From assembly GCA_026125285.1 (NCBI GenBank), contig JAHCLO010000012.1, positions 85,008 through 149,007 of the forward strand: a DNA stretch of 64,000 nt, given 5' to 3'. The stretch comes from Verrucomicrobiia bacterium. GTDB taxonomy: Bacteria; Verrucomicrobiota; Verrucomicrobiia; Limisphaerales; JADLHS01. The position numbers and the translations under genes are program-made. Below are positions 1 through 64,000 of the stretch, in pieces. A model generated the notes under the pieces. It was given only the letters and a program-made list of their open reading frames with translations. It was not told where the DNA came from and did no database searches. Positions within the stretch are counted from its first letter, which is position 1, and each line of letters opens with the position of its first letter.

Positions 1-1
1 G

Positions 2-202
2 GAGGTTCTCGTTACCGATGAGTCACAGCCTGTGCGGAAGTTCTCGGTGCCCAGCGAACTCAAGTCTGAGTTGCGTCGATTGCTTTCCGATTTGGGGCTG
101 GATGCCTGGAGCCTTTACGGCGGTCCAGATGCGCTGGGCAAGTCGATTACGAGCCGCCTCTGGAAGTCCAAGATAGCACCTGTAATTGCGACCCGGACAT
201 AA
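2..202 (+). CDS. 3' end (66 codons) of a gene starting upstream of the window; tail weakly resembles FRG-domain protein C-termini
   Basis: Frame 2 is open from the window edge to TAA at 200-202 (EVLVTDESQPVRKFSVPSELKSELRRLLSDLGLDAWSLYGGPDALGKSITSRLWKSKIAPVIATRT). It is absent from the ORF track because it has no start in the window. The family guess rests only on a remembered tail pattern. Confidence 0.3.
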   Translation, partial: EVLVTDESQPVRKFSVPSELKSELRRLLSDLGLDAWSLYGGPDALGKSITSRLWKSKIAPVIATRT

Positions 203-210
203 TCAAGCCG

Positions 211-819
211 ATGCGAGTCGCTATTCCGATCAAGGGCCATTCCGGCGACGTGGTGCTCGACCCGTTCTGCGACTGCGGCACGACGATTGACGCCGCCGAG
301 AAACTCGGCCGCGACTGGATCGGCATTGACGTGACGCAACGGGCCATTTCGCTCATCAAGAACCGCCTGCAAGACACCTACGGCCGCCGGCTGAAATTCC
401 TCTCCGGTGGCAGCCGACGTGAGTCGGCTCAAACTTCTTCTGCTCCAGAAAGTCAGAGCGGACTCACCTCCGCTGCTACCGCGGCCACGGCGCGCGGCGT
501 TCACGCCGCTTCAACCCCCGAACACGAGGCGAGGTCGAAGCGGGCTGAAGCCCGCGCTCCCGAAGGTAGGGCGGGCAGTCCTCTGCCCGCCGCAGAACAT
601 GGCGAGTCGTCCGCATCACCCGGCGGCGCGCACGGAGTGACGCGCCCTACCCGAGATGGCGCGCACGGAGTGACGCGCCCTACCGACGTTCACGTCGTTC
701 GCATCATCGGCGAACCCAGCCCCAGCCCGATTATGAAAAAGCGTGGCTCACCGCGGCGCTTCCGCTTACATTTCCGCGCATGGGCACGCTCTACTACGGC
801 GACAACCTCGACATCCTGA
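211..819 (+). pseudogene. 5'-truncated DNA methyltransferase remnant (copy 0 of the tandem array): SAM-binding motif I region plus hairpin-repeat linker, reading through the duplication junction
   Basis: Contains GDVVLDPFCDCGTTIDAAEKLGRDWIGIDV (motif I, FxGxG type) but no DPPF catalytic half. From about 245 it aligns with 1738-2312 and 3231-3704 with scattered substitutions (DPFCDCG vs DPFCGCG, TQRAISL vs TQLAISL). Confidence 0.6.
399..684. repeat. Hairpin-repeat (REP-like) block inside methyltransferase copy 0
   Basis: Same module order as 3385-3670. Here both distal modules are the GGCGCGCACGGAGTGACGCGCCCTACC type. Confidence 0.7.
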
Positions 820-2312
820 GGCGTTACCTCAAGGATGAATCGGTGGACCTCGTTTATCTCGACCCGCCCTTCAACTCCGCGCAGAACTACAACGCCTTCT
901 TTTCGGAAAAGGACGGCAGCGCCGCCGCCAGCCAGATTCACGCCTTCGAGGACACCTGGCATTGGGACATCGAAACCAAACGCGCCTACGACGCCGTGAC
1001 CGAGCAGCCCGGCAAAGTCTCCGACGTGATGCAGGCGTTCTACACCTTTCTCGGCGGCAACGACATGATGGCCTACCTCACCATGATGTCCGCGCGCCTC
1101 GTCGAACTGCGCCGCGTCCTCAAACCCACCGGCTCGCTCTACCTCCACTGCGACCCGACCGCCTCGCATTACCTCAAGCTGCTGTGCGATGCCATCATGG
1201 GGAAAGACAATTTCCGAAATGAAATCGTTTGGAAGCGAGCGAGCGCACACAACGACCCTCGAAAGTGCGGCGACATTCACGACACAATCCTGTTTTACTC
1301 CAAGAGCAACACTTACATTTGGAATCCCCAGTACACCAAGTACACGCAAGATTACCTCGATGCCGAATGGAATGAACTGCCATCAGGTCGTTACTGGAAA
1401 GCTGAGAACATGCTTGATCCGCGAAACTCGATGGAACTGTTCGATTTCAAAGGAACAAAAGCTCGTTGGAGAACGAGCCATGAGAAATTGATGGAACTCT
1501 GGAACGCTCCGCAGACAGACGTTCCAAATAGCCATGGAAGAATCAAACTTAGGAAGGATGGGAAGCCCTCCAAACGCTGCCGCATCATGTTCCTGGATGA
1601 ACTCCCCGGCGTGCCGCTGCAGAGCATCTGGCCAGACATCCCCTCACTACGCGGCGGCGCTGCCGAACGTCTCGGCTACCCGACGCAAAAGCCGGTGGCG
1701 TTGCTGGAGCGGATCATCCAGGCCAGCAGCAATCCCGGCGACGTGGTGCTCGATCCCTTCTGTGGCTGCGGCACGACGATTGACGCCGCCGAGAAACTCG
1801 GCCGCGACTGGATCGGCATTGACGTGACCCAACTGGCCATTTCGCTCATCAAGAACCGCCTGCAAGACACCTACGGCCGCCGGCTGAAATTCATCTCCGG
1901 TAGCAACCGACGTGAGTCGGCTCAAACTTCTTCTGCTCCAGAAAGTCAGAGCGGACTCACGTCCGCTGCTACCGCGGCCACGGCGCGCGGCGTTCACGCC
2001 GCTTCACCCCCCGAACACGAGGCGACGTCGAAGCGGGCTGAAGCCCGCGCTCCCGAAGGTAGGGCGGGCAGTCCTCTGCCCGCCGCCGAACCTGGCGAGT
2101 CGTCCGCATCTCCCGACGGCGCGCAGGGGACTGCGCGCCCTACCCGAGATGGCGCGCACGGAGTGACGCGCCCTACCGACGTTCACGTCGTTCGCATCAT
2201 CGGCGAACCCAGCCCCAGCCCGATTATGAAAAAGCGTGGCTCACCGCGGCGCTTCCGCTTACATTTCCGCGCATGGGCACGCTCTACTACGGCGACAACC
2301 TCGACATCCTGA
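780..2312 (+). CDS. N6-adenine/N4-cytosine DNA methyltransferase (N6_N4_Mtase family, beta-class motif order), copy 1 of the array. It lacks the nuclease-like C-terminal domain and ends in junction-derived sequence.
   Basis: Motif IV LVYLDPPFNS near the N-terminus and motif I VLDPFCGCGTT near residue 320. The N-terminal ~375 aa are identical to the 2273..4204 product. After IIGEP the frame runs into the duplicated 5' leader (SPSPIMKKRGSPRRFRLHFRAWARSTT...) and overlaps the next copy's start. Confidence 0.75.
   Translation: MGTLYYGDNLDILRRYLKDESVDLVYLDPPFNSAQNYNAFFSEKDGSAAASQIHAFEDTWHWDIETKRAYDAVTEQPGKVSDVMQAFYTFLGGNDMMAYLTMMSARLVELRRVLKPTGSLYLHCDPTASHYLKLLCDAIMGKDNFRNEIVWKRASAHNDPRKCGDIHDTILFYSKSNTYIWNPQYTKYTQDYLDAEWNELPSGRYWKAENMLDPRNSMELFDFKGTKARWRTSHEKLMELWNAPQTDVPNSHGRIKLRKDGKPSKRCRIMFLDELPGVPLQSIWPDIPSLRGGAAERLGYPTQKPVALLERIIQASSNPGDVVLDPFCGCGTTIDAAEKLGRDWIGIDVTQLAISLIKNRLQDTYGRRLKFISGSNRRESAQTSSAPESQSGLTSAATAATARGVHAASPPEHEATSKRAEARAPEGRAGSPLPAAEPGESSASPDGAQGTARPTRDGAHGVTRPTDVHVVRIIGEPSPSPIMKKRGSPRRFRLHFRAWARSTTATTSTS
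1892..2177. repeat. Hairpin-repeat (REP-like) block inside methyltransferase copy 1
   Basis: Shifted by 1493 bp from 3385-3670, with a few substitutions concentrated in this block (SGSN/SGSS, TSAATAATA/TAAATAVTE, SPDG/SPGG). Confidence 0.7.
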
Positions 2313-4204
2313 GGCGTTACCTCAAGGATGAATCGGTGGACCTCGTTTATCTCGACCCGCCCTTCAACTCCGCGCAGAACTACAACGCCTTCTTTTCGGA
2401 AAAGGACGGCAGCGCCGCCGCCAGCCAGATTCACGCCTTCGAGGACACCTGGCATTGGGACATCGAAACCAAACGCGCCTACGACGCCGTGACCGAGCAG
2501 CCCGGCAAAGTCTCCGACGTGATGCAGGCGTTCTACACCTTTCTCGGCGGCAACGACATGATGGCCTACCTCACCATGATGTCCGCGCGCCTCGTCGAAC
2601 TGCGCCGCGTCCTCAAACCCACCGGCTCGCTCTACCTCCACTGCGACCCGACCGCCTCGCATTACCTCAAGCTGCTGTGCGATGCCATCATGGGGAAAGA
2701 CAATTTCCGAAATGAAATCGTTTGGAAGCGAGCGAGCGCACACAACGACCCTCGAAAGTGCGGCGACATTCACGACACAATCCTGTTTTACTCCAAGAGC
2801 AACACTTACATTTGGAATCCCCAGTACACCAAGTACACGCAAGATTACCTCGATGCCGAATGGAATGAACTGCCATCAGGTCGTTACTGGAAAGCTGAGA
2901 ACATGCTTGATCCGCGAAACTCGATGGAACTGTTCGATTTCAAAGGAACAAAAGCTCGTTGGAGAACGAGCCATGAGAAATTGATGGAACTCTGGAACGC
3001 TCCGCAGACAGACGTTCCAAATAGCCATGGAAGAATCAAACTTAGGAAGGATGGGAAGCCCTCCAAACGCTGCCGCATCATGTTCCTGGATGAACTCCCC
3101 GGCGTGCCGCTGCAGAGCATCTGGCCAGACATCCCCTCACTACGCGGCGGCGCTGCCGAACGTCTCGGCTACCCGACGCAAAAGCCGGTGGCGTTGCTGG
3201 AGCGGATCATCCAGGCCAGCAGCAATCCCGGCGACGTGGTGCTCGATCCCTTCTGTGGCTGCGGCACGACGATTGACGCCGCCGAGAAACTCGGCCGCGA
3301 CTGGATCGGCATTGACGTGACCCAACTGGCCATTTCGCTCATCAAGAACCGCCTGCAAGACACCTACGGCCGCCGGCTGAAATTCATCTCCGGTAGCAGC
3401 CGACGTGAGTCGGCTCAGACTTCTTCTGCTCCAGAAAGTCAGAGCGGACTCACGGCCGCTGCTACCGCGGTCACGGAGCGCGGCGTTCACGCCGCTTCCA
3501 CCCCCGAACACGAGGCGACGTCGAAGCGGGCTGAAGCCCGCGCTCCCGAAGGTAGGGCGGGCAGTCCTCTGCCCGCCGCCGAACCTGGCGAGTCGTCCGC
3601 ATCACCCGGCGGCGCGCAGGGGACTGCGCGCCCTACCCGAGATGGCGCGCACGGAGTGACGCGCCCTACCGAGGTTCACGTCGTCCGCATCATCGGCGAA
3701 CCCACCACGCCCAGCGAAGCCGCCACGCTCGCGGAGGAGGACAAGTTCCAGTTCCAATGGTGGGCGCTGGGTCTCGTCGGCGCGCGACCCGTCGAGCAGA
3801 AGAAAGGCGCAGACCACGGCATTGACGGCAAAATTCTTTTCCGCGACGACCCGCGTGCCGCGAAGCCCGAGCAGATCATCATTCAAGTCAAAGGCGGCAA
3901 GACCGGCGTGAAGGACGTGCGCGATTTGCGCGGCGTGCTCGACCGCGAGAAAGCCGCCATCGGCGTTTTGATCTCCCTGCAACCGCCCACCGGCCCGATG
4001 GAAACCGAATCCGCGAGCGCCGGGTTTTACGAACACAAGACCAACCAGCAAAAGTATCCGCGCCTCCAGCTCCGCACGGTGAAGGAATTGATGGAAGGCA
4101 AGGGCCTCGAACGCCCCACGAGTGCCGCCGCACTGGAGGAGACGTTCAAGAAGGCGCCGAAGGCAAAAGCCCGGGGCCACGAACAAAGCGCATTGGGACT
4201 TTAG
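2273..4204 (+). CDS. DNA methyltransferase (N6_N4_Mtase family) fused to a C-terminal Mrr-like PD-(D/E)xK restriction-endonuclease-fold domain; full-length copy 2
   Basis: DPPF and FCGCGTT motifs as in copy 1. The C-terminus FQFQWWALGLVGARPVEQKKGADHGIDGKILF...QIIIQVKGGKTGVKDVRDLRGVL matches the Mrr_cat pattern (GIDG ... QVK). Confidence 0.85.
   Translation: MGTLYYGDNLDILRRYLKDESVDLVYLDPPFNSAQNYNAFFSEKDGSAAASQIHAFEDTWHWDIETKRAYDAVTEQPGKVSDVMQAFYTFLGGNDMMAYLTMMSARLVELRRVLKPTGSLYLHCDPTASHYLKLLCDAIMGKDNFRNEIVWKRASAHNDPRKCGDIHDTILFYSKSNTYIWNPQYTKYTQDYLDAEWNELPSGRYWKAENMLDPRNSMELFDFKGTKARWRTSHEKLMELWNAPQTDVPNSHGRIKLRKDGKPSKRCRIMFLDELPGVPLQSIWPDIPSLRGGAAERLGYPTQKPVALLERIIQASSNPGDVVLDPFCGCGTTIDAAEKLGRDWIGIDVTQLAISLIKNRLQDTYGRRLKFISGSSRRESAQTSSAPESQSGLTAAATAVTERGVHAASTPEHEATSKRAEARAPEGRAGSPLPAAEPGESSASPGGAQGTARPTRDGAHGVTRPTEVHVVRIIGEPTTPSEAATLAEEDKFQFQWWALGLVGARPVEQKKGADHGIDGKILFRDDPRAAKPEQIIIQVKGGKTGVKDVRDLRGVLDREKAAIGVLISLQPPTGPMETESASAGFYEHKTNQQKYPRLQLRTVKELMEGKGLERPTSAAALEETFKKAPKAKARGHEQSALGL
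3385..3670. repeat. Hairpin-repeat (REP-like) block forming the in-frame linker of methyltransferase copy 2
   Basis: Five palindromic modules. (1) 25-nt arms at 3392-3416 and 3442-3466, core GGTAGCAGCCGACGTGAG. (2) GCGGGC-TGAA-GCCCGC at 3526-3541. (3) GGCGGGCAG-TCCT-CTGCCCGCC at 3556-3577. (4) GGCGCGCAG-GGGA-CTGCGCGCC at 3611-3632. (5) GGCGCGCACGGAGTGACGCGCC at 3644-3665. Related copies lie in non-coding DNA at 27239-27317 and 58606-58676. Confidence 0.75.
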
Positions 4205-4206
4205 CG

Positions 4207-5148
4207 ATGCGTGGGAGCGATCTGGAGTCGGGGCCTTTGGAATTGGAGTGGAACTTCGACGCCGTACCGGGCGCCGAACTGGTGGCCTGCTGTTATTGGG
4301 AGTATGCGCGGGAATCGGCCTTCATCCGGGACGTGCGCCGGCAGGGTCTGCAAAACTGGCGGGCGGGGGGCAAATGGGACCTCGCCCTCAGCACTGATAT
4401 TCAGAAGCTCCAGAGCATTGGGTATCGCGCCGAGGTTTTTCTGCGCGGCTTTTTCTTTGAACCCGACATCATCCATCAAAGCACCGATGCCAACGCGCCG
4501 CACTACCGCCACCCAGACGCCCCGCCCATCACCGGGAGTTTTCCCAAACCCTGGCAGGCGTTGTGCCCGGAGGAGCGCGCCTATCGGGCCGGTTGTTGCC
4601 GGAAGAACAGCGCGTCGGAACCCACCCCGTTTCGACTGGCCCATTGGGGCTGGGCGAAAGACCTGGCGCAACACGTGGAGTCGCAGGCCCGCCGGATGCG
4701 CGCCGAGTTGCCCCCGGATCAGGGGCTGGGTCCGATCCGGCCGGCTCTGTGTTTCAGCAACGCGGAAACGCTGCTGGTGGACATTGACTGGGCGCAGTTC
4801 ACCAACGACCAGATTGCGCAGGCGTTCCGCCGCCACTTGAAAGCGATCCGGCCCCCGCACCTGCCGGAGCCGGATGGCCGGGGGCACAAGCCGGGAGACT
4901 GGCGGGCGCAACTGACGCGGCTGGCGGTGATGCGGTTGTTGTCGCGGTTCACGACGTTGGAATTAGTGGCCAAAAACGCGTTCCCGGCAATCTGGCAGAC
5001 CAAGCAGTTTGCGGGACGCAAATGGGGAGACATCACCAAATGGCATGATGCCCGCCGGGATGCGCGAAGGTTGTTTCATCGGCTGTTCCCGTTCCTGCCC
5101 GCCACCGAAAAGCCGCTTTCCTGGGTGCGTCGCCGTCCCGGCCAGTAG
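4207..5148 (+). CDS. Hypothetical protein (313 aa), start 3 nt after the methyltransferase stop
   Basis: Long ORF with coding-like composition. ATG at 4207 follows TAG at 4202-4204. No motif I can assign (LEWNFDAVPGAELVACCYWEYARESAFIRD...). Confidence 0.6.
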   Translation: MRGSDLESGPLELEWNFDAVPGAELVACCYWEYARESAFIRDVRRQGLQNWRAGGKWDLALSTDIQKLQSIGYRAEVFLRGFFFEPDIIHQSTDANAPHYRHPDAPPITGSFPKPWQALCPEERAYRAGCCRKNSASEPTPFRLAHWGWAKDLAQHVESQARRMRAELPPDQGLGPIRPALCFSNAETLLVDIDWAQFTNDQIAQAFRRHLKAIRPPHLPEPDGRGHKPGDWRAQLTRLAVMRLLSRFTTLELVAKNAFPAIWQTKQFAGRKWGDITKWHDARRDARRLFHRLFPFLPATEKPLSWVRRRPGQ

Positions 5149-5234
5149 CGTGATCGTTCCTGGCTACCCGGCAAATGCCGTGGTGTTTCCAAGTCTTACG
5201 CTGATTGCTTTGCCGCGTTTTAATGGGCGGCAAG

Positions 5235-5441
5235 ATGACATCCGTTCCATCCTCCAATCTGGCCGCGGTCGGCTACAATCCGTTCACGGCGGTGCTCACC
5301 ATCGCGTTCCATGGCGACCGCGTTTATCAATATTTCCGCGTCCCGGTTTCCATTTATCAAGGGCTGCTGCGCGCGGAGTCGCACGGCAAGTATTTCCACG
5401 CCCATATCAAGAACCGTTACGCTTACCGCCGCATCCGATGA
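5235..5441 (+). CDS. KTSC domain-containing protein
   Basis: SSNLAAVGYNPFTAVLTIAFHGDRVYQYFRVPVSIYQGLLRAESHGKYFHAHIKNRY matches the KTSC pattern (S..I..vGYd....L.v.F..G..Y.Y..VP...y..l..A.S.G.yf...I). Alternative starts at 5205 and 5223. Confidence 0.7.
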   Translation: MTSVPSSNLAAVGYNPFTAVLTIAFHGDRVYQYFRVPVSIYQGLLRAESHGKYFHAHIKNRYAYRRIR

Positions 5442-5869
5442 ACTCCAAGGGTACAACCACGGCCGAAATCCGCATCATGCTGACCGAGATGGTCGCGGAG
5501 GCGCAAGCACTCCAGCAGGCGGCGGGCGGCTCAGTCACCGATGCCGTCGCCGGCTGGCTCGGCCCGCAGTATCTGCTGGCCGCACGCGAAAAATTGACCG
5601 CCGCCGATGGGAACGCCCGGTTCGAGGTGTTGCGGACGTTCCTGCACGACTGGTCGCTGCTGCGGCGCGGCGGTCACGCGGCAGCCCGGCTGCAACTGGA
5701 CCGCGAGGAACTCGACTGGCAGCGGGCCAATGGTCAGGCCCGGAAACAGCAGGAATTCCGGGAATGGATTCAGCGTCCCGAAATCCGCGCCGAGTTTTTC
5801 CCCGAACGATCCAACGGTTTGAGCGAGGAAACCGTGCGAAAAATTGAACGGGAATTGCACTTGTTTTGA
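5438..5869 (+). CDS. Hypothetical protein (143 aa); its C-terminal module is paralogous to that of the 6178..6921 product
   Basis: ATG at 5438 overlaps the KTSC stop (ATGA). It is the in-frame distal part of ORF 5009..5869. The C-terminus is LRRGGHAAARLQLDREELDW...EFREWIQRPEIRAEF...LSEETVRKIERELHLF. Confidence 0.55.
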   Translation: MNSKGTTTAEIRIMLTEMVAEAQALQQAAGGSVTDAVAGWLGPQYLLAAREKLTAADGNARFEVLRTFLHDWSLLRRGGHAAARLQLDREELDWQRANGQARKQQEFREWIQRPEIRAEFFPERSNGLSEETVRKIERELHLF

Positions 5870-6072
5870 AACCTCACTCCCCAACTCCGCGCCGTGGGCG
5901 CCACCCCGCCGGGTATCGTTCCGCGTTTGCCCGGCTCGACGCCGTGCTGGCAGCGCAGCCGCCACCGGACCATTCCGAGAAGCTCCGGTTGCTCTATCGC
6001 GTCATGTTCGGTGACGAGGATGAACCGGCCGAGGACGGCGCGGCTCAATTGCCGGCAGGTAACCATGGATGA
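5866..6072 (+). CDS. Possible small hypothetical protein (68 aa)
   Basis: TTG start overlapping the preceding stop. A competing ORF at 5894..6181 in another frame leaves the call uncertain. Confidence 0.25.
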   Translation: MKPHSPTPRRGRHPAGYRSAFARLDAVLAAQPPPDHSEKLRLLYRVMFGDEDEPAEDGAAQLPAGNHG

Positions 6073-6177
6073 ACCGAGCTTCACGCAGCGGAAAGCACCA
6101 ACGGCCGCGGCTGGTCTTTCAGACCCAGCCGCGCTCCGTAAAAAGTCGGTGTCCACCAGCAGTTCACAAATTTACCC

Positions 6178-6921
6178 ATGACTCGTAACGGCAAGATTGC
6201 CCGCCTGCCGCGCGACCTGCGCGATGAGTTGAACCTTCGGCTGGCCGATGGTCAGTGCGGCAAGGCGTTGCTGGCCTGGCTGAACGGCCTGCCCCAAGTC
6301 ACGGAAGTCCTGAGCCGGGACTTCGGCGGCGCGGCCATCAGCAAACAAAACCTGAGCGAATGGCGGGCCGGCGGTTTTGCCGAGTGGCAGGCGCGGCAGG
6401 AGACGCTGGCCCAGGCCCGCGAACTGGCCGCCGATGCCCGGGAAATCACCGCGGCGACGGAGGGCCGGTTGACGGATCATCTGGCCACCGTGCTGGCGGC
6501 GCGTTATGCCGCGGCGCTGGGGGGCTGGAACGGGGAATTGTCCGAGTCGTTCCGGCGCCAGCTCCGCACCTTGCGGGGGCTGTGTCAGGACATTGTCGAG
6601 TTGCGCCGGGGTGATCATAGCGGCGCGCGGCTGCAGATGGAACGGGAGCGGCTGGAGCGGGAGCGGGAGAAAACCGAGGAGGAAGTGGTGGCGCATTTCC
6701 AGCAATGGGCGGAGAATCCGGCGGTGCGGAAGTGGATTCAGCGGGATCGGATCAGCCCGGAGGAAAAGGCCCGCCGCATCCGGGAAATCTACGGCCTGCC
6801 ACCGGAGCCGCCGGCGACCCCGGCCGCCACCACCGGCGAGTCCAACCCGGTCAAACCCGGTCAAAGTGAGTCAAACCAAGTCAAACCTGAACCAAAGGCA
6901 TCCGGACCCGCATCTGCGTAG
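6178..6921 (+). CDS. Hypothetical protein (247 aa); the N-terminus resembles DUF3486/phage Mu gp27-like HTH proteins
   Basis: MTRNGKIARLPRDLRDELNLRLADGQCGKALLAWLNGLP...ISKQNLSEW resembles the remembered DUF3486 opening (..K.d.LP.elreeLn.rL.dg...). The C-terminal module is shared with the 5438..5869 product. The tail is encoded by phased GTCAAAC repeats. Confidence 0.6.
   Translation: MTRNGKIARLPRDLRDELNLRLADGQCGKALLAWLNGLPQVTEVLSRDFGGAAISKQNLSEWRAGGFAEWQARQETLAQARELAADAREITAATEGRLTDHLATVLAARYAAALGGWNGELSESFRRQLRTLRGLCQDIVELRRGDHSGARLQMERERLEREREKTEEEVVAHFQQWAENPAVRKWIQRDRISPEEKARRIREIYGLPPEPPATPAATTGESNPVKPGQSESNQVKPEPKASGPASA
6840..6889. repeat. Five direct 10-bp repeats with a GTCAAAC core
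   Basis: GTCCAACCCG GTCAAACCCG GTCAAAGTGA GTCAAACCAA GTCAAACCTG, exact 10-bp phasing, inside the 3' end of the 6178..6921 CDS (encodes SNPVKPGQSESNQVKP). Confidence 0.8.
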
Positions 6922-6985
6922 AGTTTTGTGTTCCCTGATCGGAGCCGGTTTAATAACCTCGCGTCAGTGGTTAACCGCCAAGCCT

Positions 6986-8392
6986 ATGAGTATTTCAAAC
7001 CTCCTTTGCCGGGCAGTAATGATCGGCTTTTTGTCGGCTGCGACGTCGTTCGGCAGCATCCAGGTCGTTACCGAGCGCAACGACAGCGCGGATGCCTCCG
7101 CGGCGTTCCAATTCCAGAACGTGCCCCGCCCGGCGCGCGGGGATGCCGCCGCCAATGCCAGGTTCACCCTCGTGGATGGTGTGATTGATCCCAACGGCGG
7201 CGGTTTGGCCACCCTCAATGATGGCCGCTTGCCCACCGAGGACGACCAGCCGGCCCGGAACTTTTTCTTCAACGCCCGCACCGCCGGGGGCCGACTGCTT
7301 CTGGACTTGGGCAGCGTGATTGAGATCCAGCAGATCAACACCTACTCATGGCACGCCAGCCTGCGCGGTCCGCAGGTGTATCAACTTTACGCCAGCGACG
7401 GCGCGGCGGCTGAGTTTAATCCCCGTCCGACATCGAACACCGACCCCGCGCAAGGTGGCTGGAAGCTGATCGCGAAGGTGGATACGCGCCCCGCGAGCGG
7501 CGACAGCGGCGGTCAGTATGGCGTGAGCGTTTTCGATTCCGCCGGCAACCTCGGCCAGTTTCGGCATCTGCTGTTCGTCATTGCGCGCACGACGGTGGAT
7601 GATCCTTTTGACAACACGTTCTACTCGGAGATTGACGTGGTGGATGCCAACGCGCCGGCCATTGCGGAAACCGAGCCGGCCGGGCCCGCCACCCCGGTCA
7701 CGCACACTTTCGAAGCGGAGGAGGGCAAATACCATATCACCATAGATACCACGGTCGCGCCAGATTTAACCGAGTGGGCGGAAATGGAACTTAAGCCCGT
7801 CGTGCAGGAGTGGTATCCGAAGATCGTCGAGATGTTGCCCAGCGAAGGCTTCACGGCCCCGTCGCGCGTCACGATTACTTTTCGGGACAACATGGGTGGC
7901 ACGCCCGCCTCGGCTGGCGGCAGCCGCATCAATTGCAACGCGGACTGGTTTCGGCGCAACCTGAGAGGCGAAGCCATCGGTTCGGTGGTGCATGAGATGG
8001 TGCATGTCGTCCAACAATATGGCCGCGCGCGGCGCGGTGATCCCAACGTCACCCGTCCGCCCGGCTGGCTGGTGGAGGGCATACCGGATTACATCCGGTG
8101 GTTCTTGTACGAACCGCAGACGCGCGGCGCGGAAATCACCTCCCGCAATTTTGCCCGTGCCCGTTACGACGCCAGCTATCGTGTCACCGGGAACTTTCTC
8201 AACTGGGCGGTCGAAAAGCATGGCCAGGAAGTGGTGGTGAACCTGAACGCCGCCGCGCGTCAGGGCCGTTACCGCGAAGATTTGTGGAAGGATTACACCG
8301 GCAAAACCGTCCAGGAGTTGGGCGAGGAATGGCGCGAGGCTCATCGCATCCGGCTGGGTCTGCCCGCCGACACGGATACCCCAGCCAATTGA
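6986..8392 (+). CDS. Secreted basic-secretory-protein (BSP) family zinc metallopeptidase-like protein with an N-terminal beta-sandwich region
   Basis: Signal-like N-terminus MSISNLLCRAVMIGFLSAATSFG. HExxH in SVVHEMVHVVQQY, followed by WLVEGIPDYIRW and TGNFLNW as in plant/bacterial BSP peptidases. In-frame ATG at 6986 within ORF 6506..8392. Confidence 0.7.
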   Translation: MSISNLLCRAVMIGFLSAATSFGSIQVVTERNDSADASAAFQFQNVPRPARGDAAANARFTLVDGVIDPNGGGLATLNDGRLPTEDDQPARNFFFNARTAGGRLLLDLGSVIEIQQINTYSWHASLRGPQVYQLYASDGAAAEFNPRPTSNTDPAQGGWKLIAKVDTRPASGDSGGQYGVSVFDSAGNLGQFRHLLFVIARTTVDDPFDNTFYSEIDVVDANAPAIAETEPAGPATPVTHTFEAEEGKYHITIDTTVAPDLTEWAEMELKPVVQEWYPKIVEMLPSEGFTAPSRVTITFRDNMGGTPASAGGSRINCNADWFRRNLRGEAIGSVVHEMVHVVQQYGRARRGDPNVTRPPGWLVEGIPDYIRWFLYEPQTRGAEITSRNFARARYDASYRVTGNFLNWAVEKHGQEVVVNLNAAARQGRYREDLWKDYTGKTVQELGEEWREAHRIRLGLPADTDTPAN

Positions 8393-8549
8393 GTTGGTAT
8401 GCTCAAGTCCGAGTTCCTGCCTTGCACGGTTCCCAAGCTCGCGAGACGGAACCGGGTCTGGCCCAGAAGCGGTGGTTCTTCGTTCAGGTCCGCCCCCCGA
8501 TTGCGACAAGCCTTGCCAAACGGCATCCCGCCTGCTTAATTCCGCGGCA

Positions 8550-8879
8550 ATGCAGCAATTCATGGCCAAAGCGACCGGCTGGCTCCGTCAGGTGATGACT
8601 GGGCTGGTAGCGGTTTTGTTGCTGGGCTTGGGATTGCTGGCGGCCAGTGGTAACGTCCATCAGGCCCTTCACGCGGACGCCGCGACACCGCACGCTCCCT
8701 GCGCGGTCTGCATGTTGGCGCAGGGCCAACTTGAGGCGGTGGGGTCGGAACTGCCTATTCTCCTGACACCAGCAATGCTGGGTTGGTCACTTCCCAAGTC
8801 GCAGCCCGCGGCCCCGCTGGGCTTCGATTATTCGGTCGCTTTCAGCCGTGGTCCACCGGCTTCATCTCCTTCCCGGTAG
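8550..8879 (+). CDS. Small membrane protein with a CxxC motif (DUF2946-like), metal-cluster accessory
   Basis: One TM segment (VMTGLVAVLLLGLGLLAA), then HADAATPHAPCAVCMLAQGQ. Located directly upstream of the porin/ZnuA-like genes. In-frame ATG at 8550. Confidence 0.45.
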   Translation: MQQFMAKATGWLRQVMTGLVAVLLLGLGLLAASGNVHQALHADAATPHAPCAVCMLAQGQLEAVGSELPILLTPAMLGWSLPKSQPAAPLGFDYSVAFSRGPPASSPSR

Positions 8880-8980
8880 TCCGTGATCGAGTGGCCGGCC
8901 GCGTTGGGCCTGGCTCCAAACCTGACTTTGGTCGTACCCATCGTGATTGGGTACGGTGGATGATTCCTTGAGAAAAAGCG

Positions 8981-10498
8981 ATGAAAGCGACGTGTATGAA
9001 ATTTATGAGTGCGGTGGGGGCGCTGGGACTCGGCCTGTGTGCCGCGTCGGCGCAGGGGACGAACGAATTGGAACAGTTGCGGTCGGAATTGCGCGAGATG
9101 CGCGAGCGGGTGCGCGAGATGGAACAGCAACTCCAGCGATTGGAGCAGAAGCCGCCTGCCGCCGCACCTGCGGCGGTGGTTCCGGTGGCGCCCGCGCCGG
9201 ATTCCACGCCGAAACCAGTCCGAACCAGTTGGTCGCCGACGGATCCGATTCGTGTGGGCAGCGGGAGCGCCTACATGGATATGGGTTTGGTGGGCACCTT
9301 CGCGGTGGGGGGTTCGACGGCCAAGGACATCGAAGGCGGCACGCAACCCGGCGGGCACGATCCCAATCAACGCGGATTCACGGTGCAGGGACTGGAGGCA
9401 AATTTCACCGGTGCGGTGGACCCCTATTTCCGGGGCAATGCCAATGTGCTGTTCAGCCTTGATTCCGAAGGCGAGTCGTTCTTGGAATTGGAGGAGGCCT
9501 GGCTGGAAACGATTTCCCTGCCCGGCAATCTGCAGCTTCGCGCCGGGCAATACCTGACGGAGTTTGGCCGAATCAACACGCAGCATCCGCATCAGTGGTC
9601 ATTCGTGGATTCGCCGTTGGTGAGCGCGCGGTTCCTGGGGCCGGATGGATTGCGCAATCCCGGCGCGCGGGCTTCGTGGTTGATGCCGACGCCGTTCTAT
9701 TCCGAGTTGTTCCTGGGGGTGCAGAACAGTCACGGCGAGACGGCTTCGAGTTTCCGCAGTGGCGGGCACAGTCATGGCCACGGGCAGGAAGACGAGGCTT
9801 TGCCATTCGCCTACCGTCATGCGGACAATGACCGCGGCGTCCGCGGGATGGGCGATTTGTTGTTCACGCCGCGCTGGGCGACTTCGTTTGACCTGACAGA
9901 TACTCAGGTGTTGCTGCTGGGCGCGTCGGCGGCGTTCGGGCCAAACAGCAGTGGTGAGGGCGGGGACACGACCACGCAGATCTACGGGATGGACCTGACC
10001 TGGAAATGGAAATCGCCCAATGCGCACGCGGGTTTTCCGTTCGTGATGTGGCAGAGCGAGGCCCTGTTGCGGCGCTATCAGGCGGGGGCATTTGACTGGC
10101 AGGAGGTCGTGGAAGAAGGCGAGGAAGCAATCATGGATGACGAACTGATGGCGCCGGCACAATTGCGGCGGGAAACGCTCACCGACTACGGATTCTATTC
10201 GCAACTGCTGTGGGGCTTCCGCAAAGGCTGGGTGGCGGGCCTGCGGTTCGATTACGTGGACAGCGTGAAAGCTGATTACGAGAAACGGAATCTCTCGCTG
10301 GATGAATCCGCCTTGGGACGGGACCCGCTGCGCGCCGCTCGCTGGCGAGTATCGCCCAATCTCACGTGGTATCCGACGGAATACTCGAAGGTCCGTTTGC
10401 AGTACAACTACGATGACCGTCGTTATAGCGGCACGGATCACTCGGTCTGGCTGCAGTTCGAGTTCTTGCTGGGGGCGCACGCGGCGCACAAGTTTTGA
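8981..10498 (+). CDS. Outer-membrane beta-barrel porin (OprO/P-like) with an N-terminal coiled coil and a His-rich loop
   Basis: Signal peptide, coiled coil ELEQLRSELREMRERVREMEQQLQRLEQ, His-rich SGGHSHGHGQEDE, alternating beta-strand pattern and a terminal aromatic (...AAHKF). Confidence 0.65.
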   Translation: MKATCMKFMSAVGALGLGLCAASAQGTNELEQLRSELREMRERVREMEQQLQRLEQKPPAAAPAAVVPVAPAPDSTPKPVRTSWSPTDPIRVGSGSAYMDMGLVGTFAVGGSTAKDIEGGTQPGGHDPNQRGFTVQGLEANFTGAVDPYFRGNANVLFSLDSEGESFLELEEAWLETISLPGNLQLRAGQYLTEFGRINTQHPHQWSFVDSPLVSARFLGPDGLRNPGARASWLMPTPFYSELFLGVQNSHGETASSFRSGGHSHGHGQEDEALPFAYRHADNDRGVRGMGDLLFTPRWATSFDLTDTQVLLLGASAAFGPNSSGEGGDTTTQIYGMDLTWKWKSPNAHAGFPFVMWQSEALLRRYQAGAFDWQEVVEEGEEAIMDDELMAPAQLRRETLTDYGFYSQLLWGFRKGWVAGLRFDYVDSVKADYEKRNLSLDESALGRDPLRAARWRVSPNLTWYPTEYSKVRLQYNYDDRRYSGTDHSVWLQFEFLLGAHAAHKF

Positions 10499-10526
10499 AC
10501 CCCGGTGGTCATCTCGCGATACGAAT

Positions 10527-11537
10527 ATGAAAACGACGTGGACAAAGACAGCACCCCGGCGCAGAGAGTTCAGGGATGCAAAAGAACCGGGAGTGCGAAG
10601 ATCATTTGCGGAGCGTTGCTCCATTGGTTCTACGACTTTCGGTCTGGTTGGCGGAGCATTGCTGTTCGCGGCAACGGCGCAGGCCAAGTTGAATGTCGTC
10701 GCTACCACGCCGGACCTGGGCGCCATTGCACATGAAATTGGCGGTAACCAGATCGAACTCACCACCATGGCGCGGCCTACGGAGGACCCGCACTTTGTGG
10801 ATGCCCGCCCCAGCTTCATCGTGAAACTCAATCGGGCAGATGCGCTGATCCATGGCGGGGCGGAGTTGGAGGGCGGTTGGCTGCCCAAACTGGTGGAGCA
10901 AGCCCGCAACGCCCGGATCATCTCGGCCGCGCAAGGCAACGTAAATTGTTGTGAAGGCGTGCGGATGCTGGAAGTGCCGGACCAACTCGACCGCTCGAAG
11001 GGTGACATCCACGCGACGGGCAATCCCCATTACCTCGTGGACCCGGTGAACGCGAAGATCGTGGCCCACCACATCGCGGACGCCTTCGGCCAGCTCGACG
11101 CCGCGAACCGTGAGTTTTACGAAACGAACGCGAAGAAGTTCAGCGCGACACTGGAGGCGAAGCTCGCCGGGTGGCAGGCGAAGCTCGCACCATTCCAGGG
11201 GCAGCAGTTGGTCGCGTATCACAACTCATGGGTGTATTTCGCGCAGCGCTTCGGCCTGAGGATCGATTTGTTTCTCGAACCCAAACCGGGGATTCCGCCA
11301 TCGCCCGCGCACCTGGCAAGTGTGATGGCGAAGATGAAGGAAACCGGCGCCCGCGTGATCATCGTTGACCCCTATTTGAATCGGCGGACCGCTGAAACGG
11401 TGGCGCGTGGCACCGGGGCGACGGTGGTGGACGTGGCCCAGTTCCCCGGCGGGGTCAAAGGCACGGAGGCCGGCTATATCCCGCTGATGGATTATCTGGT
11501 GGATGTGCTGGCGAAAGCGTTGGGCGAAACGAAATGA
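10527..11537 (+). CDS. Metal ABC transporter substrate-binding protein (ZnuA/TroA family)
   Basis: LNVVATTPDLGAIAHEIGG...EDPHFVDARPS...GDIHATGNPHYLVDP...LVAYHNSWVYFAQRFGL is typical of the ZnuA/TroA cluster-9 fold. In-frame ATG at 10527. Confidence 0.85.
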   Translation: MKTTWTKTAPRRREFRDAKEPGVRRSFAERCSIGSTTFGLVGGALLFAATAQAKLNVVATTPDLGAIAHEIGGNQIELTTMARPTEDPHFVDARPSFIVKLNRADALIHGGAELEGGWLPKLVEQARNARIISAAQGNVNCCEGVRMLEVPDQLDRSKGDIHATGNPHYLVDPVNAKIVAHHIADAFGQLDAANREFYETNAKKFSATLEAKLAGWQAKLAPFQGQQLVAYHNSWVYFAQRFGLRIDLFLEPKPGIPPSPAHLASVMAKMKETGARVIIVDPYLNRRTAETVARGTGATVVDVAQFPGGVKGTEAGYIPLMDYLVDVLAKALGETK

Positions 11538-11643
11538 ACAGCCAACGTCCAACATCAGATTCCCAATCTCAAATGGCTTGCAGGGGCAGGCGGGTGGGGG
11601 AAGAGCGCGCGAAGGCAGGTTGCCGGGAAGGGACTTCTTAGAC

Positions 11644-12492
11644 ATGGATGCACCGGACGCATTGACCTGGGCCCAAATCATGTCGGTCATGAAATGGCCG
11701 CTGGTCGCGTGCCTGTTGTTACCGGGCATTCTCGTTTATTACGGCCTGCACATCCTCCGCCGGGAAGTGATTTTCGTGGACCTGGCGCTGGCACAGGTGG
11801 CCACACTGGGCACGTGTTTCTGTCTTTACCTCGGCCACGAGGCGGACGATCCCCACAACTATTTCTGGTCGCTGGGCTTCACTCTGGCGGGGGCGCTGAT
11901 CTTCACCTTTACCCGGCCGACGCGCCGTCCGCGCGTGCCGCAAGAGGCGCTGATCGGAATTGTCTATGTCGTGGCAGCGGCGGCGGGCATTCTGTTGTTG
12001 AGCAAAAGCCCGCACGGCAAGGAGGAATTGCAGAAGACGCTGGTGGGCGATTTGCTCACCGTAACGTGGCCGCAAATCTGGAAGACCACGGCCCTCTACG
12101 CCGGGATTGCCGCGGTCCATTTTATCTTTCGCAGACAATTCATCATGCTGTCGTTCGATCATGACAAAGCCGTCGCCGAAGGCATGAGGGTGCGTTTGTG
12201 GGATTTTCTTTTTTACGCGTTGTTCGGTTTGATCGTCACAAGCTTCGTGCAGGTCGGCGGAGTGTTGCTCGTGTTTTCCTATCTCATCGTGCCGGCGGCG
12301 TGCGGCAACTTTCTGGCTGTGTCGCTGCCCGCGCGCCTGGCGATTGGCTGGGGAGTCGCCACGCTGGCGAGCATGGGCGGACTCTATGCTTCGTTTCAAC
12401 TCGACGTGCCGACCGGCGCCGCCATCGTCTGTGCGCTGGGGGGGGTCTTGTTGTTGACGTTAATTGTCCCGAAGTTGCGGCGCACTGTATGA
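11644..12492 (+). CDS. Metal ABC transporter permease (ABC-3/ZnuB family)
   Basis: Multi-TM protein with FVDLALAQVATLG, GILLLSKSPHG and LIVPAACGNFL segments typical of ABC-3 permeases. In-frame ATG at 11644. Confidence 0.8.
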   Translation: MDAPDALTWAQIMSVMKWPLVACLLLPGILVYYGLHILRREVIFVDLALAQVATLGTCFCLYLGHEADDPHNYFWSLGFTLAGALIFTFTRPTRRPRVPQEALIGIVYVVAAAAGILLLSKSPHGKEELQKTLVGDLLTVTWPQIWKTTALYAGIAAVHFIFRRQFIMLSFDHDKAVAEGMRVRLWDFLFYALFGLIVTSFVQVGGVLLVFSYLIVPAACGNFLAVSLPARLAIGWGVATLASMGGLYASFQLDVPTGAAIVCALGGVLLLTLIVPKLRRTV

Positions 12493-12520
12493 TGTGACTT
12501 GCCAGCCGAAGCGCGGGCGA

Positions 12521-15500
12521 TCATGACGCGACTTCGCCGGACTTCCTGCCCTTGAACAGCGTGTAGAGTGCCGGCAACACCAGGAGCGTAAGCAGCGTGT
12601 TCGTGAAGATCCCGCCGATCACCACCGTCGCCAACGGGCGTTGCACCTCCCCGCCTACGCCCACGTTCACCGCCATCGGGAGGAAGCCTACCGCGGCGAC
12701 CAGTGCCGTCATCAGCACCGGACGGAGGCGCACCAGGCAGCCCTGACGGACCGCGTGCTCCAACGGAGTGCCGTCATCGAGCTTCTGCTTGATGAACGTG
12801 ACGAGCACGAGACCGTTCAGAATGGCCACACCGCTCAAGGCAATAAAGCCGATGGCCGAACTCACCGTGAACGGCAGCCCGCGTAGCCATAACGCCAGTA
12901 CGCCTCCCACCAACCCCAGCGGAAATCCCGACGCCACGATGAGCACCTCGCGCAAGGATTTCAGGCTGAAAAACAGCAGCACAAGAATCAGTGCCAGCGC
13001 CATCGGGACCACGAACATCAGTTTCCGGTTCGCGCGTTGCATGTTCTCGAACTGCCCGCCCCATTCGATGGTGTAACCTTCGGGCAGCTGCACCTGTGCC
13101 GCAATCTTTGCCCGCGCTTCGGCAACGAAACTTTTCACATCCCGCCCGCGCACGTTGGACTGCACGGTAATTCGGCGCTTGCCCCATTCGCGACTGATGG
13201 TGGACGGGCCTTCCAGTTCCGTGATCTTCGCAACCTGATTCAGAGGGAGCACCGGCCCCGCGGCCGTGGGAATGAGCGTCGCCGCCAGCGCGTCCGGATC
13301 AGTGCGTTGCCGGTCGGGCAGGCGCACCACCAAGGGGAAGCGCCGCTGACCTTCGCGCACATCACCCACGCGCCGCGAGCCGACCGCCTCCACGACGTTT
13401 AACACGTTGCGGGTCGGCACGCCATAACGCGCAATGGCCTGTGAGTCCACCTTCACCTGCAGAAATGTCTGCCCCGTCAACTGTTCCACCGATGCCTCGC
13501 TCGCGCCGCGAATCCCCGCCAGCACGGCCTGGACTTCGCCGCCCAACCGGCGCAGTTCCTCCAAATCGTCGCCATAGAATTTGATGGCCACGTCGCCGCG
13601 CACGCCGGCGATCATTTCGTTCAACCGCATTTCGATGGGCTGGCTGAACGCAGGCTTGAGTCCCGGCACCTGGTTCAGAACGTCGCGCATCCTCTCGGTC
13701 AACTCCGTCTGCGTGCGCGCCTGTTTCCATAGCGCCCGCGGCTTGAGCGCCAGAAAGAAATCCGCCAGTTCGACCCCCATCGGGTCGGTGGCCACTTCCG
13801 CCGTGCCCAGGCGCGTCCAGATGTGTTCAATCTCATCCGGGAACTCGGCCATCAATACCCGTTCAATCCGGTCGTTTTGCACCACGGCCTCATCCACGGA
13901 AATGCCCGCCAGGCGGACGGTCGTCCCGACGATCGCACCCTCGCCCAGCTTGGGGAGAAACTCCCCGCCCATGCGCGCGGCGAGGAACGCCGTGCCGATG
14001 AACAACGCCAGCGCGCCCAGCAGTGTCAGCTTGCGAAACCGCAGCGCGAATCCCAACCCCGGCTCGTAAAGGCGGTGCGCCAAACGCACCAGCCACGGTT
14101 CAGTCTCCTTGACCTGCTTGGGCAGCAACAAGGTCGCCAGCACCGGCGTCAGCGTGAGTGCCAGAATGATCGAACCAAGCAGCGCGAAAATCAGCGTGAG
14201 CGCCATCGGCTTGAACAGTTTTCCTTCGATGCCCTCCAGCGTGAGAATGGGCAGAAACACAATCATGATGATGCCCACGCCGAACGCCACGGGTCGGGCG
14301 ACTTCCAAAGGCGCGAGCTGGAGGACGTGCAGCCGCTCCTCCTCCGTCAGCCGCCGTCCGAGTTTGTGCTGTTTTTCCGCCAGCCGCCGCATCGCGTTCT
14401 CCACCATCACCACGGCGCCGTCCACAATCAGTCCGAAGTCCACCGCGCCGAGGCTCAAGAGGCTGGCGGCGATGCCGGCCTGCAACATGAAGTTGCCGGC
14501 GAATAACATGGAAAGTGGAATCGCCACCGCCACAATCAGTCCGGCCCGCAAGTTGCCCAGGAACGCAAACAGGATGGCGATGACCAACAGCGCGCCGGCG
14601 AACAGGTTGTGCCGGACCGTGCGAATCACGTTGGCCACCAGTTCCGTCCGGTCGTAGAGCACCTCCAGGATTACATCCGGCGGCAAAAACCTCTGCACCT
14701 CCGCAAGTTTGTCCTTGAGCGCGTGCGTCACCACCGCGCTGTTCTCGCCCATGAGCATGAAACCGAGTCCCAGCACCGCTTCGCCCCGGCCATTCGCCGT
14801 CACCGCACCCCGGCGGATTTCATGATCTTCCTTCACCGTGGCCACGTCGCGCACATGCACCGGGGTCCCGTCATGACTGGTGATGACAATGTTTCCGATT
14901 TCCTCGATGTTTGTCGTGAGGCCAACGCCGTGGACCAGCAATGATTCGCCGCCACGCACGATCTGCCCGCCGCCCACGTTCTGGTTGTTCGCTTGCAGCG
15001 CCTCGACGAGGTCTTCGAACGTCAGCCGGTATTTGATGAGCCGGTCGGTTTCCACCACCACGTGGAATTGTTTTTCGAATCCACCCCAGGTATTTACCTC
15101 GGCCACGCCGGGCACCTTGCGCAGTTCCGGCTTCACCACCCAATCCTGGAGCGTGCGCAGTTCCGCCGGCGTGCGGTTGGTGTCGGTGGAGCGCACGACA
15201 TAATGGAACACCTCGCCGAGGCCGGTGGCGATTGGGCCAAGCTGCGGACGCGCCAGGCCCTCCGCCAGTTCCACGGTTTGCAACTGTTCCGAGATGAGTT
15301 GCCGCGCCTTGAAGATGTCCGTGCGGTCGTCGAACGTTGCGACGACTTGCGACAGCCCGAACTTCGAGATCGAACGCACGTTCAGCAGACCCGGCAGACC
15401 GCTGATGGCCAGTTCCACCGGCACCGTGATCTGCGCCTCCGTTTCCTGCGGGTTCAGTGCCGCCGCCGTGGTGTTGATTTGCACCTGCACGGGCGTCGTG

Positions 15501-15622
15501 TCCGGGAAGGCGTCAATTGGCAGAATGCTCAAACTTCGCCCGCCGATGACCACGAGCGCCGCCGCCAGCACGCAGACCAGCAAGCGGTTCTTGAGCGAGA
15601 AGGTGATGATTGAATTCAACAT
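12521..15622 (-). CDS. czcA: Heavy-metal efflux RND transporter, CzcA/CusA family
   Basis: 1033 aa with 12-TM RND architecture. N-terminus MLNSIITFSLKNRLLV...IDAFPDTTPVQVQI is typical of HME-RND pumps. Confidence 0.9.
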   Translation of the reverse strand: MLNSIITFSLKNRLLVCVLAAALVVIGGRSLSILPIDAFPDTTPVQVQINTTAAALNPQETEAQITVPVELAISGLPGLLNVRSISKFGLSQVVATFDDRTDIFKARQLISEQLQTVELAEGLARPQLGPIATGLGEVFHYVVRSTDTNRTPAELRTLQDWVVKPELRKVPGVAEVNTWGGFEKQFHVVVETDRLIKYRLTFEDLVEALQANNQNVGGGQIVRGGESLLVHGVGLTTNIEEIGNIVITSHDGTPVHVRDVATVKEDHEIRRGAVTANGRGEAVLGLGFMLMGENSAVVTHALKDKLAEVQRFLPPDVILEVLYDRTELVANVIRTVRHNLFAGALLVIAILFAFLGNLRAGLIVAVAIPLSMLFAGNFMLQAGIAASLLSLGAVDFGLIVDGAVVMVENAMRRLAEKQHKLGRRLTEEERLHVLQLAPLEVARPVAFGVGIIMIVFLPILTLEGIEGKLFKPMALTLIFALLGSIILALTLTPVLATLLLPKQVKETEPWLVRLAHRLYEPGLGFALRFRKLTLLGALALFIGTAFLAARMGGEFLPKLGEGAIVGTTVRLAGISVDEAVVQNDRIERVLMAEFPDEIEHIWTRLGTAEVATDPMGVELADFFLALKPRALWKQARTQTELTERMRDVLNQVPGLKPAFSQPIEMRLNEMIAGVRGDVAIKFYGDDLEELRRLGGEVQAVLAGIRGASEASVEQLTGQTFLQVKVDSQAIARYGVPTRNVLNVVEAVGSRRVGDVREGQRRFPLVVRLPDRQRTDPDALAATLIPTAAGPVLPLNQVAKITELEGPSTISREWGKRRITVQSNVRGRDVKSFVAEARAKIAAQVQLPEGYTIEWGGQFENMQRANRKLMFVVPMALALILVLLFFSLKSLREVLIVASGFPLGLVGGVLALWLRGLPFTVSSAIGFIALSGVAILNGLVLVTFIKQKLDDGTPLEHAVRQGCLVRLRPVLMTALVAAVGFLPMAVNVGVGGEVQRPLATVVIGGIFTNTLLTLLVLPALYTLFKGRKSGEVAS

Positions 15623-15633
15623 GGCGCGTAGCT

Positions 15634-16914
15634 TTAATCGTCAGCGCATCCCGCCCCGAGCCGCGACATCAACATCGCCGACTTGATGGCGAAGGCGTGA
15701 TTCACCGCCACTTCCTCCCGCGGCTGCAAACCCGTCAGGATTTCCTGCCGCCCGTCGAATCTCGCTCCGAGTGTCACGGCCCGCGCGTCGAACAAATCCT
15801 CCCCCAACTTCACAAACACGAACGGCTTGCCGCCGACATGCTGGATGGCCGAGGGCGGTACCAGCACCGCCCCTTCCGCCTGGCGCGTCAGAATCCGCGC
15901 GGTGGCGAACATCTTGTCCTTGAGCAAGCGGTCCGGGTTGGCGAACTCCGCGCGGGCGCGGGCCATCCGCGTGCGCTCATCCACCGCCGGACCGAGCCAG
16001 GTGAGCTTGCCCAGGAACACCTTGCCTGGCAGTGAATCCACCCGCAGTTCCACCGCCTGGCCCACATGCACCCGCGCGAGGGTTGCTTCCGGCACTTGGA
16101 GCATGGCCCACACAGTTGAATGGTCCACCAGCGTGAACAGCGGCTTGCCCGTCTCCACCAGCGCGCCGCGCACCGCCATCCGCTCGACGATTTCCCCGGC
16201 GAACGGAGCGCGCACTTCCATCAACACCTGCTCCTGCGGCCGGACGCTCAACTCCTCCACCTGGGCTTCGGTGAAACCCAGCGTGCGGAGTTGCTGGCAC
16301 GCTGTGCGGTGCGCGGCTTCGGCCTCCTGCAAATCCTTTTCCGACGTCACGCGTTCGGCCCGCAGCTTCCTTTCCCGGTCCAACGTTTGGTGCGACAACA
16401 CCGCTTTGGCCACGGCTTCCGCAATCGCGGCGGACCAAAGCTTCGCCACGGTTTGACCCTCCTCGACCTTCGTGCCCAAATCCACAGCCACTGTCTGCAC
16501 CACGCCGCTCACGGGTGCGGCGATCTGCGCCAGCTTGTTCTGATTGAAGCTTACTTCGGCTATGCACTCGACGCCCTCGGTTATCGCCCCAACTGCCGGT
16601 GTCGCAGTTTGCACCCCGACAATCTTCGTGGAGTTCGTCGAAGGCAGCCGCACCTTCATGCTCTCACCCGATCTGAGTTGCGTCGCGAGGTCGGGTTTGC
16701 ACACCGCGCACTCGTCTTCCGGCACGCCATGTTCCACGCACAACCGCACTCCGTTCCTCGTTTCGGTGTGGGCGTGGGCCTCGCCATGGTCGCCGGGACG
16801 ATGACCATGACCATCTTCTGACGAGTGTCCTTCCTGTTTCGCGCAGCCGGCGAACAACGCCATTGCGGCGACCATCGCGACGGTTACGAACTTGAGAGTG
16901 GTGTGAAGTTTCAT
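15634..16914 (-). CDS. czcB: Efflux RND periplasmic adaptor (membrane fusion protein) with a His-rich N-terminus
   Basis: Lipoprotein signal (LFAGC), HSSEDGHGHRPGDHGEAHAHTE, then a HlyD/CzcB-like barrel-sandwich hybrid. Located directly upstream of the RND pump. Confidence 0.85.
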   Translation of the reverse strand: MKLHTTLKFVTVAMVAAMALFAGCAKQEGHSSEDGHGHRPGDHGEAHAHTETRNGVRLCVEHGVPEDECAVCKPDLATQLRSGESMKVRLPSTNSTKIVGVQTATPAVGAITEGVECIAEVSFNQNKLAQIAAPVSGVVQTVAVDLGTKVEEGQTVAKLWSAAIAEAVAKAVLSHQTLDRERKLRAERVTSEKDLQEAEAAHRTACQQLRTLGFTEAQVEELSVRPQEQVLMEVRAPFAGEIVERMAVRGALVETGKPLFTLVDHSTVWAMLQVPEATLARVHVGQAVELRVDSLPGKVFLGKLTWLGPAVDERTRMARARAEFANPDRLLKDKMFATARILTRQAEGAVLVPPSAIQHVGGKPFVFVKLGEDLFDARAVTLGARFDGRQEILTGLQPREEVAVNHAFAIKSAMLMSRLGAGCADD

Positions 16915-16920
16915 GGTGAA

Positions 16921-18219
16921 TTATTGCTGGGGCGTTGAAGACAGGCTGGTGTGGGGCTGGAGTAGCGCCTCCAGTTCCACTTGTGCAAGGTTCATTTCGA
17001 GAAGCTTTTGCTGATAAACCAGCCGCGCTTCGGCGCTCATCCGTTGCGTGTCCACCAGGTCAATGAAGTTGAACTTACCCTGCTCAAATCCGGTTTGCAC
17101 CAAATGCAAGGCCTCCGTCGCCTTGGGAAGAATCCGCTCGCGGTAATTGGCCACTTGCTCAACTGCCGTGCGATAGCGCTGCCGGGCATTCGCCCGTTCG
17201 CGCTGCAACTGCTTCTGCACGGCGAGCATTTCCGCCTCCGCGACATTCACGTTCGCTTGCGCCTCCTGCTGTTTGCCCTTGCCGCGATCAAAGATGGGTA
17301 GCGGCAACGAAAAGCCGAGTTGAATGATGGATTCGTCTGTCGCACCGATGCGGCCGCCGGCCACACCCACCTTCACGTCCGGATAAGGCTCCAACCGCGC
17401 CCGGCGACTCTCCAATCGCGCGCGATGCAGATTCGCTTGCGCGGTGTTCAGCATGGGATGAGTTCCCAGGGGCTCTTCGGAGGGGTAGTCCAGCAAGCGC
17501 GGGTCTGGTGTGTCTGCGAGTGCGCCTGTGAGGTCGGCGTTATTCATGTTGGGCCACCCGAGCAGCGTGGCGAGAGCCTGCCGCGCCGTGATTAGTTCGC
17601 GCTCGTAACCCATCAGTTCCGTCCGCGCCTGCTCCAACTGCACCTCCGCCCGTAATTGCTCCTGATACGCCGCCGCCCCCGCTTCCACCCGCTTCTGCGC
17701 CGTCGCAGCGGACGACTCTGCCACCGCCAACAGTTGTCTGGCCACTGCCAGCAGTTGCTTGCATGCCAAAACCCGGTAAAACGACGTCTTCACGTCGCGC
17801 ACCACTTCGATGCGGCGTAAAGTCAGTTCGGTTTCTGAGAGTTCTAGCCCGGCGTTGCCAATCTGTTTGTCGAGCGATTTCTTCGCCGGAAACGGGAGTG
17901 TTTGCGCGATGCCGATCAATTGCTTGGCGTCCGAAAACCCTTGCCCGCCGCTCACCGGCCAGTCTTCGGCACTCCATTCCAATTCTGGATTGCTCCATTG
18001 CTTCGCCTGATAGGCCCGACCCGATGCGGCGTCCATTCGGGCGACCGAAGCACGGAGTTCCGGGTTGCCGGCAAGCGCCCACCGAATGGCGACGTCGAGC
18101 GTGAGCGCATCCGTGCCGGGGACGGAGGTTATACCCTGACACTGTGTCGACACCGGGCTGACAATCAACGTCGCGGCAAGGGCCAGGGGCAAGGCTGTGT
18201 TCAAACATTTCATAATCAA
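16921..18219 (-). CDS. czcC: TolC-family outer membrane efflux protein
   Basis: 432 aa with the duplicated OEP repeat pattern. First gene of the CBA operon on the minus strand. Confidence 0.8.
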   Translation of the reverse strand: MIMKCLNTALPLALAATLIVSPVSTQCQGITSVPGTDALTLDVAIRWALAGNPELRASVARMDAASGRAYQAKQWSNPELEWSAEDWPVSGGQGFSDAKQLIGIAQTLPFPAKKSLDKQIGNAGLELSETELTLRRIEVVRDVKTSFYRVLACKQLLAVARQLLAVAESSAATAQKRVEAGAAAYQEQLRAEVQLEQARTELMGYERELITARQALATLLGWPNMNNADLTGALADTPDPRLLDYPSEEPLGTHPMLNTAQANLHRARLESRRARLEPYPDVKVGVAGGRIGATDESIIQLGFSLPLPIFDRGKGKQQEAQANVNVAEAEMLAVQKQLQRERANARQRYRTAVEQVANYRERILPKATEALHLVQTGFEQGKFNFIDLVDTQRMSAEARLVYQQKLLEMNLAQVELEALLQPHTSLSSTPQQ

Positions 18220-18315
18220 TCAGACGGAAAACCACGGGTTCAAACCGACAGATGAATTACATTCGCGAGGTGCGAGCACACCGCGAACGTCTGAGTAGTG
18301 TCCGCGAAGGGACGA

Positions 18316-18741
18316 TCAGGAAACGACCGCAGGAGCACGGGGCGGGAGCGCCGTGCGGAAAGCAAATTGCCAGACCTTGGAAAGTTCCGGCGGGACAGAA
18401 TCGAGAACCATACGACCGGCCACTGAAGCTTGGGCTGCTTGCAGCGAACTGGCTGTCATAAGCGCGGACGATACCAACTGGGGTGCCGGTACTGCCTGAC
18501 GTCCGTCTTCAGTCTTGTAAAATCCAGACTCGAAGGACGCGCAACTGTCCGTGTCACAACCGCTCTTTTGATGGGCGGCCGTGGCGGTTTCATCCGCGCA
18601 GGCCAGGAACTCAAACCCCGGCAACTGCTCCAGATTGCAGTGAGTCGTTGCCAGTGGCCACACGGCCACCAAGAGCAACGTCAACAAGGTCCGAAGCCAT
18701 TTCACGCCTCTATCTGTAGTCGTCAATCGAGGAATTTTCAA
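18316..18741 (-). CDS. Small secreted Cys-containing hypothetical protein upstream of the efflux operon
   Basis: Signal/TM segment LRTLLTLLLVAVWPLATTHC, then CADETATAAHQKSGCDTDSC. Same orientation as czcCBA. Confidence 0.45.
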   Translation of the reverse strand: MKIPRLTTTDRGVKWLRTLLTLLLVAVWPLATTHCNLEQLPGFEFLACADETATAAHQKSGCDTDSCASFESGFYKTEDGRQAVPAPQLVSSALMTASSLQAAQASVAGRMVLDSVPPELSKVWQFAFRTALPPRAPAVVS

Positions 18742-18921
18742 TGCGAATCTTGCCGATGCTACCGTGCCGAACTGGTGGTTCAGTTCCCGACCTCCGCGGG
18801 GCGTCGTATTGAACTGCGCCCAGGTAAACGCCCCTCGGATCAGATGCTGGCGCGGCGTGCAAACAATCGTTGAATCCCGCTACTTCGATGGCAGAATTGT
18901 TTCAGACGTCGCTTGACGTGT

Positions 18922-19326
18922 ATGATGAAACTAACTGAGAAGCTTGCTGGTCTGGGGCGCGTGCCGGAGGTGACCCGCGGGCGCAGCGCGGTCGCGTTGG
19001 GCGTGGCGATGCTGGCCGACGGCCTGCAAATCTTGCTGGGGCCGCTGGGCTGGACCTTTGCGGACGAAATCATTGATGTGATCGCTTTCGCAGTGATCTG
19101 GCGGGCCATTGGTTTCCACGTCCTGTTGCTGCCCACATTCGTCATTGAGATCATTCCGATTGCCGACATGCTGCCAACTTGGACCGGATGCGTGGTGGCG
19201 GTGCTGGCCCTGCGCAAAGGAACACAGTCTTCCCCGCAGTCCGGCGCGCAAACGCCGCCGCCGGTCATTGACATCGAAGCTACCAAGACCAGCGCCGCCC
19301 AAAACTTCAACCCGCAAGACCCGTGA
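18922..19326 (+). CDS. Small integral membrane protein, unknown function
   Basis: Hydrophobic segments (ALGVAMLADGLQILLGPLGW; DVIAFAVIWRAIGFHVLLLPTFVIEIIPI). ATG at 18922 within ORF 18913..19326. Confidence 0.5.
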   Translation: MMKLTEKLAGLGRVPEVTRGRSAVALGVAMLADGLQILLGPLGWTFADEIIDVIAFAVIWRAIGFHVLLLPTFVIEIIPIADMLPTWTGCVVAVLALRKGTQSSPQSGAQTPPPVIDIEATKTSAAQNFNPQDP

Positions 19327-19401
19327 AACGACGCACCTTCCTGCTGCGATTCGCTGCTTTCCAGCGCTGGCGCATTGGGCAGGTCGGGAGTAGAATGGGG
19401 C

Positions 19402-19581
19402 ATGGAAGTTTCCGGGCCAATTCAGTGTCCGTTCTGCGGGCAGAAGTTCGACATCGTGATTGACACGAGCACGGGGTTTCAGCGGTTCACCACGGATTGC
19501 GAAGTGTGCTGCCGGCCCTTCGAGGTGGTGGCCGAGTGCGAGCCGGGGGAAATTCTGAGCTTGGACGCGCAGGCCGAATAA
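19402..19581 (+). CDS. CPXCG-motif cysteine-rich (zinc-ribbon) protein
   Basis: PIQCPFCGQKF...TTDCEVCCRPF: two Cys pairs with the CPxCG signature. ATG at 19402. Confidence 0.6.
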   Translation: MEVSGPIQCPFCGQKFDIVIDTSTGFQRFTTDCEVCCRPFEVVAECEPGEILSLDAQAE

Positions 19582-19597
19582 GGCAGCCTGCCGCACC

Positions 19598-19900
19598 ATG
19601 CAATACACGGTCTTATTGGTTTACATCGTCCTGCTGCTCGTCGGCGGATTGATCGGCTATTTCAAAGGCAAGAGCGCGGTGTCGCTGGTGATGTCCGCCA
19701 TCTTTGCCGCTGCATTGATTGTGTGCGCCGTGCCGGGCGTGTTGGCGGAATCATTTTCCAAGAACGTCGCAAATGTGCTGATGGCCGCATTGCTGGTGGT
19801 CTTCGGCATCCGGTGGGCCAAGACGAAAAAGTTCATGCCGGCCGGACTCATGCTGGTGCTGACGGTCGTCGCGCTGGCGCTGCGGAATATCAATTTTTGA
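19598..19900 (+). CDS. TMEM14/UPF0136-family small membrane protein
   Basis: 100 aa, four hydrophobic helices, GGLIGYFKGKS motif typical of TMEM14. Confidence 0.6.
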   Translation: MQYTVLLVYIVLLLVGGLIGYFKGKSAVSLVMSAIFAAALIVCAVPGVLAESFSKNVANVLMAALLVVFGIRWAKTKKFMPAGLMLVLTVVALALRNINF

Positions 19901-19941
19901 AGACAACCAGAGTGGCGCAGCAACTCCTCCTGCCATGCCTC

Positions 19942-21084
19942 TCAATGCCCCAGCGCCTGTTGCAGGTGTGGTGTGAAGAGCTTCGGCTCGAGCAGGAACG
20001 CGTCGTGGCCCTTGTCGGAGTGGACCGTGATCCACATCACGGGAACTCGCGCCCGTTTGAGCGCGTGAACCAATTTCGATTGCTCCGCGGGCGGGAAAGA
20101 GAGATCCGAATCCATGCTGAAGACCAGAAACTCCTGGCCGCGGCAGCGTTCGAATAGGACATGGAGATCCGCCGCGCCGCCTTCCGCCACCAGGTCAAAC
20201 CACTGCCACGCGTCGAGGATGCGCAGGTAGGTGTTGGCGTCGAACCGTTTTACGAATTTGTCTCCCTGATGGAGCATGTAGGACTCCACCGGATGATTCA
20301 TTTCATACCAACCGTGCGGGGGTTTGTGGCTGACAATCTCTTCGCGTGCGCGTTCCCGCAACATTTCCAGCGAGACAAACGTCTTGTGCGCAATGCGCCG
20401 CGCCAGCGCGAGGCCCGTGTCGGGTTTGGGGCCGCGATAATAATCGCCGCCTTTGAAATGCGGATCGCCTTCGATGGCCGTCACCTGCTCGAAATTCATG
20501 ATCCGCTGTTGAATCGTCGTTTCCACGCCGGTGCCGATGGGCACGACAATGCGCACGCGTTCCGGATAACGCGTGGCCAGCAATTGACACAGGAAGCCGC
20601 CGGTGGAGGCGCCCACCGCGGCGTGCAATTGCCGGACGCCCAACTCATCGAGCAGGCGCATCTGCGAATCTACAATGTCGCTCATGCGCAGCACTGGAAA
20701 CGCCGGCCCCCAGGGTTTGCGCGTCGCGGGATTGAGGGAGGCCGGCCCGGTGGACCCGTAGCAGCCACCGAGGTAATTCACGCAGATCACGCAAAACAAA
20801 CGCGTGTCCAGCGCCTTGCCCGGCCCGATGAACCCGTCCCACCAGCCTTGATGCACTTCCTCCGTCCAACGCCCGTCCAGGCCGGGCACATCCGAGTTCA
20901 AACCGGCGGCGTGTTGATTGCCTGTCATCGCGTGGAAAAGCAGGATGACGTTCGACTTGTCGGAATTCATCCGCCCGTACATCTCATAGGCGAGCGTGAA
21001 CCGCTCCAATTCCCCGCCCACCCGCAATCGGAGCGGTTGCCGGCGGCTTTTGAACTCGAAGAACTTCGTTTGGACCTTACGCAT
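19942..21084 (-). CDS. metX: Homoserine O-acetyltransferase
   Basis: LAYEMYGRMNSDKSNVILLFHAMTGNQHAAG..., nucleophile elbow AAVGASTGG and alpha/beta hydrolase layout. Located downstream of metY. Confidence 0.9.
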   Translation of the reverse strand: MRKVQTKFFEFKSRRQPLRLRVGGELERFTLAYEMYGRMNSDKSNVILLFHAMTGNQHAAGLNSDVPGLDGRWTEEVHQGWWDGFIGPGKALDTRLFCVICVNYLGGCYGSTGPASLNPATRKPWGPAFPVLRMSDIVDSQMRLLDELGVRQLHAAVGASTGGFLCQLLATRYPERVRIVVPIGTGVETTIQQRIMNFEQVTAIEGDPHFKGGDYYRGPKPDTGLALARRIAHKTFVSLEMLRERAREEIVSHKPPHGWYEMNHPVESYMLHQGDKFVKRFDANTYLRILDAWQWFDLVAEGGAADLHVLFERCRGQEFLVFSMDSDLSFPPAEQSKLVHALKRARVPVMWITVHSDKGHDAFLLEPKLFTPHLQQALGH

Positions 21085-21140
21085 CGTCTGGCTCAGGGCG
21101 TCCCTGCGGCGCTTCCTCGTTTCCCTGTTTGAATTTCAAC

Positions 21141-22427
21141 TCACGCGGAGGCCGTCAATGCCTGCGCGAGGTCGGCCAAAATATCCTCAATATGCTCAAG
21201 ACCAACACTCAGGCGTACAAGGTCGGGTGTGATGCCGGCCTCGCGCTGTTGGTCCTCGTTCAGTTGCGAGTGCGTCGTGGAGGCCGGATGAATGGCCAGC
21301 GACTTCGCATCGCCCACGTTGGCGAGATGCGAGAGTAGCTTGAGCGAATCAATGAATTTGCGTCCGGCTTCGAGACCGCCCTTGATGCCGAACACGACCA
21401 TCGAACCGCCTTTGCCGCGCAGATACTTTTGACTGCGCGCAAACTCCGGATCGTCCGGCAGTCCGGGGAATCGCACCCAGGTGACTTGCGGTTGCTGCTT
21501 GAGCCATTGCGCGACGGCGAGGCCGTTCTGGCAATGTCGTTCCACCCGCAGCGGCAACGTTTCGATGCCTTGGAGAAACATCCACGAATTGTCCGGGGCG
21601 ATGCACGCGCCGAGATTGCGCAGCGGCACGGTTCTCATGCGCAGGATGAACGCCAGCGGGCGTAGCGGCTCGGGCAGATCAATCCCCCAGCGCAAGCCGT
21701 GATAACTGTTGTCCGGTGTCGTGAAGAGGGGATGTTTCCCCGCCGCCCAGTTGAAGCGGCCACTGTCCACCACCACACCGCCAATGCCCGTGCCGTGGCC
21801 CCCAAGCCATTTGGTCAGCGAATGGACCACGATGTCCGCACCGTGGGAGAGAGGCTGCGTGAGATACGGCGTGCTGAAGGTGGAATCCACAATGAGCGGG
21901 ATCCCGTTCTCCTTCGCAATTCTCGCGATGGCCTCCAAGTCGGCAACCTCCAGTGCCGGATTGGAAACCGTCTCGCAGAACAACGCGCGTGTTTTTGCGT
22001 CAATCGCCCTGGCAAAGTTCTGCGGGTCCGTTGAGTCCACTAATTTCACGGTAATGCCGAGCGCGGGCAGGATATCGTTAAACTGCGTGTACGTGCCACC
22101 GTACAGATTGCGCGCGGACACAATGTTATCGCCCGCCTGCGCCACGTTGATGATTGAATAGAACACGCCGCTGGTGCCGGAGGCGACCCCCAGCCCGCCC
22201 ATTTCGGGGGCGCCTTCAAGGAGGGCCACGCGCTTCTCCAGAATATCCGTCGTGGGATTCATAATGCGCGTGTAAACGTTACCCAGTTCGCGCAGCGCGA
22301 AGAGGTTGGCCGCGTGCTCCGTGTTTTTGAACACGTAAGAACTGGTGCGATGAATCGGCACCGCGCGCGATAAAGTGACCGGGTCGGGCTGCGTGCCGCC
22401 GTGCAAACAAAGAGTTTCGAGTTTCAT
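21141..22427 (-). CDS. metY: O-acetylhomoserine aminocarboxypropyltransferase (sulfhydrylase), PLP-dependent
   Basis: [11 protein letters not shown]...[18 protein letters not shown]...[11 protein letters not shown] (PLP lysine motif). Start taken at the internal ATG 22427 (ORF extends to 22466). Confidence 0.9.
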
Positions 22428-22606
22428 GGAGGCGCGAGTGTATGTCAGTCCGCCCGCAGGCTGCAACTGTCCATTGCCAGGAGTGATCCTCAGTCACGAA
22501 GAAACCGAACCCGCTTGAGAATGAAACGAAAATTGTGTCGCCATTTCGCGAGATGTGGCCGATGTTTCTTACGACAATGGGGTGTTGGTTGAGTCATAGT
22601 CACCAA

Positions 22607-25600
22607 ATGAAACGAGCGATATCCTCTGGGGCCGCTGTGGTCTTTGCCAGCGTGATGCTCGCGTTGACTGCGCACACTCAAAGTGTCGTGCTTAACGAGA
22701 TCATGGCCGCCAACAGCCGGACGCTGGCGGATGAGGATGGCGACTTTCCCGACTGGTTTGAACTGTACAATGCGGGTGAGGAAGCGGTGAACCTGGCGGG
22801 GTGCGGGATTTCTGACGAGGCTGCAACCCCGTTCAAATGGGTCTTTGGAGCGGTGACGATCATGCCCGGCGAATTCCTAATCGTTTTCGCCTCTGACAAA
22901 GATCGCGCGGGCACGAGCCTCCATACCAACTTCCGGATCAATGCGGCCGGCGAAGATCTGTTCCTGACCGATCCCGGTGGCACGTTGCTGGATTACTTCC
23001 CCGGACGCTTGATGCCACAGGATCATTCGGTGGGTCGCCAGCCGGACGGCACCGGCAACTGGGTTTATTTTAAGTCGCCCACGCCCCGCGCCGCGAATGT
23101 CACGGAGGGTTTCCACGGCTTGGTGGCGGCACCCATCTTCTCCCATATCTCCGGATTCCATCCGGCGCCGTTTCAACTGGCCATTCAATCGCCGGACCCC
23201 GAGACAGTCATCTACTACACGACGGACGGATCGTCGCCCACGCCGCAGCCTTTGCTGGGCAGCACTTACCGGATCAAGAATCTTTATCCCGATGGCGAAT
23301 TGATTACCCGGACCAATTTCTCTCAACTGTATTCCGGGCCGATTGCCATTGAAACCCCGGCGACGACGCCGGAGGACCTTTCACTGATCAACTTGGATGC
23401 GTTCCGCCGCCCCGTTTCCCCGCTCGTTCCCTGGGAGCCTCCTTTCAAGGGGATGGTGATTCGTGCCATTGCGGTTAAACCGGGTTACCTGCCCAGTCCA
23501 ATTGTAAGCGCCACCTATCTGATTCATTCCAATCTCCACGCCCGTTATTCACTGCCGGTGGTTTCGATCATGGCCGACGAGAGCAGCCTGTTCGACTACG
23601 AAACGGGCATTTTTGTCCCGGGCAAACCTTTCAGCGATTGGATGACAGAGAATCCCGAGGCGGAACTTCATTGGCTGGTGCCGGCAAATTATCACATGCG
23701 TGGCCGCGAATGGGAACGGCCGGTGCATTTCGAGTTCTTTGAACCCGACGGCACACTGGCGGTCAGCCAGATCGTGGGTCTGAGAGTTCAGGGCAATTCG
23801 TCCCGGACCCTTCCGCGAAAGCCGTTGCGCGTGTATGCCCGCGACGAATACGGCCCTGAGTGGCTGGAGCACGAATTGTTTACGGGGTTGCGCGCCCACG
23901 GCAAACCCGCGGAGGTCATGGACCGTTTCAAGCGAGTCAACTTGCGCAGCGAGTCGGATCAGGTCTGGTCAACTTACTTTCGAGATGTTTTCGCGCAGCG
24001 ACTGGTGGCTCATCTTGGGTTCGAGGTGCAAACGTATCGCCCGGTGGTACATTTCCTGAACGGAGAATACTGGGGACTGCTTAACATGCAGGAGCCCTAC
24101 GACGAGTATTTTGTCGCGGAACACTACGGCCTGGACCCCGACGAAGTCATCATCTTGGACGGAGGCTGGGGACCGAGTGTGCATGTGGGAGAGCCTTCCG
24201 ACGCGCTGCACTACCGGATGCTTCGCGATTATGCGGCCACCAACGACCTGAGCGTTGGCCTGCATTACGACTACCTGAACACCCAGATGGTGGTCACGAA
24301 TTTCATCAATTATCAGGTGGCGCATATTTATATGAATGCCACGGACTGGGGTGACAACGGGAACAACATCCGGTTTTGGCGAAAACGCACGGCGAACTTC
24401 GAGCCAAACACGCCGACGGGTCATGACGGTCGTTGGCGATGGATGATGTATGACGCGACCGCCACTTTCAGTGCGCCCGAGGCGAATACTCTGGCGCGCT
24501 GTATGGGAACCAACCCGCCGTTGGTCCTGTTTACGCGGCTCCTCGAGAATCGCGAGTTTCGGCATCAAGTGATCAACACCTTTGCGGACCAGATGAATAC
24601 GACGTTTCTGCCGGAGTGGGTCAAACAAGTCAGCACCAACGTTTATGAAGAGTTGCTCCCGGAACTGCCAGAACACAACGCCCGCTGGAATGGCAATATC
24701 AGCCCGATGTCAACAGTGTTTGCCGACGAACGTCCTGGTTACATGCGACAACACCTCGCCGACGTCTTCAACCTCAGCGGCACAGCGAGAGTGACGCTTA
24801 ATGTGGCAGACCCCCGGCAGGGGAAGGTCCAAATCAACTCGCTTCTGCTTGATGAGCACACAATTGGCATTCGCGGAGCGCCTTACCCGTGGTCCGGCAC
24901 CTACTTCAAGGACGTGCCCATCACGATTCGCGCCCTGCCGGCCGCAGGCTATCGTTTTGCGGGTTGGGCTGGACTGGAAGCGAGCGACCCTGAGTTGCTG
25001 GTGACCCTGACCGATGATCTCTCGCTGACCGCGCTATTCGAGCCGGACGCGCACATACTGGGAGACGGCCCTTACGAATTGGCATGCTGGGACGAAGCTG
25101 AACCCGCGGGCACTTATCCGCCCCGCCTGCTCTTCTACCAGACTTCGGTGGCGGATCCGGGGTTGCATGTGGAGATGGATTCCCTGTGGAGGCTGCCCTA
25201 CAACCTGGCGAGTCGCAGCCGGATCAATGGGTTAGGGGCTGATGGATTCGCCTTCATCAATACTTCCAATCCCCAGGACGTGGCCGGCGCGGGCTTCGTG
25301 GGGGCGGCAGTGTTGGCGCTCAACACCCTCGGACAGGATCAAGTGCTGGTAACATGGACGGCGGGAACAGTGGTCCCGAATGCGCGCGTTTATGGCATTC
25401 GCCTCCAATACCGGGTGGGTGCGGAGGGTCCGTTTCTGGATGTGCCCGACGCCCATGGAAATCCGGTTCAATACGTTTCCAGCGAGGTGGCCGGCCACCA
25501 GGAGGTAATCGGGCCGCTGTTGCTGCCGGCTGCGGCGAATCAGCAGCCGCGCGTCGAACTACGTTGGAAGTATTTTTACATCAGCGGCAACAGCGGAGCG

Positions 25601-27211
25601 CGGGCCCAGTTGCGCGTGGGTAACATCCAAGTGACGACGAGTATTCCCGAGGCGCATCAACTCGTTTTCGCGGAGGTGCCCGCGGTGGCTCAGGCGGCAC
25701 ACCCGATGGATCGAGTCGTGGTGCAAGTCCGGTCCGCGGAAGGATTGCTGGTGACAGATTTCGAAGGACCGGTGGAACTCGCGATCGCCGACTACCCTGG
25801 ACAATTGACAGGGAGCACGCTGCAAACGGCAACCGCCGGCGTTGTGTCTTTCGACGACATGGTAATTGAGAAGTACGGTTCCAAGATTCTTACTGCAGCC
25901 GCAGACGGAATGTTGTCGGCGGTCAGCGATCCAATTGAGGTTGTCGGCCTGACGGAAGTGATCATGCCCCGCTATCTCCAAGGTGCGCAGCCCGAGAATC
26001 GGGACCGTGTCCCGTTTGCGTACCGGTTGCGTTTGGACGGCCTGCAAGCCGGCGCCACGTATCGGTATGCCAATCGCGTGGTCACGGCTGAGGATTCCCG
26101 GACTCAGGACGGTGCCGGCAATATGATTTTTGTCAAGACGGGTGGGCAGCCCTTTATTCGCTCCACCGATTCGCCGCGCTTTCGCGCGTCCGACCGCGAT
26201 TCGCGTCACAGCGAATTCGTGACTGACAGTGAGGGGAGTTACGAGGGGTGGTTCATCACTGAGCCTTCGGGAAACGCGAGATTCACGCCGGGGAACACGG
26301 TGTTTATACGGTTGTTGCTGAATGACGGAGATGGCGGCGAGGAAATCCTTCACCTCCTCACGGGAGGCAGCCCGGTGGAGGTATTGACATTCGGTGCCGG
26401 CGAACAGGAAGGCTCGGCGCTGTACGCGGTTTCCTCGGCGACCAGCCAGAACTTTGTTGTGCTCTATGCCGACAGCGAAGGACTTGGTCGCCCAGTGGCC
26501 GCGACCGTGGTGGAAGCCAGTGGCGCCACATTGGATGCTGCTTACGCCACATTTTATGTTTCCGAAGTGGCAGGCAGGTCAGGTCGTTGGGGAACATTGC
26601 TTGCCAACCGGCTGCCCAGCGGCGTGGGCCGGATCGAGGAACGAGATCTTCTGACCGGTGACGTCGTCTCAGTGTTCGAGGATACCGATGGACTCCGGCC
26701 GACAAGGCACTTGGACACGGGTACCACGGCCGTGGGCATTCGCGTGCCGGGACCGGGAGCGAATGCGTATTTGGTTTGGCAGTCCCGGAACTTCTCGCTC
26801 GCTGAATTGGCGGATGAGACGATGGCCGGACCGTTGGCTGATGCCGATGAGGATGGACTCCCTAATCTAATGAAGTGTGCGCTTGGCCTGAACCTTTTTG
26901 AGCCATGTCAGGAATGTATGCCGACGGTGCATCTCGAGGAAAACGAAACCGCTAATTATCTGGTCTTTCGTTACCGTCGGCTGATTCACGATGCTGGACT
27001 TGATTACGTGGTCGAGCAGTCCGCCGATTTGCAGTCGTGGAACGACATCACGAACGACTTGATCGAACGAGAGCCGCCGCAGCCGACTGGCGACGGGATT
27101 ACCATTCTCGTCACTGGATTGCTGCCGGTTGAAAATCCCCCCGCCCAGTGCTTTCTGCGTTTGCGCATCAGCCATGATGCTTCATCTCCGCCCGAACCAG
27201 TATCATATTAG
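22607..27211 (+). CDS. Giant secreted protein: lamin-tail domain, CotH kinase-family domain and a long C-terminal extension
   Basis: Signal peptide MKRAISSGAAVVFASVMLALTAHTQ. LTD: VVLNEIMAANSRTLADEDGDFPDWFELYNAGEEAVNLAG. CotH-like: RVQGNSSRTLPRKPLRVYAR, FLNGEYWGLLNMQE, NNIRFWR. Confidence 0.8.
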   Translation: MKRAISSGAAVVFASVMLALTAHTQSVVLNEIMAANSRTLADEDGDFPDWFELYNAGEEAVNLAGCGISDEAATPFKWVFGAVTIMPGEFLIVFASDKDRAGTSLHTNFRINAAGEDLFLTDPGGTLLDYFPGRLMPQDHSVGRQPDGTGNWVYFKSPTPRAANVTEGFHGLVAAPIFSHISGFHPAPFQLAIQSPDPETVIYYTTDGSSPTPQPLLGSTYRIKNLYPDGELITRTNFSQLYSGPIAIETPATTPEDLSLINLDAFRRPVSPLVPWEPPFKGMVIRAIAVKPGYLPSPIVSATYLIHSNLHARYSLPVVSIMADESSLFDYETGIFVPGKPFSDWMTENPEAELHWLVPANYHMRGREWERPVHFEFFEPDGTLAVSQIVGLRVQGNSSRTLPRKPLRVYARDEYGPEWLEHELFTGLRAHGKPAEVMDRFKRVNLRSESDQVWSTYFRDVFAQRLVAHLGFEVQTYRPVVHFLNGEYWGLLNMQEPYDEYFVAEHYGLDPDEVIILDGGWGPSVHVGEPSDALHYRMLRDYAATNDLSVGLHYDYLNTQMVVTNFINYQVAHIYMNATDWGDNGNNIRFWRKRTANFEPNTPTGHDGRWRWMMYDATATFSAPEANTLARCMGTNPPLVLFTRLLENREFRHQVINTFADQMNTTFLPEWVKQVSTNVYEELLPELPEHNARWNGNISPMSTVFADERPGYMRQHLADVFNLSGTARVTLNVADPRQGKVQINSLLLDEHTIGIRGAPYPWSGTYFKDVPITIRALPAAGYRFAGWAGLEASDPELLVTLTDDLSLTALFEPDAHILGDGPYELACWDEAEPAGTYPPRLLFYQTSVADPGLHVEMDSLWRLPYNLASRSRINGLGADGFAFINTSNPQDVAGAGFVGAAVLALNTLGQDQVLVTWTAGTVVPNARVYGIRLQYRVGAEGPFLDVPDAHGNPVQYVSSEVAGHQEVIGPLLLPAAANQQPRVELRWKYFYISGNSGARAQLRVGNIQVTTSIPEAHQLVFAEVPAVAQAAHPMDRVVVQVRSAEGLLVTDFEGPVELAIADYPGQLTGSTLQTATAGVVSFDDMVIEKYGSKILTAAADGMLSAVSDPIEVVGLTEVIMPRYLQGAQPENRDRVPFAYRLRLDGLQAGATYRYANRVVTAEDSRTQDGAGNMIFVKTGGQPFIRSTDSPRFRASDRDSRHSEFVTDSEGSYEGWFITEPSGNARFTPGNTVFIRLLLNDGDGGEEILHLLTGGSPVEVLTFGAGEQEGSALYAVSSATSQNFVVLYADSEGLGRPVAATVVEASGATLDAAYATFYVSEVAGRSGRWGTLLANRLPSGVGRIEERDLLTGDVVSVFEDTDGLRPTRHLDTGTTAVGIRVPGPGANAYLVWQSRNFSLAELADETMAGPLADADEDGLPNLMKCALGLNLFEPCQECMPTVHLEENETANYLVFRYRRLIHDAGLDYVVEQSADLQSWNDITNDLIEREPPQPTGDGITILVTGLLPVENPPAQCFLRLRISHDASSPPEPVSY

Positions 27212-27238
27212 CACTGCGAGAAACAAGTTGCGCAATCT

Positions 27239-27317
27239 GGCAGGGCGTGTCACTCCGTGCGTGCCGTTGGGGAAGCGACGCGTGAGTTGCGGCGCGCACG
27301 GAGTGCCGCGCCCCACC
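27239..27317. repeat. Inverted pair of the GGCRCGCACGGAGTGMCRCGCCC hairpin repeat
   Basis: 27291-27317 is GGCGCGCACGGAGTGCCGCGCCCCACC. The reverse complement of 27239-27265 is GGCACGCACGGAGTGACACGCCCTGCC. Same family as 3644-3670. Confidence 0.75.
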
Positions 27318-27597
27318 GACCCGAGTACATGTTACCAAGCTTCTGAATCGCCGCAGCGGCCTGTTTCTCAAAAGGCTGGGGACGACCTCGGGGCTGGATT
27401 GCGCGGTGGCGAGGAGGAGTTCAACGATATACCGATGTTGGTCGTTTGGCAGGAGCCATAACACCACGTGAACGATACGGGAGCTTGCCGGTTGAACCAC
27501 GGCGATTCTGCGCAGCGCGGCCAATTCGGCTGGACAAATTCCCCCCAAGCTCTGGATAGTCTCCGGGCACTCGCGCCCGGCCGGGCGCCGTGCGCAC

Positions 27598-28974
27598 ATG
27601 AACCAACCTCATTCGGAATTCGACCTTTCGCCCGACCAGAAAGTGCATTTTCCGCCTGGACTGAACAATGCCTTCCTGTTTGCCACTTTCAACGCGCTCT
27701 CCTATCAAGTCATTCTGGCCGGGCCTATGATCCTGTACGCCAAGTCGCTGGGGGCGAGTGCGACCGTGCTCGGCATCATTGCGGGAATGATGCCCCTGTT
27801 GGTGATTTTTCAAATCCCCGCCGCCAGCCACATCAATCGCATCGGCTACCAACGCTTCGTCCTGGCGGGCTGGAGCACGCGCGTCATGTTCATCTTCCTC
27901 ATCGCTCTGGTGCCGCTGACCGGCGGACTGCTTGATCCGCGCAATCGTCTGGCGCTGTTATTGGTCCTGCTGTTTGGCTTCAATCTTTCCCGCGGAATCT
28001 CCAGTTGTGCCTGGTTGCCCTGGATCACCGCGTTGGTGCCAGCGACCTTGCGGGGAAAGTATCTGGTCCGGGATGCTGCCGTTCAGAATGTGGCTAGTTT
28101 TGTCGCGTTCCTGGTGGCGGCTGGCACATTGGCGGGACCAACTTATCCCTGGCAGTTCGCCATGCTCTTCGCCTTCAGCGGCGCCATGGGGGCAATAAGT
28201 CTGGTTTTCTTGAAACGAATACCTGACGTCGAACCTCCGGAAGAGCCCCACCTTTCCACGGCGCGTGTCCCTTGGCTGGAGATGGCGCGCTATGCGCCGT
28301 TCCGCAAGTTGCTGCATACGGTGGTTGCCTGGTCGGTGGCTTATGGCGGCATTTCCGCCTTTACGGTGGCGTTCCTGAAAGGGCAGGGCGGCATGTCCGA
28401 GGGGAAGATTCTGCTCGTCAGCTCCGCGGCATTTATTGGCGGCTGGAGCAGCCTGTGGTTTCTTGGCTCACAACTGGACCGGCTCGGCAGCAAACCCGTG
28501 CTGAGTTTTGCTTCAGCCGCCTGGATCGCCGTGTTGGCGGGCTGGTTTGCCCTGTCTGGCCGGTTGTTTCCCACCGCTCTCACGGGAGTCCTGGCGCTGC
28601 AGCTCTTCATGGGCTTGCTGGCTGCGCTGGTCAGCATGGCCAACACCCGGCTCGCCATGTCCATCATTCCCGTGATGGGTCGCAACCATTTCTTCGCCAT
28701 CTACTCGGTCGTCAGCAACGTAGCCTTGGGCCTCGCTCCGATCGGGTGGGGGCTGCTCATTGACGCTGTGGGTAATCGCGCGCCCGTCTGGTTGGGAGTG
28801 GAATGGAATCGCTACAGCATTTTCTTCGTGGCCGCGGCAGCGGTGTTTGCCGTGACGCTCGCGTCCACGCGAAAACTTGACGAGCCGCAAGCCGCCAGTC
28901 TCGAAGAACTGCTCCGCGAGATCCTGATTCAATCCCCGCAACGCTTCTGGTTGCGTTTATGGCCCCGGGGGTGA
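27598..28974 (+). CDS. MFS transporter
   Basis: 458 aa, about 12 hydrophobic segments, with conserved loop-like RIGYQRF after TM2. Confidence 0.75.
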   Translation: MNQPHSEFDLSPDQKVHFPPGLNNAFLFATFNALSYQVILAGPMILYAKSLGASATVLGIIAGMMPLLVIFQIPAASHINRIGYQRFVLAGWSTRVMFIFLIALVPLTGGLLDPRNRLALLLVLLFGFNLSRGISSCAWLPWITALVPATLRGKYLVRDAAVQNVASFVAFLVAAGTLAGPTYPWQFAMLFAFSGAMGAISLVFLKRIPDVEPPEEPHLSTARVPWLEMARYAPFRKLLHTVVAWSVAYGGISAFTVAFLKGQGGMSEGKILLVSSAAFIGGWSSLWFLGSQLDRLGSKPVLSFASAAWIAVLAGWFALSGRLFPTALTGVLALQLFMGLLAALVSMANTRLAMSIIPVMGRNHFFAIYSVVSNVALGLAPIGWGLLIDAVGNRAPVWLGVEWNRYSIFFVAAAAVFAVTLASTRKLDEPQAASLEELLREILIQSPQRFWLRLWPRG

Positions 28975-29016
28975 ACGATCCCGGCACCCGAGTCGCTGCA
29001 ACCTCTTTCAGCCAAT

Positions 29017-30171
29017 TCAAGCCGCCTTCAATCCCAGCGCCCGGGCGACCACCTGATCCACCACCGGCTGGCCGTCCACGTAACGCCGGCTCAAGCCGAA
29101 GCCTTCGTCCCAGCCCCACACGGACCAGCCGATGCGATGTTCGGCGAGCACCTGGCCGAAGTCACGAAACCAGTTGGCACGATGTTCCGGATTGGCGTGC
29201 GGCGGGAAAACGCCGAACTCCCCGCAGTACAGCGGCACGCCATGCCGCGCGCCCCACTCGATGCCTTCCTTGAAACGCGCGGCAAGTTTCGCCTTGTTCC
29301 AGTGTTCGTTGCCATACCGCTCGATCATGCGCCGGGAGCCGGGATGCGCCTCCAAACCGGCCAGCAGCGGGGCGACGGCTTCGGGACTCGACGGATACGG
29401 CACGCCGCGCAAGGGTTTAACCTCCTCGCTCGACCACGTTGCGCCTTGATGCGTGAATGGGAACGGGTCGTAGCAATGGAAGGAGTAAACGACGTTTTTG
29501 TCCGGAAGCACGGTGAGCCTTTTCAAACCGTCAATGCCGCCCCAGTTTGGACCGGTGGTCATGATGGTGTGCTGCGGCGCACTTTGGCGGATGGCCGCCG
29601 CGAGGCGGGCATTGAGCGCGTCCCACTCCGATTCGCGTCCTCGGAACACCGGTTCGTTGATGATTTCGAGCACGGTCAGGTCCGGGTCAAAGGCGCTGAG
29701 GCGACTGGCGAGCGTGGACCAGAATTTTAAGAAGGCATTCTGCCACTCGGGGTTCAACTCGTCGTTGCGGTCTTCGTTGTGAATGTCCACCACAACGGCC
29801 AATCCGGCGCGATGAAACCGTCGCAAGGCCGCTTCGACCTGTTGGGCGCGCTCAACAATCACGCTTCCATCAGTCCGCCCCATCAGGACGCGCGGCTGAA
29901 TGCACAGGCGAACATGCTTCAGCCCGAGTTCCGCCATGAGTGTTGCCTCCGATTCCGGAATGTAATTGTTGAAATGCTCCGCCGAGTCGCGGCGTGGAAA
30001 GCGAAACCAACGGCAGACATTGGCGCCGGTGGACAGACGTTCCAGTCGCAGGGCGGGAACATCCGATTGCGAAGCCGCCCAGCCACTTTGCGGATACAAA
30101 GTCAATCCGCCGATCAGGCAGGCACTGAGGCGCAGGAATTCACGGCGATCCAGGTATGGCGTGGTTTTCAT
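29017..30171 (-). CDS. Glycoside hydrolase family 5 (cellulase-like), probable Tat-exported
   Basis: Twin-arginine-like DRREFLRLSACLIGG. GH5 acid/base LEIINEP and nucleophile CGEFG. Start taken at ATG 30171 (MKTTPYL); ORF extends to 30315. Confidence 0.8.
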   Translation of the reverse strand: MKTTPYLDRREFLRLSACLIGGLTLYPQSGWAASQSDVPALRLERLSTGANVCRWFRFPRRDSAEHFNNYIPESEATLMAELGLKHVRLCIQPRVLMGRTDGSVIVERAQQVEAALRRFHRAGLAVVVDIHNEDRNDELNPEWQNAFLKFWSTLASRLSAFDPDLTVLEIINEPVFRGRESEWDALNARLAAAIRQSAPQHTIMTTGPNWGGIDGLKRLTVLPDKNVVYSFHCYDPFPFTHQGATWSSEEVKPLRGVPYPSSPEAVAPLLAGLEAHPGSRRMIERYGNEHWNKAKLAARFKEGIEWGARHGVPLYCGEFGVFPPHANPEHRANWFRDFGQVLAEHRIGWSVWGWDEGFGLSRRYVDGQPVVDQVVARALGLKAA

Positions 30172-30354
30172 AGTATGCATGTTAAGCAGCTTCCAGTAAT
30201 CGCCTGCCGATGGGACTGGCGACCAAGCCATTGAACTTTTTCTGCTCATTGCCGGCAAGACCAGTCTTGGAATTTCGAGCGGAAGCAGGCAGAATCTCAG
30301 CATGCGGCGGTGCAAAGCTGGTCCACCACCGCAAGCATCGGCGGAGTCAACTCA

Positions 30355-31341
30355 ATGCACTCGTTCAACCAATTCGTCCTGAATTCCACCACGCGCGTTG
30401 CCCTGCCCATCGCGGTGTATCCGGGCGCCGCTTTGACCGGCGCCACGGTACGGGAGGTGGTTACCGATCCGCAGGCACAATTCGCGGCATCAGTTGCCTT
30501 GCACGAACGCTATCGCACGCCCGTTGTCTTGTCGGCCATGGATTTGAGCGTGGAGGCAGAGGCGTTTGGCTGTGAAATCCACACGAGCGAGCACGAAATT
30601 CCCACCGCAGTCGGGGCGGTGGTTTCCGACTTGGAACAGGCACATTCCCTCCGAGTGCCGCGACCGGGCGACAAGCGCACCGGCGTTTATCTCGAAACTG
30701 TGGCCCGGCTGCGCCAACTCCCGGCGCGTCCGCTGGTGCTGGCCGGGTGCATTGGTCCGTTTTCCCTCGCAGGCCGGTTGGTCGGCTTGAGTGAAGCGTG
30801 CGGATTGACACTCACGGATCCAGAATTGATCCATTTGGTTCTGGAGAAGAGTACTGAGTTCCTCACCAGCTACGCCCGCGCGTTCAAGGCGGCAGGCGCT
30901 GACGGGATCATCATGGCCGAACCGGCGGCTGGCTTGCTCTCCCCGCGCGGACTGGCGGAGTTCTCCGCGGCCTACGTGAAACGCATCGTGCAAGGTGTCG
31001 CGGACGAAAACTTCACGCTGATCCTGCATAATTGCGCCGCCAGACTGGTGCATCTGCCGGCCGTGCTCGAATCCGGCACCAGGACGTTCCATTTCGGCGC
31101 ACCGATGGACATCGTGGCCGCCTTGGGCAAAGTGCCGCCTGACGTGGTGCTTTGCGGCAATCTCGATCCCACGGCAGTATTTCATCAAGGCACCCCAGAA
31201 ACGGTTGCGAACCGAACCAGCGAACTGCTCAAGGCCACGCGCACCCACCGCAACTTCGTGATTTCCTCCGGTTGCGACGTGCCACCCGCCTGTCCGCTGG
31301 CGAATCTGGATGCGTTCTACGCGGCAGTGGCAACGGTGTAA
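30355..31341 (+). CDS. Uroporphyrinogen decarboxylase (URO-D) family protein, MtaA/CmuA-like
   Basis: AMDLSVEAEAFGCEI, IIMAEPAAGLLSP and SSGCDVPP are typical of URO-D superfamily methyltransferase-like proteins. ATG at 30355. Confidence 0.7.
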   Translation: MHSFNQFVLNSTTRVALPIAVYPGAALTGATVREVVTDPQAQFAASVALHERYRTPVVLSAMDLSVEAEAFGCEIHTSEHEIPTAVGAVVSDLEQAHSLRVPRPGDKRTGVYLETVARLRQLPARPLVLAGCIGPFSLAGRLVGLSEACGLTLTDPELIHLVLEKSTEFLTSYARAFKAAGADGIIMAEPAAGLLSPRGLAEFSAAYVKRIVQGVADENFTLILHNCAARLVHLPAVLESGTRTFHFGAPMDIVAALGKVPPDVVLCGNLDPTAVFHQGTPETVANRTSELLKATRTHRNFVISSGCDVPPACPLANLDAFYAAVATV

Positions 31342-31748
31342 GGAGATGGCCGCGTGATTCGGTTCGCCCCAATTCTTCAGATTCTTCAAATTCGTCGTTG
31401 CTAAATCGGGGTGCTGGGTTTCAAATCCGTCCGGTTCGCACGGGCTTGGAAGGCAATCATGGAAAAGACAGCTACCGAAGTCGTTCTCAAATCGAAGCAG
31501 GGTCAAGCAGTTCCAGCTTCCTTTCTGGAAAAGGTGTCTCTCCCAAGGCCATGTGCTCGTGACGGTACTGCTGATAGCGATGGCCGCGTTTTTCAACTTC
31601 ACACGGGCATCCCTTCTCTTTGCCGATAACCAAGACTTCACCCGTTCCATGACCCTCGACCTCGCCACCCACTACACCGCCATCGGACAGGCGAAGCGGG
31701 CCGGCGGGCCGGCTTGTTGGGAACGCTTCGCCATGCTCCACTGATCCG

Positions 31749-32279
31749 ATGAGCGAACAGGAATTCCTCGCCGCCTTGACCGGCCATGACTCCGACCTCC
31801 GCCGCGCCGTGGACGCGCTCGGCGTCACCGGCCAGCCGTTTTGCCTCATCGGCGGACTGGCGGTGAACCACTATGTTGAACCCGTCGTAACCTTGGATGC
31901 CGATTTCGCCATCGCCGCCGCCGCCGGTCTGGCTGACGCGCTACGGGCCGCGGGATTTGTCGTGGAGGAATTTCCCCATTCCGTCAACGCCCAGTTACCC
32001 GGCAGTCGGCTGCGCATTCAGATCACCGTCAACTCGCGTTATGCCGCGTTTCCCGCCCGCGCCACCGCTGGCGAACTCTTCGGCGTGCGCCTGCCCATTG
32101 CGGCGCTGGCCGACCTGGTGCAAGGCAAGCTCTGGGCGTTTAACGACACCCACCGCCGCGCCTCGAAACGGGCCAAGGACCGCGCAGACCTCATTCGGAT
32201 TTGCGAATCCTATCCGCACGCCATCGCGTTGATCCCAGCCGGGCTGATTTCTGAAGTGGACGCCCTTCGCCCGGCGTGA
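31749..32279 (+). CDS. Nucleotidyltransferase-fold protein (AbiEii/MNT-like)
   Basis: FCLIGGLAVNHYVEPVVTLDADFAI resembles the GG...(T)xDxD nucleotidyltransferase motif. 176 aa. Confidence 0.45.
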   Translation: MSEQEFLAALTGHDSDLRRAVDALGVTGQPFCLIGGLAVNHYVEPVVTLDADFAIAAAAGLADALRAAGFVVEEFPHSVNAQLPGSRLRIQITVNSRYAAFPARATAGELFGVRLPIAALADLVQGKLWAFNDTHRRASKRAKDRADLIRICESYPHAIALIPAGLISEVDALRPA

Positions 32280-32533
32280 CTCCATTTGTCAAATTTGCTC
32301 TTGCTGACGCGCGGCAACGGGCGTTCAATCGTCAGCGTTCAGAAACAAGACTTATGTAACCCCAATTCACAACCCATTTGCAGCCTCCGCACTACGAATT
32401 ACCGCGCAATTCCGCTATGTAGCCACCGAAATCTTCCTGAGAACGACTGCGGACTGACGTACTACGGATAGAACTCGGTCGCGATTGGAGAGGGACACAG
32501 TATGTCAGCTCTAAACCAACCCGACATATATAG

Positions 32534-33289
32534 ATGAAATCAGGCGATCGAGGCGAGCCAGATTCAGAACCGCGAAGTGACGCCCAATTCTTGACTACTC
32601 ATTGGAGCGACGTGTTTGCCGCTGGCGAAGTCAACGCGCCTGCTGCTCCTCAAGCACTCGAACGCCTTTGCAGCACGTACCGATACCCGCTCTATGTTTT
32701 TGTTCGGCGATATGGGAAGTCTCCGGAGGACGCAGAAGATCTCGTCCAAGGTTTTTTTGCCTCACTAATCGCGAAACCGGACTTGGCAGACCTATCTCCA
32801 AGCAAGGGCCGGTTTCGCGCATATCTCCTGGCTCGACTGAAGAACTTCTTGAGCGACGCTCGGGACCGGGAGAAGGCGGTCAAGCGAGGCGGAGGCAAGC
32901 CTCATGTTTCGTTGGATGGGATGACTGTTGAGGAGCGTTACCGACAAGAGCCAACTGACCCAATGACGCCGGACAAGGCCTACGATGTCGTGTGGGCACA
33001 AACGCTGGTAAAGGAGGCACGAACCCTCTTGCGAGCAGAATATGAGGCGGCAGGCAAAGGCGAATTGTATGTCCTGCTGGATTGCCTGGAGCCAGGGGCT
33101 GCGGAACACCTCACCCACGCTCAGATTGGCGAGCGATTAAATAAAACCGAGTGCGCTGTAAAGAATGAGGCGGCACGCATGCGCCAGAGGTTTCGCGAGT
33201 TATTGCGTGCGCAAGTCGCCCCGACGGTCTCAACGCTGCCAGAAATTGATGAGGAAATCCGTTACATCATTGAACTGCTCGGGGGGTGA
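32534..33289 (+). CDS. ECF-type RNA polymerase sigma factor (kinase-associated type)
   Basis: Sigma-2 region YRYPLYVFVRRYGKSPEDAEDLVQGFF and sigma-4 HTH LTHAQIGERLNKTECAVKNEAARMRQRF. Immediately upstream of the Ser/Thr kinase. Confidence 0.8.
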   Translation: MKSGDRGEPDSEPRSDAQFLTTHWSDVFAAGEVNAPAAPQALERLCSTYRYPLYVFVRRYGKSPEDAEDLVQGFFASLIAKPDLADLSPSKGRFRAYLLARLKNFLSDARDREKAVKRGGGKPHVSLDGMTVEERYRQEPTDPMTPDKAYDVVWAQTLVKEARTLLRAEYEAAGKGELYVLLDCLEPGAAEHLTHAQIGERLNKTECAVKNEAARMRQRFRELLRAQVAPTVSTLPEIDEEIRYIIELLGG

Positions 33290-33382
33290 GACGTCTGGAG
33301 CACCGTGCCGTGAAGCAAAAAAATCCGCGACGAACGTCCGCGTATTCCTCTGAATGTAACGAGTACTATTGAGCAACGAGCT

Positions 33383-36196
33383 ATGGTCCAGCCAAGACAA
33401 TGCCCCGAATGTGGCGCGGAATTGAGAGCAACTGACCCGGAGGGGGTCTGCTTGCTGTGCGCTTTCAAGGGAGCGTTGTTGCCCGCGCCCGAGACGCCCG
33501 TTTCCGAGGAATCGGTCGTTCACTATTTTGGAGACTACCGACTGTCCGCCAAGATTGGCGAGGGTGGCATGGGTACGGTCTATCGTGCGCGACAAGACAG
33601 CCTCAATCGAATTGTGGCGGTGAAGGTCATGCGCGCGGGCTTGTTGGCGAGCGAGGCTGAGGTAAGGCGATTTCAGCGCGAAGCGCAGGCGGCGGCCAAC
33701 TTGCAGCATCCCAACATCGTCGCCGTGTACGAAGTTGGCCGGTTCGACGGTCATCACTTCTACTCGATGCAGTTTATTTCGGGCGAGAACCTTGAGCAAA
33801 AGGTGCGGGCCCGACCGCTCTCCGTAAGGGCGGCCGCAGGCTATGTCGAAACCATCGCCAAAGCTGTTCACTTCGCCCACCAACAGGGAACAATCCATCG
33901 CGACCTCAAGCCCACCAACATTCTCATAGACGAGTTCGATGAGCCGCATATCACTGACTTTGGACTGGTATGCCACAGCGATTCGGACGAGAACTTGACG
34001 CTGACTGGACAGATCGTGGGAACGCCGGCCTTCATGGCGCCGGAACAAGTTGCTGCGAAGTCGAAGCTCGTCAGCCCGCTCACAGACATTTATGCCACAG
34101 GCGCGGTTCTGTATTATCTTCTGACGCAAAAGGCTCCCTTCACCTCGGACACACTGCCGGGGCTGTTGGCGTTGGTTGCCGGTCCATCGCCTCCGGTTTC
34201 ACCCCGTTCCCTTAATCCCACCGTGCCGCTGGACTTGGAAACCATTTGCCTCAAGTGTCTCGAAAAGAGGCCAGACCGCCGCTACCCATCCGCACAAGCC
34301 CTGGCGGATGAACTGAAACGCTTTCGCCGAAACGAACCCATTCTGGCCCGCCCGCCCCACGCTGCCGAAAAGGTTCTGCGGTGGTGCGCCCGAAACCGGA
34401 CCGTGGCTTGGTCCCTCGGGGCGGTGGCGCTCACGCTTGTCACGGCCACTGCGGTCAGTGTTGGTTTGGCGGTCCGCGCCAAACAGGCGGAGCGCATCAC
34501 CCGACAAGCCTACAGCCAAAGCCGGCAGGTGGTTCAATTTCTGACCGACATGCTTCAGGGTGTTGGCCCGGCGACGGCCTTGGGTCGGGACACGACGTTG
34601 CTCCGAGAGATTCTGGACCAAGCGGCTGATCGTGTGGAAACGGAGCTTCGCGAGCACCCTGAAGTTTGCGCAGAGATCCAAGCGATCATGGGAAACATCT
34701 ATCAGGACTTGGGTGAGTTCGCCAAGGCTGAGGCGCTGCATCGGGCAGTCCTGCAAACCACTACCAACCTTTGGGGTGCCGAGCACACCAACACCGCCAG
34801 TGCGCTGGTCAATTTGGCCCTTGTCCTGCAACGCCAGAACAACTTGGAGGAAGCCGAGGCGCTGACCCGCCAGACACTGGACATCCGCAGAAGGCTGCTG
34901 GGGGAGGAACATCCGGACGTGGCCATGTCGCTTCATATCCTGGCGCAGTTGGCAGGCTTGCAGGGGCGGCTCGAGGAGGCGGCAGGGATACTTCGCGAGG
35001 TCATCACCATACAGAGGCGACTGGAGGGAGAGGAACACCCGCACTTGGCTACAACCGTGCAGAACCTCGGTCAGACTCTGCGGATGCTGGGCCGCCTGGA
35101 TGAAGCTGCGGCACTGGAACAGGAGGCGCTCGCCATGCGTCGAAAAGTCTTGCCGCCGGACCATCCGCACATTGCGGTGTCGCTTAACGGCTTGGCGATC
35201 GTGCTCAACGAGCAAGGCCGTTACACCGAGGCTGACGGGCTCTACCGCGAGGCGTTGGCACTCCGCAAGAAACTCGTTGGCAACGAGCATCCGGATGTGG
35301 CAGAGACGCTCAACAACCTGGCCAACAATCTCCAAGACCAAGGCCGGCTCGCCGAGGCCGCAGCCATGCACCGTGAGGCACTGGCTGTGAACAAGAATGT
35401 TTTTGGTCTGGAACACCCGAAGATGGCCAACTCGCTGAACAACCTCGCTTTCGCGTTGCGGGAAGCAGGCGACTTGGTCGAGGCCGAAACCGCCATGCGG
35501 CAGGCGCTGGACATCTGGAAGCGCAGCTACGGCGCGGAACATTTCCAGGTCGCAACCGCATTGCACAATTTGGCGACGGTGCTTCGCGACGCCAATAAGC
35601 TGGGCGAGGCGGAAGCGACACAGCGTGAGGCTCTGGCCCTGCTGCGAAAGCTCCTGGGCGAAACCCATCCTCGTGTCGCCAATGCTCTCCACAACTTGGG
35701 CACCATCCTTGAACGGCACGGAAAGCTGGCGGAGGCCGAATCCTCGTTGCGACAAGGCATGGCACTGCGCCGCGATCTGTTGGGTGGCGATCACCCCAAC
35801 GTCGCGGATTCGTTGGAAGCCTTGGCCCGCCTCCTTCGGGGACGAGGCGAACTGGACGCGGCGGCGACCGCGTTGCGAGAGTGCCTGCAAATCCGCCAGC
35901 AACGTCTTCCGGATGCCTGGGAAACCTTCAGCGCGCAAAGTGCGCTGGGCGAATGTCTCTTGGCGCGCACCGACTATTCGGAAGCAGAGCCATTGTTGCT
36001 GGCCGGGGCCACCGGCCTGCTCGAACGCCAGGCCAGGATTCCTCCCGCAGCCAGAACCCGCCTTACTGAGGCGCTTGAAGCGCTCATCCGCCTGCATGAG
36101 GCAACCGGCCAACCCACCCAGGTCGCCGCATGGAGGCAGAAACTGGCGGAGTTAACGCTGCCAGCACCACCCGCACCGGAGGGCAACCCAAAATGA
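33383..36196 (+). CDS. Ser/Thr protein kinase with N-terminal zinc-ribbon-like CxxC pairs, one TM segment and a long TPR array
   Basis: Kinase motifs GEGGMGTVY, VAVK, HRDLKPTNIL, DFG and APE. TM VAWSLGAVALTLVTATAVSVGLAV. About 12 TPR_12-like repeats (LNNLA..L...G.L.EAE...R.AL). Confidence 0.9.
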   Translation: MVQPRQCPECGAELRATDPEGVCLLCAFKGALLPAPETPVSEESVVHYFGDYRLSAKIGEGGMGTVYRARQDSLNRIVAVKVMRAGLLASEAEVRRFQREAQAAANLQHPNIVAVYEVGRFDGHHFYSMQFISGENLEQKVRARPLSVRAAAGYVETIAKAVHFAHQQGTIHRDLKPTNILIDEFDEPHITDFGLVCHSDSDENLTLTGQIVGTPAFMAPEQVAAKSKLVSPLTDIYATGAVLYYLLTQKAPFTSDTLPGLLALVAGPSPPVSPRSLNPTVPLDLETICLKCLEKRPDRRYPSAQALADELKRFRRNEPILARPPHAAEKVLRWCARNRTVAWSLGAVALTLVTATAVSVGLAVRAKQAERITRQAYSQSRQVVQFLTDMLQGVGPATALGRDTTLLREILDQAADRVETELREHPEVCAEIQAIMGNIYQDLGEFAKAEALHRAVLQTTTNLWGAEHTNTASALVNLALVLQRQNNLEEAEALTRQTLDIRRRLLGEEHPDVAMSLHILAQLAGLQGRLEEAAGILREVITIQRRLEGEEHPHLATTVQNLGQTLRMLGRLDEAAALEQEALAMRRKVLPPDHPHIAVSLNGLAIVLNEQGRYTEADGLYREALALRKKLVGNEHPDVAETLNNLANNLQDQGRLAEAAAMHREALAVNKNVFGLEHPKMANSLNNLAFALREAGDLVEAETAMRQALDIWKRSYGAEHFQVATALHNLATVLRDANKLGEAEATQREALALLRKLLGETHPRVANALHNLGTILERHGKLAEAESSLRQGMALRRDLLGGDHPNVADSLEALARLLRGRGELDAAATALRECLQIRQQRLPDAWETFSAQSALGECLLARTDYSEAEPLLLAGATGLLERQARIPPAARTRLTEALEALIRLHEATGQPTQVAAWRQKLAELTLPAPPAPEGNPK

Positions 36197-36267
36197 CTTC
36201 ACACTTCCGAAAATAATCTGCGACCTTCGTTTCCCGATTCCTCTGATGTTATTAGAAGCATACGCAA

Positions 36268-36549
36268 ATGAAGACGAATGAAGGACCAAACGCGGCCGGA
36301 GGATCAAGAAACGCCCCTGACACGAGGAGACGCTCCATCGGTAAGCAGTGCCTGTTGGCCCAAGGTTACTTGAAGAAGGAGATCGCCGACCAGTTCACCA
36401 TTTCGGAGGAAACCGTCTGCACCCACTGCCGGCACATTTACGAAAAACTCCACGTTAACTGTCGCGAACATGCTGTGGCGAAGGTCATGCCGTTTGAGGC
36501 ACTTCCCGTGTTCGAGCCGTCAACTACGAGTTCAGTGATATCGAACTGA
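36268..36549 (+). CDS. Stand-alone LuxR/GerE-type HTH protein (93 aa)
   Basis: LLAQGYLKKEIADQFTISEETVCTHCRHIYEKLHVNCREHAVAKV fits the GerE HTH. There is no receiver domain. Confidence 0.5.
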   Translation: MKTNEGPNAAGGSRNAPDTRRRSIGKQCLLAQGYLKKEIADQFTISEETVCTHCRHIYEKLHVNCREHAVAKVMPFEALPVFEPSTTSSVISN

Positions 36550-36562
36550 AAAACGCCACTTT

Positions 36563-39500
36563 ATGAACACGCCAATCAAAATCAAAATCGAGCAACAGTT
36601 GCCAACAAACAAAAGTGCTATCCACCGGTCTGCGCTGCTCCTGTTCCTTCTCAGCGTGGTTTCCATTCAAGCACAACTGCTCCCGGCCCCTTCTCTGATC
36701 GGGCCAGCAAATGGCGCGACGGGAGTTTCAACGACGCCGACCTTGAGTTGGACTTCAGTGACGGGAGCCAACCGCTACTGGGTGATCATGTCCACCAGTC
36801 AGGCGGATTTGCCGACTGATCCGAGTGCGGTCAGTTGTCCAGGCTGCGTCAATACCGGCGTTAGCGGAGTCACTGGTTCGACTAGCTACACTCTTCCCAA
36901 TGCGTTTCCGTACGGTGGCACCACCAGGACTCTCAATCCAGGCACCACGTACTACTGGAAAGTGCAGGGCTTTGTTGCGGGCGGCCAAAACGGCAACTAT
37001 TCGGCTGTGCGCAGCTTCACCACCGCTGGAGCGGTGCAACTGCCTACCGTTCAGACAGTGAACGCTTCCTCGGTAACTGCGTCGTCCGCTGTGCTCCACG
37101 GCACGATCGCCAGTGACGGCGGCTCCACGATCGTTGAACGGCGGTTCGATTGGGGAAACTCTTCGGGGAACCTCAACCAATTCACCGCAAACGTGAGCAT
37201 CTCAGGGAACAACTTTAGCTACTCCCTCAGCGGGCTGTCTCCAAACACAACGTATTATTTTCGGGCGTGGGCCAAGAACGGCAGTTCCCAAGTCGGTCCT
37301 TGCACCTCGACGCCGGGTTGGGGGTGCGGCAGCATTTTGAGTTTCACGACATCCACGCTCAACTACACGATCAGCGTGAGCGCCTCGCCAAGTGGGGGCG
37401 GAACGGTGGGCGGGGGCGGGACGTATGCGGCGGGCAGTTCGCGCACGGTGACCGCGACCGCCAACAGCGGCTACACGTTTGTCAACTGGACGGAAGGCGG
37501 GAGCGTGGTCAGTTCGTCGGCCAGCTACACCTTTACCTTGAACGCCAACCGCACCCTGGTCGCCAACTTCACGGCCACGCCGGTCAATTACACGATCAGC
37601 GTGAACGCTTCGCCGAGTGGAGGCGGCACGGTGGGCGGGGGCGGGACGTATGCAGCTGGCAGTTCACGGACGGTGACCGCGACGGCCAACAGCGGCTACA
37701 CGTTCGCCAACTGGACGGAAGGTGGAACGGTGGTCAGCACGTCGGCCAGCTATACCTTCACCCTGAACGCCAACCGGACACTGGTCGCCAACTTCACGTC
37801 CAGTCCGGTCAACTACACAATCAGCGTGAGCGCCTCGCCCGGTGCGGGCGGCACGGTGAGCGGGGGCGGGACGTATGCGGCGGGCAGTTCGCGGACGGTG
37901 ACCGCGACGGCCAACAGCGGTTACACGTTCGCCAACTGGACGGAGGGGGGCACGGTCGTCAGTTCGTCGGCTAGTTACACTTTCACCTTGGGCGCCAATC
38001 GGGCCTTGGTTGCCAACTTTGCGGTGAGCCAAGCCCTGTCATTCAGGTTTCCACTGGCGGGGTACACTCCCTACACTGCTCCGGCTTCATCTGTGTTTGA
38101 TCATTCCGGACTCCGATACGTTGCTAACAATGAGGTGGTTGCTTTTACAGGAGAGAAAGGAACCGTTCGGGATAATGTCGAACCGCCAGTCGTGACAGGT
38201 GGCCAAACATTATACAGCTACAAGAAAACAGATGGCGCTACTTTTTCCTGCAATGGGAATTATCAAGGAACAAGTCTAACAGGGCCAACAACGCTCAACT
38301 ACGACGGACACCCGGGCTGGGATTACGCAGTGCCAGTAGGCACTCCTGTCTACGCGGTTGCGGACGGTCAAGTTGTTCTGGTCACGAGCGATTCAGCTTC
38401 TGGGAAATATGTTCGTCTCCAACATGGATCAGATTATCAGTCGCAGTATTTGCATTTGGACGAGCAATTGGTTGTCCAGAACGCGAATGTAACAAAAGGC
38501 CAGTTGATTGGGAAAAGTGGGAACTCAGGTGGAGTAGCCCCTCATTTGCATTTTGAAGTCAAGAAACTCGTAGCTGGCAATTGGGTTTCCGTTGACCCTT
38601 ACGGTTGGACAGGGGCAGGCTCTGACCCTTATCAGGTTGCCAACATAAACCTTTGGGAAGGCGGAACCGCACTGAATTACACGATCAGCGTGAGCGCCTC
38701 GCCAAGTGGGGGCGGAACGGTGGGCGGGGGCGGGACGTATGCGGCGGGCAGTTCGCGCACGGTGACCGCGACCGCCAACAGCGGCTACACGTTTGTCAAC
38801 TGGACGGAAGGCGGGAGCGTGGTCAGTTCGTCGGCCAGCTACACCTTTACCTTGAACGCCAACCGCACCCTGGTCGCCAACTTCACGTCCAGTCCGGTCA
38901 ACTACACAATCAGCGTGAGCGCCTCGCCCGGTGCGGGCGGCACGGTGAGCGGGGGCGGGACGTATGCGGCTGGCAGTTCACGGACGGTGACCGCGACGGC
39001 CAACAGCGGCTACACGTTCGCCAACTGGACGGAAGGTGGAACGGTGGTCAGCACGTCGGCCAGCTACACCTTCACCCTGAACGCCAACCGCACCCTTGTT
39101 GCCAACTTCACGACCACGCCTCTGCAGCCGCCGAAGCAACTCACAGAAGCCGTTGTGAGCAACAGTTTCTTCCGATTCACCATAAACGGTCCCGTCGGGA
39201 GTGGTTTCGTCATTCAAGTGTCGTCGAACCTTACGCACTGGACATCCCTGCTCACGAACACCGTCCCGAGCAGCGGGACGCGTGCTCTGAGTGAGCCCGT
39301 GCCAACCAATTCGATGCGCCGGTTTTACCGGGCGGTGCCGTTGTCCCAAGGCCCGCTCATTCTTCAGCCAGGGCCGGAAGACGGCCAGGACATTTGGACC
39401 ACGAGCTGGTACTCCAACGGAACCAATACGGTCGGCGCCAACGGAATCGCGAACGAGACGCTCCAGGTTGGAGGCTGGGCGGACTACTATCACGTCTATC

Positions 39501-39889
39501 TGAAGTTCAACCTCACGGGACTACCTTCCCATGCTTCCTCTGCCGTAATTGAACTGTACTCGTTCACCGGCTGGCACAGTGGATTTGTAAACGTCAGCAT
39601 GAATTTGGATCGCGTCACCCAGGATTGGGAGGCGATCTTTGCCACCACGATTATGAAATGGGTGGACCAGCCCGCCGCAGTCAATGTCCGGACGATTCCC
39701 GCTGCGGCAAAAGACAGTTGGTACTCGATTGACGTGACCGATCTGTACAACGCTTGGCAGGCGGGGACGTATCCCAATCACGGCATCGCCCTTCGTCCGA
39801 CGGGCAATGCGAACCAATGGAATTACTTCTGGAGTTCGCGATACATGGTTGATCCCAACCTGCGGCCCAAATTGGTCGTTACGCCGTGA
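36563..39889 (+). CDS. Large secreted multidomain protein: FN3-like N-terminus, 3+2 InlB-B/Listeria-Bacteroides-type repeats flanking an M23 peptidase domain, DNRLRE-like C-terminal domain
   Basis: Signal/TM LLFLLSVVSIQAQ. 77-aa repeats YTISVSASPSGGGTVGGGGTYAAGSSRTVTATANSGYTFVNWTEGG.... M23 motifs HPGWDYAVPVGTPVYAVADG and GGVAPHLHFEV. C-terminal YYHVYLKFNLTGLPSHASSAVIELYS. Confidence 0.85.
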   Translation: MNTPIKIKIEQQLPTNKSAIHRSALLLFLLSVVSIQAQLLPAPSLIGPANGATGVSTTPTLSWTSVTGANRYWVIMSTSQADLPTDPSAVSCPGCVNTGVSGVTGSTSYTLPNAFPYGGTTRTLNPGTTYYWKVQGFVAGGQNGNYSAVRSFTTAGAVQLPTVQTVNASSVTASSAVLHGTIASDGGSTIVERRFDWGNSSGNLNQFTANVSISGNNFSYSLSGLSPNTTYYFRAWAKNGSSQVGPCTSTPGWGCGSILSFTTSTLNYTISVSASPSGGGTVGGGGTYAAGSSRTVTATANSGYTFVNWTEGGSVVSSSASYTFTLNANRTLVANFTATPVNYTISVNASPSGGGTVGGGGTYAAGSSRTVTATANSGYTFANWTEGGTVVSTSASYTFTLNANRTLVANFTSSPVNYTISVSASPGAGGTVSGGGTYAAGSSRTVTATANSGYTFANWTEGGTVVSSSASYTFTLGANRALVANFAVSQALSFRFPLAGYTPYTAPASSVFDHSGLRYVANNEVVAFTGEKGTVRDNVEPPVVTGGQTLYSYKKTDGATFSCNGNYQGTSLTGPTTLNYDGHPGWDYAVPVGTPVYAVADGQVVLVTSDSASGKYVRLQHGSDYQSQYLHLDEQLVVQNANVTKGQLIGKSGNSGGVAPHLHFEVKKLVAGNWVSVDPYGWTGAGSDPYQVANINLWEGGTALNYTISVSASPSGGGTVGGGGTYAAGSSRTVTATANSGYTFVNWTEGGSVVSSSASYTFTLNANRTLVANFTSSPVNYTISVSASPGAGGTVSGGGTYAAGSSRTVTATANSGYTFANWTEGGTVVSTSASYTFTLNANRTLVANFTTTPLQPPKQLTEAVVSNSFFRFTINGPVGSGFVIQVSSNLTHWTSLLTNTVPSSGTRALSEPVPTNSMRRFYRAVPLSQGPLILQPGPEDGQDIWTTSWYSNGTNTVGANGIANETLQVGGWADYYHVYLKFNLTGLPSHASSAVIELYSFTGWHSGFVNVSMNLDRVTQDWEAIFATTIMKWVDQPAAVNVRTIPAAAKDSWYSIDVTDLYNAWQAGTYPNHGIALRPTGNANQWNYFWSSRYMVDPNLRPKLVVTP
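37361..38020. repeat. Intragenic tandem repeat block 1 (three ~231-bp units)
   Basis: Units start at about 37361, 37592 and 37823, each encoding a 77-aa repeat. Confidence 0.8.
38675..39110. repeat. Intragenic tandem repeat block 2 (two ~231-bp units)
   Basis: 38678-38887 is identical by eye to 37364-37573. The second unit is a mosaic of unit 3 (5' half) and unit 2 (3' half). Confidence 0.8.
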
Positions 39890-39901
39890 TCCCACGAGCG
39901 G

Positions 39902-40229
39902 GTGGCACGGGCAATTCGACCGGCTCCCGGGCTGCTGGTGCTGCGCGTCTCTCAGTCCGGCGACGACACCTACGCGCCCGCGCTGAACGTGGATCAGGTG
40001 CTGTTGATCGCGCCCGGCCACCGGGTCATCACGGATATGCAGCGGTTGGGCAAGGGGATGTTCAGTTTCCGGTTTTACGGTGAGCCGGGCGACAGTTGCG
40101 TGGTGCAGGCTTCCACGAACACCTCACTGGACGGTTGTTCAGACGGTTGGCGGCACAGGGGGAATGATTGATGTGAAAGACACCGGAGCCACCGGGTTAA
40201 GTCGGCTCTACCGTGTCCGCGTCCAATAG
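39902..40229 (+). pseudogene. Frameshifted 3' remnant of a surface-protein gene (C-terminal beta-sandwich tail)
   Basis: One frame gives ...GMFSFRFYGEPGDSCVVQASTN. Near 40125 the continuation PHWTVVQTVGGTGGMIDVKDTGATGLSRLYRVRVQ* is in a different frame. The two parts together match the common tail (F.F...G.PG..Y.VQAS.NL..W......RFYRV). No N-terminal part or signal peptide is present. Confidence 0.55.
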
Positions 40230-40581
40230 AAGTGCATGCGGCGGGTCACACCTCAAGCGGAGTGGGCCACTTGTGGGACGCAAGGTAAGAGCGGGTGTTC
40301 CGGCGCGACATATCACGTCATAAACCGCGCGATGGCCGGCGAGAGTTGATTTTCCGTGACCATGCGGATTCAGCCACGTATGCGGCGAAGAATGGATGGA
40401 TGATGCCACGGCCCGGCGGTTGGAGCAGATGGTGAACGAGGCGTGCGCCTGACATCGCGAGGTGGAAATCACCGCCTTCACTCGATGCGGTTCGCGCCTC
40501 CCAATCCGCCGGGCAAGACTGAGGCATCGCGCCAATTCTGTCAGCTCAATTGACGCCCTGCACAGGGCGCGTTAGCTTTCC

Positions 40582-41610
40582 ATGATGATTGACGTGACGG
40601 AAATTCAACCAACCGGTGTGGATCGGTTTCCCGTGCGCCGGCCTCTGCCGCGCGCGGAAGTCGAGCCGCTGGCCCGCGAGATTTTCGCCCTGAAGAAGCA
40701 GTTGAATGCCGTCATCCTCGCGCACAACTATCAGGTCCCGGAAATCCAGGACATCGCCGATTATGTCGGGGACTCGCTCGGTCTTTCGCAACAGGCGGCG
40801 GCCACGCCCGCGGATGTGATTGTTTTCTGCGGCGTGCATTTCATGGCGGAGACCGCGAAGATTTTGAATCCCGACAAAATCGTCGTGCTGCCGGACAAGG
40901 ATGCCGGATGTTCGCTGGAGGAAAGCTGTCCTGCCGATCAGTTGGCCGCGTTGCAGAAGACCAATCCCAATTTCTACACCGTCACCTACATCAATTGCAG
41001 CGCCGCGGTGAAGGCGTTGAGCGATGTAATTTGCACCAGCGGCAACGCGGTGAAAATCGTGGAGGCGTCGCCCTGGGACAAGGACCTCCTGTTCGTGCCC
41101 GACGAGAATCTGGGTGCGTGGGTCATGGAACAGACCGGTCGGCCCATGACGTTGTGGCAGGGCAGTTGTTACGCGCACGTCGAGTTCCGTCGCGACAGCC
41201 TGCTGCGGATGCGGGAACAGTTTCCGGACGCCAAAGTCGTGGTGCATCCGGAAAGCCTGCGCGAGGTGCGCGACCTCGCCGACGCGGTGTGTTCGACCGA
41301 GAAGATGATCACCTACTGCAAGACCAGCCCGGCGAAGCAGTTCGTGATTGTGACTGAGTCCGGAATCATTCATCGCATGCAGAAGGAATGTCCGGACAAG
41401 GAGTTTCTCTGCGCCCCGACATTCGATGTGATGCGCCTGCCCACGGACAACTGCCGATGCAGCGAGTGCAAATTCATGAAGTTGAATACGCTGGAAAAAG
41501 TGCGCGACTGCATGAAGCAACTCGCGCCACGCATCGAACTGCCCGAGCCCATTCTGCAACGCGCCCGCCGGCCGATTGAGCGGATGCTGGAGATTTCGGC
41601 GCGGTCTTGA
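40582..41610 (+). CDS. nadA: Quinolinate synthase
   Basis: ILAHNYQVPEIQDIADYVGDSL, FCGVHFMAETAKIL, TYINCSA and CxxC(x)C near the C-terminus are typical of NadA. Confidence 0.9.
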   Translation: MMIDVTEIQPTGVDRFPVRRPLPRAEVEPLAREIFALKKQLNAVILAHNYQVPEIQDIADYVGDSLGLSQQAAATPADVIVFCGVHFMAETAKILNPDKIVVLPDKDAGCSLEESCPADQLAALQKTNPNFYTVTYINCSAAVKALSDVICTSGNAVKIVEASPWDKDLLFVPDENLGAWVMEQTGRPMTLWQGSCYAHVEFRRDSLLRMREQFPDAKVVVHPESLREVRDLADAVCSTEKMITYCKTSPAKQFVIVTESGIIHRMQKECPDKEFLCAPTFDVMRLPTDNCRCSECKFMKLNTLEKVRDCMKQLAPRIELPEPILQRARRPIERMLEISARS

Positions 41611-41647
41611 GCGTGCGCGCAACAGCCCGGCGACGAGCCGACGCAAG

Positions 41648-43180
41648 TTACTTCTTTTTTCCTTCGGCCTTGAGCAGTGCCGCCGTCAATCCTTCGATGG
41701 TGTGCGTCTTCGCTTCAATGGCGGGAGTCAGACCCAATGCCTCGATGGCCTTGCTGGTTTCCGGGCCAATGGAGGCGAGGCGCGCTTGCGGAAATTGTCC
41801 CAACAGCATTGGCAAATCGAAGCGCGCGTGAAAGTGTTCCACTGTCGAGCCGCTGGTGAAGGTGATCCAGTCCGCGCCCTCAGCGCGCAGCCTCACTGCA
41901 TCCCCGTTGGCATCCTCGGTTTCCGCCACCGTTTGATAGCAGGGAATGTCATCCACAATGGCGCCGAGTTCTTCGAGTGCCTGGGGCAGGTCGGGATTCG
42001 CCACCTGGGCCCGCAGCAGACAGATCTTCAGGTTCTCAATGCTTTCGTATTGGGAGAACGACTTGGCGATCTTCTTGCCGATGGCTTCTTCGGGCATCAG
42101 GTCCACTTGCAAATGCAACTCGCGCAGTTTCGCCGCCGTGCCCGGCCCCACCGCCGCGATGCGCACCCCGCCGATGTCGCGCGTATCCTTGAACCCTTTG
42201 TAGAAATAATCGAAGAACGCCGTGACGCCATTGGTGCTGGTGAAGACCAGCCAGTCGTAGGCGTTCAATTCCAACAGCGCGTCACCGAGCGGATGCAGGT
42301 TGGCGGGCGGCGCGATTTTGATGCACGGGATTTCCAGGACATCCGCGCCCAGTTCCGTGAGCCGGTTGCTGAACTCCGCCGCCTGCGTGTGCGCGCGTGT
42401 CACCACCACCCGCTGGCCGAACAGCGGTCGGCGCTCGAACCAGTTCAGTTTCTTGCGCAACTTCACCACGTCTCCAATGACCGTCAGCGCGGGCGGCGTT
42501 AGGTCCAGTCTGGCCGCGAGCCTGGCGATGGTGCCCAGCGTTCCGTCAACCGATTGTTGCCGGCCCGTGGTGCCCCAACGCACGATGGCCACCGGAGTCT
42601 CCGGCGACATGCCGCGGGCGATCAGCCCTTCCGTCAACTCGCCCAGCTTCTTCAGGCCCATGAGAATGACCTTCGTGCCGGGAATCCGCGCAATCTGATC
42701 CAGGTCGAAATGACTTTCCTCCCCGCTCGCGCCTTCGTGACCGGTCACCACGGTGAAACTGGAACAATGTTCACGATGGGTGAGCGGAATACCCGCGCAG
42801 TTCGGGGCCGCCACGATGGACGACACCCCGGGCACTACCGCAAAGGGCACGCGCGCATCCGCCAACGCTTCCGCTTCCTCGCCCCCACGGCCAAAGACGT
42901 AGGGATCGCCGCCCTTGAGCCGCACCACGCATTTCCCCTCGCGCGCCTTCGCGATCATCAAGGCATTGATCTGTTCCTGGGATAGCGCCGTATCCGTGGT
43001 ACGACTGCCACGCGAAATCAATTCCGCCGTCGTCGGCGCCAGGCGAAGCAACTCTGGATTGACCAGCACGTCGTAAATCACCACGTCGGCGCGGCGCAGC
43101 AATTCCGCCCCGCGCAACGTGAGCAAACCCGCGTCGCCCGGCCCGGCTCCCACAAGATAGACTGTGCCTGTTTTGTTCAT
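41648..43180 (-). CDS. cobA: Bifunctional uroporphyrinogen-III C-methyltransferase / uroporphyrinogen-III synthase
   Basis: N-terminus VYLVGAGPGDAGLLTLRGAELLRRADVVIYD (TP_methylase). The C-terminal half has the HemD-like duplicated fold (RVVVTRA...; WLVFTSTNGV...; WITFTSGSTV). Confidence 0.85.
   Translation of the reverse strand: MNKTGTVYLVGAGPGDAGLLTLRGAELLRRADVVIYDVLVNPELLRLAPTTAELISRGSRTTDTALSQEQINALMIAKAREGKCVVRLKGGDPYVFGRGGEEAEALADARVPFAVVPGVSSIVAAPNCAGIPLTHREHCSSFTVVTGHEGASGEESHFDLDQIARIPGTKVILMGLKKLGELTEGLIARGMSPETPVAIVRWGTTGRQQSVDGTLGTIARLAARLDLTPPALTVIGDVVKLRKKLNWFERRPLFGQRVVVTRAHTQAAEFSNRLTELGADVLEIPCIKIAPPANLHPLGDALLELNAYDWLVFTSTNGVTAFFDYFYKGFKDTRDIGGVRIAAVGPGTAAKLRELHLQVDLMPEEAIGKKIAKSFSQYESIENLKICLLRAQVANPDLPQALEELGAIVDDIPCYQTVAETEDANGDAVRLRAEGADWITFTSGSTVEHFHARFDLPMLLGQFPQARLASIGPETSKAIEALGLTPAIEAKTHTIEGLTAALLKAEGKKK
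43106..43180. repeat. 75-bp direct repeat, copy A (the real 5' end of cobA-hemD)
   Basis: Matches 43751-43825 at 74 of 75 positions (single G/A difference at 43160/43805). Includes the cobA start codon. Confidence 0.85.
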
Positions 43181-43205
43181 CAGTTCGAGTGCGGGTGGTT
43201 TTACT

Positions 43206-43441
43206 TTAGCTTTGCTCGTAGGCGCGCAGAAATGCTTCGCGGGAAAAGGCGGATTGGGTGCAGATGGTGCGTAGGGTGGAGGATTTCAAGTGAGGATGGT
43301 TGGGCATGGTGAGCGGCGTTTTCGTGCCGTCGAGATTGTCGCGGATCAAAGCGATGTGTTCGCGCTCGTTTACAATCCGAAATCCCAACGTCGCGCACGA
43401 ATAACGCGGCGTTTGGGCGCGTCAACGGGAAACTTAGGCAT
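43206..43441 (-). pseudogene. hicA: HicA-family toxin, apparently frameshifted
   Basis: ATG at 43441 gives MPKFPVDAPKRRVIRA..., which stops at 43370. The rest of the domain (LGFRIVNEREHIALIRDNLDGTKTPLTMPNHPHLKSSTLRTICTQSAFSREAFLRAYE) is in another frame (ORF 43206..43388, TTG start). The two parts together match the HicA pattern. Confidence 0.6.
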
Positions 43442-43652
43442 GAGTCTCGGCGATAAAAGCATCCAGTACCACGGGCTTGGCACTCAGCACCTCGGGGCCA
43501 AAAGTCTCCACGTGGAAACGGATGGCGGATTGACAATCCGCCAGGGCAGCTTCGTAAGTGTCGCCCTGCCCAACGACCACGCCCTTCAAACCGAGTGGAT
43601 AAGCGACATATCCGTCTTCATAGCGTTCAACGACAATTTTCAGCATTTTCAT
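43434..43652 (-). CDS. hicB: HicB-family antitoxin (UPF0150 fold)
   Basis: MKMLKIVVERYEDGYVAYPLGLKGVVVGQGDTYEAALADCQSAIRFHVE matches the HicB N-terminal domain. Its stop overlaps the hicA ATG by 8 nt. Confidence 0.8.
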   Translation of the reverse strand: MKMLKIVVERYEDGYVAYPLGLKGVVVGQGDTYEAALADCQSAIRFHVETFGPEVLSAKPVVLDAFIAETHA

Positions 43653-43750
43653 GGCAGCCAATCTAAATTGCCGGGAGCTTTCGGTAAAGGGTGATTCCGG
43701 CGAAAGTAGGTGCGCAGGTGCGCCATTGTCAGACGATACTGTGGCATTTT

Positions 43751-43825
43751 CGCCCCGCGCAACGTGAGCAAACCCGCGTCGCCCGGCCCGGCTCCCACAA
43801 GATAAACTGTGCCTGTTTTGTTCAT
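43751..43825. repeat. 75-bp direct repeat, copy B (duplicated cobA 5' end upstream of hicB)
   Basis: See 43106-43180; offset 645 bp. Confidence 0.85.
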
Positions 43826-44102
43826 TCGGGGTGGAGATTAACGAGCACGCGTGAGTGGGGCAAAGCAAAGCGGTACTGACCGTGGTACTAACCGCAGCGA
43901 GGTCGGCGGGGTCGGCGAATGCATCAGCCGAATCCGCCGACACAGACGCGCAGACCCTGAACTCGGAGTCGCGACCGCTTCACGGCGAAACGCCCGCAGT
44001 TGCCGGTGCAAAAGATGTTCAGTGTTTGCCAAAATTAGTGAAGCCAATAGTCTGCAGAGAGGCTAAAAGGCTGTTATGAACTCTCACCAGTTCACATTGT
44101 GC

Positions 44103-44160
44103 GGTTCTTGTCCATCGGTTCTTGTCCATCGGTTCTTGTCCATCGGTTCTTGTCCATCGG
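44103..44160. repeat. Perfect tandem repeat (GGTTCTTGTCCATC) x4, 14-bp unit
   Basis: Four exact copies plus GG, about 150 bp upstream of the 44310 start. The unit length is not a multiple of 3. Confidence 0.9.
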
Positions 44161-44309
44161 AATGAACTGGGTTTCGGCCCAGTTGCTCCGCAATTTTCAA
44201 TTCAATTCCGTCATGCCATCGATGTCGTGGTTTCGTGGTCTTTGCGCATGGTGTTTCCATTAGAACATAGATGCGTCCACGACATTTACACAAAAAGAGA
44301 GGTTGAATC

Positions 44310-47084
44310 ATGCTGAGGAAACCAATTAACGCAAAGGCCCGGAATCTGGCGAGCGGAGTCTGCCTCTTGCTTGGATTTGCACTTTGGGCTCAACTGGATG
44401 ACGACACCGATCCGGGACTTGTGACGGCTCCAAAGATCGTTGAGCAGCCTGCAACGCAGACAGCGGCTTTTGGCGCGAATGTAACTTTCACCGTCGCCGC
44501 AACCGGAGACGATTTGCGCTTCCAATGGTTCAATGGGGAACACAGACTCGCAGACTATGACAACGTGGCCGGCGCCAGCACGGCTAGTCTCACACTGATA
44601 GGTGTGGCGCAGCGTGACGCTGGAAGTTATGCGGTCGTCATCCAGAATCCGCTCGGGGTGGTGACCAGTGCGGTAGCGACTTTACGAGTCAGTTCCACCG
44701 TCTTGTTCCTCGACGATTTCGAGTCGGGCACATTGTCCAATTGGACGGCGTTTTCGGAGGTGCGGGGTTTGACTTTTAAGCCCCGGCAAGACGACCCGTT
44801 GGCACATTTGGTTGCGATTAGCCGAGGTGGACTGGCAGCGGAAGCAACGCGGCTGACGACTTCTCCAACGCAGAACCGCTCGCCCGCCGGTTCTCACAGC
44901 GCCTTGGTTTCAAGTTCCCGGGACAAGATGTTTCACAACCTGGGAATGGAACTCGCGGGCCGAACGAAAGCCACCTTCTGGATTTACGATGATGGCAGCC
45001 AGCCACGCTGTTACGGCGAGTTGCGTGGGTATACCGGAGCGGGACATGGATTGTATCGTGAGCCGGGTGGGTTGAAACAGTCGCTGGCCATTGGGCGCTA
45101 TGGTGTCGGGTTCGGGGCAAACAACGGCACGGGGGTGGTGGCGGGTGAGGTAGTGGACGTAAACAAGTACCAGGGCAGGGTACTGCGCGGGAAGAACACC
45201 GGCTGGTTCAATCTAAACAACCCTGGCACTCCTGACCGTTCCGATGGCTGGCACAAATTTGAAATTGAACGGGAAGCGGATGGTACAACTGTCCACTTCT
45301 ACGTGGACGGCTTCTTGGGACGGACCATTACCGATGCGGACCATGTATTGTTGGATTGCGTTGTTATTGGCTCCGTCGGGGAAGGCACCGGTGTGGGCAA
45401 CGCTTGGTTCGACGACGTCACCGTCGAGGCTTTTCCCTGGCGCTTTGACTGGCAGCGCAAGGATTCCGTGGGTAAAGGCCTGCCCGACTGGATGCAGTTG
45501 CGGGAAACCGGGACGGACTCGCAACAGACCGATATCACGCAGATCAGCACCGTTTCGCAAAGGATGGGTGTCGGCTCCAGTAAAGCCATTGGACGGTGGA
45601 CCGCGGAGGAATCAGGGATCGTTGCTCTCGATATGCGAGGTGGCGTGGAATACGCACTTGATGCACCGGCGGATAACGCATACCGGATCGAGATCGAAGG
45701 CCGCGCGCGTAGTGGGAAGCACTCCGTCGCCCAACTGCCATTGATCATTGCGATTGATGGGGAGACACTCGGTAGATTGGTCTTGGCTTCCAGCGTCGAA
45801 ACCAATGGCGTTATTCACTGCTTCACGCCGTTCCTCCGTGCGGGGCCGCACACTGTCCGGGTTTATTGGGATAATGTGGAAAGTGATATTTCACTCTATT
45901 TGCACGCGATCCGCTTGCAGGCTTTGTCGGGAACGGACGCCAACGCCAACGGCGTAACCGACTGGGTTGAGAACCGCTTGATAAGTCAAAACGGGATTGA
46001 GTTGGCGTCAAGTCACAGTCTTGTCTCGCCCGTTTGTGTTGAGGGACGCGGCCAATACTTGAGCATGATGCAGGCTTGGGCGGGGCATTGGCCTGCGGCA
46101 ATGACGCCGGTGTCCGTCCAACCTGGCGCCGGCCACCGCTGGTACGCCGACGTTCCCCTTGCCCCAGGTGTGCCGACTCAATTGGTGCTGCACTACCAGA
46201 ACGGTGCCTTGGCTGAAACGCGCGAACTGGTCTGGAAAGAAACCAATCTGCTTGAAGCCGGCGATATGGCTGTACGGAAGGGGGATGCCTTGTTACTGAA
46301 CGCAGCACCGGAAGGGGTTTCCGAGGGCACAGTGACAATCACGGTTGTGGGCGTGACCAACTACACATCTGATCCAACCGTGCCGGTGATACATCGCTTT
46401 GATCAGGCCGGGGACTTTACCGTCACGGGCGCGTTCCTGGTGTCGGGCAGGTTAAGCGCGGCCAGCCGCAGCCGCAGCATCACTGTGAGAGTGGTTGAGG
46501 CGTCGTTTGGTGGTCCCGTGGCCACTTGGGCCGCGAAGGGGCGCTACTGGGATGTCTCGCAGTTGCCACCGGAGGTGGTGTTGGATTCGGACCCGCGCTT
46601 GCGAGTCGCAGCCGTCACCGAGCAGGAGGACCGTCTCCAACTCCCTCTCTCTTCACCCACCCCCAATGACCGCCAATACCGCCTTACGAACGACGCAGCA
46701 GAGGTGCGCCACGTTGTGGCGCGTTTGGGAGTGGATGGTCCAATCCTGGCGAGCACCCCCGTTGAAGGTTTCCGGCTGTTCAACTGTTACGACACCTACC
46801 TGAAATATGTTCATATCTACCCGGATGGCAGCCAGTTGGTTGAGGAAGCCCTTGTCCTCAGCCCGGTGCTTCCCAATGTCACTGTGCAAATCCACATCAT
46901 CGTCAGCGGTGTCGTGTTCGAAGACGGGACCGTGACGAAGACCTTGACCGCTGCTGATTTCGATGAATTGGGGATTTACCGGGTTCGCTACGTGCGCGCC
47001 GCCGGGGTCAAATCCAGTGTCTGTCATGTGACAAAGGCCTACCAAGGTGACGTGCTAATTGGCTGGCCTGCCTACGAAAAGTGA
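44310..47084 (+). CDS. Secreted protein with an Ig-like (I-set) domain and a LamG/ConA-like jelly-roll domain
   Basis: Signal peptide. Ig-like IVEQPATQTAAFGANVTFTVAATGDDLRFQWF...AGSYAVVIQNPLG. LamG-like FLDDFESGTLSNWT...WHKFEIEREADGTTVHFYVDG...AWFDDVTVE. Confidence 0.7.
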   Translation: MLRKPINAKARNLASGVCLLLGFALWAQLDDDTDPGLVTAPKIVEQPATQTAAFGANVTFTVAATGDDLRFQWFNGEHRLADYDNVAGASTASLTLIGVAQRDAGSYAVVIQNPLGVVTSAVATLRVSSTVLFLDDFESGTLSNWTAFSEVRGLTFKPRQDDPLAHLVAISRGGLAAEATRLTTSPTQNRSPAGSHSALVSSSRDKMFHNLGMELAGRTKATFWIYDDGSQPRCYGELRGYTGAGHGLYREPGGLKQSLAIGRYGVGFGANNGTGVVAGEVVDVNKYQGRVLRGKNTGWFNLNNPGTPDRSDGWHKFEIEREADGTTVHFYVDGFLGRTITDADHVLLDCVVIGSVGEGTGVGNAWFDDVTVEAFPWRFDWQRKDSVGKGLPDWMQLRETGTDSQQTDITQISTVSQRMGVGSSKAIGRWTAEESGIVALDMRGGVEYALDAPADNAYRIEIEGRARSGKHSVAQLPLIIAIDGETLGRLVLASSVETNGVIHCFTPFLRAGPHTVRVYWDNVESDISLYLHAIRLQALSGTDANANGVTDWVENRLISQNGIELASSHSLVSPVCVEGRGQYLSMMQAWAGHWPAAMTPVSVQPGAGHRWYADVPLAPGVPTQLVLHYQNGALAETRELVWKETNLLEAGDMAVRKGDALLLNAAPEGVSEGTVTITVVGVTNYTSDPTVPVIHRFDQAGDFTVTGAFLVSGRLSAASRSRSITVRVVEASFGGPVATWAAKGRYWDVSQLPPEVVLDSDPRLRVAAVTEQEDRLQLPLSSPTPNDRQYRLTNDAAEVRHVVARLGVDGPILASTPVEGFRLFNCYDTYLKYVHIYPDGSQLVEEALVLSPVLPNVTVQIHIIVSGVVFEDGTVTKTLTAADFDELGIYRVRYVRAAGVKSSVCHVTKAYQGDVLIGWPAYEK

Positions 47085-48052
47085 AAGGTGCGAGACTAAT
47101 CCTGTTGGGGCTCGGCACAACACTGTGCGGCTTAACGTTGGCTGCCGGCAGTGAAGCGTCCGTGGGGACGCCTGTATCCCCGAGGAGGGGCGTTGTCAGT
47201 GGAAAGTTTGCCGTCGAGTTTGCGCCGGTGGTCGGTAGGGAACTGTCCCCGGCGCGCGTTTCGGATGAATCGCTGGTGTTGGCCGTGAGAATGGAGTTGC
47301 GGGCGATAATCGGCGCGGCCGAAGCCAGCTTGGGCGAAAGGATTGAAGCTGTTCATGGTTTGGGCAGGGAATTGGCGCGCGACGAGATTGCGCTTCTCTT
47401 TATGTTTTTGAAAACGCCCCCAGCCCGTAAGGAGCAGGAACTTTCCGACCTGCCCGCGCTTAAGAACGACATTCTGAATGTCTTGCGAATGCAAAACTCG
47501 CCTCCGCCCGGCTTCACCGACACACTGATTTCCATCTGGAGCAATCCCGCACAGGACGTCGTGCTGCGCGACTATGCCCTGCAACACCTCTTCGTCTGGT
47601 ATGAGCAAGGCGCCTTGGATGCCGCTGATGCCAGGACGGAAATCGAGGACACCCTCTTTGGAGCGGCGTGCCAGTTCAACAGCCTGGCTGGTACGGCTCT
47701 CTTGGGCCTGCACCGGTTGTCGGCGGCTGATCCGGCCTTCAGCCACGGAGAGATCAACCGGCTCGCCCTGCGGCTGATTCAGTCGCCCGCCACGGATTTG
47801 GCCACCCGCATCACCGCGATCCAAATTTGTGCCGAGCGCGGCTTGAAGGAGGCGTTGCCAGCCATCGAAGCGGTTGCGCAAGCGTCGGATTGCGTTCCAT
47901 TGCGGCTTTCAGCCAGCGCCGCTACAACCCGCTTAAGTGGAGAGGAGCGAGACTGGCGCTTGGGACCGTGGACGGGCGGGCAGTTTATCGGCACGCCTGC
48001 CGGGCTTGCGGCAACGCTTGGCCCGGCGCCGCGGGACGGACCATACGAGTAA
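47081..48052 (+). CDS. Secreted HEAT/ARM-like repeat protein
   Basis: GTG start overlapping the preceding stop. Signal peptide MKGARLILLGLGTTLCGLTLAAG. Helical repeats (RIEAVHGLG..., RITAIQICAERGLKEALPAI...). Confidence 0.55.
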   Translation: MKGARLILLGLGTTLCGLTLAAGSEASVGTPVSPRRGVVSGKFAVEFAPVVGRELSPARVSDESLVLAVRMELRAIIGAAEASLGERIEAVHGLGRELARDEIALLFMFLKTPPARKEQELSDLPALKNDILNVLRMQNSPPPGFTDTLISIWSNPAQDVVLRDYALQHLFVWYEQGALDAADARTEIEDTLFGAACQFNSLAGTALLGLHRLSAADPAFSHGEINRLALRLIQSPATDLATRITAIQICAERGLKEALPAIEAVAQASDCVPLRLSASAATTRLSGEERDWRLGPWTGGQFIGTPAGLAATLGPAPRDGPYE

Positions 48053-48065
48053 CCGGAGATTGCGC

Positions 48066-50963
48066 ATGAAAAGGATTGTGGCAGGGTTGGGCGTGATGGC
48101 GTGTTTGAGTTTCAGCGGCGTGCGCGGGCAGAACATTGACAACCCGCCCATCCAGGGGGAGTGCCTCACCTGGCGGTGCGAAGTGGTGGACTGCCCCGAC
48201 GGGAGCATGACTTTCGGAGAGCTGGTCATCTGGCCGGAGTCGCCGCTGTGTTTGGGCACGACCATCTCCGCCTCCCCGAACATGGACGCGACCTGCGGCG
48301 AGGCGGTTGCGTTGGGTTATTGGGTGCCGTTCACCACCAATTGTCCTCCACCCGCTTTCTACACCAACGCGTGTTCGTATCCCGGTTCGGTCACCAACTG
48401 GTGGGTGGTGAATCATCCCGGTTTTTCCGCTTCCGGCGAAGGGTTGGGGGTGCAATTCACGCCGACCAACTGCGGTTCGGGGACCATTTCTTTCTACAAT
48501 GTCTGGACCAACGTCAGCCCCTGCGACGGGCATGGGGGCTATGGAGGCTGTGGGGGCGGGTTCATTGCGGTGAGCCGGGATTTTACGGTGCTGAACGTGG
48601 AGATCGCCGAGCCGCACAAGTTTACCTGTGCGTGCGAGACGGTCAGTTACACGCTCACCAACACGTGCGGCGAAGTGACCTGGGAGGTGTGGCCTGAGGA
48701 CCCGGGCGGGCCGCGCGCCGTCGGCAGTTCGATTGTCGCGGGCACCAATTGCGGGACGTGGACGGTGAGCGCGCGGTCGGTGGAGAATCCCAATTGCGCC
48801 GCCGCGGCGACCCTGACCGTGGTGACGGTGGCGGGGCTGTGGCCGGATGCCGGCACGCAGGTGGCCGAAGACCCGCCGACGTACGTGATTTGTCCCGTGC
48901 CGGCCAATGACCCGAATCCCTGGATCACCGTAACGGCTTCCTCGTGTCCCGGGCTGGAAGAAACCAACCTGCCGGCCTGCTGGGAGTTGAGCGGCGGGGT
49001 GGGCGCGGGGCGGTTGGAGCGGAAGGTGGATCGCCGGCAGTTGGGCACGACCACCATTACCGCCACGGCGGGTTGCTCCAGTCAGACCGTGATGATCAGG
49101 GTGGAGGACACCGAAGCGCCCGTGATCTCCTGTCCGGGAGACTTTGGCGTTTGCACGGATGCAGGCCAATGTTATGCGACGGTGGATTTGAACGCTTACG
49201 TGTCGGCGAGCGACAACTGCGGGCCGGTGACAGTTACCTTTTCGCCCGCGGGCCCGCAGTTTGCCAAAGGCACGACCCCCGTGACGGCCACGGCCACGGA
49301 CCTGGCGGGCAACACCGCCCAGTGTACCTTCAGTGTGACCGTGGAGGATTGCGAACCGCCGACGATTCAATGTCCTGGCAACGTGACGACCACCAATGAT
49401 CCTGGCCAGTGTTACGCGACCGGAGTGGCGTTGGGCACGCCGGTCACCTGGGACAACTGCGGGGTGGCGTCGGTTTTCAACAATGCGCCGGCGCAGTTTC
49501 CCGTAGGGACGACCCTGGTCACCTGGACCGTGCGCGATACGGAAGGCTTTACCGCCACTTGCGTGCAGGTGGTGCAGGTCAACGACACGGAACCGCCGGG
49601 GATCACGTGTGCGTCCAACCTCGTGGTGTGCGCGAGCGCCTCCGGCAGCAACATCGTTACCTGGCCGACGCCGGTGGCCACGGATAATTGCTCGGTGGCC
49701 AGCGTGACCTGCGACCCGCCGTCGGGATCGTGGTTCGCCATTGGCGTCAGCGAGGTAACCTGCACGGCGGTTGACGCATCGGGAAACTCGAACAGTTGCA
49801 CGTTTACGGTGAGCGTGGTCAAATTGGACGTGACCAACATCAAGTTCAATCACGACACCAGTTCGTCCGTGTCGGATGCTATCAACCTCCGGCAGGATTT
49901 CGCCACGCCCTATGATATTTCCAACGGAGAATGGATCCAGGGCGGAGCAAACCTCCCGGTCTGCTACACGGCGAGCAAAGCGGTGACGATCCGAGTGCGG
50001 CTGACGGTCCAGCCGGCGAGTGTGACCAGTGCCGATGTGTGGGCGGCTTCAACCGATCTGGACGGCTCATTGGGAGACATTGTCAATACAACCGTCACGT
50101 TCGCTAGCGGGGTGTCCAGCCCTGAATACGTGACGTTCACTGTCTCTGGTAACACCCCGGCTACCATCAAGAAGACCGCCACCGACGTGTGGCAGTGGAA
50201 GATGGAAAACCTCAATGGAACCGGTTCTTCGGCGTGCGATCTGAATACCTCAGGCCCGCACACGGTTTACACAATCCTCGCAGACCCGGTTGCGCCTTGG
50301 GATAACACAGCAGGCAGTCATTACAATGCATGGTCGAGCGCCCTTGAAGTTGTATGCGACGTAACGCCGTGGGCAGGCGGAACCGCTACCATGGAGACAG
50401 CCGCTACGCGCATTGTTGAAAGCATATATGGTTCAGGTCGGTTCAGCTACGATACTACCTATGGTGCTGCCCATTATCTTGCGGCAGGAAACGTCGTTGA
50501 ATTCACAGAATGCCTTGACAGGCTTGGGGGAGGCATAGGTTTAGGGAGCTTGATAAACTGTACGGACTGCGCCAATTTCGTAACTGCTTTTGTGAACCTA
50601 ATTGGAGGTGGCTTGTACAGTTCAAGAATGGGATTCAACTTCCTTACGAATCCGTATAGCGCAATTGGCAGAGCAAGTTGGACTCCACCCTCATGGGGTT
50701 GGGGGTTCAGTTACCACGAAGTTGGCTGGACTGCTGCTTGCGGCGACTCGGATACGGTGTTTGATGCGTGTCTGAAAGTCGATGGCGACGGGGACCCAAG
50801 CGCACCACCAAGATCAGAAAGAACCCCTGCCAACATGATCTTCAGCGATGGTGACCAAAATGCACCTTACGTGTATCGAGAGAGTCTGGCGTCACCCGGA
50901 GCGCCGGGATACGGTAGCTGTGTTTCACAACCGGCCACAAGAGTCCGCCGCATGATCCGATAA
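48066..50963 (+). CDS. Secreted protein with three HYR domains and a C-terminal domain carrying Cys-His-Asp motifs in transglutaminase/papain-like order (cassette A, full length)
   Basis: Signal peptide MKRIVAGLGVMACLSFSGVRG. HYR pattern three times (DTEAPVISCPGD...CYATV...ASDNCGPV...GTTPVTATATDLAGNTAQCTFSVTVED and so on). C-terminal motifs INCTDCANFVTAFVNLIGG, FSYHEVGW, VFDACL. ATG at 48066 within ORF 47937..50963. Confidence 0.8.
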   Translation: MKRIVAGLGVMACLSFSGVRGQNIDNPPIQGECLTWRCEVVDCPDGSMTFGELVIWPESPLCLGTTISASPNMDATCGEAVALGYWVPFTTNCPPPAFYTNACSYPGSVTNWWVVNHPGFSASGEGLGVQFTPTNCGSGTISFYNVWTNVSPCDGHGGYGGCGGGFIAVSRDFTVLNVEIAEPHKFTCACETVSYTLTNTCGEVTWEVWPEDPGGPRAVGSSIVAGTNCGTWTVSARSVENPNCAAAATLTVVTVAGLWPDAGTQVAEDPPTYVICPVPANDPNPWITVTASSCPGLEETNLPACWELSGGVGAGRLERKVDRRQLGTTTITATAGCSSQTVMIRVEDTEAPVISCPGDFGVCTDAGQCYATVDLNAYVSASDNCGPVTVTFSPAGPQFAKGTTPVTATATDLAGNTAQCTFSVTVEDCEPPTIQCPGNVTTTNDPGQCYATGVALGTPVTWDNCGVASVFNNAPAQFPVGTTLVTWTVRDTEGFTATCVQVVQVNDTEPPGITCASNLVVCASASGSNIVTWPTPVATDNCSVASVTCDPPSGSWFAIGVSEVTCTAVDASGNSNSCTFTVSVVKLDVTNIKFNHDTSSSVSDAINLRQDFATPYDISNGEWIQGGANLPVCYTASKAVTIRVRLTVQPASVTSADVWAASTDLDGSLGDIVNTTVTFASGVSSPEYVTFTVSGNTPATIKKTATDVWQWKMENLNGTGSSACDLNTSGPHTVYTILADPVAPWDNTAGSHYNAWSSALEVVCDVTPWAGGTATMETAATRIVESIYGSGRFSYDTTYGAAHYLAAGNVVEFTECLDRLGGGIGLGSLINCTDCANFVTAFVNLIGGGLYSSRMGFNFLTNPYSAIGRASWTPPSWGWGFSYHEVGWTAACGDSDTVFDACLKVDGDGDPSAPPRSERTPANMIFSDGDQNAPYVYRESLASPGAPGYGSCVSQPATRVRRMIR

Positions 50964-51003
50964 TTGGATGAAGTTTGAGCGCAACTGACACCTTTTCACA
51001 ATT

Positions 51004-51570
51004 ATGAAACCGAAGTTACAAACAGTACCATTAATTGCCCTTGTGCTTGCGGCAGCTATGATGCCGCATGCATTTATGGCACAGGAGGCAAACACACCGC
51101 TCGAAACAACAAAAGTGGTATACGCCTTCACCAATTGGGTTGGGCAGACACGCTCCGGCTACCTGAGCAGTGTTATCAACTGGACCCCTGATTTTGCGGC
51201 CACTGGATTTACGAACGTAATCGCGAAAATGAAACCAGATAAGCAAACAGTGTATATGTTGCATCGGGAGGCGGCAGATTCTGTGACGGTGCGGGTTGTT
51301 GAGTGTGATACTGTACGCTCGGCGCATGAGGGGCTTGTCGAATTGCTCTCCAATTGTTCCGCCCCGCAGCCACTCCCCGATGGAAAGCTCGCAGGCCTTG
51401 ACATCGGAGATAAGTGCTATGTTGGTTACCCAACCAATGCCCCACTCGGAGTTCTCTTTGTCAGGAACAACCTGCTCATTCGCATTGACACCGTACAATC
51501 AAACATCAACATTCCAAGCATCGCCAGAGCCTTGGATAATCAAGTGAAAACACGCTCCGGGCAACGTTGA
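51004..51570 (+). CDS. Small secreted protein (188 aa), unknown function, partner of cassette A
   Basis: Signal peptide MKPKLQTVPLIALVLAAAMMPHAFMAQ. Starts 41 nt after the cassette A stop. Visibly lower GC than its surroundings. Confidence 0.6.
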   Translation: MKPKLQTVPLIALVLAAAMMPHAFMAQEANTPLETTKVVYAFTNWVGQTRSGYLSSVINWTPDFAATGFTNVIAKMKPDKQTVYMLHREAADSVTVRVVECDTVRSAHEGLVELLSNCSAPQPLPDGKLAGLDIGDKCYVGYPTNAPLGVLFVRNNLLIRIDTVQSNINIPSIARALDNQVKTRSGQR

Positions 51571-51640
51571 GGGTTAAAGGAAATGCCTCTCTGGAATGTC
51601 ACGTTCATGAGAGATCAGAGCGCCAATAGCCTTCCCGCGA

Positions 51641-53650
51641 TTGATTGCGGCGCAGCCGGGGCCAGCTGCTGGCCCGCTGGTGGATCGCCGGCAGTTGGGC
51701 ACGAGCACCATTACCGCCACGGCGGGTTGCTCCAGTCAGACCGTGATGATCAGGGTGGAGGACACCGAAGCGCCCGTGATCTCCTGTCCGGGAGACTTTG
51801 GCGCTTGCACAGATGCAGGCCAATGTTATGCGACGGTGGATTTGAACGCTTACGTGTCGGCGAGCGACAACTGCGGGCCGGTGACAGTTACCTTTTCGCC
51901 CCCGGGCCAGCAGTTTGCCAAAGGCACGACCCCCGTGACGGTCACCGCCACGGACCTGGCGGGCAACACAGCCCAGTGTACCTTCAACGTGATCGTGGAG
52001 GATTGCGAACCGCCGACGATTCAATGTCCTGGCAACGTGACGACCACCAATGATCCTGGCCAATGTTACGCGACCGGAGTGGCCTTGGGCACGCCGGCCA
52101 CCTGGGACAACTGCGGGGTGGCGTCGGTTTTCAACAATGCGCCGGCGCAATTTCCCGTGGGCACCACCCTGGTCACCTGGACCGTGCGCGATACGGAAGG
52201 CTTTACCGCCACGTGCGTGCAGGTGGTGCAGGTCAACGACACGGAACCGCCGGGGATCACGTGTGCGTCCAACCTCGTGGTGTGCGCGAGCGTCTCCGGC
52301 AGCAACATCGTTACCTGGCCGACGCCGGTGGCGACGGATAATTGCGCGGTGACCAGCGTGACCTGCGACCCGCCGTCGGGATCGTGGTTCGCCATTGGTG
52401 TCAGCAACGTAACCTGCACGGCCGTTGACGCGTCGGGAAACTCGAACAGTTGCACGTTTACGGTATCTGTAATCAAGGTGACTCTGAGCAACGTGACATT
52501 TTCCGGCACGAATTACCATCCGGTGCTGCAGGATGATGGAAGCGGTGCGTATCCCGCGCCGCACTGGACGACGAACACCAGTTGGCCAGTCTGCTACACG
52601 CGGAACACGCATATGGGGGTAAGCGCCGTGTTTCTCGTTGAGCCGCCAAGCTGGTCCGGCCCGGTGGTGGTGCATGGGGACAGCAGCGGGCCGAAACTGC
52701 CGGCAACGACCAACACGGCTTCCGGCGGGACGCTGACGGTGGGGCCAATCACGTCCACCAACGCGTTTGCCAACCAGGTGGATTTCTTGAATCCGATGAG
52801 CATCAACTGGTCGTACTCGCTGGATTCCGGCGCAAACTGGTGCGACGCAGGCATCAGCACCAATCTGGTGTATGTGACTTGGACCAATAGCTTGAACACA
52901 ATTCACACCCTGCTTGATGTTGGGTGTCGGGCCGCCCAAGGGGCTATCGGGATCGTCGGTGCGAACGATGATCGAGTGCTTGATGCAGTCTGGGCGGAGA
53001 TTCAAACCCTGTCCATACGCAGAGCCTCTGACAATGTCATGCTCACGTATTACGGCTTTTATGATGTGAACACGAATGGTGCATGGGATCCTGGTACGGA
53101 CGTCAATCGTAACACTCCAGACCTTTGCATTGTGACGGATGCTGCAAACTTGATTAGTGCGGGCAATGGGCAGTGTCGTTCCTGGGCCGATTTCATGCTC
53201 CAAGCTCTGCGGGCGCAAGGGCTGGCTACTGTAAACGGTGGTCCTGTGGCGCTTCAGGCAGTGGTCATCAAGTCACCCTACGTGGCGTTTGCCGTTCAGA
53301 ACTGGGCAACCACTGGTAGTTCCCCACGCACGGTCATATCTCTTGATGCAGGTGTAGACGGGGCAACTCCAGCAGTACCTAATCCTTCATCCGACGAGGC
53401 TGCAGATTCTCTAGGTGCGGCTGGACAAGGCAATTCCCCCAATCCGCCATCTAACTTCTACAATCATTGGATTGTAAGGCGAGGACAAACTTATTACGAC
53501 CCGAGCTACGCCTTAGGTCCTTTTACCGACCGCAAGGTGTACGAAGAAGCGGCATTTGCTGGCAGGCACCGCTTCCGCTTGCTCTATGATTCGCCGGCTA
53601 ACGATGGAGATCCGGACAACCACTCTGACGAAATCAACAACTATCCGTAA
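51641..53650 (+). CDS. 5'-truncated HYR-domain paralog with a divergent Cys-His-Asp C-terminal domain (cassette B); no signal peptide
   Basis: 51679-52464 duplicates 49025-49810 (786 bp, no indels, about 28 substitutions by manual alignment). The sequence then diverges. C-terminal motifs GNGQCRSWADFMLQALRAQGL, FYNHWIV, TYYDPSY. It has only a TTG start and no secretion signal. Confidence 0.6.
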   Translation: MIAAQPGPAAGPLVDRRQLGTSTITATAGCSSQTVMIRVEDTEAPVISCPGDFGACTDAGQCYATVDLNAYVSASDNCGPVTVTFSPPGQQFAKGTTPVTVTATDLAGNTAQCTFNVIVEDCEPPTIQCPGNVTTTNDPGQCYATGVALGTPATWDNCGVASVFNNAPAQFPVGTTLVTWTVRDTEGFTATCVQVVQVNDTEPPGITCASNLVVCASVSGSNIVTWPTPVATDNCAVTSVTCDPPSGSWFAIGVSNVTCTAVDASGNSNSCTFTVSVIKVTLSNVTFSGTNYHPVLQDDGSGAYPAPHWTTNTSWPVCYTRNTHMGVSAVFLVEPPSWSGPVVVHGDSSGPKLPATTNTASGGTLTVGPITSTNAFANQVDFLNPMSINWSYSLDSGANWCDAGISTNLVYVTWTNSLNTIHTLLDVGCRAAQGAIGIVGANDDRVLDAVWAEIQTLSIRRASDNVMLTYYGFYDVNTNGAWDPGTDVNRNTPDLCIVTDAANLISAGNGQCRSWADFMLQALRAQGLATVNGGPVALQAVVIKSPYVAFAVQNWATTGSSPRTVISLDAGVDGATPAVPNPSSDEAADSLGAAGQGNSPNPPSNFYNHWIVRRGQTYYDPSYALGPFTDRKVYEEAAFAGRHRFRLLYDSPANDGDPDNHSDEINNYP

Positions 53651-54429
53651 TGTGTGCCAGTAATATTGTTATGAAAATCAGCCTTTACGTCTTGTTTTTT
53701 GTTTTGAGCCAGATATTGCTGCCCTACGCCGAGGCGCAGGTTTCCACAAATGTCCCGGCGCCATCCCCACGCCAATTACACCTGCAAGCTATCCAAGCAT
53801 ACAGGACACTTCTGGCGGAGAGAGACTTCAACAAACTTCAGACGATGGCGGCGCAGTTGAAATTGCAGAGCACAGAACCTTGGTTTGAGTCCGCGTTAAT
53901 GATACTGGTGGAGGGAATCAGGTCCGACCGCGGGGTTGAGTTAACAAACGGTGTTGACATTGTCGTGCCCAGCCGGGTCCGGGCAGGAATGATGGAAGCA
54001 GGTGGTGGCACCATCGTGAGGCAAGATGTTTTTACGGAAGGTGGGCGTGCCGCATGGGTGTTGGAGCGGCTGCTGGTTGTTGATTTGCCGGAGGTTTCGT
54101 CTGGTATGTCAGCCGACACAAAGGAGGATGCCGTTTTGGATGCTTTTTTCCTTGTGAAAGAGTTCCTGCTGCCAAGCGAAAGAAAGACCGACCTTTCCAA
54201 GCTTTCTGATTCCGATAAGCTGACTCTTGCAGCGGCAGGCGAAGCATCCGAGAGCGCATTGGCTATGCTTTCAAAGGAGACAAACGTTGACATCAGAAAG
54301 GCCGTTGCGAAGCATAGTAATACTCCCGTGCAAGTCTTGGCACGGTTGGCATACCGCGACCAGAGCGCTGAAGTCCGAGATCTTGCGGAATCGAATTTGG
54401 CGAAAGCTCGTATGCTACCAAAGCATTAG
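53650..54429 (+). CDS. Small secreted HEAT/LRV-like repeat protein (259 aa), partner of cassette B
   Basis: ATG overlaps the cassette B stop (TAATG). Signal peptide ISLYVLFFVLSQILLPYAEA. C-terminal DIRKAVAKHSNTPVQVLARLAYRDQSAEVRDLAESN resembles LRV/HEAT repeats. Lower GC. Confidence 0.6.
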   Translation: MCASNIVMKISLYVLFFVLSQILLPYAEAQVSTNVPAPSPRQLHLQAIQAYRTLLAERDFNKLQTMAAQLKLQSTEPWFESALMILVEGIRSDRGVELTNGVDIVVPSRVRAGMMEAGGGTIVRQDVFTEGGRAAWVLERLLVVDLPEVSSGMSADTKEDAVLDAFFLVKEFLLPSERKTDLSKLSDSDKLTLAAAGEASESALAMLSKETNVDIRKAVAKHSNTPVQVLARLAYRDQSAEVRDLAESNLAKARMLPKH

Positions 54430-54605
54430 CACAATGCTGCAAGCAACCTTGAAATGGTTCGTTCTCATTGTTTGCTTTGCCTGGTGCCTGGGCGGCCCCA
54501 GTGGTGACAGAATCACGAGTCCTCCAACCACCGCTTCGCTCCACCGCACAAGCGATCCAAGAAAGGTCCTCATCCAGCCTACACGAGTCACGCTCCAACA
54601 GCACG

Positions 54606-54963
54606 GAACTGCGAACCACCGCAGTTTCAGTGTCCCGGCAACGTGACGACCACCAATGATCCTGGCCAATGTTACGCGACCGGGGTGGCCTTGGGCACGC
54701 CGGTCACCTGGGACAACTGCGGGGTGGCGTCGGTTTTCAACAATGCGCCGGCGCAGTTTCCCGTGGGCACCACCCTGGTCACCTGGACCGTGCGCGATAC
54801 GGAAGGCTTCACCGCCACGTGCGTGCAGGTGAAACCGGCCTCCGAAAACTTGCACCAAGTTTCGCCTGAGCGCGTCAGTTGCTATTACTTCAGAACCGGC
54901 TTCGCCTTTGCCGATTCCCAATGGCCGAAGCGATCCTTGGGCACTCTGGCTTTTTCCGGATAG
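54606..54963 (+). pseudogene. Third, fragmentary HYR cassette (a single HYR domain, then unrelated sequence to a stop)
   Basis: 54631-54831 aligns with 52025-52225 and 49371-49571. The frame reads (NCEPPQFQ)CPGNVTTTNDPGQCYATGVALGTPVTWDNCGVASVFNNAPAQFPVGTTLVTWTVRDTEGFTATCVQV, then diverges. A signal-peptide-like ORF (MLQATLKWFVLIVCFAWCLGG) lies just upstream in another frame. Confidence 0.6.
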
Positions 54964-56036
54964 ATGAAATAGACCGCGTTTTTCGAGTGGGCCCAGGCGT
55001 CCACCAGATTCGCTCGCGGGAAGATCTTGCGGACGTTCTTGCTCGTGCCGGGATCGTTGACAATGACGTCGCCGGTGGCGGTGAAACCAACGCACACCAC
55101 CAAATGGCCGCTGGGTTCACGACCCTTTCCCCGGAAGCGATTGTAGCAGAGCGACAATCCCACCGGGATGCCGCGCGCAATCCAATCTTCCAATTCCGAC
55201 ACGTCGGTGAGGCGCGTGGTGTAGGCGCGCATGCCGGGCAGCGCGCCCGCGTAGGCGGTGTTGAAAACCCAATTGCCCGTGCCGCCCCATTTCGGATCGT
55301 GAACCCCGGTCACGATTTCCGGCACATCGTGATCCAGGCTGGGACGCTTCAAGACCCGGCTCCAATGCGCCATCATCATGGAGACGGTGGTGGGGCTGCA
55401 CAACACGCCGCCGTTTTCGTAGGCCATTTGTGAACGTTCGGGCACGGCAAGGGTTTTGCCCCAGGCCGCGCGATTCGGCGGGAGTGATTCGCGCTGCGCG
55501 CCGGTGTCCGTCAGCGAGAGGCCCAGGAATTTCAACTTGGGCTTTTCCCGTCCCGCGCCTCCCAGTGTCAGTCGAACTTGGAAACATTTCGTGGGTTCAC
55601 GCAGAATCAGCGTATCGGTGTCCACGTTGCCGTCGGCGTCCTTCTGCCGGCGCACGCTCTCGCGCGGGTGCCGCGCGGGATCACCGGACCAAAGCCCGAG
55701 AACGTACCACTTGGTGGTGTGACTCGGATAAATCGCGCGAGCCTCGATCTTGAGATAGGCGCTGGCGGGCATTTCCACGTTCCAGGAGGCAATCAGTTCA
55801 TCCCAAGCGATGCGACTGTGGATTTCGCGTGAAGTCAGAATGATTTCGCCCGGTTGCTTCCCCGGCGATTTCTTGAATGTGCCAAACGATTTGAACGCGA
55901 TGAATTGCTGACCGCGCGCGTCGAAGGGTTCGCTGGAAACGTTCATTGGAGGGAGACAGAGCACTGCCAGTGCAAAGCAGACTGATCGTAACAGGGACCG
56001 GGCGGAGATGTGGTTAACCAACAACAACTGGCGCAT
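54885..56036 (-). CDS. Secreted C39-like (Peptidase_C39_2) cysteine peptidase-domain protein
   Basis: Signal peptide. GGVLCSPTTVSMMMAHW (candidate Cys nucleophile) and SGHLVVCVGF...VNDPG (His/Asp) fit the C39-like/papain fold. Confidence 0.6.
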   Translation of the reverse strand: MRQLLLVNHISARSLLRSVCFALAVLCLPPMNVSSEPFDARGQQFIAFKSFGTFKKSPGKQPGEIILTSREIHSRIAWDELIASWNVEMPASAYLKIEARAIYPSHTTKWYVLGLWSGDPARHPRESVRRQKDADGNVDTDTLILREPTKCFQVRLTLGGAGREKPKLKFLGLSLTDTGAQRESLPPNRAAWGKTLAVPERSQMAYENGGVLCSPTTVSMMMAHWSRVLKRPSLDHDVPEIVTGVHDPKWGGTGNWVFNTAYAGALPGMRAYTTRLTDVSELEDWIARGIPVGLSLCYNRFRGKGREPSGHLVVCVGFTATGDVIVNDPGTSKNVRKIFPRANLVDAWAHSKNAVYFIYPEKARVPKDRFGHWESAKAKPVLK

Positions 56037-56088
56037 GACAGCGCGGATGATGTCAACGGCACGGGGTTTTCACCAGTTCAATCCGGTG

Positions 56089-56982
56089 TCACATGGTTCC
56101 GAGCGCCAGTGCCCAAGTCCAGATGACGAGTGCGGTGAAAATGAAACCGGCCAGGAAGTTGACGGTCGGGCGGGTTGTCCAGTCTCCGGTCAGCGTCAGC
56201 AAGACGCCCAAAACCAATCCCGAGATGAAACCGCCAAAGTGCGCCATGATGTCCGTGCCCGGCGACATGCCCAGCAACGCGAACAGCATCAAGCCGCCTG
56301 CCACGCCGCCAAGAGCGATTCTTAACGCATTGGGATTGCGGCGGAGCAGACTCATGGATTGCGCCGCCACCAATCCCAGCGCGCCCATGACCACGCCGGA
56401 CGCGCCCAAGCCGCGGAAATCATCGCCGCGCACCAGCCAGGACAGTACGTTGCCGCCGGCGCCAGCCAGAAACGCCGCCAATAATCCCACGCCCGTGCCG
56501 TAACGTCCCATGGCCAGTCCGATTAGGATGAAACCGAACACAGCGTTCGCCGCCAGATGCGCGAGGTCGCCATGCAGCAACGTGGCGGTGAACAGTCGCC
56601 ACCATTCCCCAGCGGCGGCCGCCTTGGCGTCCATGATCCCGGCGTCGCGCAACGCCGCGTTGCGATCGCTTAACCAGTAGAACGCGAACGTCAGCAGGAC
56701 CCACGCGGCGCCAGCCCAATCGAAGATGGTGTGCGTCTTGAAGATGGGTTTGCGCCACGGCCAGCCGAGATTCTCAACTCGATAAGTCCGGATGGCCGCC
56801 ACGGATTTGTCGTAATCTTCCGGTGCCACCACCAGGGTCCAGCGTCCATCCTCGATCTGTTCAATCACCGGTTCGATGCCCTGGCTGGCGAGCACCAACC
56901 CCCAGTCCATCGCCTGCCGCTTTGTGCGTGCGGGGATGCGCGCGACGGGTTCGAGGTTGGGTGGTTGAGGGTTCAGTTGCAT
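56089..56982 (-). CDS. Rhomboid-family intramembrane serine protease
   Basis: Six or more TM segments, TATLLHGDLAHLAANAVFGF (H motif) and GASGVVMGALG (GxSG catalytic serine). Confidence 0.85.
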   Translation of the reverse strand: MQLNPQPPNLEPVARIPARTKRQAMDWGLVLASQGIEPVIEQIEDGRWTLVVAPEDYDKSVAAIRTYRVENLGWPWRKPIFKTHTIFDWAGAAWVLLTFAFYWLSDRNAALRDAGIMDAKAAAAGEWWRLFTATLLHGDLAHLAANAVFGFILIGLAMGRYGTGVGLLAAFLAGAGGNVLSWLVRGDDFRGLGASGVVMGALGLVAAQSMSLLRRNPNALRIALGGVAGGLMLFALLGMSPGTDIMAHFGGFISGLVLGVLLTLTGDWTTRPTVNFLAGFIFTALVIWTWALALGTM

Positions 56983-57138
56983 CTGCGTTGGTCATTTATT
57001 CTACAGTCTGGGCAGAACTGTCCAGCAGTTCGTTTTCGGGAAAGCGCGTGGCCCGCTGGTTCGATGGTCACTGACAAACAGTGAATCCCTGACCAAAGTC
57101 CATGCCCGGCTTGCACGGGTGGGCTGAGGCGTTGTTGG

Positions 57139-57410
57139 CGTAGCGCAGAGTTGAACTCTGCTGTATCACAGAATTGGATTCTGCGGCCCCAGGGCGGGGT
57201 CAAACCACGCCCGGGTTTCGCATCACCGCGCCGACTGCAAGTCGGCGATCCAGCCCAGCGCGGCCCGACCGCAACCCAAGGAGCGCGGACAGCTTTGTCC
57301 GCGCGAACCTCGGCCTTGGAACTCGCGGACAAGGCTGTCCGCGCTCCGGGAAATGCGTCGCGGCTTGGGACGATTGCCAAAGATACGGCAGAATTCAATT
57401 CTGCGCTACG
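57139..57410. repeat. Intergenic array of GC-rich hairpin repeats (at least two families, each present as an inverted pair)
   Basis: GCAGAGTT-G-AACTCTGC at 57145-57161 and GCAGAATT-C-AATTCTGC at 57388-57404, inverted with respect to each other within about 28-nt related elements. GCGCGGACA-GCTT-TGTCCGCGC at 57283-57304 and GCGGACA-AGGC-TGTCCGC at 57325-57342, also inverted copies. CGCCGACT-GCA-AGTCGGCG at 57229-57247. CAGAAT-TGG-ATTCTG at 57169-57183. Confidence 0.8.
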
Positions 57411-57559
57411 ATCCTGCGTTACGAGCGCCCACGCTCAGAGATGTCACTCGTGGCTGGAACCAATTTTGCTTTCCAGTTGAACCGACCGCATAGTACGGCC
57501 ACGCCTAACGCCTGAATCAGTGCGGGGCTTGGGCGGCGAAACAATGATCATTTGCGACC

Positions 57560-58300
57560 ATGAAAATGATTCAACCCAACTGCCGCGTGCAGTTTGCTGC
57601 GGAGGACATTGACTTCATCGTGTCGGTGCTCGGCAGCAAGCTCGGCAATGCCGAGTGCCTGATCAGCCTCCTGGCCGATGAAGAGTCGCGCGATCTGATC
57701 CTCGATGATGAGGCGCTCCTGCACGCGCTGCTGGAGCGGCGCAGCTGCCTGCGTGTCTCCACGCACTTTTATTTCTACGTCCTCGTCCGGCACGTCTTCC
57801 TTCGTTCGGACATCAAGGACCGCGCCGTGGCGGATTACGTGGCGGAATTGTTGGCGGAATTCGCGCGAACCGAACACGCCCGCTGCGTCGTGCCCGGCCA
57901 GCCCAATCCACTGGATTACTTCTTCGAGATGCTCGCGGCGCTGCAAACCGCGGACGACCGGACGAGCTTTCACATTCGCGTGCATATTGGCAACCAGTCG
58001 CTGTTTCTTTCGGGCGTGTTTCCCGAGCGCATCCGGGTGCGTGCGGAAAAGCGCGGCTTTCCCGATTTGAAATACTACGAGGCCCTGGGCCGCTCGCAAT
58101 ACCGAGCCGCGAGCGACCATCGTCTGGCCCAACGCTACGAACTGACCAACATCCTGAGTACGTTGTCCGAACGTTTTGAAGCAACCCGGCTCGCTTTGAA
58201 TGAAGTTTCCGACCGATTGTTTTCCGTGGGCGAACCGAACTACGCCCTCGACGCGCTCCTGGCGGCGAAGCCTGCCGAAGGCAGTTCGAGCGAAAGCTGA
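57560..58300 (+). CDS. Conserved hypothetical protein (246 aa)
   Basis: Clean ORF with ATG start and coding-like composition. No recognisable motif. Confidence 0.6.
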   Translation: MKMIQPNCRVQFAAEDIDFIVSVLGSKLGNAECLISLLADEESRDLILDDEALLHALLERRSCLRVSTHFYFYVLVRHVFLRSDIKDRAVADYVAELLAEFARTEHARCVVPGQPNPLDYFFEMLAALQTADDRTSFHIRVHIGNQSLFLSGVFPERIRVRAEKRGFPDLKYYEALGRSQYRAASDHRLAQRYELTNILSTLSERFEATRLALNEVSDRLFSVGEPNYALDALLAAKPAEGSSSES

Positions 58301-58572
58301 ACCGTCGCGCGCTTCATCCGCACAATCCCAGAGGCTCGATTTCGACGCGTATGCCGTCTGGCGTCGGGTTGCCGAATTTTCCACCATCCCCGCGCATCGC
58401 CCGCGCCATGTCTGCCCAGCGGTTGGAGTTGATCGAGTCAACGTCTCTCCAACACCATTGCCCTTTGGGGTTCTTTGCTGGCTTCGGCGGTATCAATCCG
58501 CGCGGCTCAAGACGGCGGGCCGCGAACGGCCCGGCGCCGCTTCCAGCGGACGAGGGCCGGGGTGAGACTTCG

Positions 58573-59080
58573 CCGAATCCCGATTCGGGCTTTGCCCCCT
58601 GAACCGTAGCCGCCGACGTGAGGAGGCGGATTCGCCTGAGGTGCAACGTTGTCCGCCTCCTCACGTCGGCGGCTACGAGCAAAGGGTTCGGGGGAGAAGC
58701 CTGAGAACCGTCACCGCGCGCCGACCTTTTGACGGCTCGAGGACGCACCGTCGGCTCTCCCTCAGCCTCCATCCCGGTCTCGCTGGGAGAGGATTCGCCA
58801 CATTCAGACGCGCGCATTGCACCCTTGAACCGGCGAAGCGTCCGTCCCGCTCGCAGAGTGGCGCTGAAACCGCACGCACTCCAGACGCTTCGCGACCTTT
58901 CCGCGTCAACCAACTGCGCGCAGCGTTTGGAGTGCGGCTGATTCATCGCCGCTTTGGGCGAAGGGGTTCGTAGGGAAGTGGCCCTCGGCTGTGCTGCGAG
59001 CTTTCGCGGCGCCCGTGCCTCCTTGCCGCTTCCACTGAAAACATCGAGGAGCCCCAATTTGCCGCAGCCTTCGGAGTGCG
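58573..59080. repeat. Second intergenic array of hairpin repeats
   Basis: Perfect 25-bp inverted repeat GTAGCCGCCGACGTGAGGAGGCGGA (58606-58630 / 58652-58676, 21-nt loop). CCGAATC..GATTCGG at 58573-58588. GCACTCCAGACGCTTCGCG at 58876-58894, with inverted partner 58917-58935 and a related copy at 59063-59080. Confidence 0.8.
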
Positions 59081-59179
59081 TTTTCTTTACGTTTGGCAAC
59101 CTCAGGGCCGGGCGTTAGCCTTCCCACAGCAACTCAGATGCAACAAGCAAGGGATATCAGACCGCGCAAAATTCGAAAC

Positions 59180-62100
59180 ATGGCAAGCCGCCAGGAGGAT
59201 CCATTCTCGGAGACGAAGGGAAGCTCAACCTGCATCTTGTTTGCGGTGTTGGTTCTGTTGGGGGGAATCGTCGCCGGCACTCCAGCGGCGGGTCTGGTCG
59301 CGACCACTCCGCTTTCGATGTCCGATGAATTCATGGGCTTCAATTTCGGCAAGGAACACGGGCTGCCGGACGATGATGTGCGGGCCATTCTCCAAACGCG
59401 CGATGGCTCGCTGTGGATTTTGACCCAGCAAGGTCTGGCCCGATTCGATGGCTCCGGCTTCACGGTGTTTGACCGGGCGAATAGTCCCGATTTCGAGAGC
59501 GACGACCCCCGGGCACTGGCGGAAGACGCCCAAGGCCGCTTGTGGGTGGGGGGAAAGAACCTGTTGCTACGGATGTCGGGCTCTGCTCTTGAGCGGGTGA
59601 AACTGCCTGGCTTGGAACGGATTGTTCACTCCTACCCGCTTTGCGCGGACCCCAACGGCGGGATGTGGATCGGAGGCGAAACCACGGTGGCCCTCGTCGA
59701 GGATGGGAGCGTGCGCGTTTTCGGGGCTGAGAGCGGGTTGGAAACCGGCGGCATGGTACGCACGTTGGAGATGGATCCGGACGGCACGCTCCATGTCGGC
59801 ACCTTCGACGGCTTCCTCCGATTGAATGTGGAGCGGCAGCAATTCGAGCGCATCAAGATGACGCCGCGTTCGCCGGGAAAGGAAATCGCCGCGCTGGCGT
59901 TGCACTCCGGCCGCGCGCGCCGATTCTGGGCCATGTTCTCGGAATGGCATGATCCAAGATATTTCCACGGCTTTCGCGGGTGGCTCGCATTGCAGCGCGG
60001 TGATTCCTGGGAACCTATTTTGAGTGCCGAGGGGATGGACCTCGCTTTCAGTCACGGGAGTTTATTCGTCGTCGAAGACAGTGCTGGCAACGTGTGGCTT
60101 CCGGCGAAGCCGGATGGGATTAACCGGATTCGCAACAACACTCTTGAAAACCTGACACTGGCGTTCCCCCGCGGCTCGGACGTTGCGACGTGTCTGCGCG
60201 AAGACCACGAAGGCAGTTTGTGGATGGGCACCTTGCAGAGCGGGCTTTGGCGCTGGCAGCCGCGGCGGATGCGAAGTCACTCCGCGCCCAAGGCGCTGCC
60301 GCACGAAAACACCTGGGCGGTCTGCGAGGGTTTGGACGGCGCAATGTGGGTCGGGACCGACGGTGGGCTGGCTCGCTTCAGTGACGGGCGCTGGGAGCAG
60401 TGGACCACCGAACACGGACTGTCTCGCAATAACATTCGGGCGCTGGCCGTGGATCGCGAAGGCACGGTCTGGATCGGCACGGGAGAAGGTTTGAATTCCT
60501 GGCGGGACGGCACGATAACGCGGCACCCGATTCCTGGCGATTGGTTCGAGTCGAAAATTCGTGCCATCCTCCCCACCCGCGAGGGTGCCCTGTGGGTGGC
60601 GGGGGCAACGGGGCTTCATCGCTTGCTGGGCGATCAGCGGACTATGTTTACCACGGCGGATGGGCTGGGGAACAATGACGTTCGGGCGCTGTTGGAGGAT
60701 TCCTCCGGGCGATTGTGGATCGGCACATTTGGCGGCGGACTCCAATGCTACGAGAACGGACAATTCACGACGTTTTCCACCACCAACGGACTCGCCAGTG
60801 GTTTTGTCTGGGCTTTGCACCAGGACGCCGAGGGCGGGATCTGGATTGGCACGGAGTCCGGCCTGCACTGGCTGCGCGACGGCCGCATCGCCTCGTTTGG
60901 CAGAGCGCACGGGCTGCCGGACAATCTCGTGAACTTCATCCTGGAGGACGATTGGGGCCAACTGTGGATCAGCCATGATCGGGGCATCTACCGCGTCCGC
61001 CGATCCGCGCTCATTGACCTGGCCGAGGGGCGGACTGACGCGGTGCAGTGCGTGAGTTACACCAAGGCCGATGGCCTGCCCAGTGAGGAAACCAATGGCC
61101 AAAAAAGTTATCCCCCGGCCGGCAAAGCCCGCGATGGACGACTTTGGTTCGCCACCACGAAGGGCGTGGTGGTTATTGACCCCACGCAACACCATGAAGA
61201 GGAATCGCCGCCGCCGGTGGTGATCGAACGCCTGCGGGCCACGGGTGAATTGGTTTTCAGCCGCGATCCGCAGGACCCGTTGTCGCCGGAACGGACGCTG
61301 GCCACGAACGCTCCATCAGTTCAGCACGCCACCAACCGGTCACCGATGCGCGACCGGAACAAGAACCGCAAGGCCGCCTGGGCGGGAGGGTTTTCTCGTT
61401 TGTCCGACAATCCCCTGTACCGTCTCCCTCCCGGCAGCGGGCGCGTGCTGGAGTTCGCCTTCACCGCCAACACCTTCGTGAATCCGGAACGGGCGCGGTT
61501 CAAATACCGCCTGCTTGGCCTGGACGAAAAGTGGATTGATGCGGGCACGCGGCGGCAGGCGTTCTTCACGAATCTGAAACCGGGCAACTACCGTTTCCAG
61601 GTCGTCGCCGCCAATCACCACGGCGTCTGGAATGAAACCGGAACGACCTGCGCCTTCTCCATTGCGCCGTTCTTTCACGAGACGTGGTGGTTTTACCTGC
61701 TCTGTGGCGGCACGGGGCTGGCCGCAATCGGCGCGTTCGTGGTCTGGCGCGTGCGGGAGTCGCGGAAGATTTATCGCCTCGAACGCCAGGCGGCCGTGGC
61801 CGCCGAACGGTCGCGCATCGCGCAGGACCTGCACGATGGCTTGGGCGCGGACCTCACCCGACTGACCACGCTGGCGGAACTGGCCAGCGACGCGTCCTCC
61901 CAAACCTCGCGCGATCATTTGCGAAAGCTGGCCCGCACTTCGCGCGAAACCACGCGCGGCCTCAAAGACCTGATCTGGATGGCCAATCCGGCCAACGACA
62001 CGCTGGAGAGTTTTTTGGATCGTCTCTGTCAGAACGCCGAAGAGTTTTTGCGGGACACCCAAATCCGCTGCCGCTTTGACCTCGCCGCCGACCTCCCGCC

Positions 62101-62425
62101 GCGGCCGCTTTCGCTCGAGCAGCGCCGCAATCTCTTGCTTGTGGCGCGCGAGGCCCTCAACAATGTTGTCAAACATTCCGGTGCAACGGAGGTCCTGATC
62201 ACCGCGCGCTGGCGTGGCGGAAACCTGGAGTTGATGATCCGCGACAATGGGCGCGGATTTGATGCCAGCGCCGTACGCTCCGGAACGATGGGGTTGAGCG
62301 GCATGTGCCGACGGATTGAGAATTTGGGCGGCCAGTTTGAACTGGAGAGTTCACCCGAAGCCGGAACAAGAATACGGATTCAAGTCAAGTGGCAGACCGC
62401 AGACCATGCAAAACCATCAGAATGA
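59180..62425 (+). CDS. Sensor histidine kinase with periplasmic two-component-regulator beta-propeller repeats, Y_Y_Y domain, TM segment, HisKA_3 and HATPase domains
   Basis: Repeated (D..G.lWigT..GL..f) propeller motifs. FKYRLLGLDEKWIDAG...GNYRFQVVAANHHGVWN (Y_Y_Y). TM WWFYLLCGGTGLAAIGAFVVW. ERSRIAQDLHDGLGADL (H box). NNVVKHSGA...IRDNGRGF. ATG at 59180 within ORF 59093..62425. Confidence 0.85.
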   Translation: MASRQEDPFSETKGSSTCILFAVLVLLGGIVAGTPAAGLVATTPLSMSDEFMGFNFGKEHGLPDDDVRAILQTRDGSLWILTQQGLARFDGSGFTVFDRANSPDFESDDPRALAEDAQGRLWVGGKNLLLRMSGSALERVKLPGLERIVHSYPLCADPNGGMWIGGETTVALVEDGSVRVFGAESGLETGGMVRTLEMDPDGTLHVGTFDGFLRLNVERQQFERIKMTPRSPGKEIAALALHSGRARRFWAMFSEWHDPRYFHGFRGWLALQRGDSWEPILSAEGMDLAFSHGSLFVVEDSAGNVWLPAKPDGINRIRNNTLENLTLAFPRGSDVATCLREDHEGSLWMGTLQSGLWRWQPRRMRSHSAPKALPHENTWAVCEGLDGAMWVGTDGGLARFSDGRWEQWTTEHGLSRNNIRALAVDREGTVWIGTGEGLNSWRDGTITRHPIPGDWFESKIRAILPTREGALWVAGATGLHRLLGDQRTMFTTADGLGNNDVRALLEDSSGRLWIGTFGGGLQCYENGQFTTFSTTNGLASGFVWALHQDAEGGIWIGTESGLHWLRDGRIASFGRAHGLPDNLVNFILEDDWGQLWISHDRGIYRVRRSALIDLAEGRTDAVQCVSYTKADGLPSEETNGQKSYPPAGKARDGRLWFATTKGVVVIDPTQHHEEESPPPVVIERLRATGELVFSRDPQDPLSPERTLATNAPSVQHATNRSPMRDRNKNRKAAWAGGFSRLSDNPLYRLPPGSGRVLEFAFTANTFVNPERARFKYRLLGLDEKWIDAGTRRQAFFTNLKPGNYRFQVVAANHHGVWNETGTTCAFSIAPFFHETWWFYLLCGGTGLAAIGAFVVWRVRESRKIYRLERQAAVAAERSRIAQDLHDGLGADLTRLTTLAELASDASSQTSRDHLRKLARTSRETTRGLKDLIWMANPANDTLESFLDRLCQNAEEFLRDTQIRCRFDLAADLPPRPLSLEQRRNLLLVAREALNNVVKHSGATEVLITARWRGGNLELMIRDNGRGFDASAVRSGTMGLSGMCRRIENLGGQFELESSPEAGTRIRIQVKWQTADHAKPSE

Positions 62426-63053
62426 CATCCGCGTGGCGACCATCGAGGATGACGATGAATATCGCGACCACCTGACCGCTGTGATCAACGGCGAGGCAGG
62501 CTATTGCTGCGTGGGTTCCTATCGCAATGCCGAGGTTGCCCTCACGCAATTGTCCTGCGTCCAGCCCGACGTCCTCCTTCTGGACCTGGAACTGCCCGGT
62601 CGCAATGGGCTCGAGGTCATCTCCGAACTGGTGGCCCGCTGGCCCAAGCTGGCAATCATTGTCCTGACGGTGCATGACGAAGCGGCGAAGATATTCACGG
62701 CATTGGAAGCCGGGGCGATCGGTTATCTCGGCAAGCCGGTTTCCTCGGTGCAGCTCTTGGAGGACATCACCGAAGCTCACGCGGGAGGATCGCCGATGTC
62801 CACTTCGATCGCCCGGCTGGTGGTGCGGAAACTTCATGCCCAGGGCCGGCTGCGGAAAAGCCTGGATCAATTGACGCCCCGTGAACTGGAAATCCTCGAT
62901 CACATTTCCCGGGGCTTGAGCACCAAGGAAATCGCCAGCCAACTCGAGTTGAGCGAGCGCACCATCAGCAGCCATCTCCGCAAGATTTACGACAAACTCC
63001 AGGTCCATTCGCGCAGCGCCGCGGTGTCGCGATACCTCACGCGGAATACTTAG
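62406..63053 (+). CDS. NarL/FixJ-family response regulator (REC + LuxR HTH)
   Basis: DVLLLDLELPGRNG (phospho-acceptor Asp). LTPRELEILDHISRGLSTKEIASQLELSERTISSHLRKIYDKLQV. ATG at 62406 overlaps the kinase 3' end. Confidence 0.85.
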   Translation: MQNHQNDIRVATIEDDDEYRDHLTAVINGEAGYCCVGSYRNAEVALTQLSCVQPDVLLLDLELPGRNGLEVISELVARWPKLAIIVLTVHDEAAKIFTALEAGAIGYLGKPVSSVQLLEDITEAHAGGSPMSTSIARLVVRKLHAQGRLRKSLDQLTPRELEILDHISRGLSTKEIASQLELSERTISSHLRKIYDKLQVHSRSAAVSRYLTRNT

Positions 63054-63381
63054 AATCGGTTGCGTGAGCCGCTGGTTGGTGGGGCGAGCCTAATCGTGAG
63101 CCGAAGCCAACCGGGGTTTCAACCCTCTGCGGCTCGTCCGTAGCCTCGCCCCACCTGGTCAATCTCGTTCTGGCGCAGCCGCCACGCGGCGGTGCTGGGC
63201 GGTGGGCCTGTTAGTTTTGAACGAGCGCGCTGACTTGCGCAGAAATGCGCAAACCGACGCGCTCGGCTGGCTTCTTTTCTCACCCGTTGCGCACATTGAC
63301 GGATAGGCGACGGCGCTGACTCCGGTAAGATGTCTGGTGTGGCTGTCGCGCTCCCTGCGGGTCGAATCACATCGTAAGAAA

Positions 63382-64000: not shown

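Follow-up and report, generated by a model that had tools for sequence, protein, structure and literature searches.

In-frame REP hairpins as the interdomain linker of a predicted DNA methyltransferase-Mrr fusion protein in Verrucomicrobiota

REPs (repetitive extragenic palindromes) of the GTAG type are imperfect palindromes of 20-40 bp with a 6-9 bp stem, a small loop and, at one end, the tetranucleotide GTAG or a degenerate form of it (GTGG/GYRG). BIMEs are mosaic clusters of REP units in the intergenic regions of E. coli, where they bind IHF, gyrase or Pol I. Among the Rickettsia palindromic elements (RPEs), RPE-1 is a single longer element of about 100-150 bp. Intragenic REPs of the GTAG and CGTC types are the subject of a 2013 study by Di Nocera, De Gregorio & Rocco (BMC Genomics 14:522; PMC3733652). 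The GTAG-tagged stem-loops are short, often arranged as inverted dimers and mostly intergenic, their usual position being just downstream of stop codons, and some of them lie wholly within ORFs, in frame (PMC3733652). Intragenic REPs are most numerous in the verrucomicrobium Opitutus terrae, the REP families of which are numbered GTAG-17 to GTAG-20, and REP clusters in Thauera and R. conorii encode 43-82 aa (PMC3733652). The authors suggested that the in-frame inserts may be neutral owing to a position in flexible loops or linkers; REP subfamilies by themselves lead one to expect compensatory variation (PMC3733652). In the account of the RPEs (Ogata et al. 2000) that is given in the same paper, these selfish palindromes lie in frame in many unrelated, apparently functional genes; RPE-4 and RPE-6 are of the CGTC type, and the host is an obligate intracellular alphaproteobacterium (PMC3733652). 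For CGTC REPs, no dedicated transposase is reported there (PMC3733652). The REPIN, which consists of two inverted REPs with a short spacer, is a mobile unit and is described as extragenic; its presumed mobiliser, the REP-associated tyrosine transposase (RAYT, an HUH Y1 enzyme), is usually encoded by a single-copy gene flanked by REPs (Bertels & Rainey; PMC8049555; bioRxiv 10.1101/2021.07.10.451892).

The gene analyzed in this study is located at 2273-4204 (+ strand) of a 64-kb stretch of Verrucomicrobiia DNA (hereafter the window). It is the third and sole complete copy of a tandem array and encodes a protein of 643 aa, a predicted beta-class DNA methyltransferase (MTase) fused to an Mrr-like PD-(D/E)xK domain. 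In Pfam, PF01555 (N6_N4_Mtase) matched residues 22-357 (E 2e-45) and PF04471 (Mrr_cat) matched residues 509-571 (E 6e-7; score 30 bits, cutoff 21), both exceeding the curated cutoffs. PF22722, an inactive-REase family, matched residues 508-606 with a score similar to that of PF04471. More than 100 full-length homologues of the protein were found. DPPF of motif IV (residues 28-31) at the N-terminal end of the PF01555 match, DPFCGCGTT (residues 325-333), which includes FCGCGTT of motif I, at its C-terminal end, and GADHGIDG (residues 512-519) and QVKGG (residues 538-542) of the D...(Q/E)xK core were all invariant or nearly so in 32 homologues. Residues 372-466 matched no Pfam family. AlphaFold2, with a 32-sequence alignment as its input, modeled residues 374-466 as coil with pLDDT of 22-30; since the whole model was poor (mean pLDDT 51.7), this result hints only weakly at disorder of the linker.

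The linker is encoded by a block of 95 codons (3386-3670, + strand; ISGSSRRES...DGAHGVTRPT), which consists of seven short hairpin units, three inverted doublets and one singlet. A sequence-only reading of this DNA had described the linker as five palindromic modules; the predicted fold and the paired arms bear out the hairpins, and the count has to be corrected to seven units. The doublet A/A' (arms 3391-3422 and 3436-3467, 88% complementary) has outward-facing GTAG heads, and each arm forms a 7-bp stem with a GTGA loop. The doublet B/C (arms 3475-3501 and 3520-3546, 81% complementary) has the outer ends GGAGCGCGG...CCGCGCTCC, and the doublet D/E (arms 3551-3581 and 3607-3637, 90% complementary) has the outer ends GGTAGGGCG...CGCCCTACC. 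D is the reverse complement of E save for a single compensatory base pair in the stem and one base in the loop. The singlet F (3644-3670, GGCGCGCACGGAGTGACGCGCCCTACC) carries its GTAG tag at the 3' end, on the complementary strand. The stems of the seven units are 6-9 bp and the loops 2-4 nt, except for the 10-nt loop of F; the arms of the doublets are 24-32 nt and the spacers 13-25 nt. The GTAG end tag, found in five of the seven units, reads GGTAGC in A and A' and GGTAGGGCG in D, while CGCCCTACC ends E and F. The other two units, B and C, have GGAG, which is absent from the tag variants listed in PMC3733652. A degenerate GTGG tag was observed in A of copy 1, in the doublets of locus L122 and in a doublet at window position 63078. 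Palindrome size and stem, the end tag (except GGAG in B/C), dispersed and mostly extragenic copies and inverted dimers are those of GTAG REPs.

The successive units or doublets are 75, 72, 87 and 27 nt long, all multiples of 3, and each is read in the phase GGT-AGN...NCT-ACC, so that the TAG inside GTAG is avoided as a stop codon. The resulting peptide is rich in Ala, Gly, Ser, Pro, Arg, Glu and Thr. The folding energy predicted for the 285-nt block as RNA was -181.4 kcal/mol, against -127.8 +/- 5.5 kcal/mol for 200 shuffles (z -9.74, 0/200), whereas two control segments of 285 nt, taken from coding sequence of this gene, gave z of -0.44 and -0.59. In family A, compensatory changes were found at 3 of the 8 pairs of the hairpin, with a covariation score of 0.236 against 0.061 +/- 0.027 for shuffles (0/500 reached 0.236) and at most 0.07 for slid controls. 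It is the local hairpins that these changes preserve, rather than the long hairpin of a REPIN.

Elsewhere in the window, five intergenic REP doublets were found. An F/F doublet at 27239-27317, between ORFs 22535-27211 and 27598-28974, has F-type arms at 27239 (- strand), with 3 mismatches in 27 nt, and at 27291 (+ strand), with 2; by chance, 0 such arms are expected. An A-family doublet with 26-nt arms (58605-58630/58652-58677, 100% complementary), between ORFs 57560-58300 and 59093-62425, has GTAGCNGCCGACGTGAG in common with A. Both had been claimed before as non-coding relatives of the linker modules (at 27239/27291 and 58606/58652), and both are indeed flanked by long GC3-rich ORFs. MITEs have IS-derived terminal inverted repeats and target-site duplications. 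By eye, the flanks of the two doublets carry no direct repeat, and identity as MITEs was rejected; since the arms themselves are GTAG-tagged hairpins, the anatomy is that of REPs rather than that of a MITE. The ends of a doublet at 57280-57347, GGAGCGCGG...CCGCGCTCC, are identical to the B/C ends, and those of a doublet at 63078-63155, directly past the stop codon of ORF 62316-63053, are GGTGGGGCG...CGCCCCACC, a GTGG variant of the D/E/F tag.

The modules are also repeated far beyond the window, as the insertion of a dispersed repeat would require. The F pattern was found in at least 118 genomic stretches, almost all of them in Verrucomicrobiota MAGs, with several copies per genome and many doublets; just one of the at least 118 stretches listed lies inside an MTase homologue. 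The B/C pattern GGAGCGCGGSSTTCASSCCGC was found in at least 120 metagenome stretches, and none of the matches listed falls in an MTase linker. A degenerate D/E-type pattern matched in 24 of 121 loci, with an F module adjoining in all 13 that were checked (13/13). Copies of family A are present in the 58605-58677 doublet and in loci L010, L026, L050, L060 and L074. Pairs of + and - copies about 40-90 nt apart are numerous in other genomes. Of 17 sites that were read by hand and assigned on the basis of ORF length and matches in Pfam instead of a gene caller, 13 were intergenic. In the collections scanned, the repeat sequences occur almost exclusively in Verrucomicrobiota DNA.

The same repeats also lie in frame in other proteins, the genes of which were identified by reading the ORFs around DNA pattern matches. 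A D...F doublet is in frame in a dihydrolipoamide-dehydrogenase-like protein, where it corresponds to a 39-residue gap against PDB 1EBD, and also in a NuoM/N-like protein; a RibD gene contains an F unit. When a 45-aa peptide was used as the query for other hosts of the modules, there were no word-sharing candidates. An exhaustive search of representatives with the 95-aa linker gave three matches, two of them MTase fragments and the third a spurious REP ORF. In locus L033, an ORF continues into a REP at its 3' end.

In ten sampled Verrucomicrobiota orthologues, the two domains are joined by only 10 residues, and in the Mesorhizobium and Microbacterium orthologues (Alphaproteobacteria and Actinobacteria) they are joined directly. 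The residues of the short join YGDKIEIITIGEP align one to one with the flanks of the insert, YGRRLKF[insert]VRIIGEP. The statement of the sequence-only reading that orthologous enzymes have a short linker is confirmed across these three groups, and the alignment shows the 95-aa segment to be lineage-specific, with no homologous linker in the orthologues from the other phyla. Since the short orthologues are already fused over the same ~11 residues, the block appears to have been inserted into a fused gene and not to be a captured spacer. The filling of the site varies among close orthologues. The orthologue P0001, about 93% identical outside the linker by a hand count from the alignment, has an unrelated linker of 61 aa. 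In L119-L124 and L247, the linker DNA consists of other REP doublets between the common flanks KF(V)SG and (I/V)SLVRIIGEP. Altogether, at least six REP families replace one another at one codon, and neither the kind of REP nor the number or length of the units is conserved. Whichever family is present, every long-linker clade member examined has hairpin doublets, the linkers giving fold z of -2.0 to -7.9. The frame through the linker is open in every orthologue examined, and we infer from this conservation that the block is translated. A decayed copy with an in-frame stop is present at L119 4346-4906.

Within the window, copy 1 of the array (ORF 211-819, + strand) is 5'-truncated, and in its REP cluster (400-684) a second F replaces module E. 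Copy 2 (ORF 780-2312, + strand) encodes an MTase without the nuclease domain and has its REP cluster at 1893-2177. Both tandem junctions are identical novel joints. As had been claimed, the frame stays open through the block in all three copies (ORFs 211-819, 780-2312 and 2273-4204), and substitutions concentrate in the block: no difference separates copy 2 from copy 3 over 1,265 bp (641-1905 vs 2134-3398), after which they differ at 9 positions of the 286-bp block (3% divergence) and at 2 more just past it. The changes between them (A>G, T>G, C>T, C>A, T>A and C>G) are not adenine-specific, and a diversity-generating retroelement was rejected as their source; no reverse transcriptase was found among the ten mid-sized window ORFs scanned. 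Purifying selection on the MTase was rejected as well, because synonymous sites are identical too: at the rate of the linker, 1.1 kb should show about 10 synonymous changes, and none was seen. Some substitutions break stems, at 1906 in A (copy 2) and at 468 and 3455 in A' (copies 1 and 3).

It is very probable that the linker is a REP cluster inserted in frame in an already fused MTase-Mrr gene and tolerated there as a selfish insertion. On the most economical reading, it now serves as a passive, flexible linker of variable length and is not purpose-built. A RAYT-type HUH transposase would insert REP or REPIN units, via single-stranded DNA, at the codons that separate ...RLKF from VRIIGEP..., and selection would retain only inserts that are free of stop codons and a multiple of 3 nt in length, because the peptide they encode would be a harmless disordered tether at the domain boundary. 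A site that bears REPs would go on to gain, lose and swap them, as intergenic clusters (BIMEs) grow; ongoing turnover of this kind would explain the different REP families at the same codon in close orthologues. A related Verrucomicrobiae MAG contains a candidate RAYT gene (L014 3677-4348; NF047646, E 8e-22, 77.7 bits against a cutoff of 80; PDB 4ER8 TnpA-REP, E 2e-5) with F/D-type REPs on both sides; REPs of this type lie at 3206-3232, 3767-3840 and 4345-4470. In the 64-kb window, a degenerate P-D/E-H-x-H DNA pattern found no RAYT, and ten mid-sized ORFs gave no match to a Y1 transposase. Since a RAYT was not found in the window, mobilisation in the source organism is inferred from the related MAG.

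The sequence-only reading had left two origins side by side. One of them, a composite repeat inserted into a coding region, is supported by the dispersed and mostly intergenic families, the lineage-specific segment and the frame that is open in the orthologues examined. The other, exaptation of an intergenic cluster, which would have come about by gene fusion, is not supported, because the short orthologues are already fused and their YGDKIEIITIGEP join aligns with the insert flanks. Fusion would mean that separate MTase and Mrr genes were joined by loss of a stop codon, the linker being the captured intergenic region. REPs do lie usually just past stop codons (PMC3733652), and the L033 ORF that runs into a REP would fit such a course; nevertheless, orthologues with one ORF and a join of ~10 residues exist in Verrucomicrobiota, Alphaproteobacteria and Actinobacteria, the residues flanking the insert align with the short join without loss, and no split MTase/Mrr gene pair was found among the matches. 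We consider fusion very unlikely. It is likewise very unlikely that the block or the array is an artefact, such as a tandem repeat mis-assembled from mixed strains, or that the gene is dead with its frame open by coincidence. It is odd that 1,265 identical bp should give way to 3% divergence, and decayed copies exist (window 211-819 and L119 4346-4906). However, full-length ORFs with an in-frame REP linker at this site were found on more than 20 independent contigs from different studies, the identical novel joints are what a real duplication predicts, and the domain residues are conserved.

It is also improbable that the hairpins are kept for a role that they play as RNA or DNA. As part of the mRNA, they might delay ribosomes, shield the upstream MTase part from 3' exonucleases or set the MTase:nuclease ratio; as DNA, they might provide sites of recombination or nicking through which the linker and the tandem array could vary. 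Such a role would accord with the very stable predicted structure (-181 kcal/mol), the doublets in all long-linker clade members examined, the compensatory changes in the stems, the MTase-only copy upstream of the fusion gene and the concentration of array-copy substitutions in the linker. On the other hand, the short-linker orthologues do without hairpins, REP identity, number and length vary, single array copies have stem-breaking substitutions (1906; 468 and 3455), and the same elements occur in unrelated housekeeping genes. No T-tail intrinsic terminators were found on the + strand of the linker, and no Rfam family anywhere in the 64-kb window. Moreover, REP subfamilies alone predict compensatory variation (PMC3733652). 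It should be noted that passive tolerance leaves the clustering of substitutions between copies 2 and 3 without explanation. It is conceivable, though unlikely, that the interdomain codon is an actively targeted landing pad for REPs, the turnover of which the cell exploits. REPs that are gained, lost or converted, through RAYT or through the hairpins themselves, would then alter the length of the tether and, together with the tandem MTase-only copy, would shift the balance or coupling of methylation and cleavage. The same process would render the linker locally hypermutable and so account for the clustering (9/286 vs 0/1,265 differences).

Selfish hairpin repeats that become part of a presumably working protein have here a clear comparative example, since close orthologues show the site empty, filled, and filled in several other ways. 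In-frame REP insertion is common in Verrucomicrobiota, and core metabolic genes of uncultured members also hold in-frame copies of these repeats. Protein annotation in this phylum is inflated and confused by peptides of REP origin, for example GRAGSPLPAA, DGAHGVTRPT and SGLTSAAT. Knowledge of REPs or of restriction-modification enzymes is otherwise unchanged, unless the divergence of the linker reflects local mutagenesis driven by REPs.

In comparison with known systems, the linker resembles BIMEs in that several REP units of alternating orientation are packed with short spacers; BIMEs, however, are intergenic, whereas the linker cluster lies in a coding frame and is predicted to be translated. 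With RPEs it shares the mode of in-frame insertion, but its units are GTAG-tagged, belong to Verrucomicrobiota and have a candidate RAYT in a related genome, and they are not members of the RPE families (RPE-1 to RPE-8), the short ones of which are CGTC-tagged. As in REPINs, the doublets are inverted arms with short spacers, and the candidate RAYT in L014 is flanked by the same REPs; unlike REPINs, several heterodimers here (D with E or F) lie within coding sequence. Like the intragenic REPs of PMC3733652, the block is composed of GTAG-tagged stem-loops in inverted dimers and in frame. It differs from them in its greater size (seven units, 95 aa), in its position precisely at the domain boundary of a restriction-modification-type enzyme, and in that its orthologue series shows family replacement at one codon. 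Intragenic in-frame REPs have thus been known since 2013, and the linker is a large and well-documented further case.

In the 643-aa protein of the host gene (ORF 2273-4204), residues 22-357 matched N6_N4_Mtase (PF01555, E 2e-45) and residues 508-606 matched Mrr_cat (PF04471) and NA-iREase1 (PF22722) in Pfam. Residues 372-466, between the methyltransferase (MTase) and Mrr-like domains, showed no Pfam match; these codons (window 3386-3670) constitute the linker. Inverted-repeat searches and a mismatch-tolerant scan resolved it into seven hairpin units: three inverted doublets, A with its inverted partner A' (3391-3422/3436-3467), B/C (3475-3501/3520-3546) and D/E (3551-3581/3607-3637), and one singlet, F (3644-3670). 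Every arm is a small stem-loop in itself, for example AGCCGAC-GTGA-GTCGGCT and GGCGCGCAG-GGGA-CTGCGCGCC. The predicted fold of the 285-nt linker was -181.4 kcal/mol, whereas dinucleotide-shuffled sequence gave -127.8 +/- 5.5 (z -9.74). For two control pieces of the same length from the host gene, z was -0.44 and -0.59. The palindromic make-up proposed in the sequence-only reading was thus confirmed, but the number of units was seven rather than five.

GTAG stands at the outer palindrome end in A, A', D, E and F (GGTAGC..., GGTAGGGCG..., ...CGCCCTACC), and GGAG takes its place in B and C. GTAG is the signature of a large superfamily of repetitive extragenic palindromes (REPs) and also the motif cut by REP-associated tyrosine transposases (RAYTs) (Di Nocera et al. 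2013, PMC3733652). The linker units have the anatomy of REPs together with this end tag, save for the GGAG of B and C. D matches the reverse complement of E except at one compensatory stem pair and one loop base. Among 15 A-family arms, intragenic and intergenic, three of the eight stem pairs were changed on both sides; the covariation score was 0.236, compared with 0.061 +/- 0.027 after shuffling (0/500 reached 0.236) and at most 0.07 in slid controls. These compensatory changes indicate that the hairpin is a conserved feature of the A family. The lengths of the linker's units or doublets (75, 72, 87 and 27 nt) are all multiples of three, and the TAG within GTAG closes one of the three reading phases.

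Outside the linker, five doublets were found in the window, all of them between genes by ORF and GC3 mapping. Two of these, an F/F doublet at 27239(-)/27291(+), where none is expected by chance, and an A-related perfect doublet with 26-nt arms at 58605/58652, which shares GTAGCNGCCGACGTGAG with A, bear out the non-coding relatives that had been noticed earlier. The window-wide search yielded a doublet with B/C-type ends GGAGCGCGG (57280-57347), one of the same build (58875-58936) and one with D/E/F-type ends in a GTGG form (63078-63155). REP-like elements are dense in intergenic 56983-57559 and 58301-59092, around the gene at 57560-58300 (57230, 57280, 58605, 58875); another hairpin family, GCCGACTGCAAGTCGGCGATCCAGC (translated ADCKSAIQ), adjoins the 57280 doublet at 57230-57255. 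The window also contains a perfect tandem repeat at 44102-44160 (14-bp unit, 4.2 copies, CGGTTCTTGTCCAT), about 150 bp upstream of a 924-aa ORF (44310-47084), where no GC3-rich, coding-like ORF was detected. Tandem repeats of 225 bp (37359-38019 and 38678-39116; 86-89% matches) lie within a 1,108-aa ORF (36563-39889), probably that of a surface protein in which a domain of 75 residues is repeated.

The dispersal of the modules was confirmed by pattern scans. The F pattern (GGCRCGCACGGAGTGNCRCGCC) occurred in at least 118 stretches of a one-genome-per-species collection. Among the matches listed, almost all were Verrucomicrobiota MAGs (Limisphaerales, "subdivision 3", Udaeobacter and others), with several copies per genome, often paired -/+ at a distance of about 40 nt, and only one stretch, L114, contained a homologue of the MTase-Mrr gene. 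The B/C pattern occurred in at least 120 metagenome stretches, and none of the matches listed lay in an MTase linker. A-family doublets were present in five genomic stretches (L010, L026, L050, L060 and L074). D-type modules lay 25-90 nt from F in 13 of the F-pattern loci, which shows that the D...F heterodimer of the linker is itself dispersed as a unit. Several MAG records with the Verrucomicrobiota-type F doublet are titled Bifidobacterium, Bifidobacteriaceae or Klebsiella (L016, L017, L034-L036, L038, L057, L058 and L069), which points to mislabelling or contamination of the bins; L026 bears the title Akkermansia muciniphila, itself a verrucomicrobium.

In a Verrucomicrobiae MAG (L014, CAVSMG010000006.1), the ORF at 3677-4348 matched the REP-associated tyrosine transposase family NF047646 of NCBIfam (E 8e-22, 77.7 bits against a cutoff of 80) and the E. 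coli TnpA-REP structure 4ER8 (E 2e-5). Since F- and D-type REPs lie on both sides of this RAYT ORF, the stretch L014 3200-4480 is a REPtron. No RAYT gene was found in the 64-kb window among ten mid-sized ORFs or with a degenerate motif pattern.

The 120 best homologues of the host protein are 535-659 aa long. In a 32-sequence alignment, the stretch from DTYG to IIGEP comprised 10 residues in ten proteins (e.g. LRDTYGDKIEIITIGEP) and 36-110 residues in the rest, and plasmid orthologues from Mesorhizobium and Microbacterium (46-48% identity, with both domains) join the domains directly. The short join expected in the sequence-only reading does exist, and the ~95-aa segment is lineage-specific. 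In the alignment, each residue of the short join DKIEIITIGEP is paired with one of RLKF or VRIIGEP, which flank the insert, so the gene was already fused when the block was inserted. Of the two origins put forward earlier, capture of an intergenic cluster as a linker by fusion is accordingly rejected, and insertion of a composite repeat element into a coding region is supported.

Common to the long-linker proteins are the flanks KF(V)SG and (I/V)SLVRIIGEP; what the flanks enclose varies. We read the linker DNA at eight loci from other genomes. It consists of A/A' and B/C in L120 (protein P0003), D/E and F in L121 (P0005), another module and D...F in L119 (P0019), a GTGG-tagged doublet in L122 (P0007), a GGGGAGCGCGG...CGCGCTCCCC doublet in L124 (P0044) and another GGGGAGC...GCTCCCC doublet in L247 (P0001). 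L123 (P0008) combines an A/A' doublet, in which the stem shows a compensatory variant and the spacer is (AAATCGG)n, with a CCCTCTCCTCC/GGAGGAGAGGG element. This microsatellite spacer (L123 3130-3175) is translated KSEIGNRKSEI, a peptide also present in P0011; a slip by one 7-nt unit would shift the frame. The eighth locus, at L119 4346-4906, is a second, decayed MTase-Mrr paralogue about 5 kb upstream of the intact gene, with residues about 6-300 deleted (MGTLY joined to PTQKP), an in-frame TAA and a truncated Mrr domain; its linker carries a different doublet, GGAGTGCG...CGCACTCC. These orthologue linkers gave fold z between -2.0 and -7.9. The closest orthologue, P0001, is about 93% identical outside the linker, as counted from the alignment, with the same variable target-recognition region, and its 61-aa linker is unrelated to that of the window. 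The content of the linker therefore changes faster than the domains diverge. In P0013 and P0016, a further element is nested within the D...F spacer. No empty site was found among the sampled members of the long-linker clade. We infer one ancestral colonisation, after which REPs were gained, lost, nested and replaced; repeated independent hits would be less economical.

REPs also lie in frame in other genes. Of 17 F-pattern sites judged by hand, three were in frame inside conserved proteins, one formed a C-terminal tail (of an MFS transporter, L033), and 13 were intergenic or in spurious ORFs. The three, from different Verrucomicrobiota MAGs, are a dihydrolipoamide-dehydrogenase-like enzyme (L023 4272-5846), in which GRAGSPLPAA...DGAHGVTRPT stands where PDB 1EBD has a gap of 39 residues, a NuoM/N-like subunit (L010 3861-5573; insert GTAGSPLPAAGAHGDDGTHGVTRPT) and RibD (L018 4488-5714; insert KRRARSGAPY). 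The doublets in L023 and L010 are read in the same phase as the linker (GGT-AGG-GCG...CCT-ACC). RibD appears to hold several REP-derived stretches (GSSRRDDRTAQRAAPT, SDSARAGLEIGAP and KRRARSGAPY).

The host gene is the third copy of a head-to-tail array (window 1-4204, period 1,493 bp). Copy 1 (ORF 211-819) is a 5'-truncated methyltransferase fragment; copy 2 (ORF 780-2312, 510 aa) encodes a complete methyltransferase, continues across the linker and finishes in sequence that is out of context; the full MTase-Mrr gene is copy 3. The two junctions have one and the same novel joint, in which ...IIGEP is fused to the 48-bp leader upstream of the ATG. Copy 1 is a remnant comparable to the decayed paralogue of L119, and it seems that this gene is repeatedly duplicated and then decays. 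A ~310-aa gene without a Pfam match follows the MTase-Mrr gene (window 4207-5148; L119 11824-12750) and may code for a conserved partner protein; the next small ORF in the window resembles a KTSC domain by eye.

As had been observed earlier, most substitutions between copies fall in the linker: copies 2 and 3 showed no differences over 1,265 bp, then nine at 286 linker positions (~3%) and two just downstream. The chance of such clustering under a uniform spread is about (306/1480)^11, roughly 3e-8, and the MTase, which at the rate of the linker should have about 10 synonymous changes, shows none. One possible cause is that unequal crossing-over or gene conversion has recently homogenised the MTase part; others are strain-mixture assembly and faster change within the REP block. 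In the REP block of copy 1, F stands in place of E, clearly a templated, conversion-like event, and the changes at 3419 and 3478 in copy 3 raise arm complementarity.

The REP families occur in dispersed copies, a related genome has a RAYT associated with them, and the segment is an insertion whose reading frame is kept across many contigs. REP or REPIN (inverted REP pair) units would have been brought to the linker codon by RAYT-type single-strand transposition, with only stop-free, in-frame arrangements surviving, and REPs already present may have drawn in further REPs. The low-complexity peptide would act as a disordered tether, of which lengths from 0 to about 100 residues seem to be tolerated. 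In the disorder prediction, run with AlphaFold2, the linker was indeed modelled as coil (pLDDT 22-30), but the overall model was poor and its support for such a tether is weak.

The hairpins might instead act at the nucleic-acid level, in ribosome pausing, in mRNA protection or as a site of recombination or nicking. We consider this quite improbable, since the REP families at the site vary, short orthologues lack the hairpins, individual array copies carry stem-breaking substitutions, the linker has no terminator tails, and the same repeats occur in unrelated genes. More than 20 independent full-length orthologues also make it unlikely that we are dealing with an assembly artefact or a dead gene. 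Insertion of REPs into a tolerant join between the domains is our preferred reading, and the finding would gain interest if REP activity made the linker hypermutable or tuned the enzyme.

REPs wholly inside ORFs have been described in several species, where dimers or groups encode 20-30 aa and clusters 43-82 aa, and it was proposed that such inserts are possibly neutral, being in flexible linkers or loops (Di Nocera et al. 2013, PMC3733652). The Rickettsia RPEs are the classical parallel to the window linker, and REPIN-RAYT systems are the source of its likely mechanism. Since all of these are already known, the linker is not a new kind of system; it belongs to a known kind, of which it is an unusually large and unusually well documented case.

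Follow-up and report, generated by a model that had tools for sequence, protein, structure and literature searches.

The window analysed here, a 64,000-nt stretch of a Verrucomicrobiia chromosome, carries a run of five genes directly behind a restriction-modification (R-M) gene, and the question it raises is whether this run serves the enzyme, protects the cell in its own right, or belongs to something that moves. The movement of chromosomal defence genes between bacteria is an open question, and nearly all that is known of its routes (satellites, prophage hotspots, and lateral transduction) was learned in the Proteobacteria and Firmicutes. We conclude that the five genes very probably form the backbone of a mobile island for defence genes, and are neither an operon of housekeeping genes nor a dead remnant.

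The R-M gene upstream of the cassette (2273–4204, forward strand, as are all genes described below) encodes a 643-aa fusion of an N6_N4 methyltransferase and an Mrr_cat nuclease domain (Pfam N6_N4_Mtase, E 2.1e-45; Mrr_cat, E 5.9e-7), and matches R-M models in PADLOC-DB 2.0 (Type II MTase). It is the final copy in a 1,493-bp tandem amplification occupying positions 1–4204, in which the repeat family D1/D2 is spaced 1,493 bp apart; the closest relative, L115, has a single cargo copy instead. The first backbone gene, p313 (4207–5148), starts with an ATG 2 nt past the TAG (4202–4204) of the fusion gene, the close junction that the preliminary description had reported. A KTSC-domain gene follows (5223–5441 from an ATG, 72 aa, or 5205–5441 from a TTG, 78 aa), and its domain assignment is confirmed by PF13619 (E 1.7e-23; 82.5 bits against a 25-bit gathering cut-off); the product also matches PHROG 3292 and 8113, both lacking a functional annotation. 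Two optional members come next, p143 (5438–5869), whose start overlaps the KTSC stop (ATGA), and p68 (5866–6072), a short, conserved ORF whose TTG start codon overlaps the stop of p143 (TTGA). The cassette ends with p247 (6178–6921). Codon-position GC is consistent with coding for p313 and p247. Other genomes have ORFs corresponding to all five, arranged in the same order, so the five are real genes and not chance frames. This includes p68, listed earlier only as a possible ORF, which forms a cluster in 8 loci and is an annotated gene of 67–70 aa in L041, L115, and L116. The suspected FRG-domain ORF upstream is likewise genuine (PF08867, E 3.3e-20), and the secreted-enzyme gene expected downstream encodes a BSP-family peptidase with a signal peptide, followed by ZnuA and ABC-3 genes. 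Rfam and promoter/terminator scans of the island gave no signal above chance.

The same site is empty in a genome of the same genus (G001:C62), where the secA stop is followed by 66 nt and the peptidase start. Between the same two genes, L115 carries a 4.6-kb island consisting of one methyltransferase-Mrr gene and the cassette, and the window genome carries a 9.0-kb version. Because the empty site and the minimal 4.6-kb island share one locus, the R-M gene and the cassette insert as a unit. The left boundary lies beyond the window (C4:82933), immediately past the secA stop codon. The right boundary, placed by alignment of the junction with the empty site, falls at 6921/6922 (no strand), so that the island ends with the p247 stop codon; from 6922 onward the sequence aligns with the secA–peptidase intergenic DNA, which is left intact. 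Between L004 and L041, homology breaks off 9 nt past the p247 stop. A second empty site was sought for the island of L041/L044: its adh_short flank gene recurs in 11 relatives, but the other side is non-syntenic, and no boundary was therefore drawn. The distribution of p313 is patchy (6/41 related genomes), and one 3.5-Mb genome has three such islands. A housekeeping operon is ruled out by this patchy distribution, the empty site, and the unrelated flanks at every locus. Conserved housekeeping contexts free of methyltransferase or defence genes, the case that would have told against a defence link, are not what the loci show. The earlier suggestion of a mobile-element remnant holds as far as mobility is concerned; the word remnant does not fit an element that is intact, conserved, and widespread. 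Cassette ORFs are intact at 45–86% identity over hundreds of clusters, with their order and overlapping start and stop codons kept.

Integrases and att-like repeats at the flanks, which the preliminary description had proposed to search for, were absent from both the 9.0-kb and the 4.6-kb island, whose two junctions have only TAG/GTAG in common. Excisionase and replication genes, primase/replicase domains, and transposase domains were not detected among the island genes. No inverted repeats link the island ends, and the set of transposase gene, terminal inverted repeats, and target duplication that marks a transposon is missing. A tyrosine integrase lies 1.2 kb upstream in one distant relative, L032.

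The core of the module is formed by p313, the KTSC gene, and p247. The order p313–KTSC–(p143)–(p68)–p247 occurs in about 25/40 loci, the KTSC gene following p313 in 26/40, and the cassette is the terminal block of the insert, in fixed order and orientation. The slot directly upstream of p313 is almost always occupied by a defence gene on the same strand, which in most cases encodes a single-chain R-M enzyme; in several loci the gap to p313 is 0–40 nt or the two genes overlap slightly. At least five unrelated R-M kinds take this position: N6_N4-Mrr, MmeI-type, N6_N4-NmeDI_C, Eco57I/TaqI_C, and a ResIII helicase with an N6_N4 methyltransferase, which we read as type III-like. Other cargo includes a PLD and HNH pair, an AAA_15 ATPase, and an SduA_C-like gene. 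The genes downstream of the cassettes are housekeeping genes, unrelated between loci. The neighbourhood analysis that the preliminary description had proposed places p313 relatives directly downstream of unrelated R-M and other defence-like genes, a link far wider than a single methyltransferase. Cargo is swapped freely against the conserved backbone. In L004 and L041, for example, the left flank gene is 72–75% identical at the DNA level and the segment from p143 to p247 is 84% identical, and the cargo is different. On the p313 tree, cargo type changes 12 times, compared with a mean of 12.9 after shuffling; since cargo type is unrelated to the tree, an accessory subunit of one particular R-M enzyme is argued against. 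The earlier idea of a restriction accessory module accordingly stands in its link to R-M genes, and is weakened in that the cassette is probably not tied to a particular enzyme and matches no known defence family (p313, KTSC, p143, and p247 against PADLOC-DB 2.0).

Of the core proteins, p313 is the most constant neighbour of the cargo. Its family comprises 835 clusters at 50% identity and at least 343 at 90% identity. Relatives are stand-alone proteins of about 300 aa, with no domain fusion among the best 150 representatives. It is predicted to be mostly alpha-helical, and invariant Arg, Lys, and Trp residues are abundant. No match was obtained in Pfam, PHROG, NCBIfam, or PADLOC, in the INPHARED cultured phages (tblastn), or in IMG/VR. 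Fold searches, which the preliminary description had proposed, yielded nothing with E<1 in the PDB when AF2 models of p313 (pLDDT 67) and p247 (pLDDT 79; >90 across residues 11–60) were compared using Foldseek, and profile searches of PDB sequences were also empty for both.

The island's one recognisable link to phages is p247, an orphan homologue of the Mu gp27 type. The product combines an N-terminal helix-turn-helix (HTH)-like domain with a long coiled coil and bears the motif ...EIYG/EIFG at its C terminus. Its likeness to DUF3486/Mu gp27, noted earlier, is weak by Pfam: PF11985 (formerly DUF3486), the phage Mu gp27 family and presumed small terminase of Mu-like phages, is matched at E 0.011 and 16.6 bits, under the 28-bit gathering cut-off, over profile positions 1–167 of 173. 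The profile is matched by 19/28 members of the p247 family, at best with E 1.6e-4. The likeness is strong by profile comparison with phage proteins. Against 18 viral proteins, hhalign returned a probability of 100% and E 7.2e-47 over 206 columns, and the alignment takes in a C-terminal ...(I/M)FG motif. The homologues are encoded on 19 viral contigs (27–46% identity), with large-terminase parts directly after the gene in 17 of them and a portal as well in 14. By sequence, p247 is therefore unambiguously homologous, over its full length, to the phage proteins encoded at the small-terminase position. PF02914 (Mu-type DDE transposase) was matched neither in five viral records nor in the control, and for this reason we do not term the viral relatives Mu-like. 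The p247 family exceeds 1,250 clusters at 90% identity; tblastn against the INPHARED cultured phages gave no match. With the Mu gp27 family p247 shares the N-terminal GKIARLP...WLN...QNLSEW domain, and differs in being solitary at the end of a non-phage island, in having an extra, array-encoded tail, and in having a paralogue without the DNA-binding domain. This paralogue is p143, which corresponds to the central and C-terminal part of p247 (30–31% identity to residues 96–205). It is missing from many loci, and in L115 it has been cleanly deleted. No large terminase or portal adjoins the island copies of p247, and no related gene of either kind is present anywhere in the window genome. A Mu-like prophage, suspected from long ORFs after p247, was rejected on the latter ground and also because these ORFs are spurious frames or the BSP peptidase, ZnuA, and ABC-3 genes.

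In the 3′ part of p247, four to five RTCAAAC units recur every 10 bp (6840–6889, forward strand) and form an array 35 nt inside the right end of the island; no array lies at the left end. In the window the array is translated as the p247 tail ...ESNPVKPGQSESNQVKP. In relatives it lies in frame, spans the stop codon, or lies beyond it. Its persistence in any reading frame marks it as an element of the DNA, translated incidentally. Strict arrays number 15 in 8/41 related genomes, compared with 0 for a reversed-pattern control. Three arrays in the window genome are found about 70–110 nt upstream of a gene start, and orphan arrays lie at C6:131521 and C12:7978. Classically, pac sites are short phased repeats in or beside the small-terminase gene, as in P1 and SPP1. 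Subterminal arrays of phased direct repeats are also typical of the sites at element ends that bind a recombinase or an accessory protein.

The mechanism that we tentatively favour, with something short of even confidence, is the movement of these integrase-less defence islands by phage packaging, with p247 and the array as small terminase and pac-like site. The island-encoded p247 would bind the phased array through its N-terminal domain, and its conserved C-terminal motif would engage the large terminase of a phage that is infecting the cell or has been induced. Packaging would then begin at the island end, so that the island and neighbouring DNA could travel in phage particles, and packaging of the phage's own DNA would probably be impaired. 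Lacking the DNA-binding domain, p143 could modulate the p247 oligomer or the phage small terminase. As a guess, p313 and the KTSC protein would act in nucleic-acid binding or regulation. Packaging specifiers encoded by islands, and defence genes spread by phages, both have precedents (bioRxiv 10.1101/2024.04.22.590561; PMC12829572).

Several observations count against this mechanism. Ten of the 15 strict arrays have no p247 gene nearby, and arrays occur in two genomes in which p247 was not detected. No array lies within 10 kb of a p247-homologue gene on the viral contigs, which leaves the array without a link to the DNA specificity of the p247 family. The lack of a related large terminase or portal in the genome means that there is no resident helper phage. 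p313, which adjoins the cargo more constantly than any other gene, is given no part in this scheme. In addition, packaging leaves the first insertion unexplained, as the island has neither clear att repeats nor a gene for integration, excision, or replication. A bolder version, in which the 4.6-kb island is the smallest kind of phage-parasitic mobile element so far seen, an integrase-less "pac island" spreading restriction and other defence genes of the Verrucomicrobiota through phage packaging, with p313 as a new recombinase or cargo-capture device, is rather doubtful. It would combine a single defence gene and a homologue of the small terminase with a phased, pac-like array and two new-fold proteins.

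A close comparison is with phage-inducible chromosomal islands and other phage satellites that bring their own small terminase or packaging specifier (SaPI TerS, E. coli PICI Rpp, and PLE GpsA/GpsB). Here too a small chromosomal island has its own small-terminase homologue (p247, with the HTH-less p143) and no large terminase. Exchangeable defence cargo beside conserved core genes, a patchy occurrence among relatives, and a repeat-rich candidate packaging site in or beside the small-terminase gene are also shared. The island differs in having no integrase, excisionase, repressor, primase/replicase, capsid-remodelling gene, or att repeats, in a minimal form of only 4.6 kb, and in p313 and KTSC, which are unrelated to any satellite gene. 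To our knowledge, no satellites have been described in the Verrucomicrobiota. P2/P4 defence hotspots of mobile elements, and defence islands moved by lateral transduction (PMC12829572), similarly have variable defence cargo in a fixed slot by conserved element genes, and a tie between phage packaging signals and defence-gene spread is likewise proposed. However, our island is neither a prophage nor a recognised satellite, and its packaging-type gene is its own rather than that of a neighbouring prophage. Mobile R-M gene complexes resemble it in the placement of an R-M gene within a short insert between housekeeping genes and in the occurrence of several unrelated R-M types at one position. Those described travel by transposons, integrons, prophages, or long target duplications, and we know of none reported with a p313–KTSC–p247 backbone.

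If the packaging mechanism is true, the island would represent a minimal, satellite-like means of moving defence genes and would give a context to two large uncharacterised families, p313 and the stand-alone KTSC proteins. In any case, the Verrucomicrobiota, a little-studied phylum of soil and freshwater, have a compact and very widespread platform with interchangeable restriction enzymes, whose sole recognisable part is a phage packaging protein. Since the slot upstream of p313 also houses uncharacterised genes, the module is useful as a marker for new defence cargo in this phylum, even under another mechanism.

Of the other mechanisms, the strongest, though unlikely, is that the cassette is itself an anti-phage system, in which p247 and p143 are decoys that titrate or misdirect the phage large terminase, the R-M gene is merely co-located, and mobility is a separate matter. 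The full length and C-terminal motif of the phage proteins are retained in p247, the HTH-less p143 resembles an expected dominant-negative subunit, and the neighbouring cargo is nearly always a defence gene. Blocking of a phage terminase by satellites or prophages is documented (bioRxiv 10.1101/2024.04.22.590561 and 10.1101/2025.02.27.640495). However, p143 is dispensable, as its deletion in L115 indicates, no PADLOC model was matched, and the conserved DNA array is left unexplained. Ordinary defence islands also lack strict order and orientation, whereas the cassette is always the terminal block of its insert.

It is distinctly unlikely that the cassette is a site-specific recombination module, with p313 a new-fold recombinase, p247 a DNA-bending or directionality factor, KTSC an accessory protein, and the array a set of arm-type sites for p247, together responsible for island insertion and for cargo capture upstream of p313. 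This would account for a precise insertion that leaves the downstream intergenic DNA intact, for an island that moves although no known recombinase is present, for the subterminal phased direct repeats, and for p313 adjoining the cargo slot so constantly. Yet p313 shows neither the catalytic motifs nor the folds known from tyrosine, serine, DDE, or HUH enzymes, the left end has neither array nor inverted repeat, and the nearest relatives of p247 are packaging-position proteins, not excisionases.

Less credible still is transcriptional control of the cargo during establishment in a new host, with p247 (through its helix-turn-helix) and p313 as regulators and the array as an operator or outward promoter element. 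The tight, single-strand coupling of cargo and cassette, the lack of a terminator-like site between them on the forward strand, the arrays found shortly upstream of gene starts in the window genome, and weak, non-significant fold hints of p313 to sigma-factor region 4 are consistent with it. R-M controller (C) proteins are HTH proteins of some 80 aa; their genes lie before the nuclease gene or overlap it, and they have an operator of their own. Here, by contrast, the cassette is downstream of its cargo, the cargo kinds are unrelated, single-chain enzymes have no separate nuclease gene to delay, p247 is a terminase-type protein of 247 aa, neither the typical size of a C protein nor a C-box before its own gene was seen, and homology to phage packaging proteins would go unexplained.

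That the cassette is the inert remains of a prophage's packaging genes, beside the methyltransferase by chance, is hardly tenable: p247 is phage-derived and truncated relics do occur elsewhere, but the intact and conserved ORFs contradict decay, p313, KTSC, p143, and p68 have no viral homologues, and no other phage gene adjoins the cassette. One such truncated relic is found on contig C15, where a C-terminal fragment of p247 and an array adjoin another R-M gene.

The five-gene cassette is very probably the backbone that terminates a mobile defence island with interchangeable cargo, and neither a housekeeping unit nor a dead remnant. All of its genes lie on the forward strand of the window, which spans C4:85008-149007 in a host genome of 7.16 Mb and 79 contigs. 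The gene for p313 (4207-5148; names give product length in residues) has its ATG 2 nt past the stop codon of a gene for a 643-aa fusion of an N6_N4 methyltransferase with Mrr_cat, and is followed by genes for a KTSC protein (5223-5441; PF13619, E 1.7e-23), p143 (5438-5869; ATGA overlap with the preceding ORF), p68 (5866-6072; TTGA overlap with the preceding ORF) and p247 (6178-6921). KTSC is a described domain to which no function has been assigned, and p143 and p247 are distant paralogues (~30% identity across the C-terminal two thirds of p247). GC content per codon position is compatible with coding for p313 and p247. The coordinates of the five ORFs in the preliminary description are confirmed, and each recurs as an ORF in other genomes.

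Three forms of the secA-peptidase locus are known: one empty, one with a minimal island and one with an expanded island. In a genome of the same genus (G001), secA ends at C62:3873 and a BSP-family peptidase gene starts at 3943; the 66-nt spacer aligns to DNA 3′ of the p247 stop codon in the window genome, where 8,996 bp (C4:82933-91928) separate the secA stop from that spacer. At the same site, a Logan contig from the closest relative (L115; secA 92.7% identical) carries a 4.6-kb island with one methyltransferase-Mrr gene, p313, KTSC, p68 and p247, p143 being cleanly missing by a precise deletion. Added in the expanded island are a SAM methyltransferase on the reverse strand, an ORF with an FRG domain (PF08867, E 3.3e-20) and tandem methyltransferase copies. 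Both island junctions share only TAG or GTAG, and no inverted repeats were found in the junction alignment. A second, independent marker of the right boundary comes from two loci (L004 and L041) with a common left flank gene (72–75% DNA identity), different R-M cargo and an 84% identical p143-p68-p247 segment, in which homology stops 9 nt past the p247 stop. The suggestion of a mobile-element remnant is therefore borne out as to mobility, but not as to decay, the module being conserved across many genomes.

The order p313-KTSC-(p143)-(p68)-p247 was seen repeatedly among 39 genome loci and the window, with KTSC in 26 loci, the p247 family in 25, and p143 and p68 as optional members. Relatives of p313 number at least 343 at 90% clustering; a profile search yielded 835 clusters at 50% identity, all of ~300 aa and stand-alone, with no fusion among the best 150 representatives. 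The p247 family exceeds 1,250 clusters, many at 65–85% identity. Among 41 related genomes, p313 occurs in 6 and p247 in 13, and three such islands occur together in one genome of 3.5 Mb. Relatives in public data, mostly metagenome bins, are nearly all labelled Verrucomicrobiota; the six exceptions among the 39 loci (four Bifidobacteriaceae, one Hyphomicrobiales, one Sulfotelmatobacter) are taken to be mis-binned or mislabelled. Gene calls in the fetched loci are crude. Other unannotated proteins stand in p247's place, 3′ of KTSC or p313, in several loci (L012:9225-9833, L013, L018; L022:988-1884, L027). One such family, of 202 aa, has an N-terminus of similar helix-turn-helix look, the other, of ~300 aa, starts MPKR...NRRNAQ.STGP.T..GK, and Pfam and NCBIfam gave no match for either.

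Directly or closely 5′ of p313, on the same strand, lies variable cargo: fusions of an N6_N4 methyltransferase with Mrr_cat, complete MmeI-type enzymes, an N6_N4-NmeDI_C enzyme accompanied by another methyltransferase, an Eco57I/TaqI_C/HSDR_N enzyme, a ResIII helicase paired with an N6_N4 methyltransferase (read as type III-like), an N6_N4 methyltransferase together with PLD and HNH nucleases, paired AAA_15 and AAA_21 ATPases, or SduA_C (weak match). Unrelated host genes, among them sigma-70, MetH, SMC, GlgB and G6PD, lie farther 5′ and on the 3′ side of p247. Cargo type changes 12 times along a maximum-likelihood tree built from 38 p313 proteins, versus a shuffled mean of 12.9; the backbone is thus tied to no enzyme type. 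The proposed link to restriction or defence holds and extends well beyond a single methyltransferase, but the tree speaks against an accessory subunit of one particular R-M enzyme. One to three additional ORFs (200–390 aa) stand between the R-M gene and p313 in four loci (L007:5860-7950, L026:5305-7670, L021:4802-7947, L018:6620-7669). Those tested mostly lack a Pfam or PADLOC match, L026:5305-6483 matching type I methyltransferase models in PADLOC weakly; they are candidates for undescribed defence cargo.

The p247 protein has phage relatives. PF11985 (Mu gp27 family) gives a sub-threshold match over almost its entire profile in 19 of 28 family members, and homologues occur on 19 IMG/VR contigs (27–46% identity), which need not come from Mu-like transposable phages. 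Both large-terminase parts come next after the homologue on 17 of these contigs, and a portal gene as well on 14 (phrog_2, phrog_113). The island family aligns with 18 viral proteins over 206 columns (hhalign probability 100%, E 7.2e-47), spanning the N-terminal domain (GKIARLP...WLN...QNLSEW) and an ...(I/M)FG motif at the C-terminus; the AF2 model (pLDDT 79) has a small helical N-terminal domain, then long helices. Since the viral homologues precede a large terminase, and no related large terminase or portal was found in the window genome, p247 is an orphan small-terminase-type protein. No viral relatives were found for p313, KTSC, p143 or p68. On one viral contig (L077:4485-5837), a methyltransferase that shares 40% identity with the N6_N4-Mrr enzyme of the window sits ~4.5 kb 5′ of the small-terminase gene.

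The last 30 codons of p247 overlie four to five RTCAAAC units that recur exactly every 10 bp; three units encode the peptide repeat ESNPVKPSQT, of 10 residues. The array of relatives lies in frame, across the stop codon or past it, so its maintenance is at the DNA level. A strict pattern of three units has 15 occurrences, spread over 8 of the 41 related genomes (reversed control, 0): five at p247 3′ ends and ten as orphans, four of which adjoin R-M methyltransferase genes and/or p247 C-terminus relics, the other six having no such neighbour. One of the four belongs to a second, degraded island in the window genome (C15:7596-11438; L117:2597-6439), where a 1,118-aa gamma-class, Eco57I-like methyltransferase (GIYYTP, NPPW) is followed after ~370 nt by a 35-residue p247-type C-terminus relic with an in-frame stop and, directly 3′, a three-unit ATCAAAC array. 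Five-unit arrays also lie in polysaccharide-biosynthesis regions of this genome (C6:131521-131547, C12:7978-8004), ~70–110 nt 5′ of the next gene start with no p247, p313 or R-M gene nearby; they may serve as a regulatory site or as bent DNA, or be a scar.

We tentatively favour a packaging role for the cassette, with a mechanism that we infer. In this mechanism p247 would attach to the phased array, used as a pac-like site, and bring in the large terminase of a phage; the island would thereby be moved, and the phage perhaps blocked. The model draws on satellites with self-encoded packaging specifiers (bioRxiv 10.1101/2024.04.22.590561) and on the dissemination of defence islands by phages (PMC12829572). 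Against it, the island has neither integrase nor att sites, the viral contigs with p247 homologues show no array within 10 kb, arrays also occur away from p247, and the model gives p313 no role. That the cassette is instead a packaging-interference defence system is rather unlikely. Less likely still is a new recombination module built around p313. Searches of Pfam, PHROGs, NCBIfam and PADLOC gave no match for this protein, and it has no PDB neighbour by fold or profile; its AF2 model is largely helical (pLDDT 67) and its invariant residues are chiefly Arg, Lys, Trp and acidic residues. No known recombinase-class catalytic motif is apparent. A regulatory module is improbable.

The methyltransferase is tandemly amplified with a 1,493-bp period across window positions 1-4204 and upstream C4:84103-85007. 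Two copies are nearly identical (98% at the protein level), and an older one has an in-frame stop and is broken up by the FRG-domain ORF. Since only one copy is present in L115, the amplification either is recent or is confined to this assembly. A 423-aa N6_Mtase/Eco57I-type methyltransferase fragment (L001:12539-13810; C4:77546-78817) lies 6 kb 5′ of the island, flanked on its two sides by genes for an FAD oxidoreductase and an aconitase-C-like protein.

Follow-up and report, generated by a model that had tools for sequence, protein, structure and literature searches.

A candidate polymorphic secreted-effector locus with a displaced orphan cassette in a verrucomicrobial metagenome-assembled genome

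We analysed a 64,000-nt stretch (the window) of a Verrucomicrobiae metagenome-assembled genome (MAG) and propose, with a probability of roughly 0.6, that it contains a polymorphic secreted-effector locus with one displaced orphan cassette. We judge this to be a Sec-dependent polymorphic effector system whose layout is closest to that of Neisseria MafB, although it does not belong to the Rhs, CdiA or MafB families. Generic traits of polymorphic toxins were found here, namely one N-terminal region with alternative, unrelated C-terminal domains, a downstream small gene that changes with the C-terminal domain, and orphan modules that carry a stretch homologous to the full-length gene. The orphan-module reading, put forward earlier in a first-pass annotation of the sequence, is supported by partner genes that track the tails, by a CT-B-type tail behind a full-length N-terminus in a related species, by orphan cassettes elsewhere and by an N-terminal domain that occurs with many tails.

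Table 1 Features of the locus, with positions counted along the window
Feature	Coordinates	Strand	Description
up924 (924 aa; GenBank MCW5553211.1)	44310..47084	+	N-terminal Ig I-set (Pfam), remainder without named domain
up323 (323 aa)	47081..48052	+	Signal-peptide-like N-terminus; weak HEAT_2 match; upstream operon gene
Gene A (965 aa)	48066..50963	+	Signal peptide, unnamed N-terminal domain, Ig-like 'AGCSS' domain, HYR x3, CT-A
Handle copy A	49025..49810	+	Ig-like domain end + HYR1-3; GC3 0.79; 786-nt ungapped repeat
CT-A (381 aa)	49818..50960	+	Beta-sandwich + transglutaminase-like core (predicted), Cys248/His300/Asp316; GC3 0.58
sA (188 aa)	51004..51570	+	Signal peptide; 3' of A; in fast-evolving partner superfamily
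Orphan cassette gene B	51641..53650	+	Without signal peptide; begins inside Ig-like domain; HYR x3 + CT-B
Handle copy B	51679..52464	+	786-nt ungapped repeat of copy A, 28 mismatches
CT-B (392 aa)	52472..53647	+	Beta-sandwich + transglutaminase-like core (predicted), Cys235/His332/Asp343; GC3 0.61
sB (259 aa; GenBank MCW5553216.1 = 252 aa)	53650..54429	+	Signal peptide; weak LRV/HEAT-like repeat
Fragment C	54610..54831	+	HYR domain 2 remnant; no usable start, no tail; 222 nt

A predicted exported scaffold shares a sharply bounded repeat with a signal-less cassette

The product of gene A is identical to GenBank MCW5553213.1 ('HYR domain-containing protein', Verrucomicrobiae MAG) and is predicted to be exported by means of a Sec signal peptide; signal peptides were called by eye and with a crude rule. 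Pfam confirmed its three HYR domains (PF02494; 114 bits over three stretches) and gave no match in residues 1-320. The start of up323 overlaps the stop of up924, and up924, up323, A and sA form a putatively expressed operon. Homologues of up924 (57% and 55% identity) and of up323 (48% and 54%) are found in the same positions in two syntenic operons (L021 and L071), which keep both genes and have other effector tails and partners. A 29% up924 homologue also lies upstream of a CT-A-type gene (L004). Conservation of up924 goes with the N-terminal scaffold and not with the tail.

The end of this scaffold recurs downstream as an ungapped repeat (the handle) at an offset of 2654 nt. Its 28 mismatches (96.4% identity) agree with the indel-free copy with about 28 substitutions that had been described from manual alignment. 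Both edges are sharp, with background identity (about 25-40%) reached within a few bases on either side, and they coincide with domain boundaries. The 3' edge falls within the codons of ...CTFTVSV, between CTFTV and SV, exactly where cassette B had been said to switch tails. Mismatch-free runs between copies A and B are up to 98 nt long, and no copy of the repeat beyond A, B and C was found in the 64,000-nt window. GC content at third codon positions (GC3) lies at 0.79-0.81 in scaffold and handle versus 0.53-0.61 in both tails and both partners, and the fall from about 0.80 at the handle/tail junction speaks for cassettes of separate origin. The arrangement is unlikely to be an artefact of assembly, since the copies differ at 28 sites, their flanks are unique and an independent ENA contig (L070) matches window positions 53236-54541 at 99.9% identity. 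Two measurements changed slightly on re-examination: beyond CTFTVSV there are 381 aa in A and 392 aa in B instead of about 420 aa, and A is separated from sA by 40 nt, not 41.

Cassette B can start only at TTG 51641 (669 aa) or GTG 51680 (656 aa), there being no ATG; GenBank takes the GTG, the second base of the repeat (MCW5553215.1, 656 aa). A stop just upstream closes the reading frame and rules out, for B, both a signal peptide and a counterpart of the first roughly 320 codons of A, as the first-pass annotation had stated. The HYR match in B reached 116 bits over three stretches. The annotation was also right that a third HYR copy follows, although this fragment C extends from 54610 over 222 nt and not, as thought, over 201 bp from 54631 to 54831. 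It is about 95% identical to the other copies, nearer to B (10 mismatches) than to A (14), still scores as HYR in Pfam (23.3 bits against a cut-off of 21.7) and is probably a recombination scar.

Both tails resemble transglutaminases

AlphaFold2 models of CT-A and CT-B reached pLDDT values of 96.4 and 96.7. In Foldseek searches the best match of CT-A was factor XIII (E 5e-6), and CT-B matched protein 4.2, TG3 and TG2 (E 5e-5 to 1e-3), so that animal-type transglutaminases were the best structural matches for both tails. The TM-scores of these top matches (FXIII, TG2, TG3 and protein 4.2) are low, 0.23-0.36, because the matches cover just part of larger targets. The Cys, His and Asp columns of the triad are invariant or at least 90% conserved among 91 CT-A and 55 CT-B homologues. 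Pfam Transglut_core matched neither tail. Judged by sequence and model together, CT-A and CT-B both belong to the transglutaminase-like (papain-fold) superfamily, and the models, the Foldseek matches and the conserved triad bear out the earlier suggestion of transglutaminase-like C-termini. The tail of B had been called strongly divergent. It is indeed a different tail after CTFTVSV, but the two are not unrelated, being homologous across the beta-sandwich half (hhalign 98%) with a common transglutaminase-like fold.

Partner genes change with the tails

We compared the small downstream genes across related loci. CT-A homologues are followed by sA homologues in L003 (40%, E 8e-24) and L006, and a CT-B homologue is followed by an sB homologue in L002 (32%, E 9e-9), again with a weak LRV match. 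The small genes co-vary with the C-terminal domains, in line with the partnership first suggested, and cross-pairing of an A-type tail with a B-type partner, or the reverse, was never seen among the surveyed loci. Locus pairs with similar partners fell within the top tenth for tail similarity in 9 of 12 cases. Between L008 and L072, tails are 67-70% identical and partners 48% identical, and the N-terminal scaffolds are unrelated. Among the 17 loci of the first survey, all tail genes except those of L010, L012, L013 and L017 are followed within about 30 nt by a signal-peptide protein of 150-410 aa; in L022 and L024, signal-less enzymes are followed by signal-less sA-type partners. The small protein is thus predicted to have a signal peptide when its enzyme has one and to lack it when the enzyme does. 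We consider sA the putative cognate partner of CT-A, and sB that of CT-B. No Pfam or PDB match was found for sA, and no partner matched a known immunity family.

The N-terminal domain of A is represented by at least 150 clusters, and family members are found in Verrucomicrobia, Kiritimatiellia and Lentisphaerae. The tails of 73 proteins with this domain fall into at least 31 BLAST clusters, among which are further transglutaminase-like types, tails with HExxH motifs, a DUF900 hydrolase and an AHH nuclease that is borderline. In Pfam the tail pool gave one AHH match at the threshold (20.9-22.5 bits versus 22.3), one DUF900 and two Transglut_core matches; most alternative tails had no Pfam match, and known toxin domains were nearly absent. 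In a related species (L001), a CT-B-type tail stands behind a full-length N-terminus. Three further assemblies contain signal-less, truncated orphan cassettes (two in L001, one in L007, and L072), with DNA homology handles kept at the L001 and L007 orphans (86-88% in L007). The L072 orphan begins at the same Ig-domain position as B, on a contig without a full-length gene for comparison; the L001 and L007 junctions differ from that of B. No recombinant at the handle was found in the species of the window, whose only other contig has the same arrangement, and a metagenome scan returned generic HYR proteins only.

The same architecture could serve another function, which we regard as possible though rather unlikely. 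The tails would then be secreted housekeeping enzymes (cross-linking, deamidating or proteolytic) for surface, matrix or nutrient processing, and the partner a periplasmic foldase, chaperone, trans pro-domain or self-protecting inhibitor; neither toxicity between bacteria nor immunity would come into play. In keeping with such a function, the tails find their best structural matches in true transglutaminases and not in cell-wall amidases or nucleases, and enzyme and partner always share one compartment, including the signal-less pairs of L022 and L024; the L024 pair lies within a gene cluster of NRPS type, a setting that hardly resembles warfare between bacteria. The alternative tails are almost devoid of known toxin domains, and stalks of HYR and Ig domains are characteristic of adhesins. 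However, housekeeping would not lead one to expect a single scaffold with at least 31 unrelated tail clusters and different partners, nor signal-less spare cassettes in four lineages with DNA handles in the window, L001 and L007, nor the compositional break at the junction, and one relative ends in the borderline AHH-type nuclease domain. Counting against a polymorphic effector locus are the missing recombinant, the few known toxin domains among the tails, the lack of a known immunity family among the partners, the signal-less enzyme-partner pairs such as that of L024, and the origin of the sequence from a MAG.

Cassette B is intact beyond its truncated start

Cassette B and fragment C might be decaying remains of an ordinary tandem duplication or of a 5'-truncated second paralogue, with HYR identity due to local gene conversion and no function as a cassette store. 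B does lack a signal peptide and an ATG and begins mid-domain, fragment C is clearly a dead remnant, and tandem full-length paralogues of the family are known in L020 and L071. We nevertheless consider decay quite improbable. Nothing interrupts the B reading frame in its 669 codons, the encoded tail retains all three catalytic residues, CT-B shows 99% conservation in a second sample, and sB is intact, its ATG overlapping the TAA of B by one base as the first-pass annotation had noted. The truncated design recurs in L072, with the same Ig-like start point, and with other junctions in L001 and L007. Moreover, 96% identity abuts undetectable DNA similarity, for which simple duplication alone cannot account; this needs either an exchange of cassettes or conversion within strict bounds.

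Antigenic or phase variation of a surface adhesin, in which silent cassettes donate to the HYR protein by gene conversion and so evade phage or predator recognition (pilE/pilS or vls type), is very improbable: a putatively silent, promoter-less copy with a conserved handle and a surface-type protein with HYR and Ig domains would suit it, but pilS/vls stores hold several partial, gene-less copies that donate by conversion, whereas here one usable cassette with a partner gene stands beside a dead fragment, what varies is an entire enzyme of two domains and not surface loops, and a secreted partner gene co-varies with each cassette, which antigenic-variation systems lack. The early analogy with silent antigenic-variation cassettes is thus not favoured, because each cassette comes with a partner gene of its own and with an enzyme whose triad is intact.

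Comparison with known systems

The general scheme of polymorphic-toxin loci includes a homologous region common to the full-length gene and orphan modules, and the layout in the window matches it, handle included (PMC4436062). As in the maf genomic islands of Neisseria, which encode MafB and MafI, we found a Sec signal peptide, a conserved N-terminal domain and a variable C-terminal domain, a small cognate gene directly downstream, further downstream an orphan C-terminal and (here putative) immunity module without the N-terminal region, and a conserved upstream accessory gene in the operon (mafA in Neisseria) (PMC4436062). Unlike in MafB, the N-terminal domain of A belongs to no Pfam family, the handle is the HYR/Ig stalk, the tails are predicted transglutaminase-fold enzymes instead of RNases or deaminases, the partners have signal peptides, and the hosts belong to Verrucomicrobia, Kiritimatiellia and Lentisphaerae. 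A Pfam search of A residues 1-320 gave no DUF1020 (PF06255), and locus design alone is common to the two.

Polymorphic toxins with a Tox-TGase domain and Sec-dependent ones have been listed before (Zhang et al. 2012, PMC3482391). By description, the tails resemble Tox-TGase as C-terminal transglutaminase-like Cys-His-Asp domains on Sec-dependent multidomain proteins of free-living bacteria (PMC3482391). They differ from it in lacking a Pfam Transglut_core match and in having an N-terminal beta-sandwich, as animal transglutaminases do. In Rhs/CdiA arrays, recombination can reportedly deploy an orphan (Koskiniemi 2014, PMC3967940). The locus shares with these arrays signal-less downstream cassettes of C-terminal domain and partner that retain a piece of the conserved upstream region, a sharply demarcated junction and a cassette GC content lower than that of the core. 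Unlike Rhs loci, it has neither YD/RHS repeats nor the PxxxxDPxGL motif, and Pfam and NCBIfam gave only HYR in A and B. A TPS domain, FHA repeats, a VENN motif and CdiB were all absent from A, B and the neighbouring genes, and no T6SS genes were found in the operon or the immediately flanking genes.

For staphopain and staphostatin and for LipA and Lif, too, a small gene directly downstream encodes a specific partner in the compartment of the enzyme. The locus shares the position of the small gene and the common compartment, and binding here is putative. These pairs are not known to be modular or polymorphic, nor to come with orphan cassettes that retain homology handles.

A proposed route to tail exchange

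We infer tail toxicity, partner immunity, silence of B and swapping at the handle. Against silence, the intact 2-kb reading frame of B, a dN/dS of 0.28 between the handle copies and its annotation as an ordinary CDS suggest that B may be expressed in its own right. In the polymorphic effector locus that we propose, an exported scaffold (N-terminal domain, Ig-like domain and three HYR domains) carries a putatively exchangeable enzymatic tail, and a spare cassette downstream holds the last 786 nt of the scaffold, CT-B and sB without an export signal. Each small protein would bind its own tail, most likely as an immunity protein that inhibits this tail specifically. A single RecA-type recombination between the handle copies would place CT-B and sB behind the exported scaffold and would delete CT-A and sA. 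The displacement of CT-B and sB by CT-A and sA would be explained by a similar event with DNA from outside, and an older event would have left fragment C as its scar. In layout the locus corresponds to bacterial polymorphic toxin loci that carry orphan cassettes; the family in which this layout occurs here has had no name so far.

A full-length secreted gene and a signal-less cassette share a 786-nt handle

We compared the two copies of the HYR-coding repeat (the handle) shared by gene A and unit B. A encodes a signal peptide, an N-terminal domain, an Ig-like 'AGCSS' domain, three HYR domains and the tail CT-A, and is followed by the partner gene sA; B is an orphan cassette comprising the end of the Ig-like domain, three HYR domains and a second tail, CT-B, followed by the partner gene sB. 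An ungapped comparison at an offset of 2654 nt gave exactly 28 mismatches over 786 nt (96.4% identity), in agreement with the roughly 28 substitutions and no indels counted by eye in the first-pass annotation, and the mismatch list leaves longest perfect runs of 98, 90, 79 and 69 nt. Simple tandem duplication is insufficient to account for this arrangement, since identity falls from 96% to background beyond both handle edges in the same comparison. An assembly artefact, the refutation that the annotation itself had offered, is unlikely and was rejected on the basis of the 28 differences, the unique flanks and an independent ENA contig of 1.4 kb, found via sB, which has the same arrangement and is 99.9% identical over window positions 53236-54541.

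Pfam identified three HYR domains each in A and B, and a single one in fragment C, the third copy of the handle, as the annotation had proposed. Fragment C measures 222 nt rather than 201 nt, is ~95% identical to the other copies and has neither a start nor a tail; over the shared part it differs from B at 10 positions and from A at 14, and is thus nearer B. No further copy of any part of the locus was found within the 64-kb window. The start assigned to B in GenBank, GTG 51680, is the second base of the repeat. With only this GTG and one TTG available as starts, B has no signal peptide and begins within the Ig-like domain found N-terminal to HYR1 in A, which bears out its description as truncated and signal-less; the overlap of sB with B and the sB signal peptide were also confirmed. 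The two tails are indeed distinct, at 381 aa (CT-A) and 392 aa (CT-B) instead of ~420 aa, and sA does lie just downstream of A, after a gap of 40 nt, not 41.

Features of the cassette locus and of the rest of the window (window positions)
Feature	Position	Strand	Size	Remarks
Gene A	48066-50963		965 aa	Identical to GenBank MCW5553213.1 (Verrucomicrobiae MAG, contig of 178,582 nt)
Handle copy in A	49025-49810		786 nt	
sA	51004-51570			Typical signal peptide at N-terminus
Unit B	possible starts only TTG 51641, GTG 51680			Frame open from a stop just 5' of 51641
Handle copy in B	51679-52464		786 nt	
sB	53650-54429			Typical signal peptide at N-terminus; ATG overlaps stop of B
Short ORF	54434-54646		70 codons	Between sB stop and fragment C
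Fragment C	54610-54831		222 nt	
Peptidase_C39_2 gene	54885-56036	minus		Papain-like; signal-peptide-like N-terminus
DNA methyltransferase copies	211-4204			N6/N4 type
Two large proteins	36563-39889 and 22535-27211			Secreted-type domain architecture
cobA/hemD fusion	41648-43180	minus		TP_methylase and HEM4 domains
Direct repeat	43099-43180 and 43744-43825		82 nt	96% identical

GC3 was 0.81 in the N-terminal part of A and 0.79 in both handle copies, and 0.58, 0.53, 0.61 and 0.57 in CT-A, sA, CT-B and sB, respectively. This compositional break falls at the end of the repeat, which fits a history of the tails and partners other than that of the scaffold (A upstream of its tail). Between the handle copies there are 15 synonymous and 13 non-synonymous differences (dS 0.08), and the dN/dS of 0.28 rests on too few changes to judge selection on B. 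A scan of positions 43800-56200, uninformative for this phylum, gave fewer promoter and terminator sites than shuffled sequence and no such signal between the units; the Shine-Dalgarno regions were equally uninformative.

The short ORF downstream of sB has a signal-peptide-like start (MLQATLKWFVLIVCFAWCLGG...) and a reading frame different from that of fragment C; it could be what remains of a further partner gene, or a reading frame open by chance. The Peptidase_C39_2 gene is convergent and ends 53 nt from fragment C, and we found no evidence linking it to the cassette locus.

CT-A and CT-B are deeply diverged transglutaminase-fold enzymes

The Pfam search of tails and partners that the first-pass annotation had proposed was run, and yielded little: with NCBIfam included, the tails and 20 partner proteins gave only weak LRV/HEAT signals, among them a sub-threshold LRV (HEAT-like) repeat in sB, and A residues 1-320, CT-A, CT-B and sA had no match. 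The partner families have no Pfam model, and neither the two tails nor the two partners gave a usable match in sequence searches of the PDB. We collected 91 relatives of CT-A, mainly from MAGs of Kiritimatiellia, Lentisphaerae and Verrucomicrobia, and 55 of CT-B. In each family a Cys is invariant and a His and an Asp are kept in at least 90% of members (C248/H300/D316 in CT-A; C235/H332/D343 in CT-B), and this triad is intact in the orphan CT-B.

AlphaFold2 models built on the family alignments are highly confident (pLDDT 96.4 for CT-A and 96.7 for CT-B), and in both a beta-sandwich leads into an alpha/beta core. The top Foldseek matches in the PDB were animal-type transglutaminases for both tails, namely factor XIII for CT-A (E 5e-6) and protein 4.2, TG3 and TG2 for CT-B (E 5e-5 to 1e-3), with TM-scores so low (0.23-0.36) that the matches denote a fold class and do not assign a function. 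Direct similarity between the tails is marginal. Profile-profile comparison of the families found the beta-sandwich and first helices to be homologous (98.2% probability, E 4e-14) and detected no similarity between the catalytic halves. We conclude from the homologous sandwich and common fold that the tails are a single type of enzyme in two deeply diverged forms, rather than unrelated domains.

Tails and partner genes occur together across genomes

The small genes had been predicted to co-vary with the C-terminal domains, and homologous loci from other assemblies agree. In a Lentisphaerae MAG (L003), the gene after a CT-A homologue (65% identical) encodes an sA homologue (40%, E 8e-24), and L006 likewise has an sA relative behind a CT-A-type tail that is more distant; in L002, a CT-B homologue (38%) precedes an sB homologue (32%, E 9e-9) that also shows the weak LRV signal. 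No CT-A-type tail with an sB-type partner, or the converse, was found among the loci compared. In a first survey of 17 loci, most tail genes were followed within 0-30 nt by an ORF of 150-410 aa with a signal-peptide-like start, often with overlapping stop and start codons; no such ORF lay directly 3' of the tail gene in L010, L012, L013 and L017. The same pairing was seen in L018, L021, L071 and L072. Many CT-A-type partners have, by eye, common motifs in the order Y.F..W, iGD.c, lF.R.N.vv and A..LD, and appear from these motifs to be one fast-evolving family.

Across 253 locus pairs, tail and partner similarity were correlated (Spearman 0.26, p 3e-5, only indicative as the pairs are non-independent), and 9 of the 12 pairs with significantly similar partners were in the top tenth for tail similarity. 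The clearest candidate for a mobile cassette is the comparison of L008 with L072, in which the tails are 67-70% and the partners 48% identical and the upstream protein parts are unrelated.

Stand-alone, signal-less CT-A-type enzymes, each followed by a signal-less sA-family partner, were present in L022 (8001-9941) and L024 (5149-7311), the latter within a gene cluster with NRPS, PLP-enzyme, MbtH and PPTase genes. The enzyme and partner thus share a compartment, and also exist without signal peptides and outside effector-type loci.

Orphan cassettes recur with junctions at domain boundaries

A related species (L001) has a full-length gene in which a signal peptide and the N-terminal domain precede three HYR domains and a CT-B-type tail. 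It is followed by a small secreted protein, an orphan that starts inside the tail beta-sandwich and shares ~157 nt at 92-99% identity with the main gene, a 256-aa secreted partner and a unit made of an HYR fragment and another tail. The full-length homologue (2496-5312) lies in three frames; the two apparent frameshifts could be sequencing errors or mark a pseudogene, which bears on the activity of that locus. In L007 (Kiritimatiellaeota), a full gene and a partner are followed by an orphan, whose handle is 86-88% identical in DNA, and by a second partner. In L072, 40 nt separate a HEAT-like partner gene from a signal-less ORF starting at 'GSHTVTANAGCSS', the same Ig-like-domain position as the start of B, which encodes two HYR domains and a CT-A-type tail and precedes a partner. 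Junctions fall after the Ig-like 'AGCSS' domain, after HYR3 ('CTFTVxV') or at the border of beta-sandwich and catalytic core. The same design thus recurs outside the window, with junctions at domain boundaries, and the orphan-cassette reading of the first-pass annotation gains support from the pairing, from these orphans and from the polymorphism of the scaffold.

One scaffold carries many different tails

In close relatives of the A N-terminal domain (40-54% identical) the tails are different: further transglutaminase-like subtypes, a domain with an HExxH motif, one that by eye resembles a CHAP/NlpC-type cysteine peptidase domain, and several without recognisable features. A complete HMMER search with A residues 1-320 against 1.84 billion cluster representatives gave at least 150 matches, of which 65 had E-values of 1e-10 or lower. 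The 73 matches with at least 120 residues after the scaffold fell into at least 31 BLAST clusters of tails, in which Pfam recognised Transglut_core (2), DUF6973 (2), DUF7689 (2), a DUF900 hydrolase (1) and, at the gathering threshold, one AHH nuclease. AHH is a classic polymorphic-toxin payload, and this borderline, predicted domain is the sole direct tie to a known toxin domain.

In two syntenic operons (L021 and L071), homologues of the two genes upstream of A (up924, 57% and 55% identical; up323, 48% and 54%) precede an effector with the A N-terminal domain, and the tails and partners differ from CT-A and sA. The upstream genes are thus associated with the scaffold, and the downstream gene with the tail. 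Among the library representatives, protein P0289 (1518 aa) has four internal copies of the A N-terminal subdomain (residues 45-156) and, at the Pfam threshold, a C-terminal AHH-type nuclease domain.

Other features of the window

The DNA methyltransferase gene is present in three tandem copies (period 1493 nt, 94-95% identical), the third with an extra C-terminal Mrr-type restriction endonuclease domain. Such tandem triplication of a methylase is unusual and could reflect amplification or phase-variable restriction-modification. The 82-nt direct repeat consists of the first codons of the cobA/hemD fusion, duplicated 645 nt upstream. One of the two large proteins (1108 aa) has an M23 peptidase domain and five InlB B-repeats, the source of 225-nt repeats; the other (1558 aa) has CotH-kinase and lamin-tail domains.

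A candidate polymorphic toxin family of PVC bacteria

The layout, the fold and triad, the pairing of tails with partners across genomes, the scaffold polymorphism and the recurrence of orphans are shown by the data; a toxin/immunity function and actual swapping are what we propose. Each partner would bind its own tail, most likely as an inhibitor or immunity protein; the main alternative is a foldase or chaperone role. B is probably not exported in its present form. Homologous recombination across the two direct copies of the handle would join the exported scaffold to CT-B and sB, with loss of CT-A and sA. The present order may have arisen when an incoming handle-CT-A-sA segment ousted CT-B and sB, and fragment C may be the scar of an older event. 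Antigenic variation was considered and ranks low. An exact protein search found no match for B and, via sB, one contig (the 1.4-kb ENA contig above) with an unchanged arrangement. When JGI metagenomes were screened with degenerate DNA for the handle motif DNCGVASVxNNAP, all 45 loci obtained were generic HYR proteins of at most 56% identity.

The locus fits the general polymorphic toxin scheme (PMC4436062), in which an accessory gene lies upstream, toxin and immunity genes follow, and orphan modules have a region of homology in common. The closest design is that of Neisseria MafB: a Sec signal peptide and a conserved N-terminal domain precede the variable tails, MafI provides immunity, and both orphan MafB-CT modules and an upstream mafA are present (PMC4436062). 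The locus lacks the DUF1020 of MafB, the YD repeats of Rhs and the TPS, FHA and CdiB of CdiA, and is a member of none of these systems. The general kind is already known, as the catalogue of Zhang et al. 2012 (PMC3482391) includes Sec-dependent polymorphic toxins along with a Tox-TGase payload and immunity proteins of the HEAT type; HYR is absent from their text, and our literature search found no account of this scaffold or of an HYR handle.

The most far-reaching interpretation, to which we give a probability of roughly 0.4, is that the locus belongs to an unnamed family of Sec-dependent polymorphic toxins of the PVC group (Verrucomicrobia, Kiritimatiellia and Lentisphaerae). The family would have a new N-terminal trafficking domain with up924 and up323 as helpers, HYR/Ig boundaries as recombination handles, and payloads, among them animal-type transglutaminase-fold enzymes that act in the periplasm or at the cell envelope, each neutralised by a fast-evolving periplasmic immunity protein of a likewise unnamed family. 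Polymorphic toxins are well studied in Proteobacteria, Firmicutes and Bacteroidetes; we know of almost no such work on PVC bacteria, a mostly uncultured group that is abundant in soil, water and guts. If this reading is correct, the locus would define a new delivery scaffold, give HYR domains a new use as homology handles, open a large pool of uncharacterised payloads (at least 31 tail clusters, most without a Pfam family) and add a new family of proteins that specifically inhibit transglutaminase-fold enzymes. The window's two cognate pairs are a ready-made specificity experiment and, since the pair also occurs stand-alone and signal-less in other assemblies, solving one pair would annotate many hypothetical genes.
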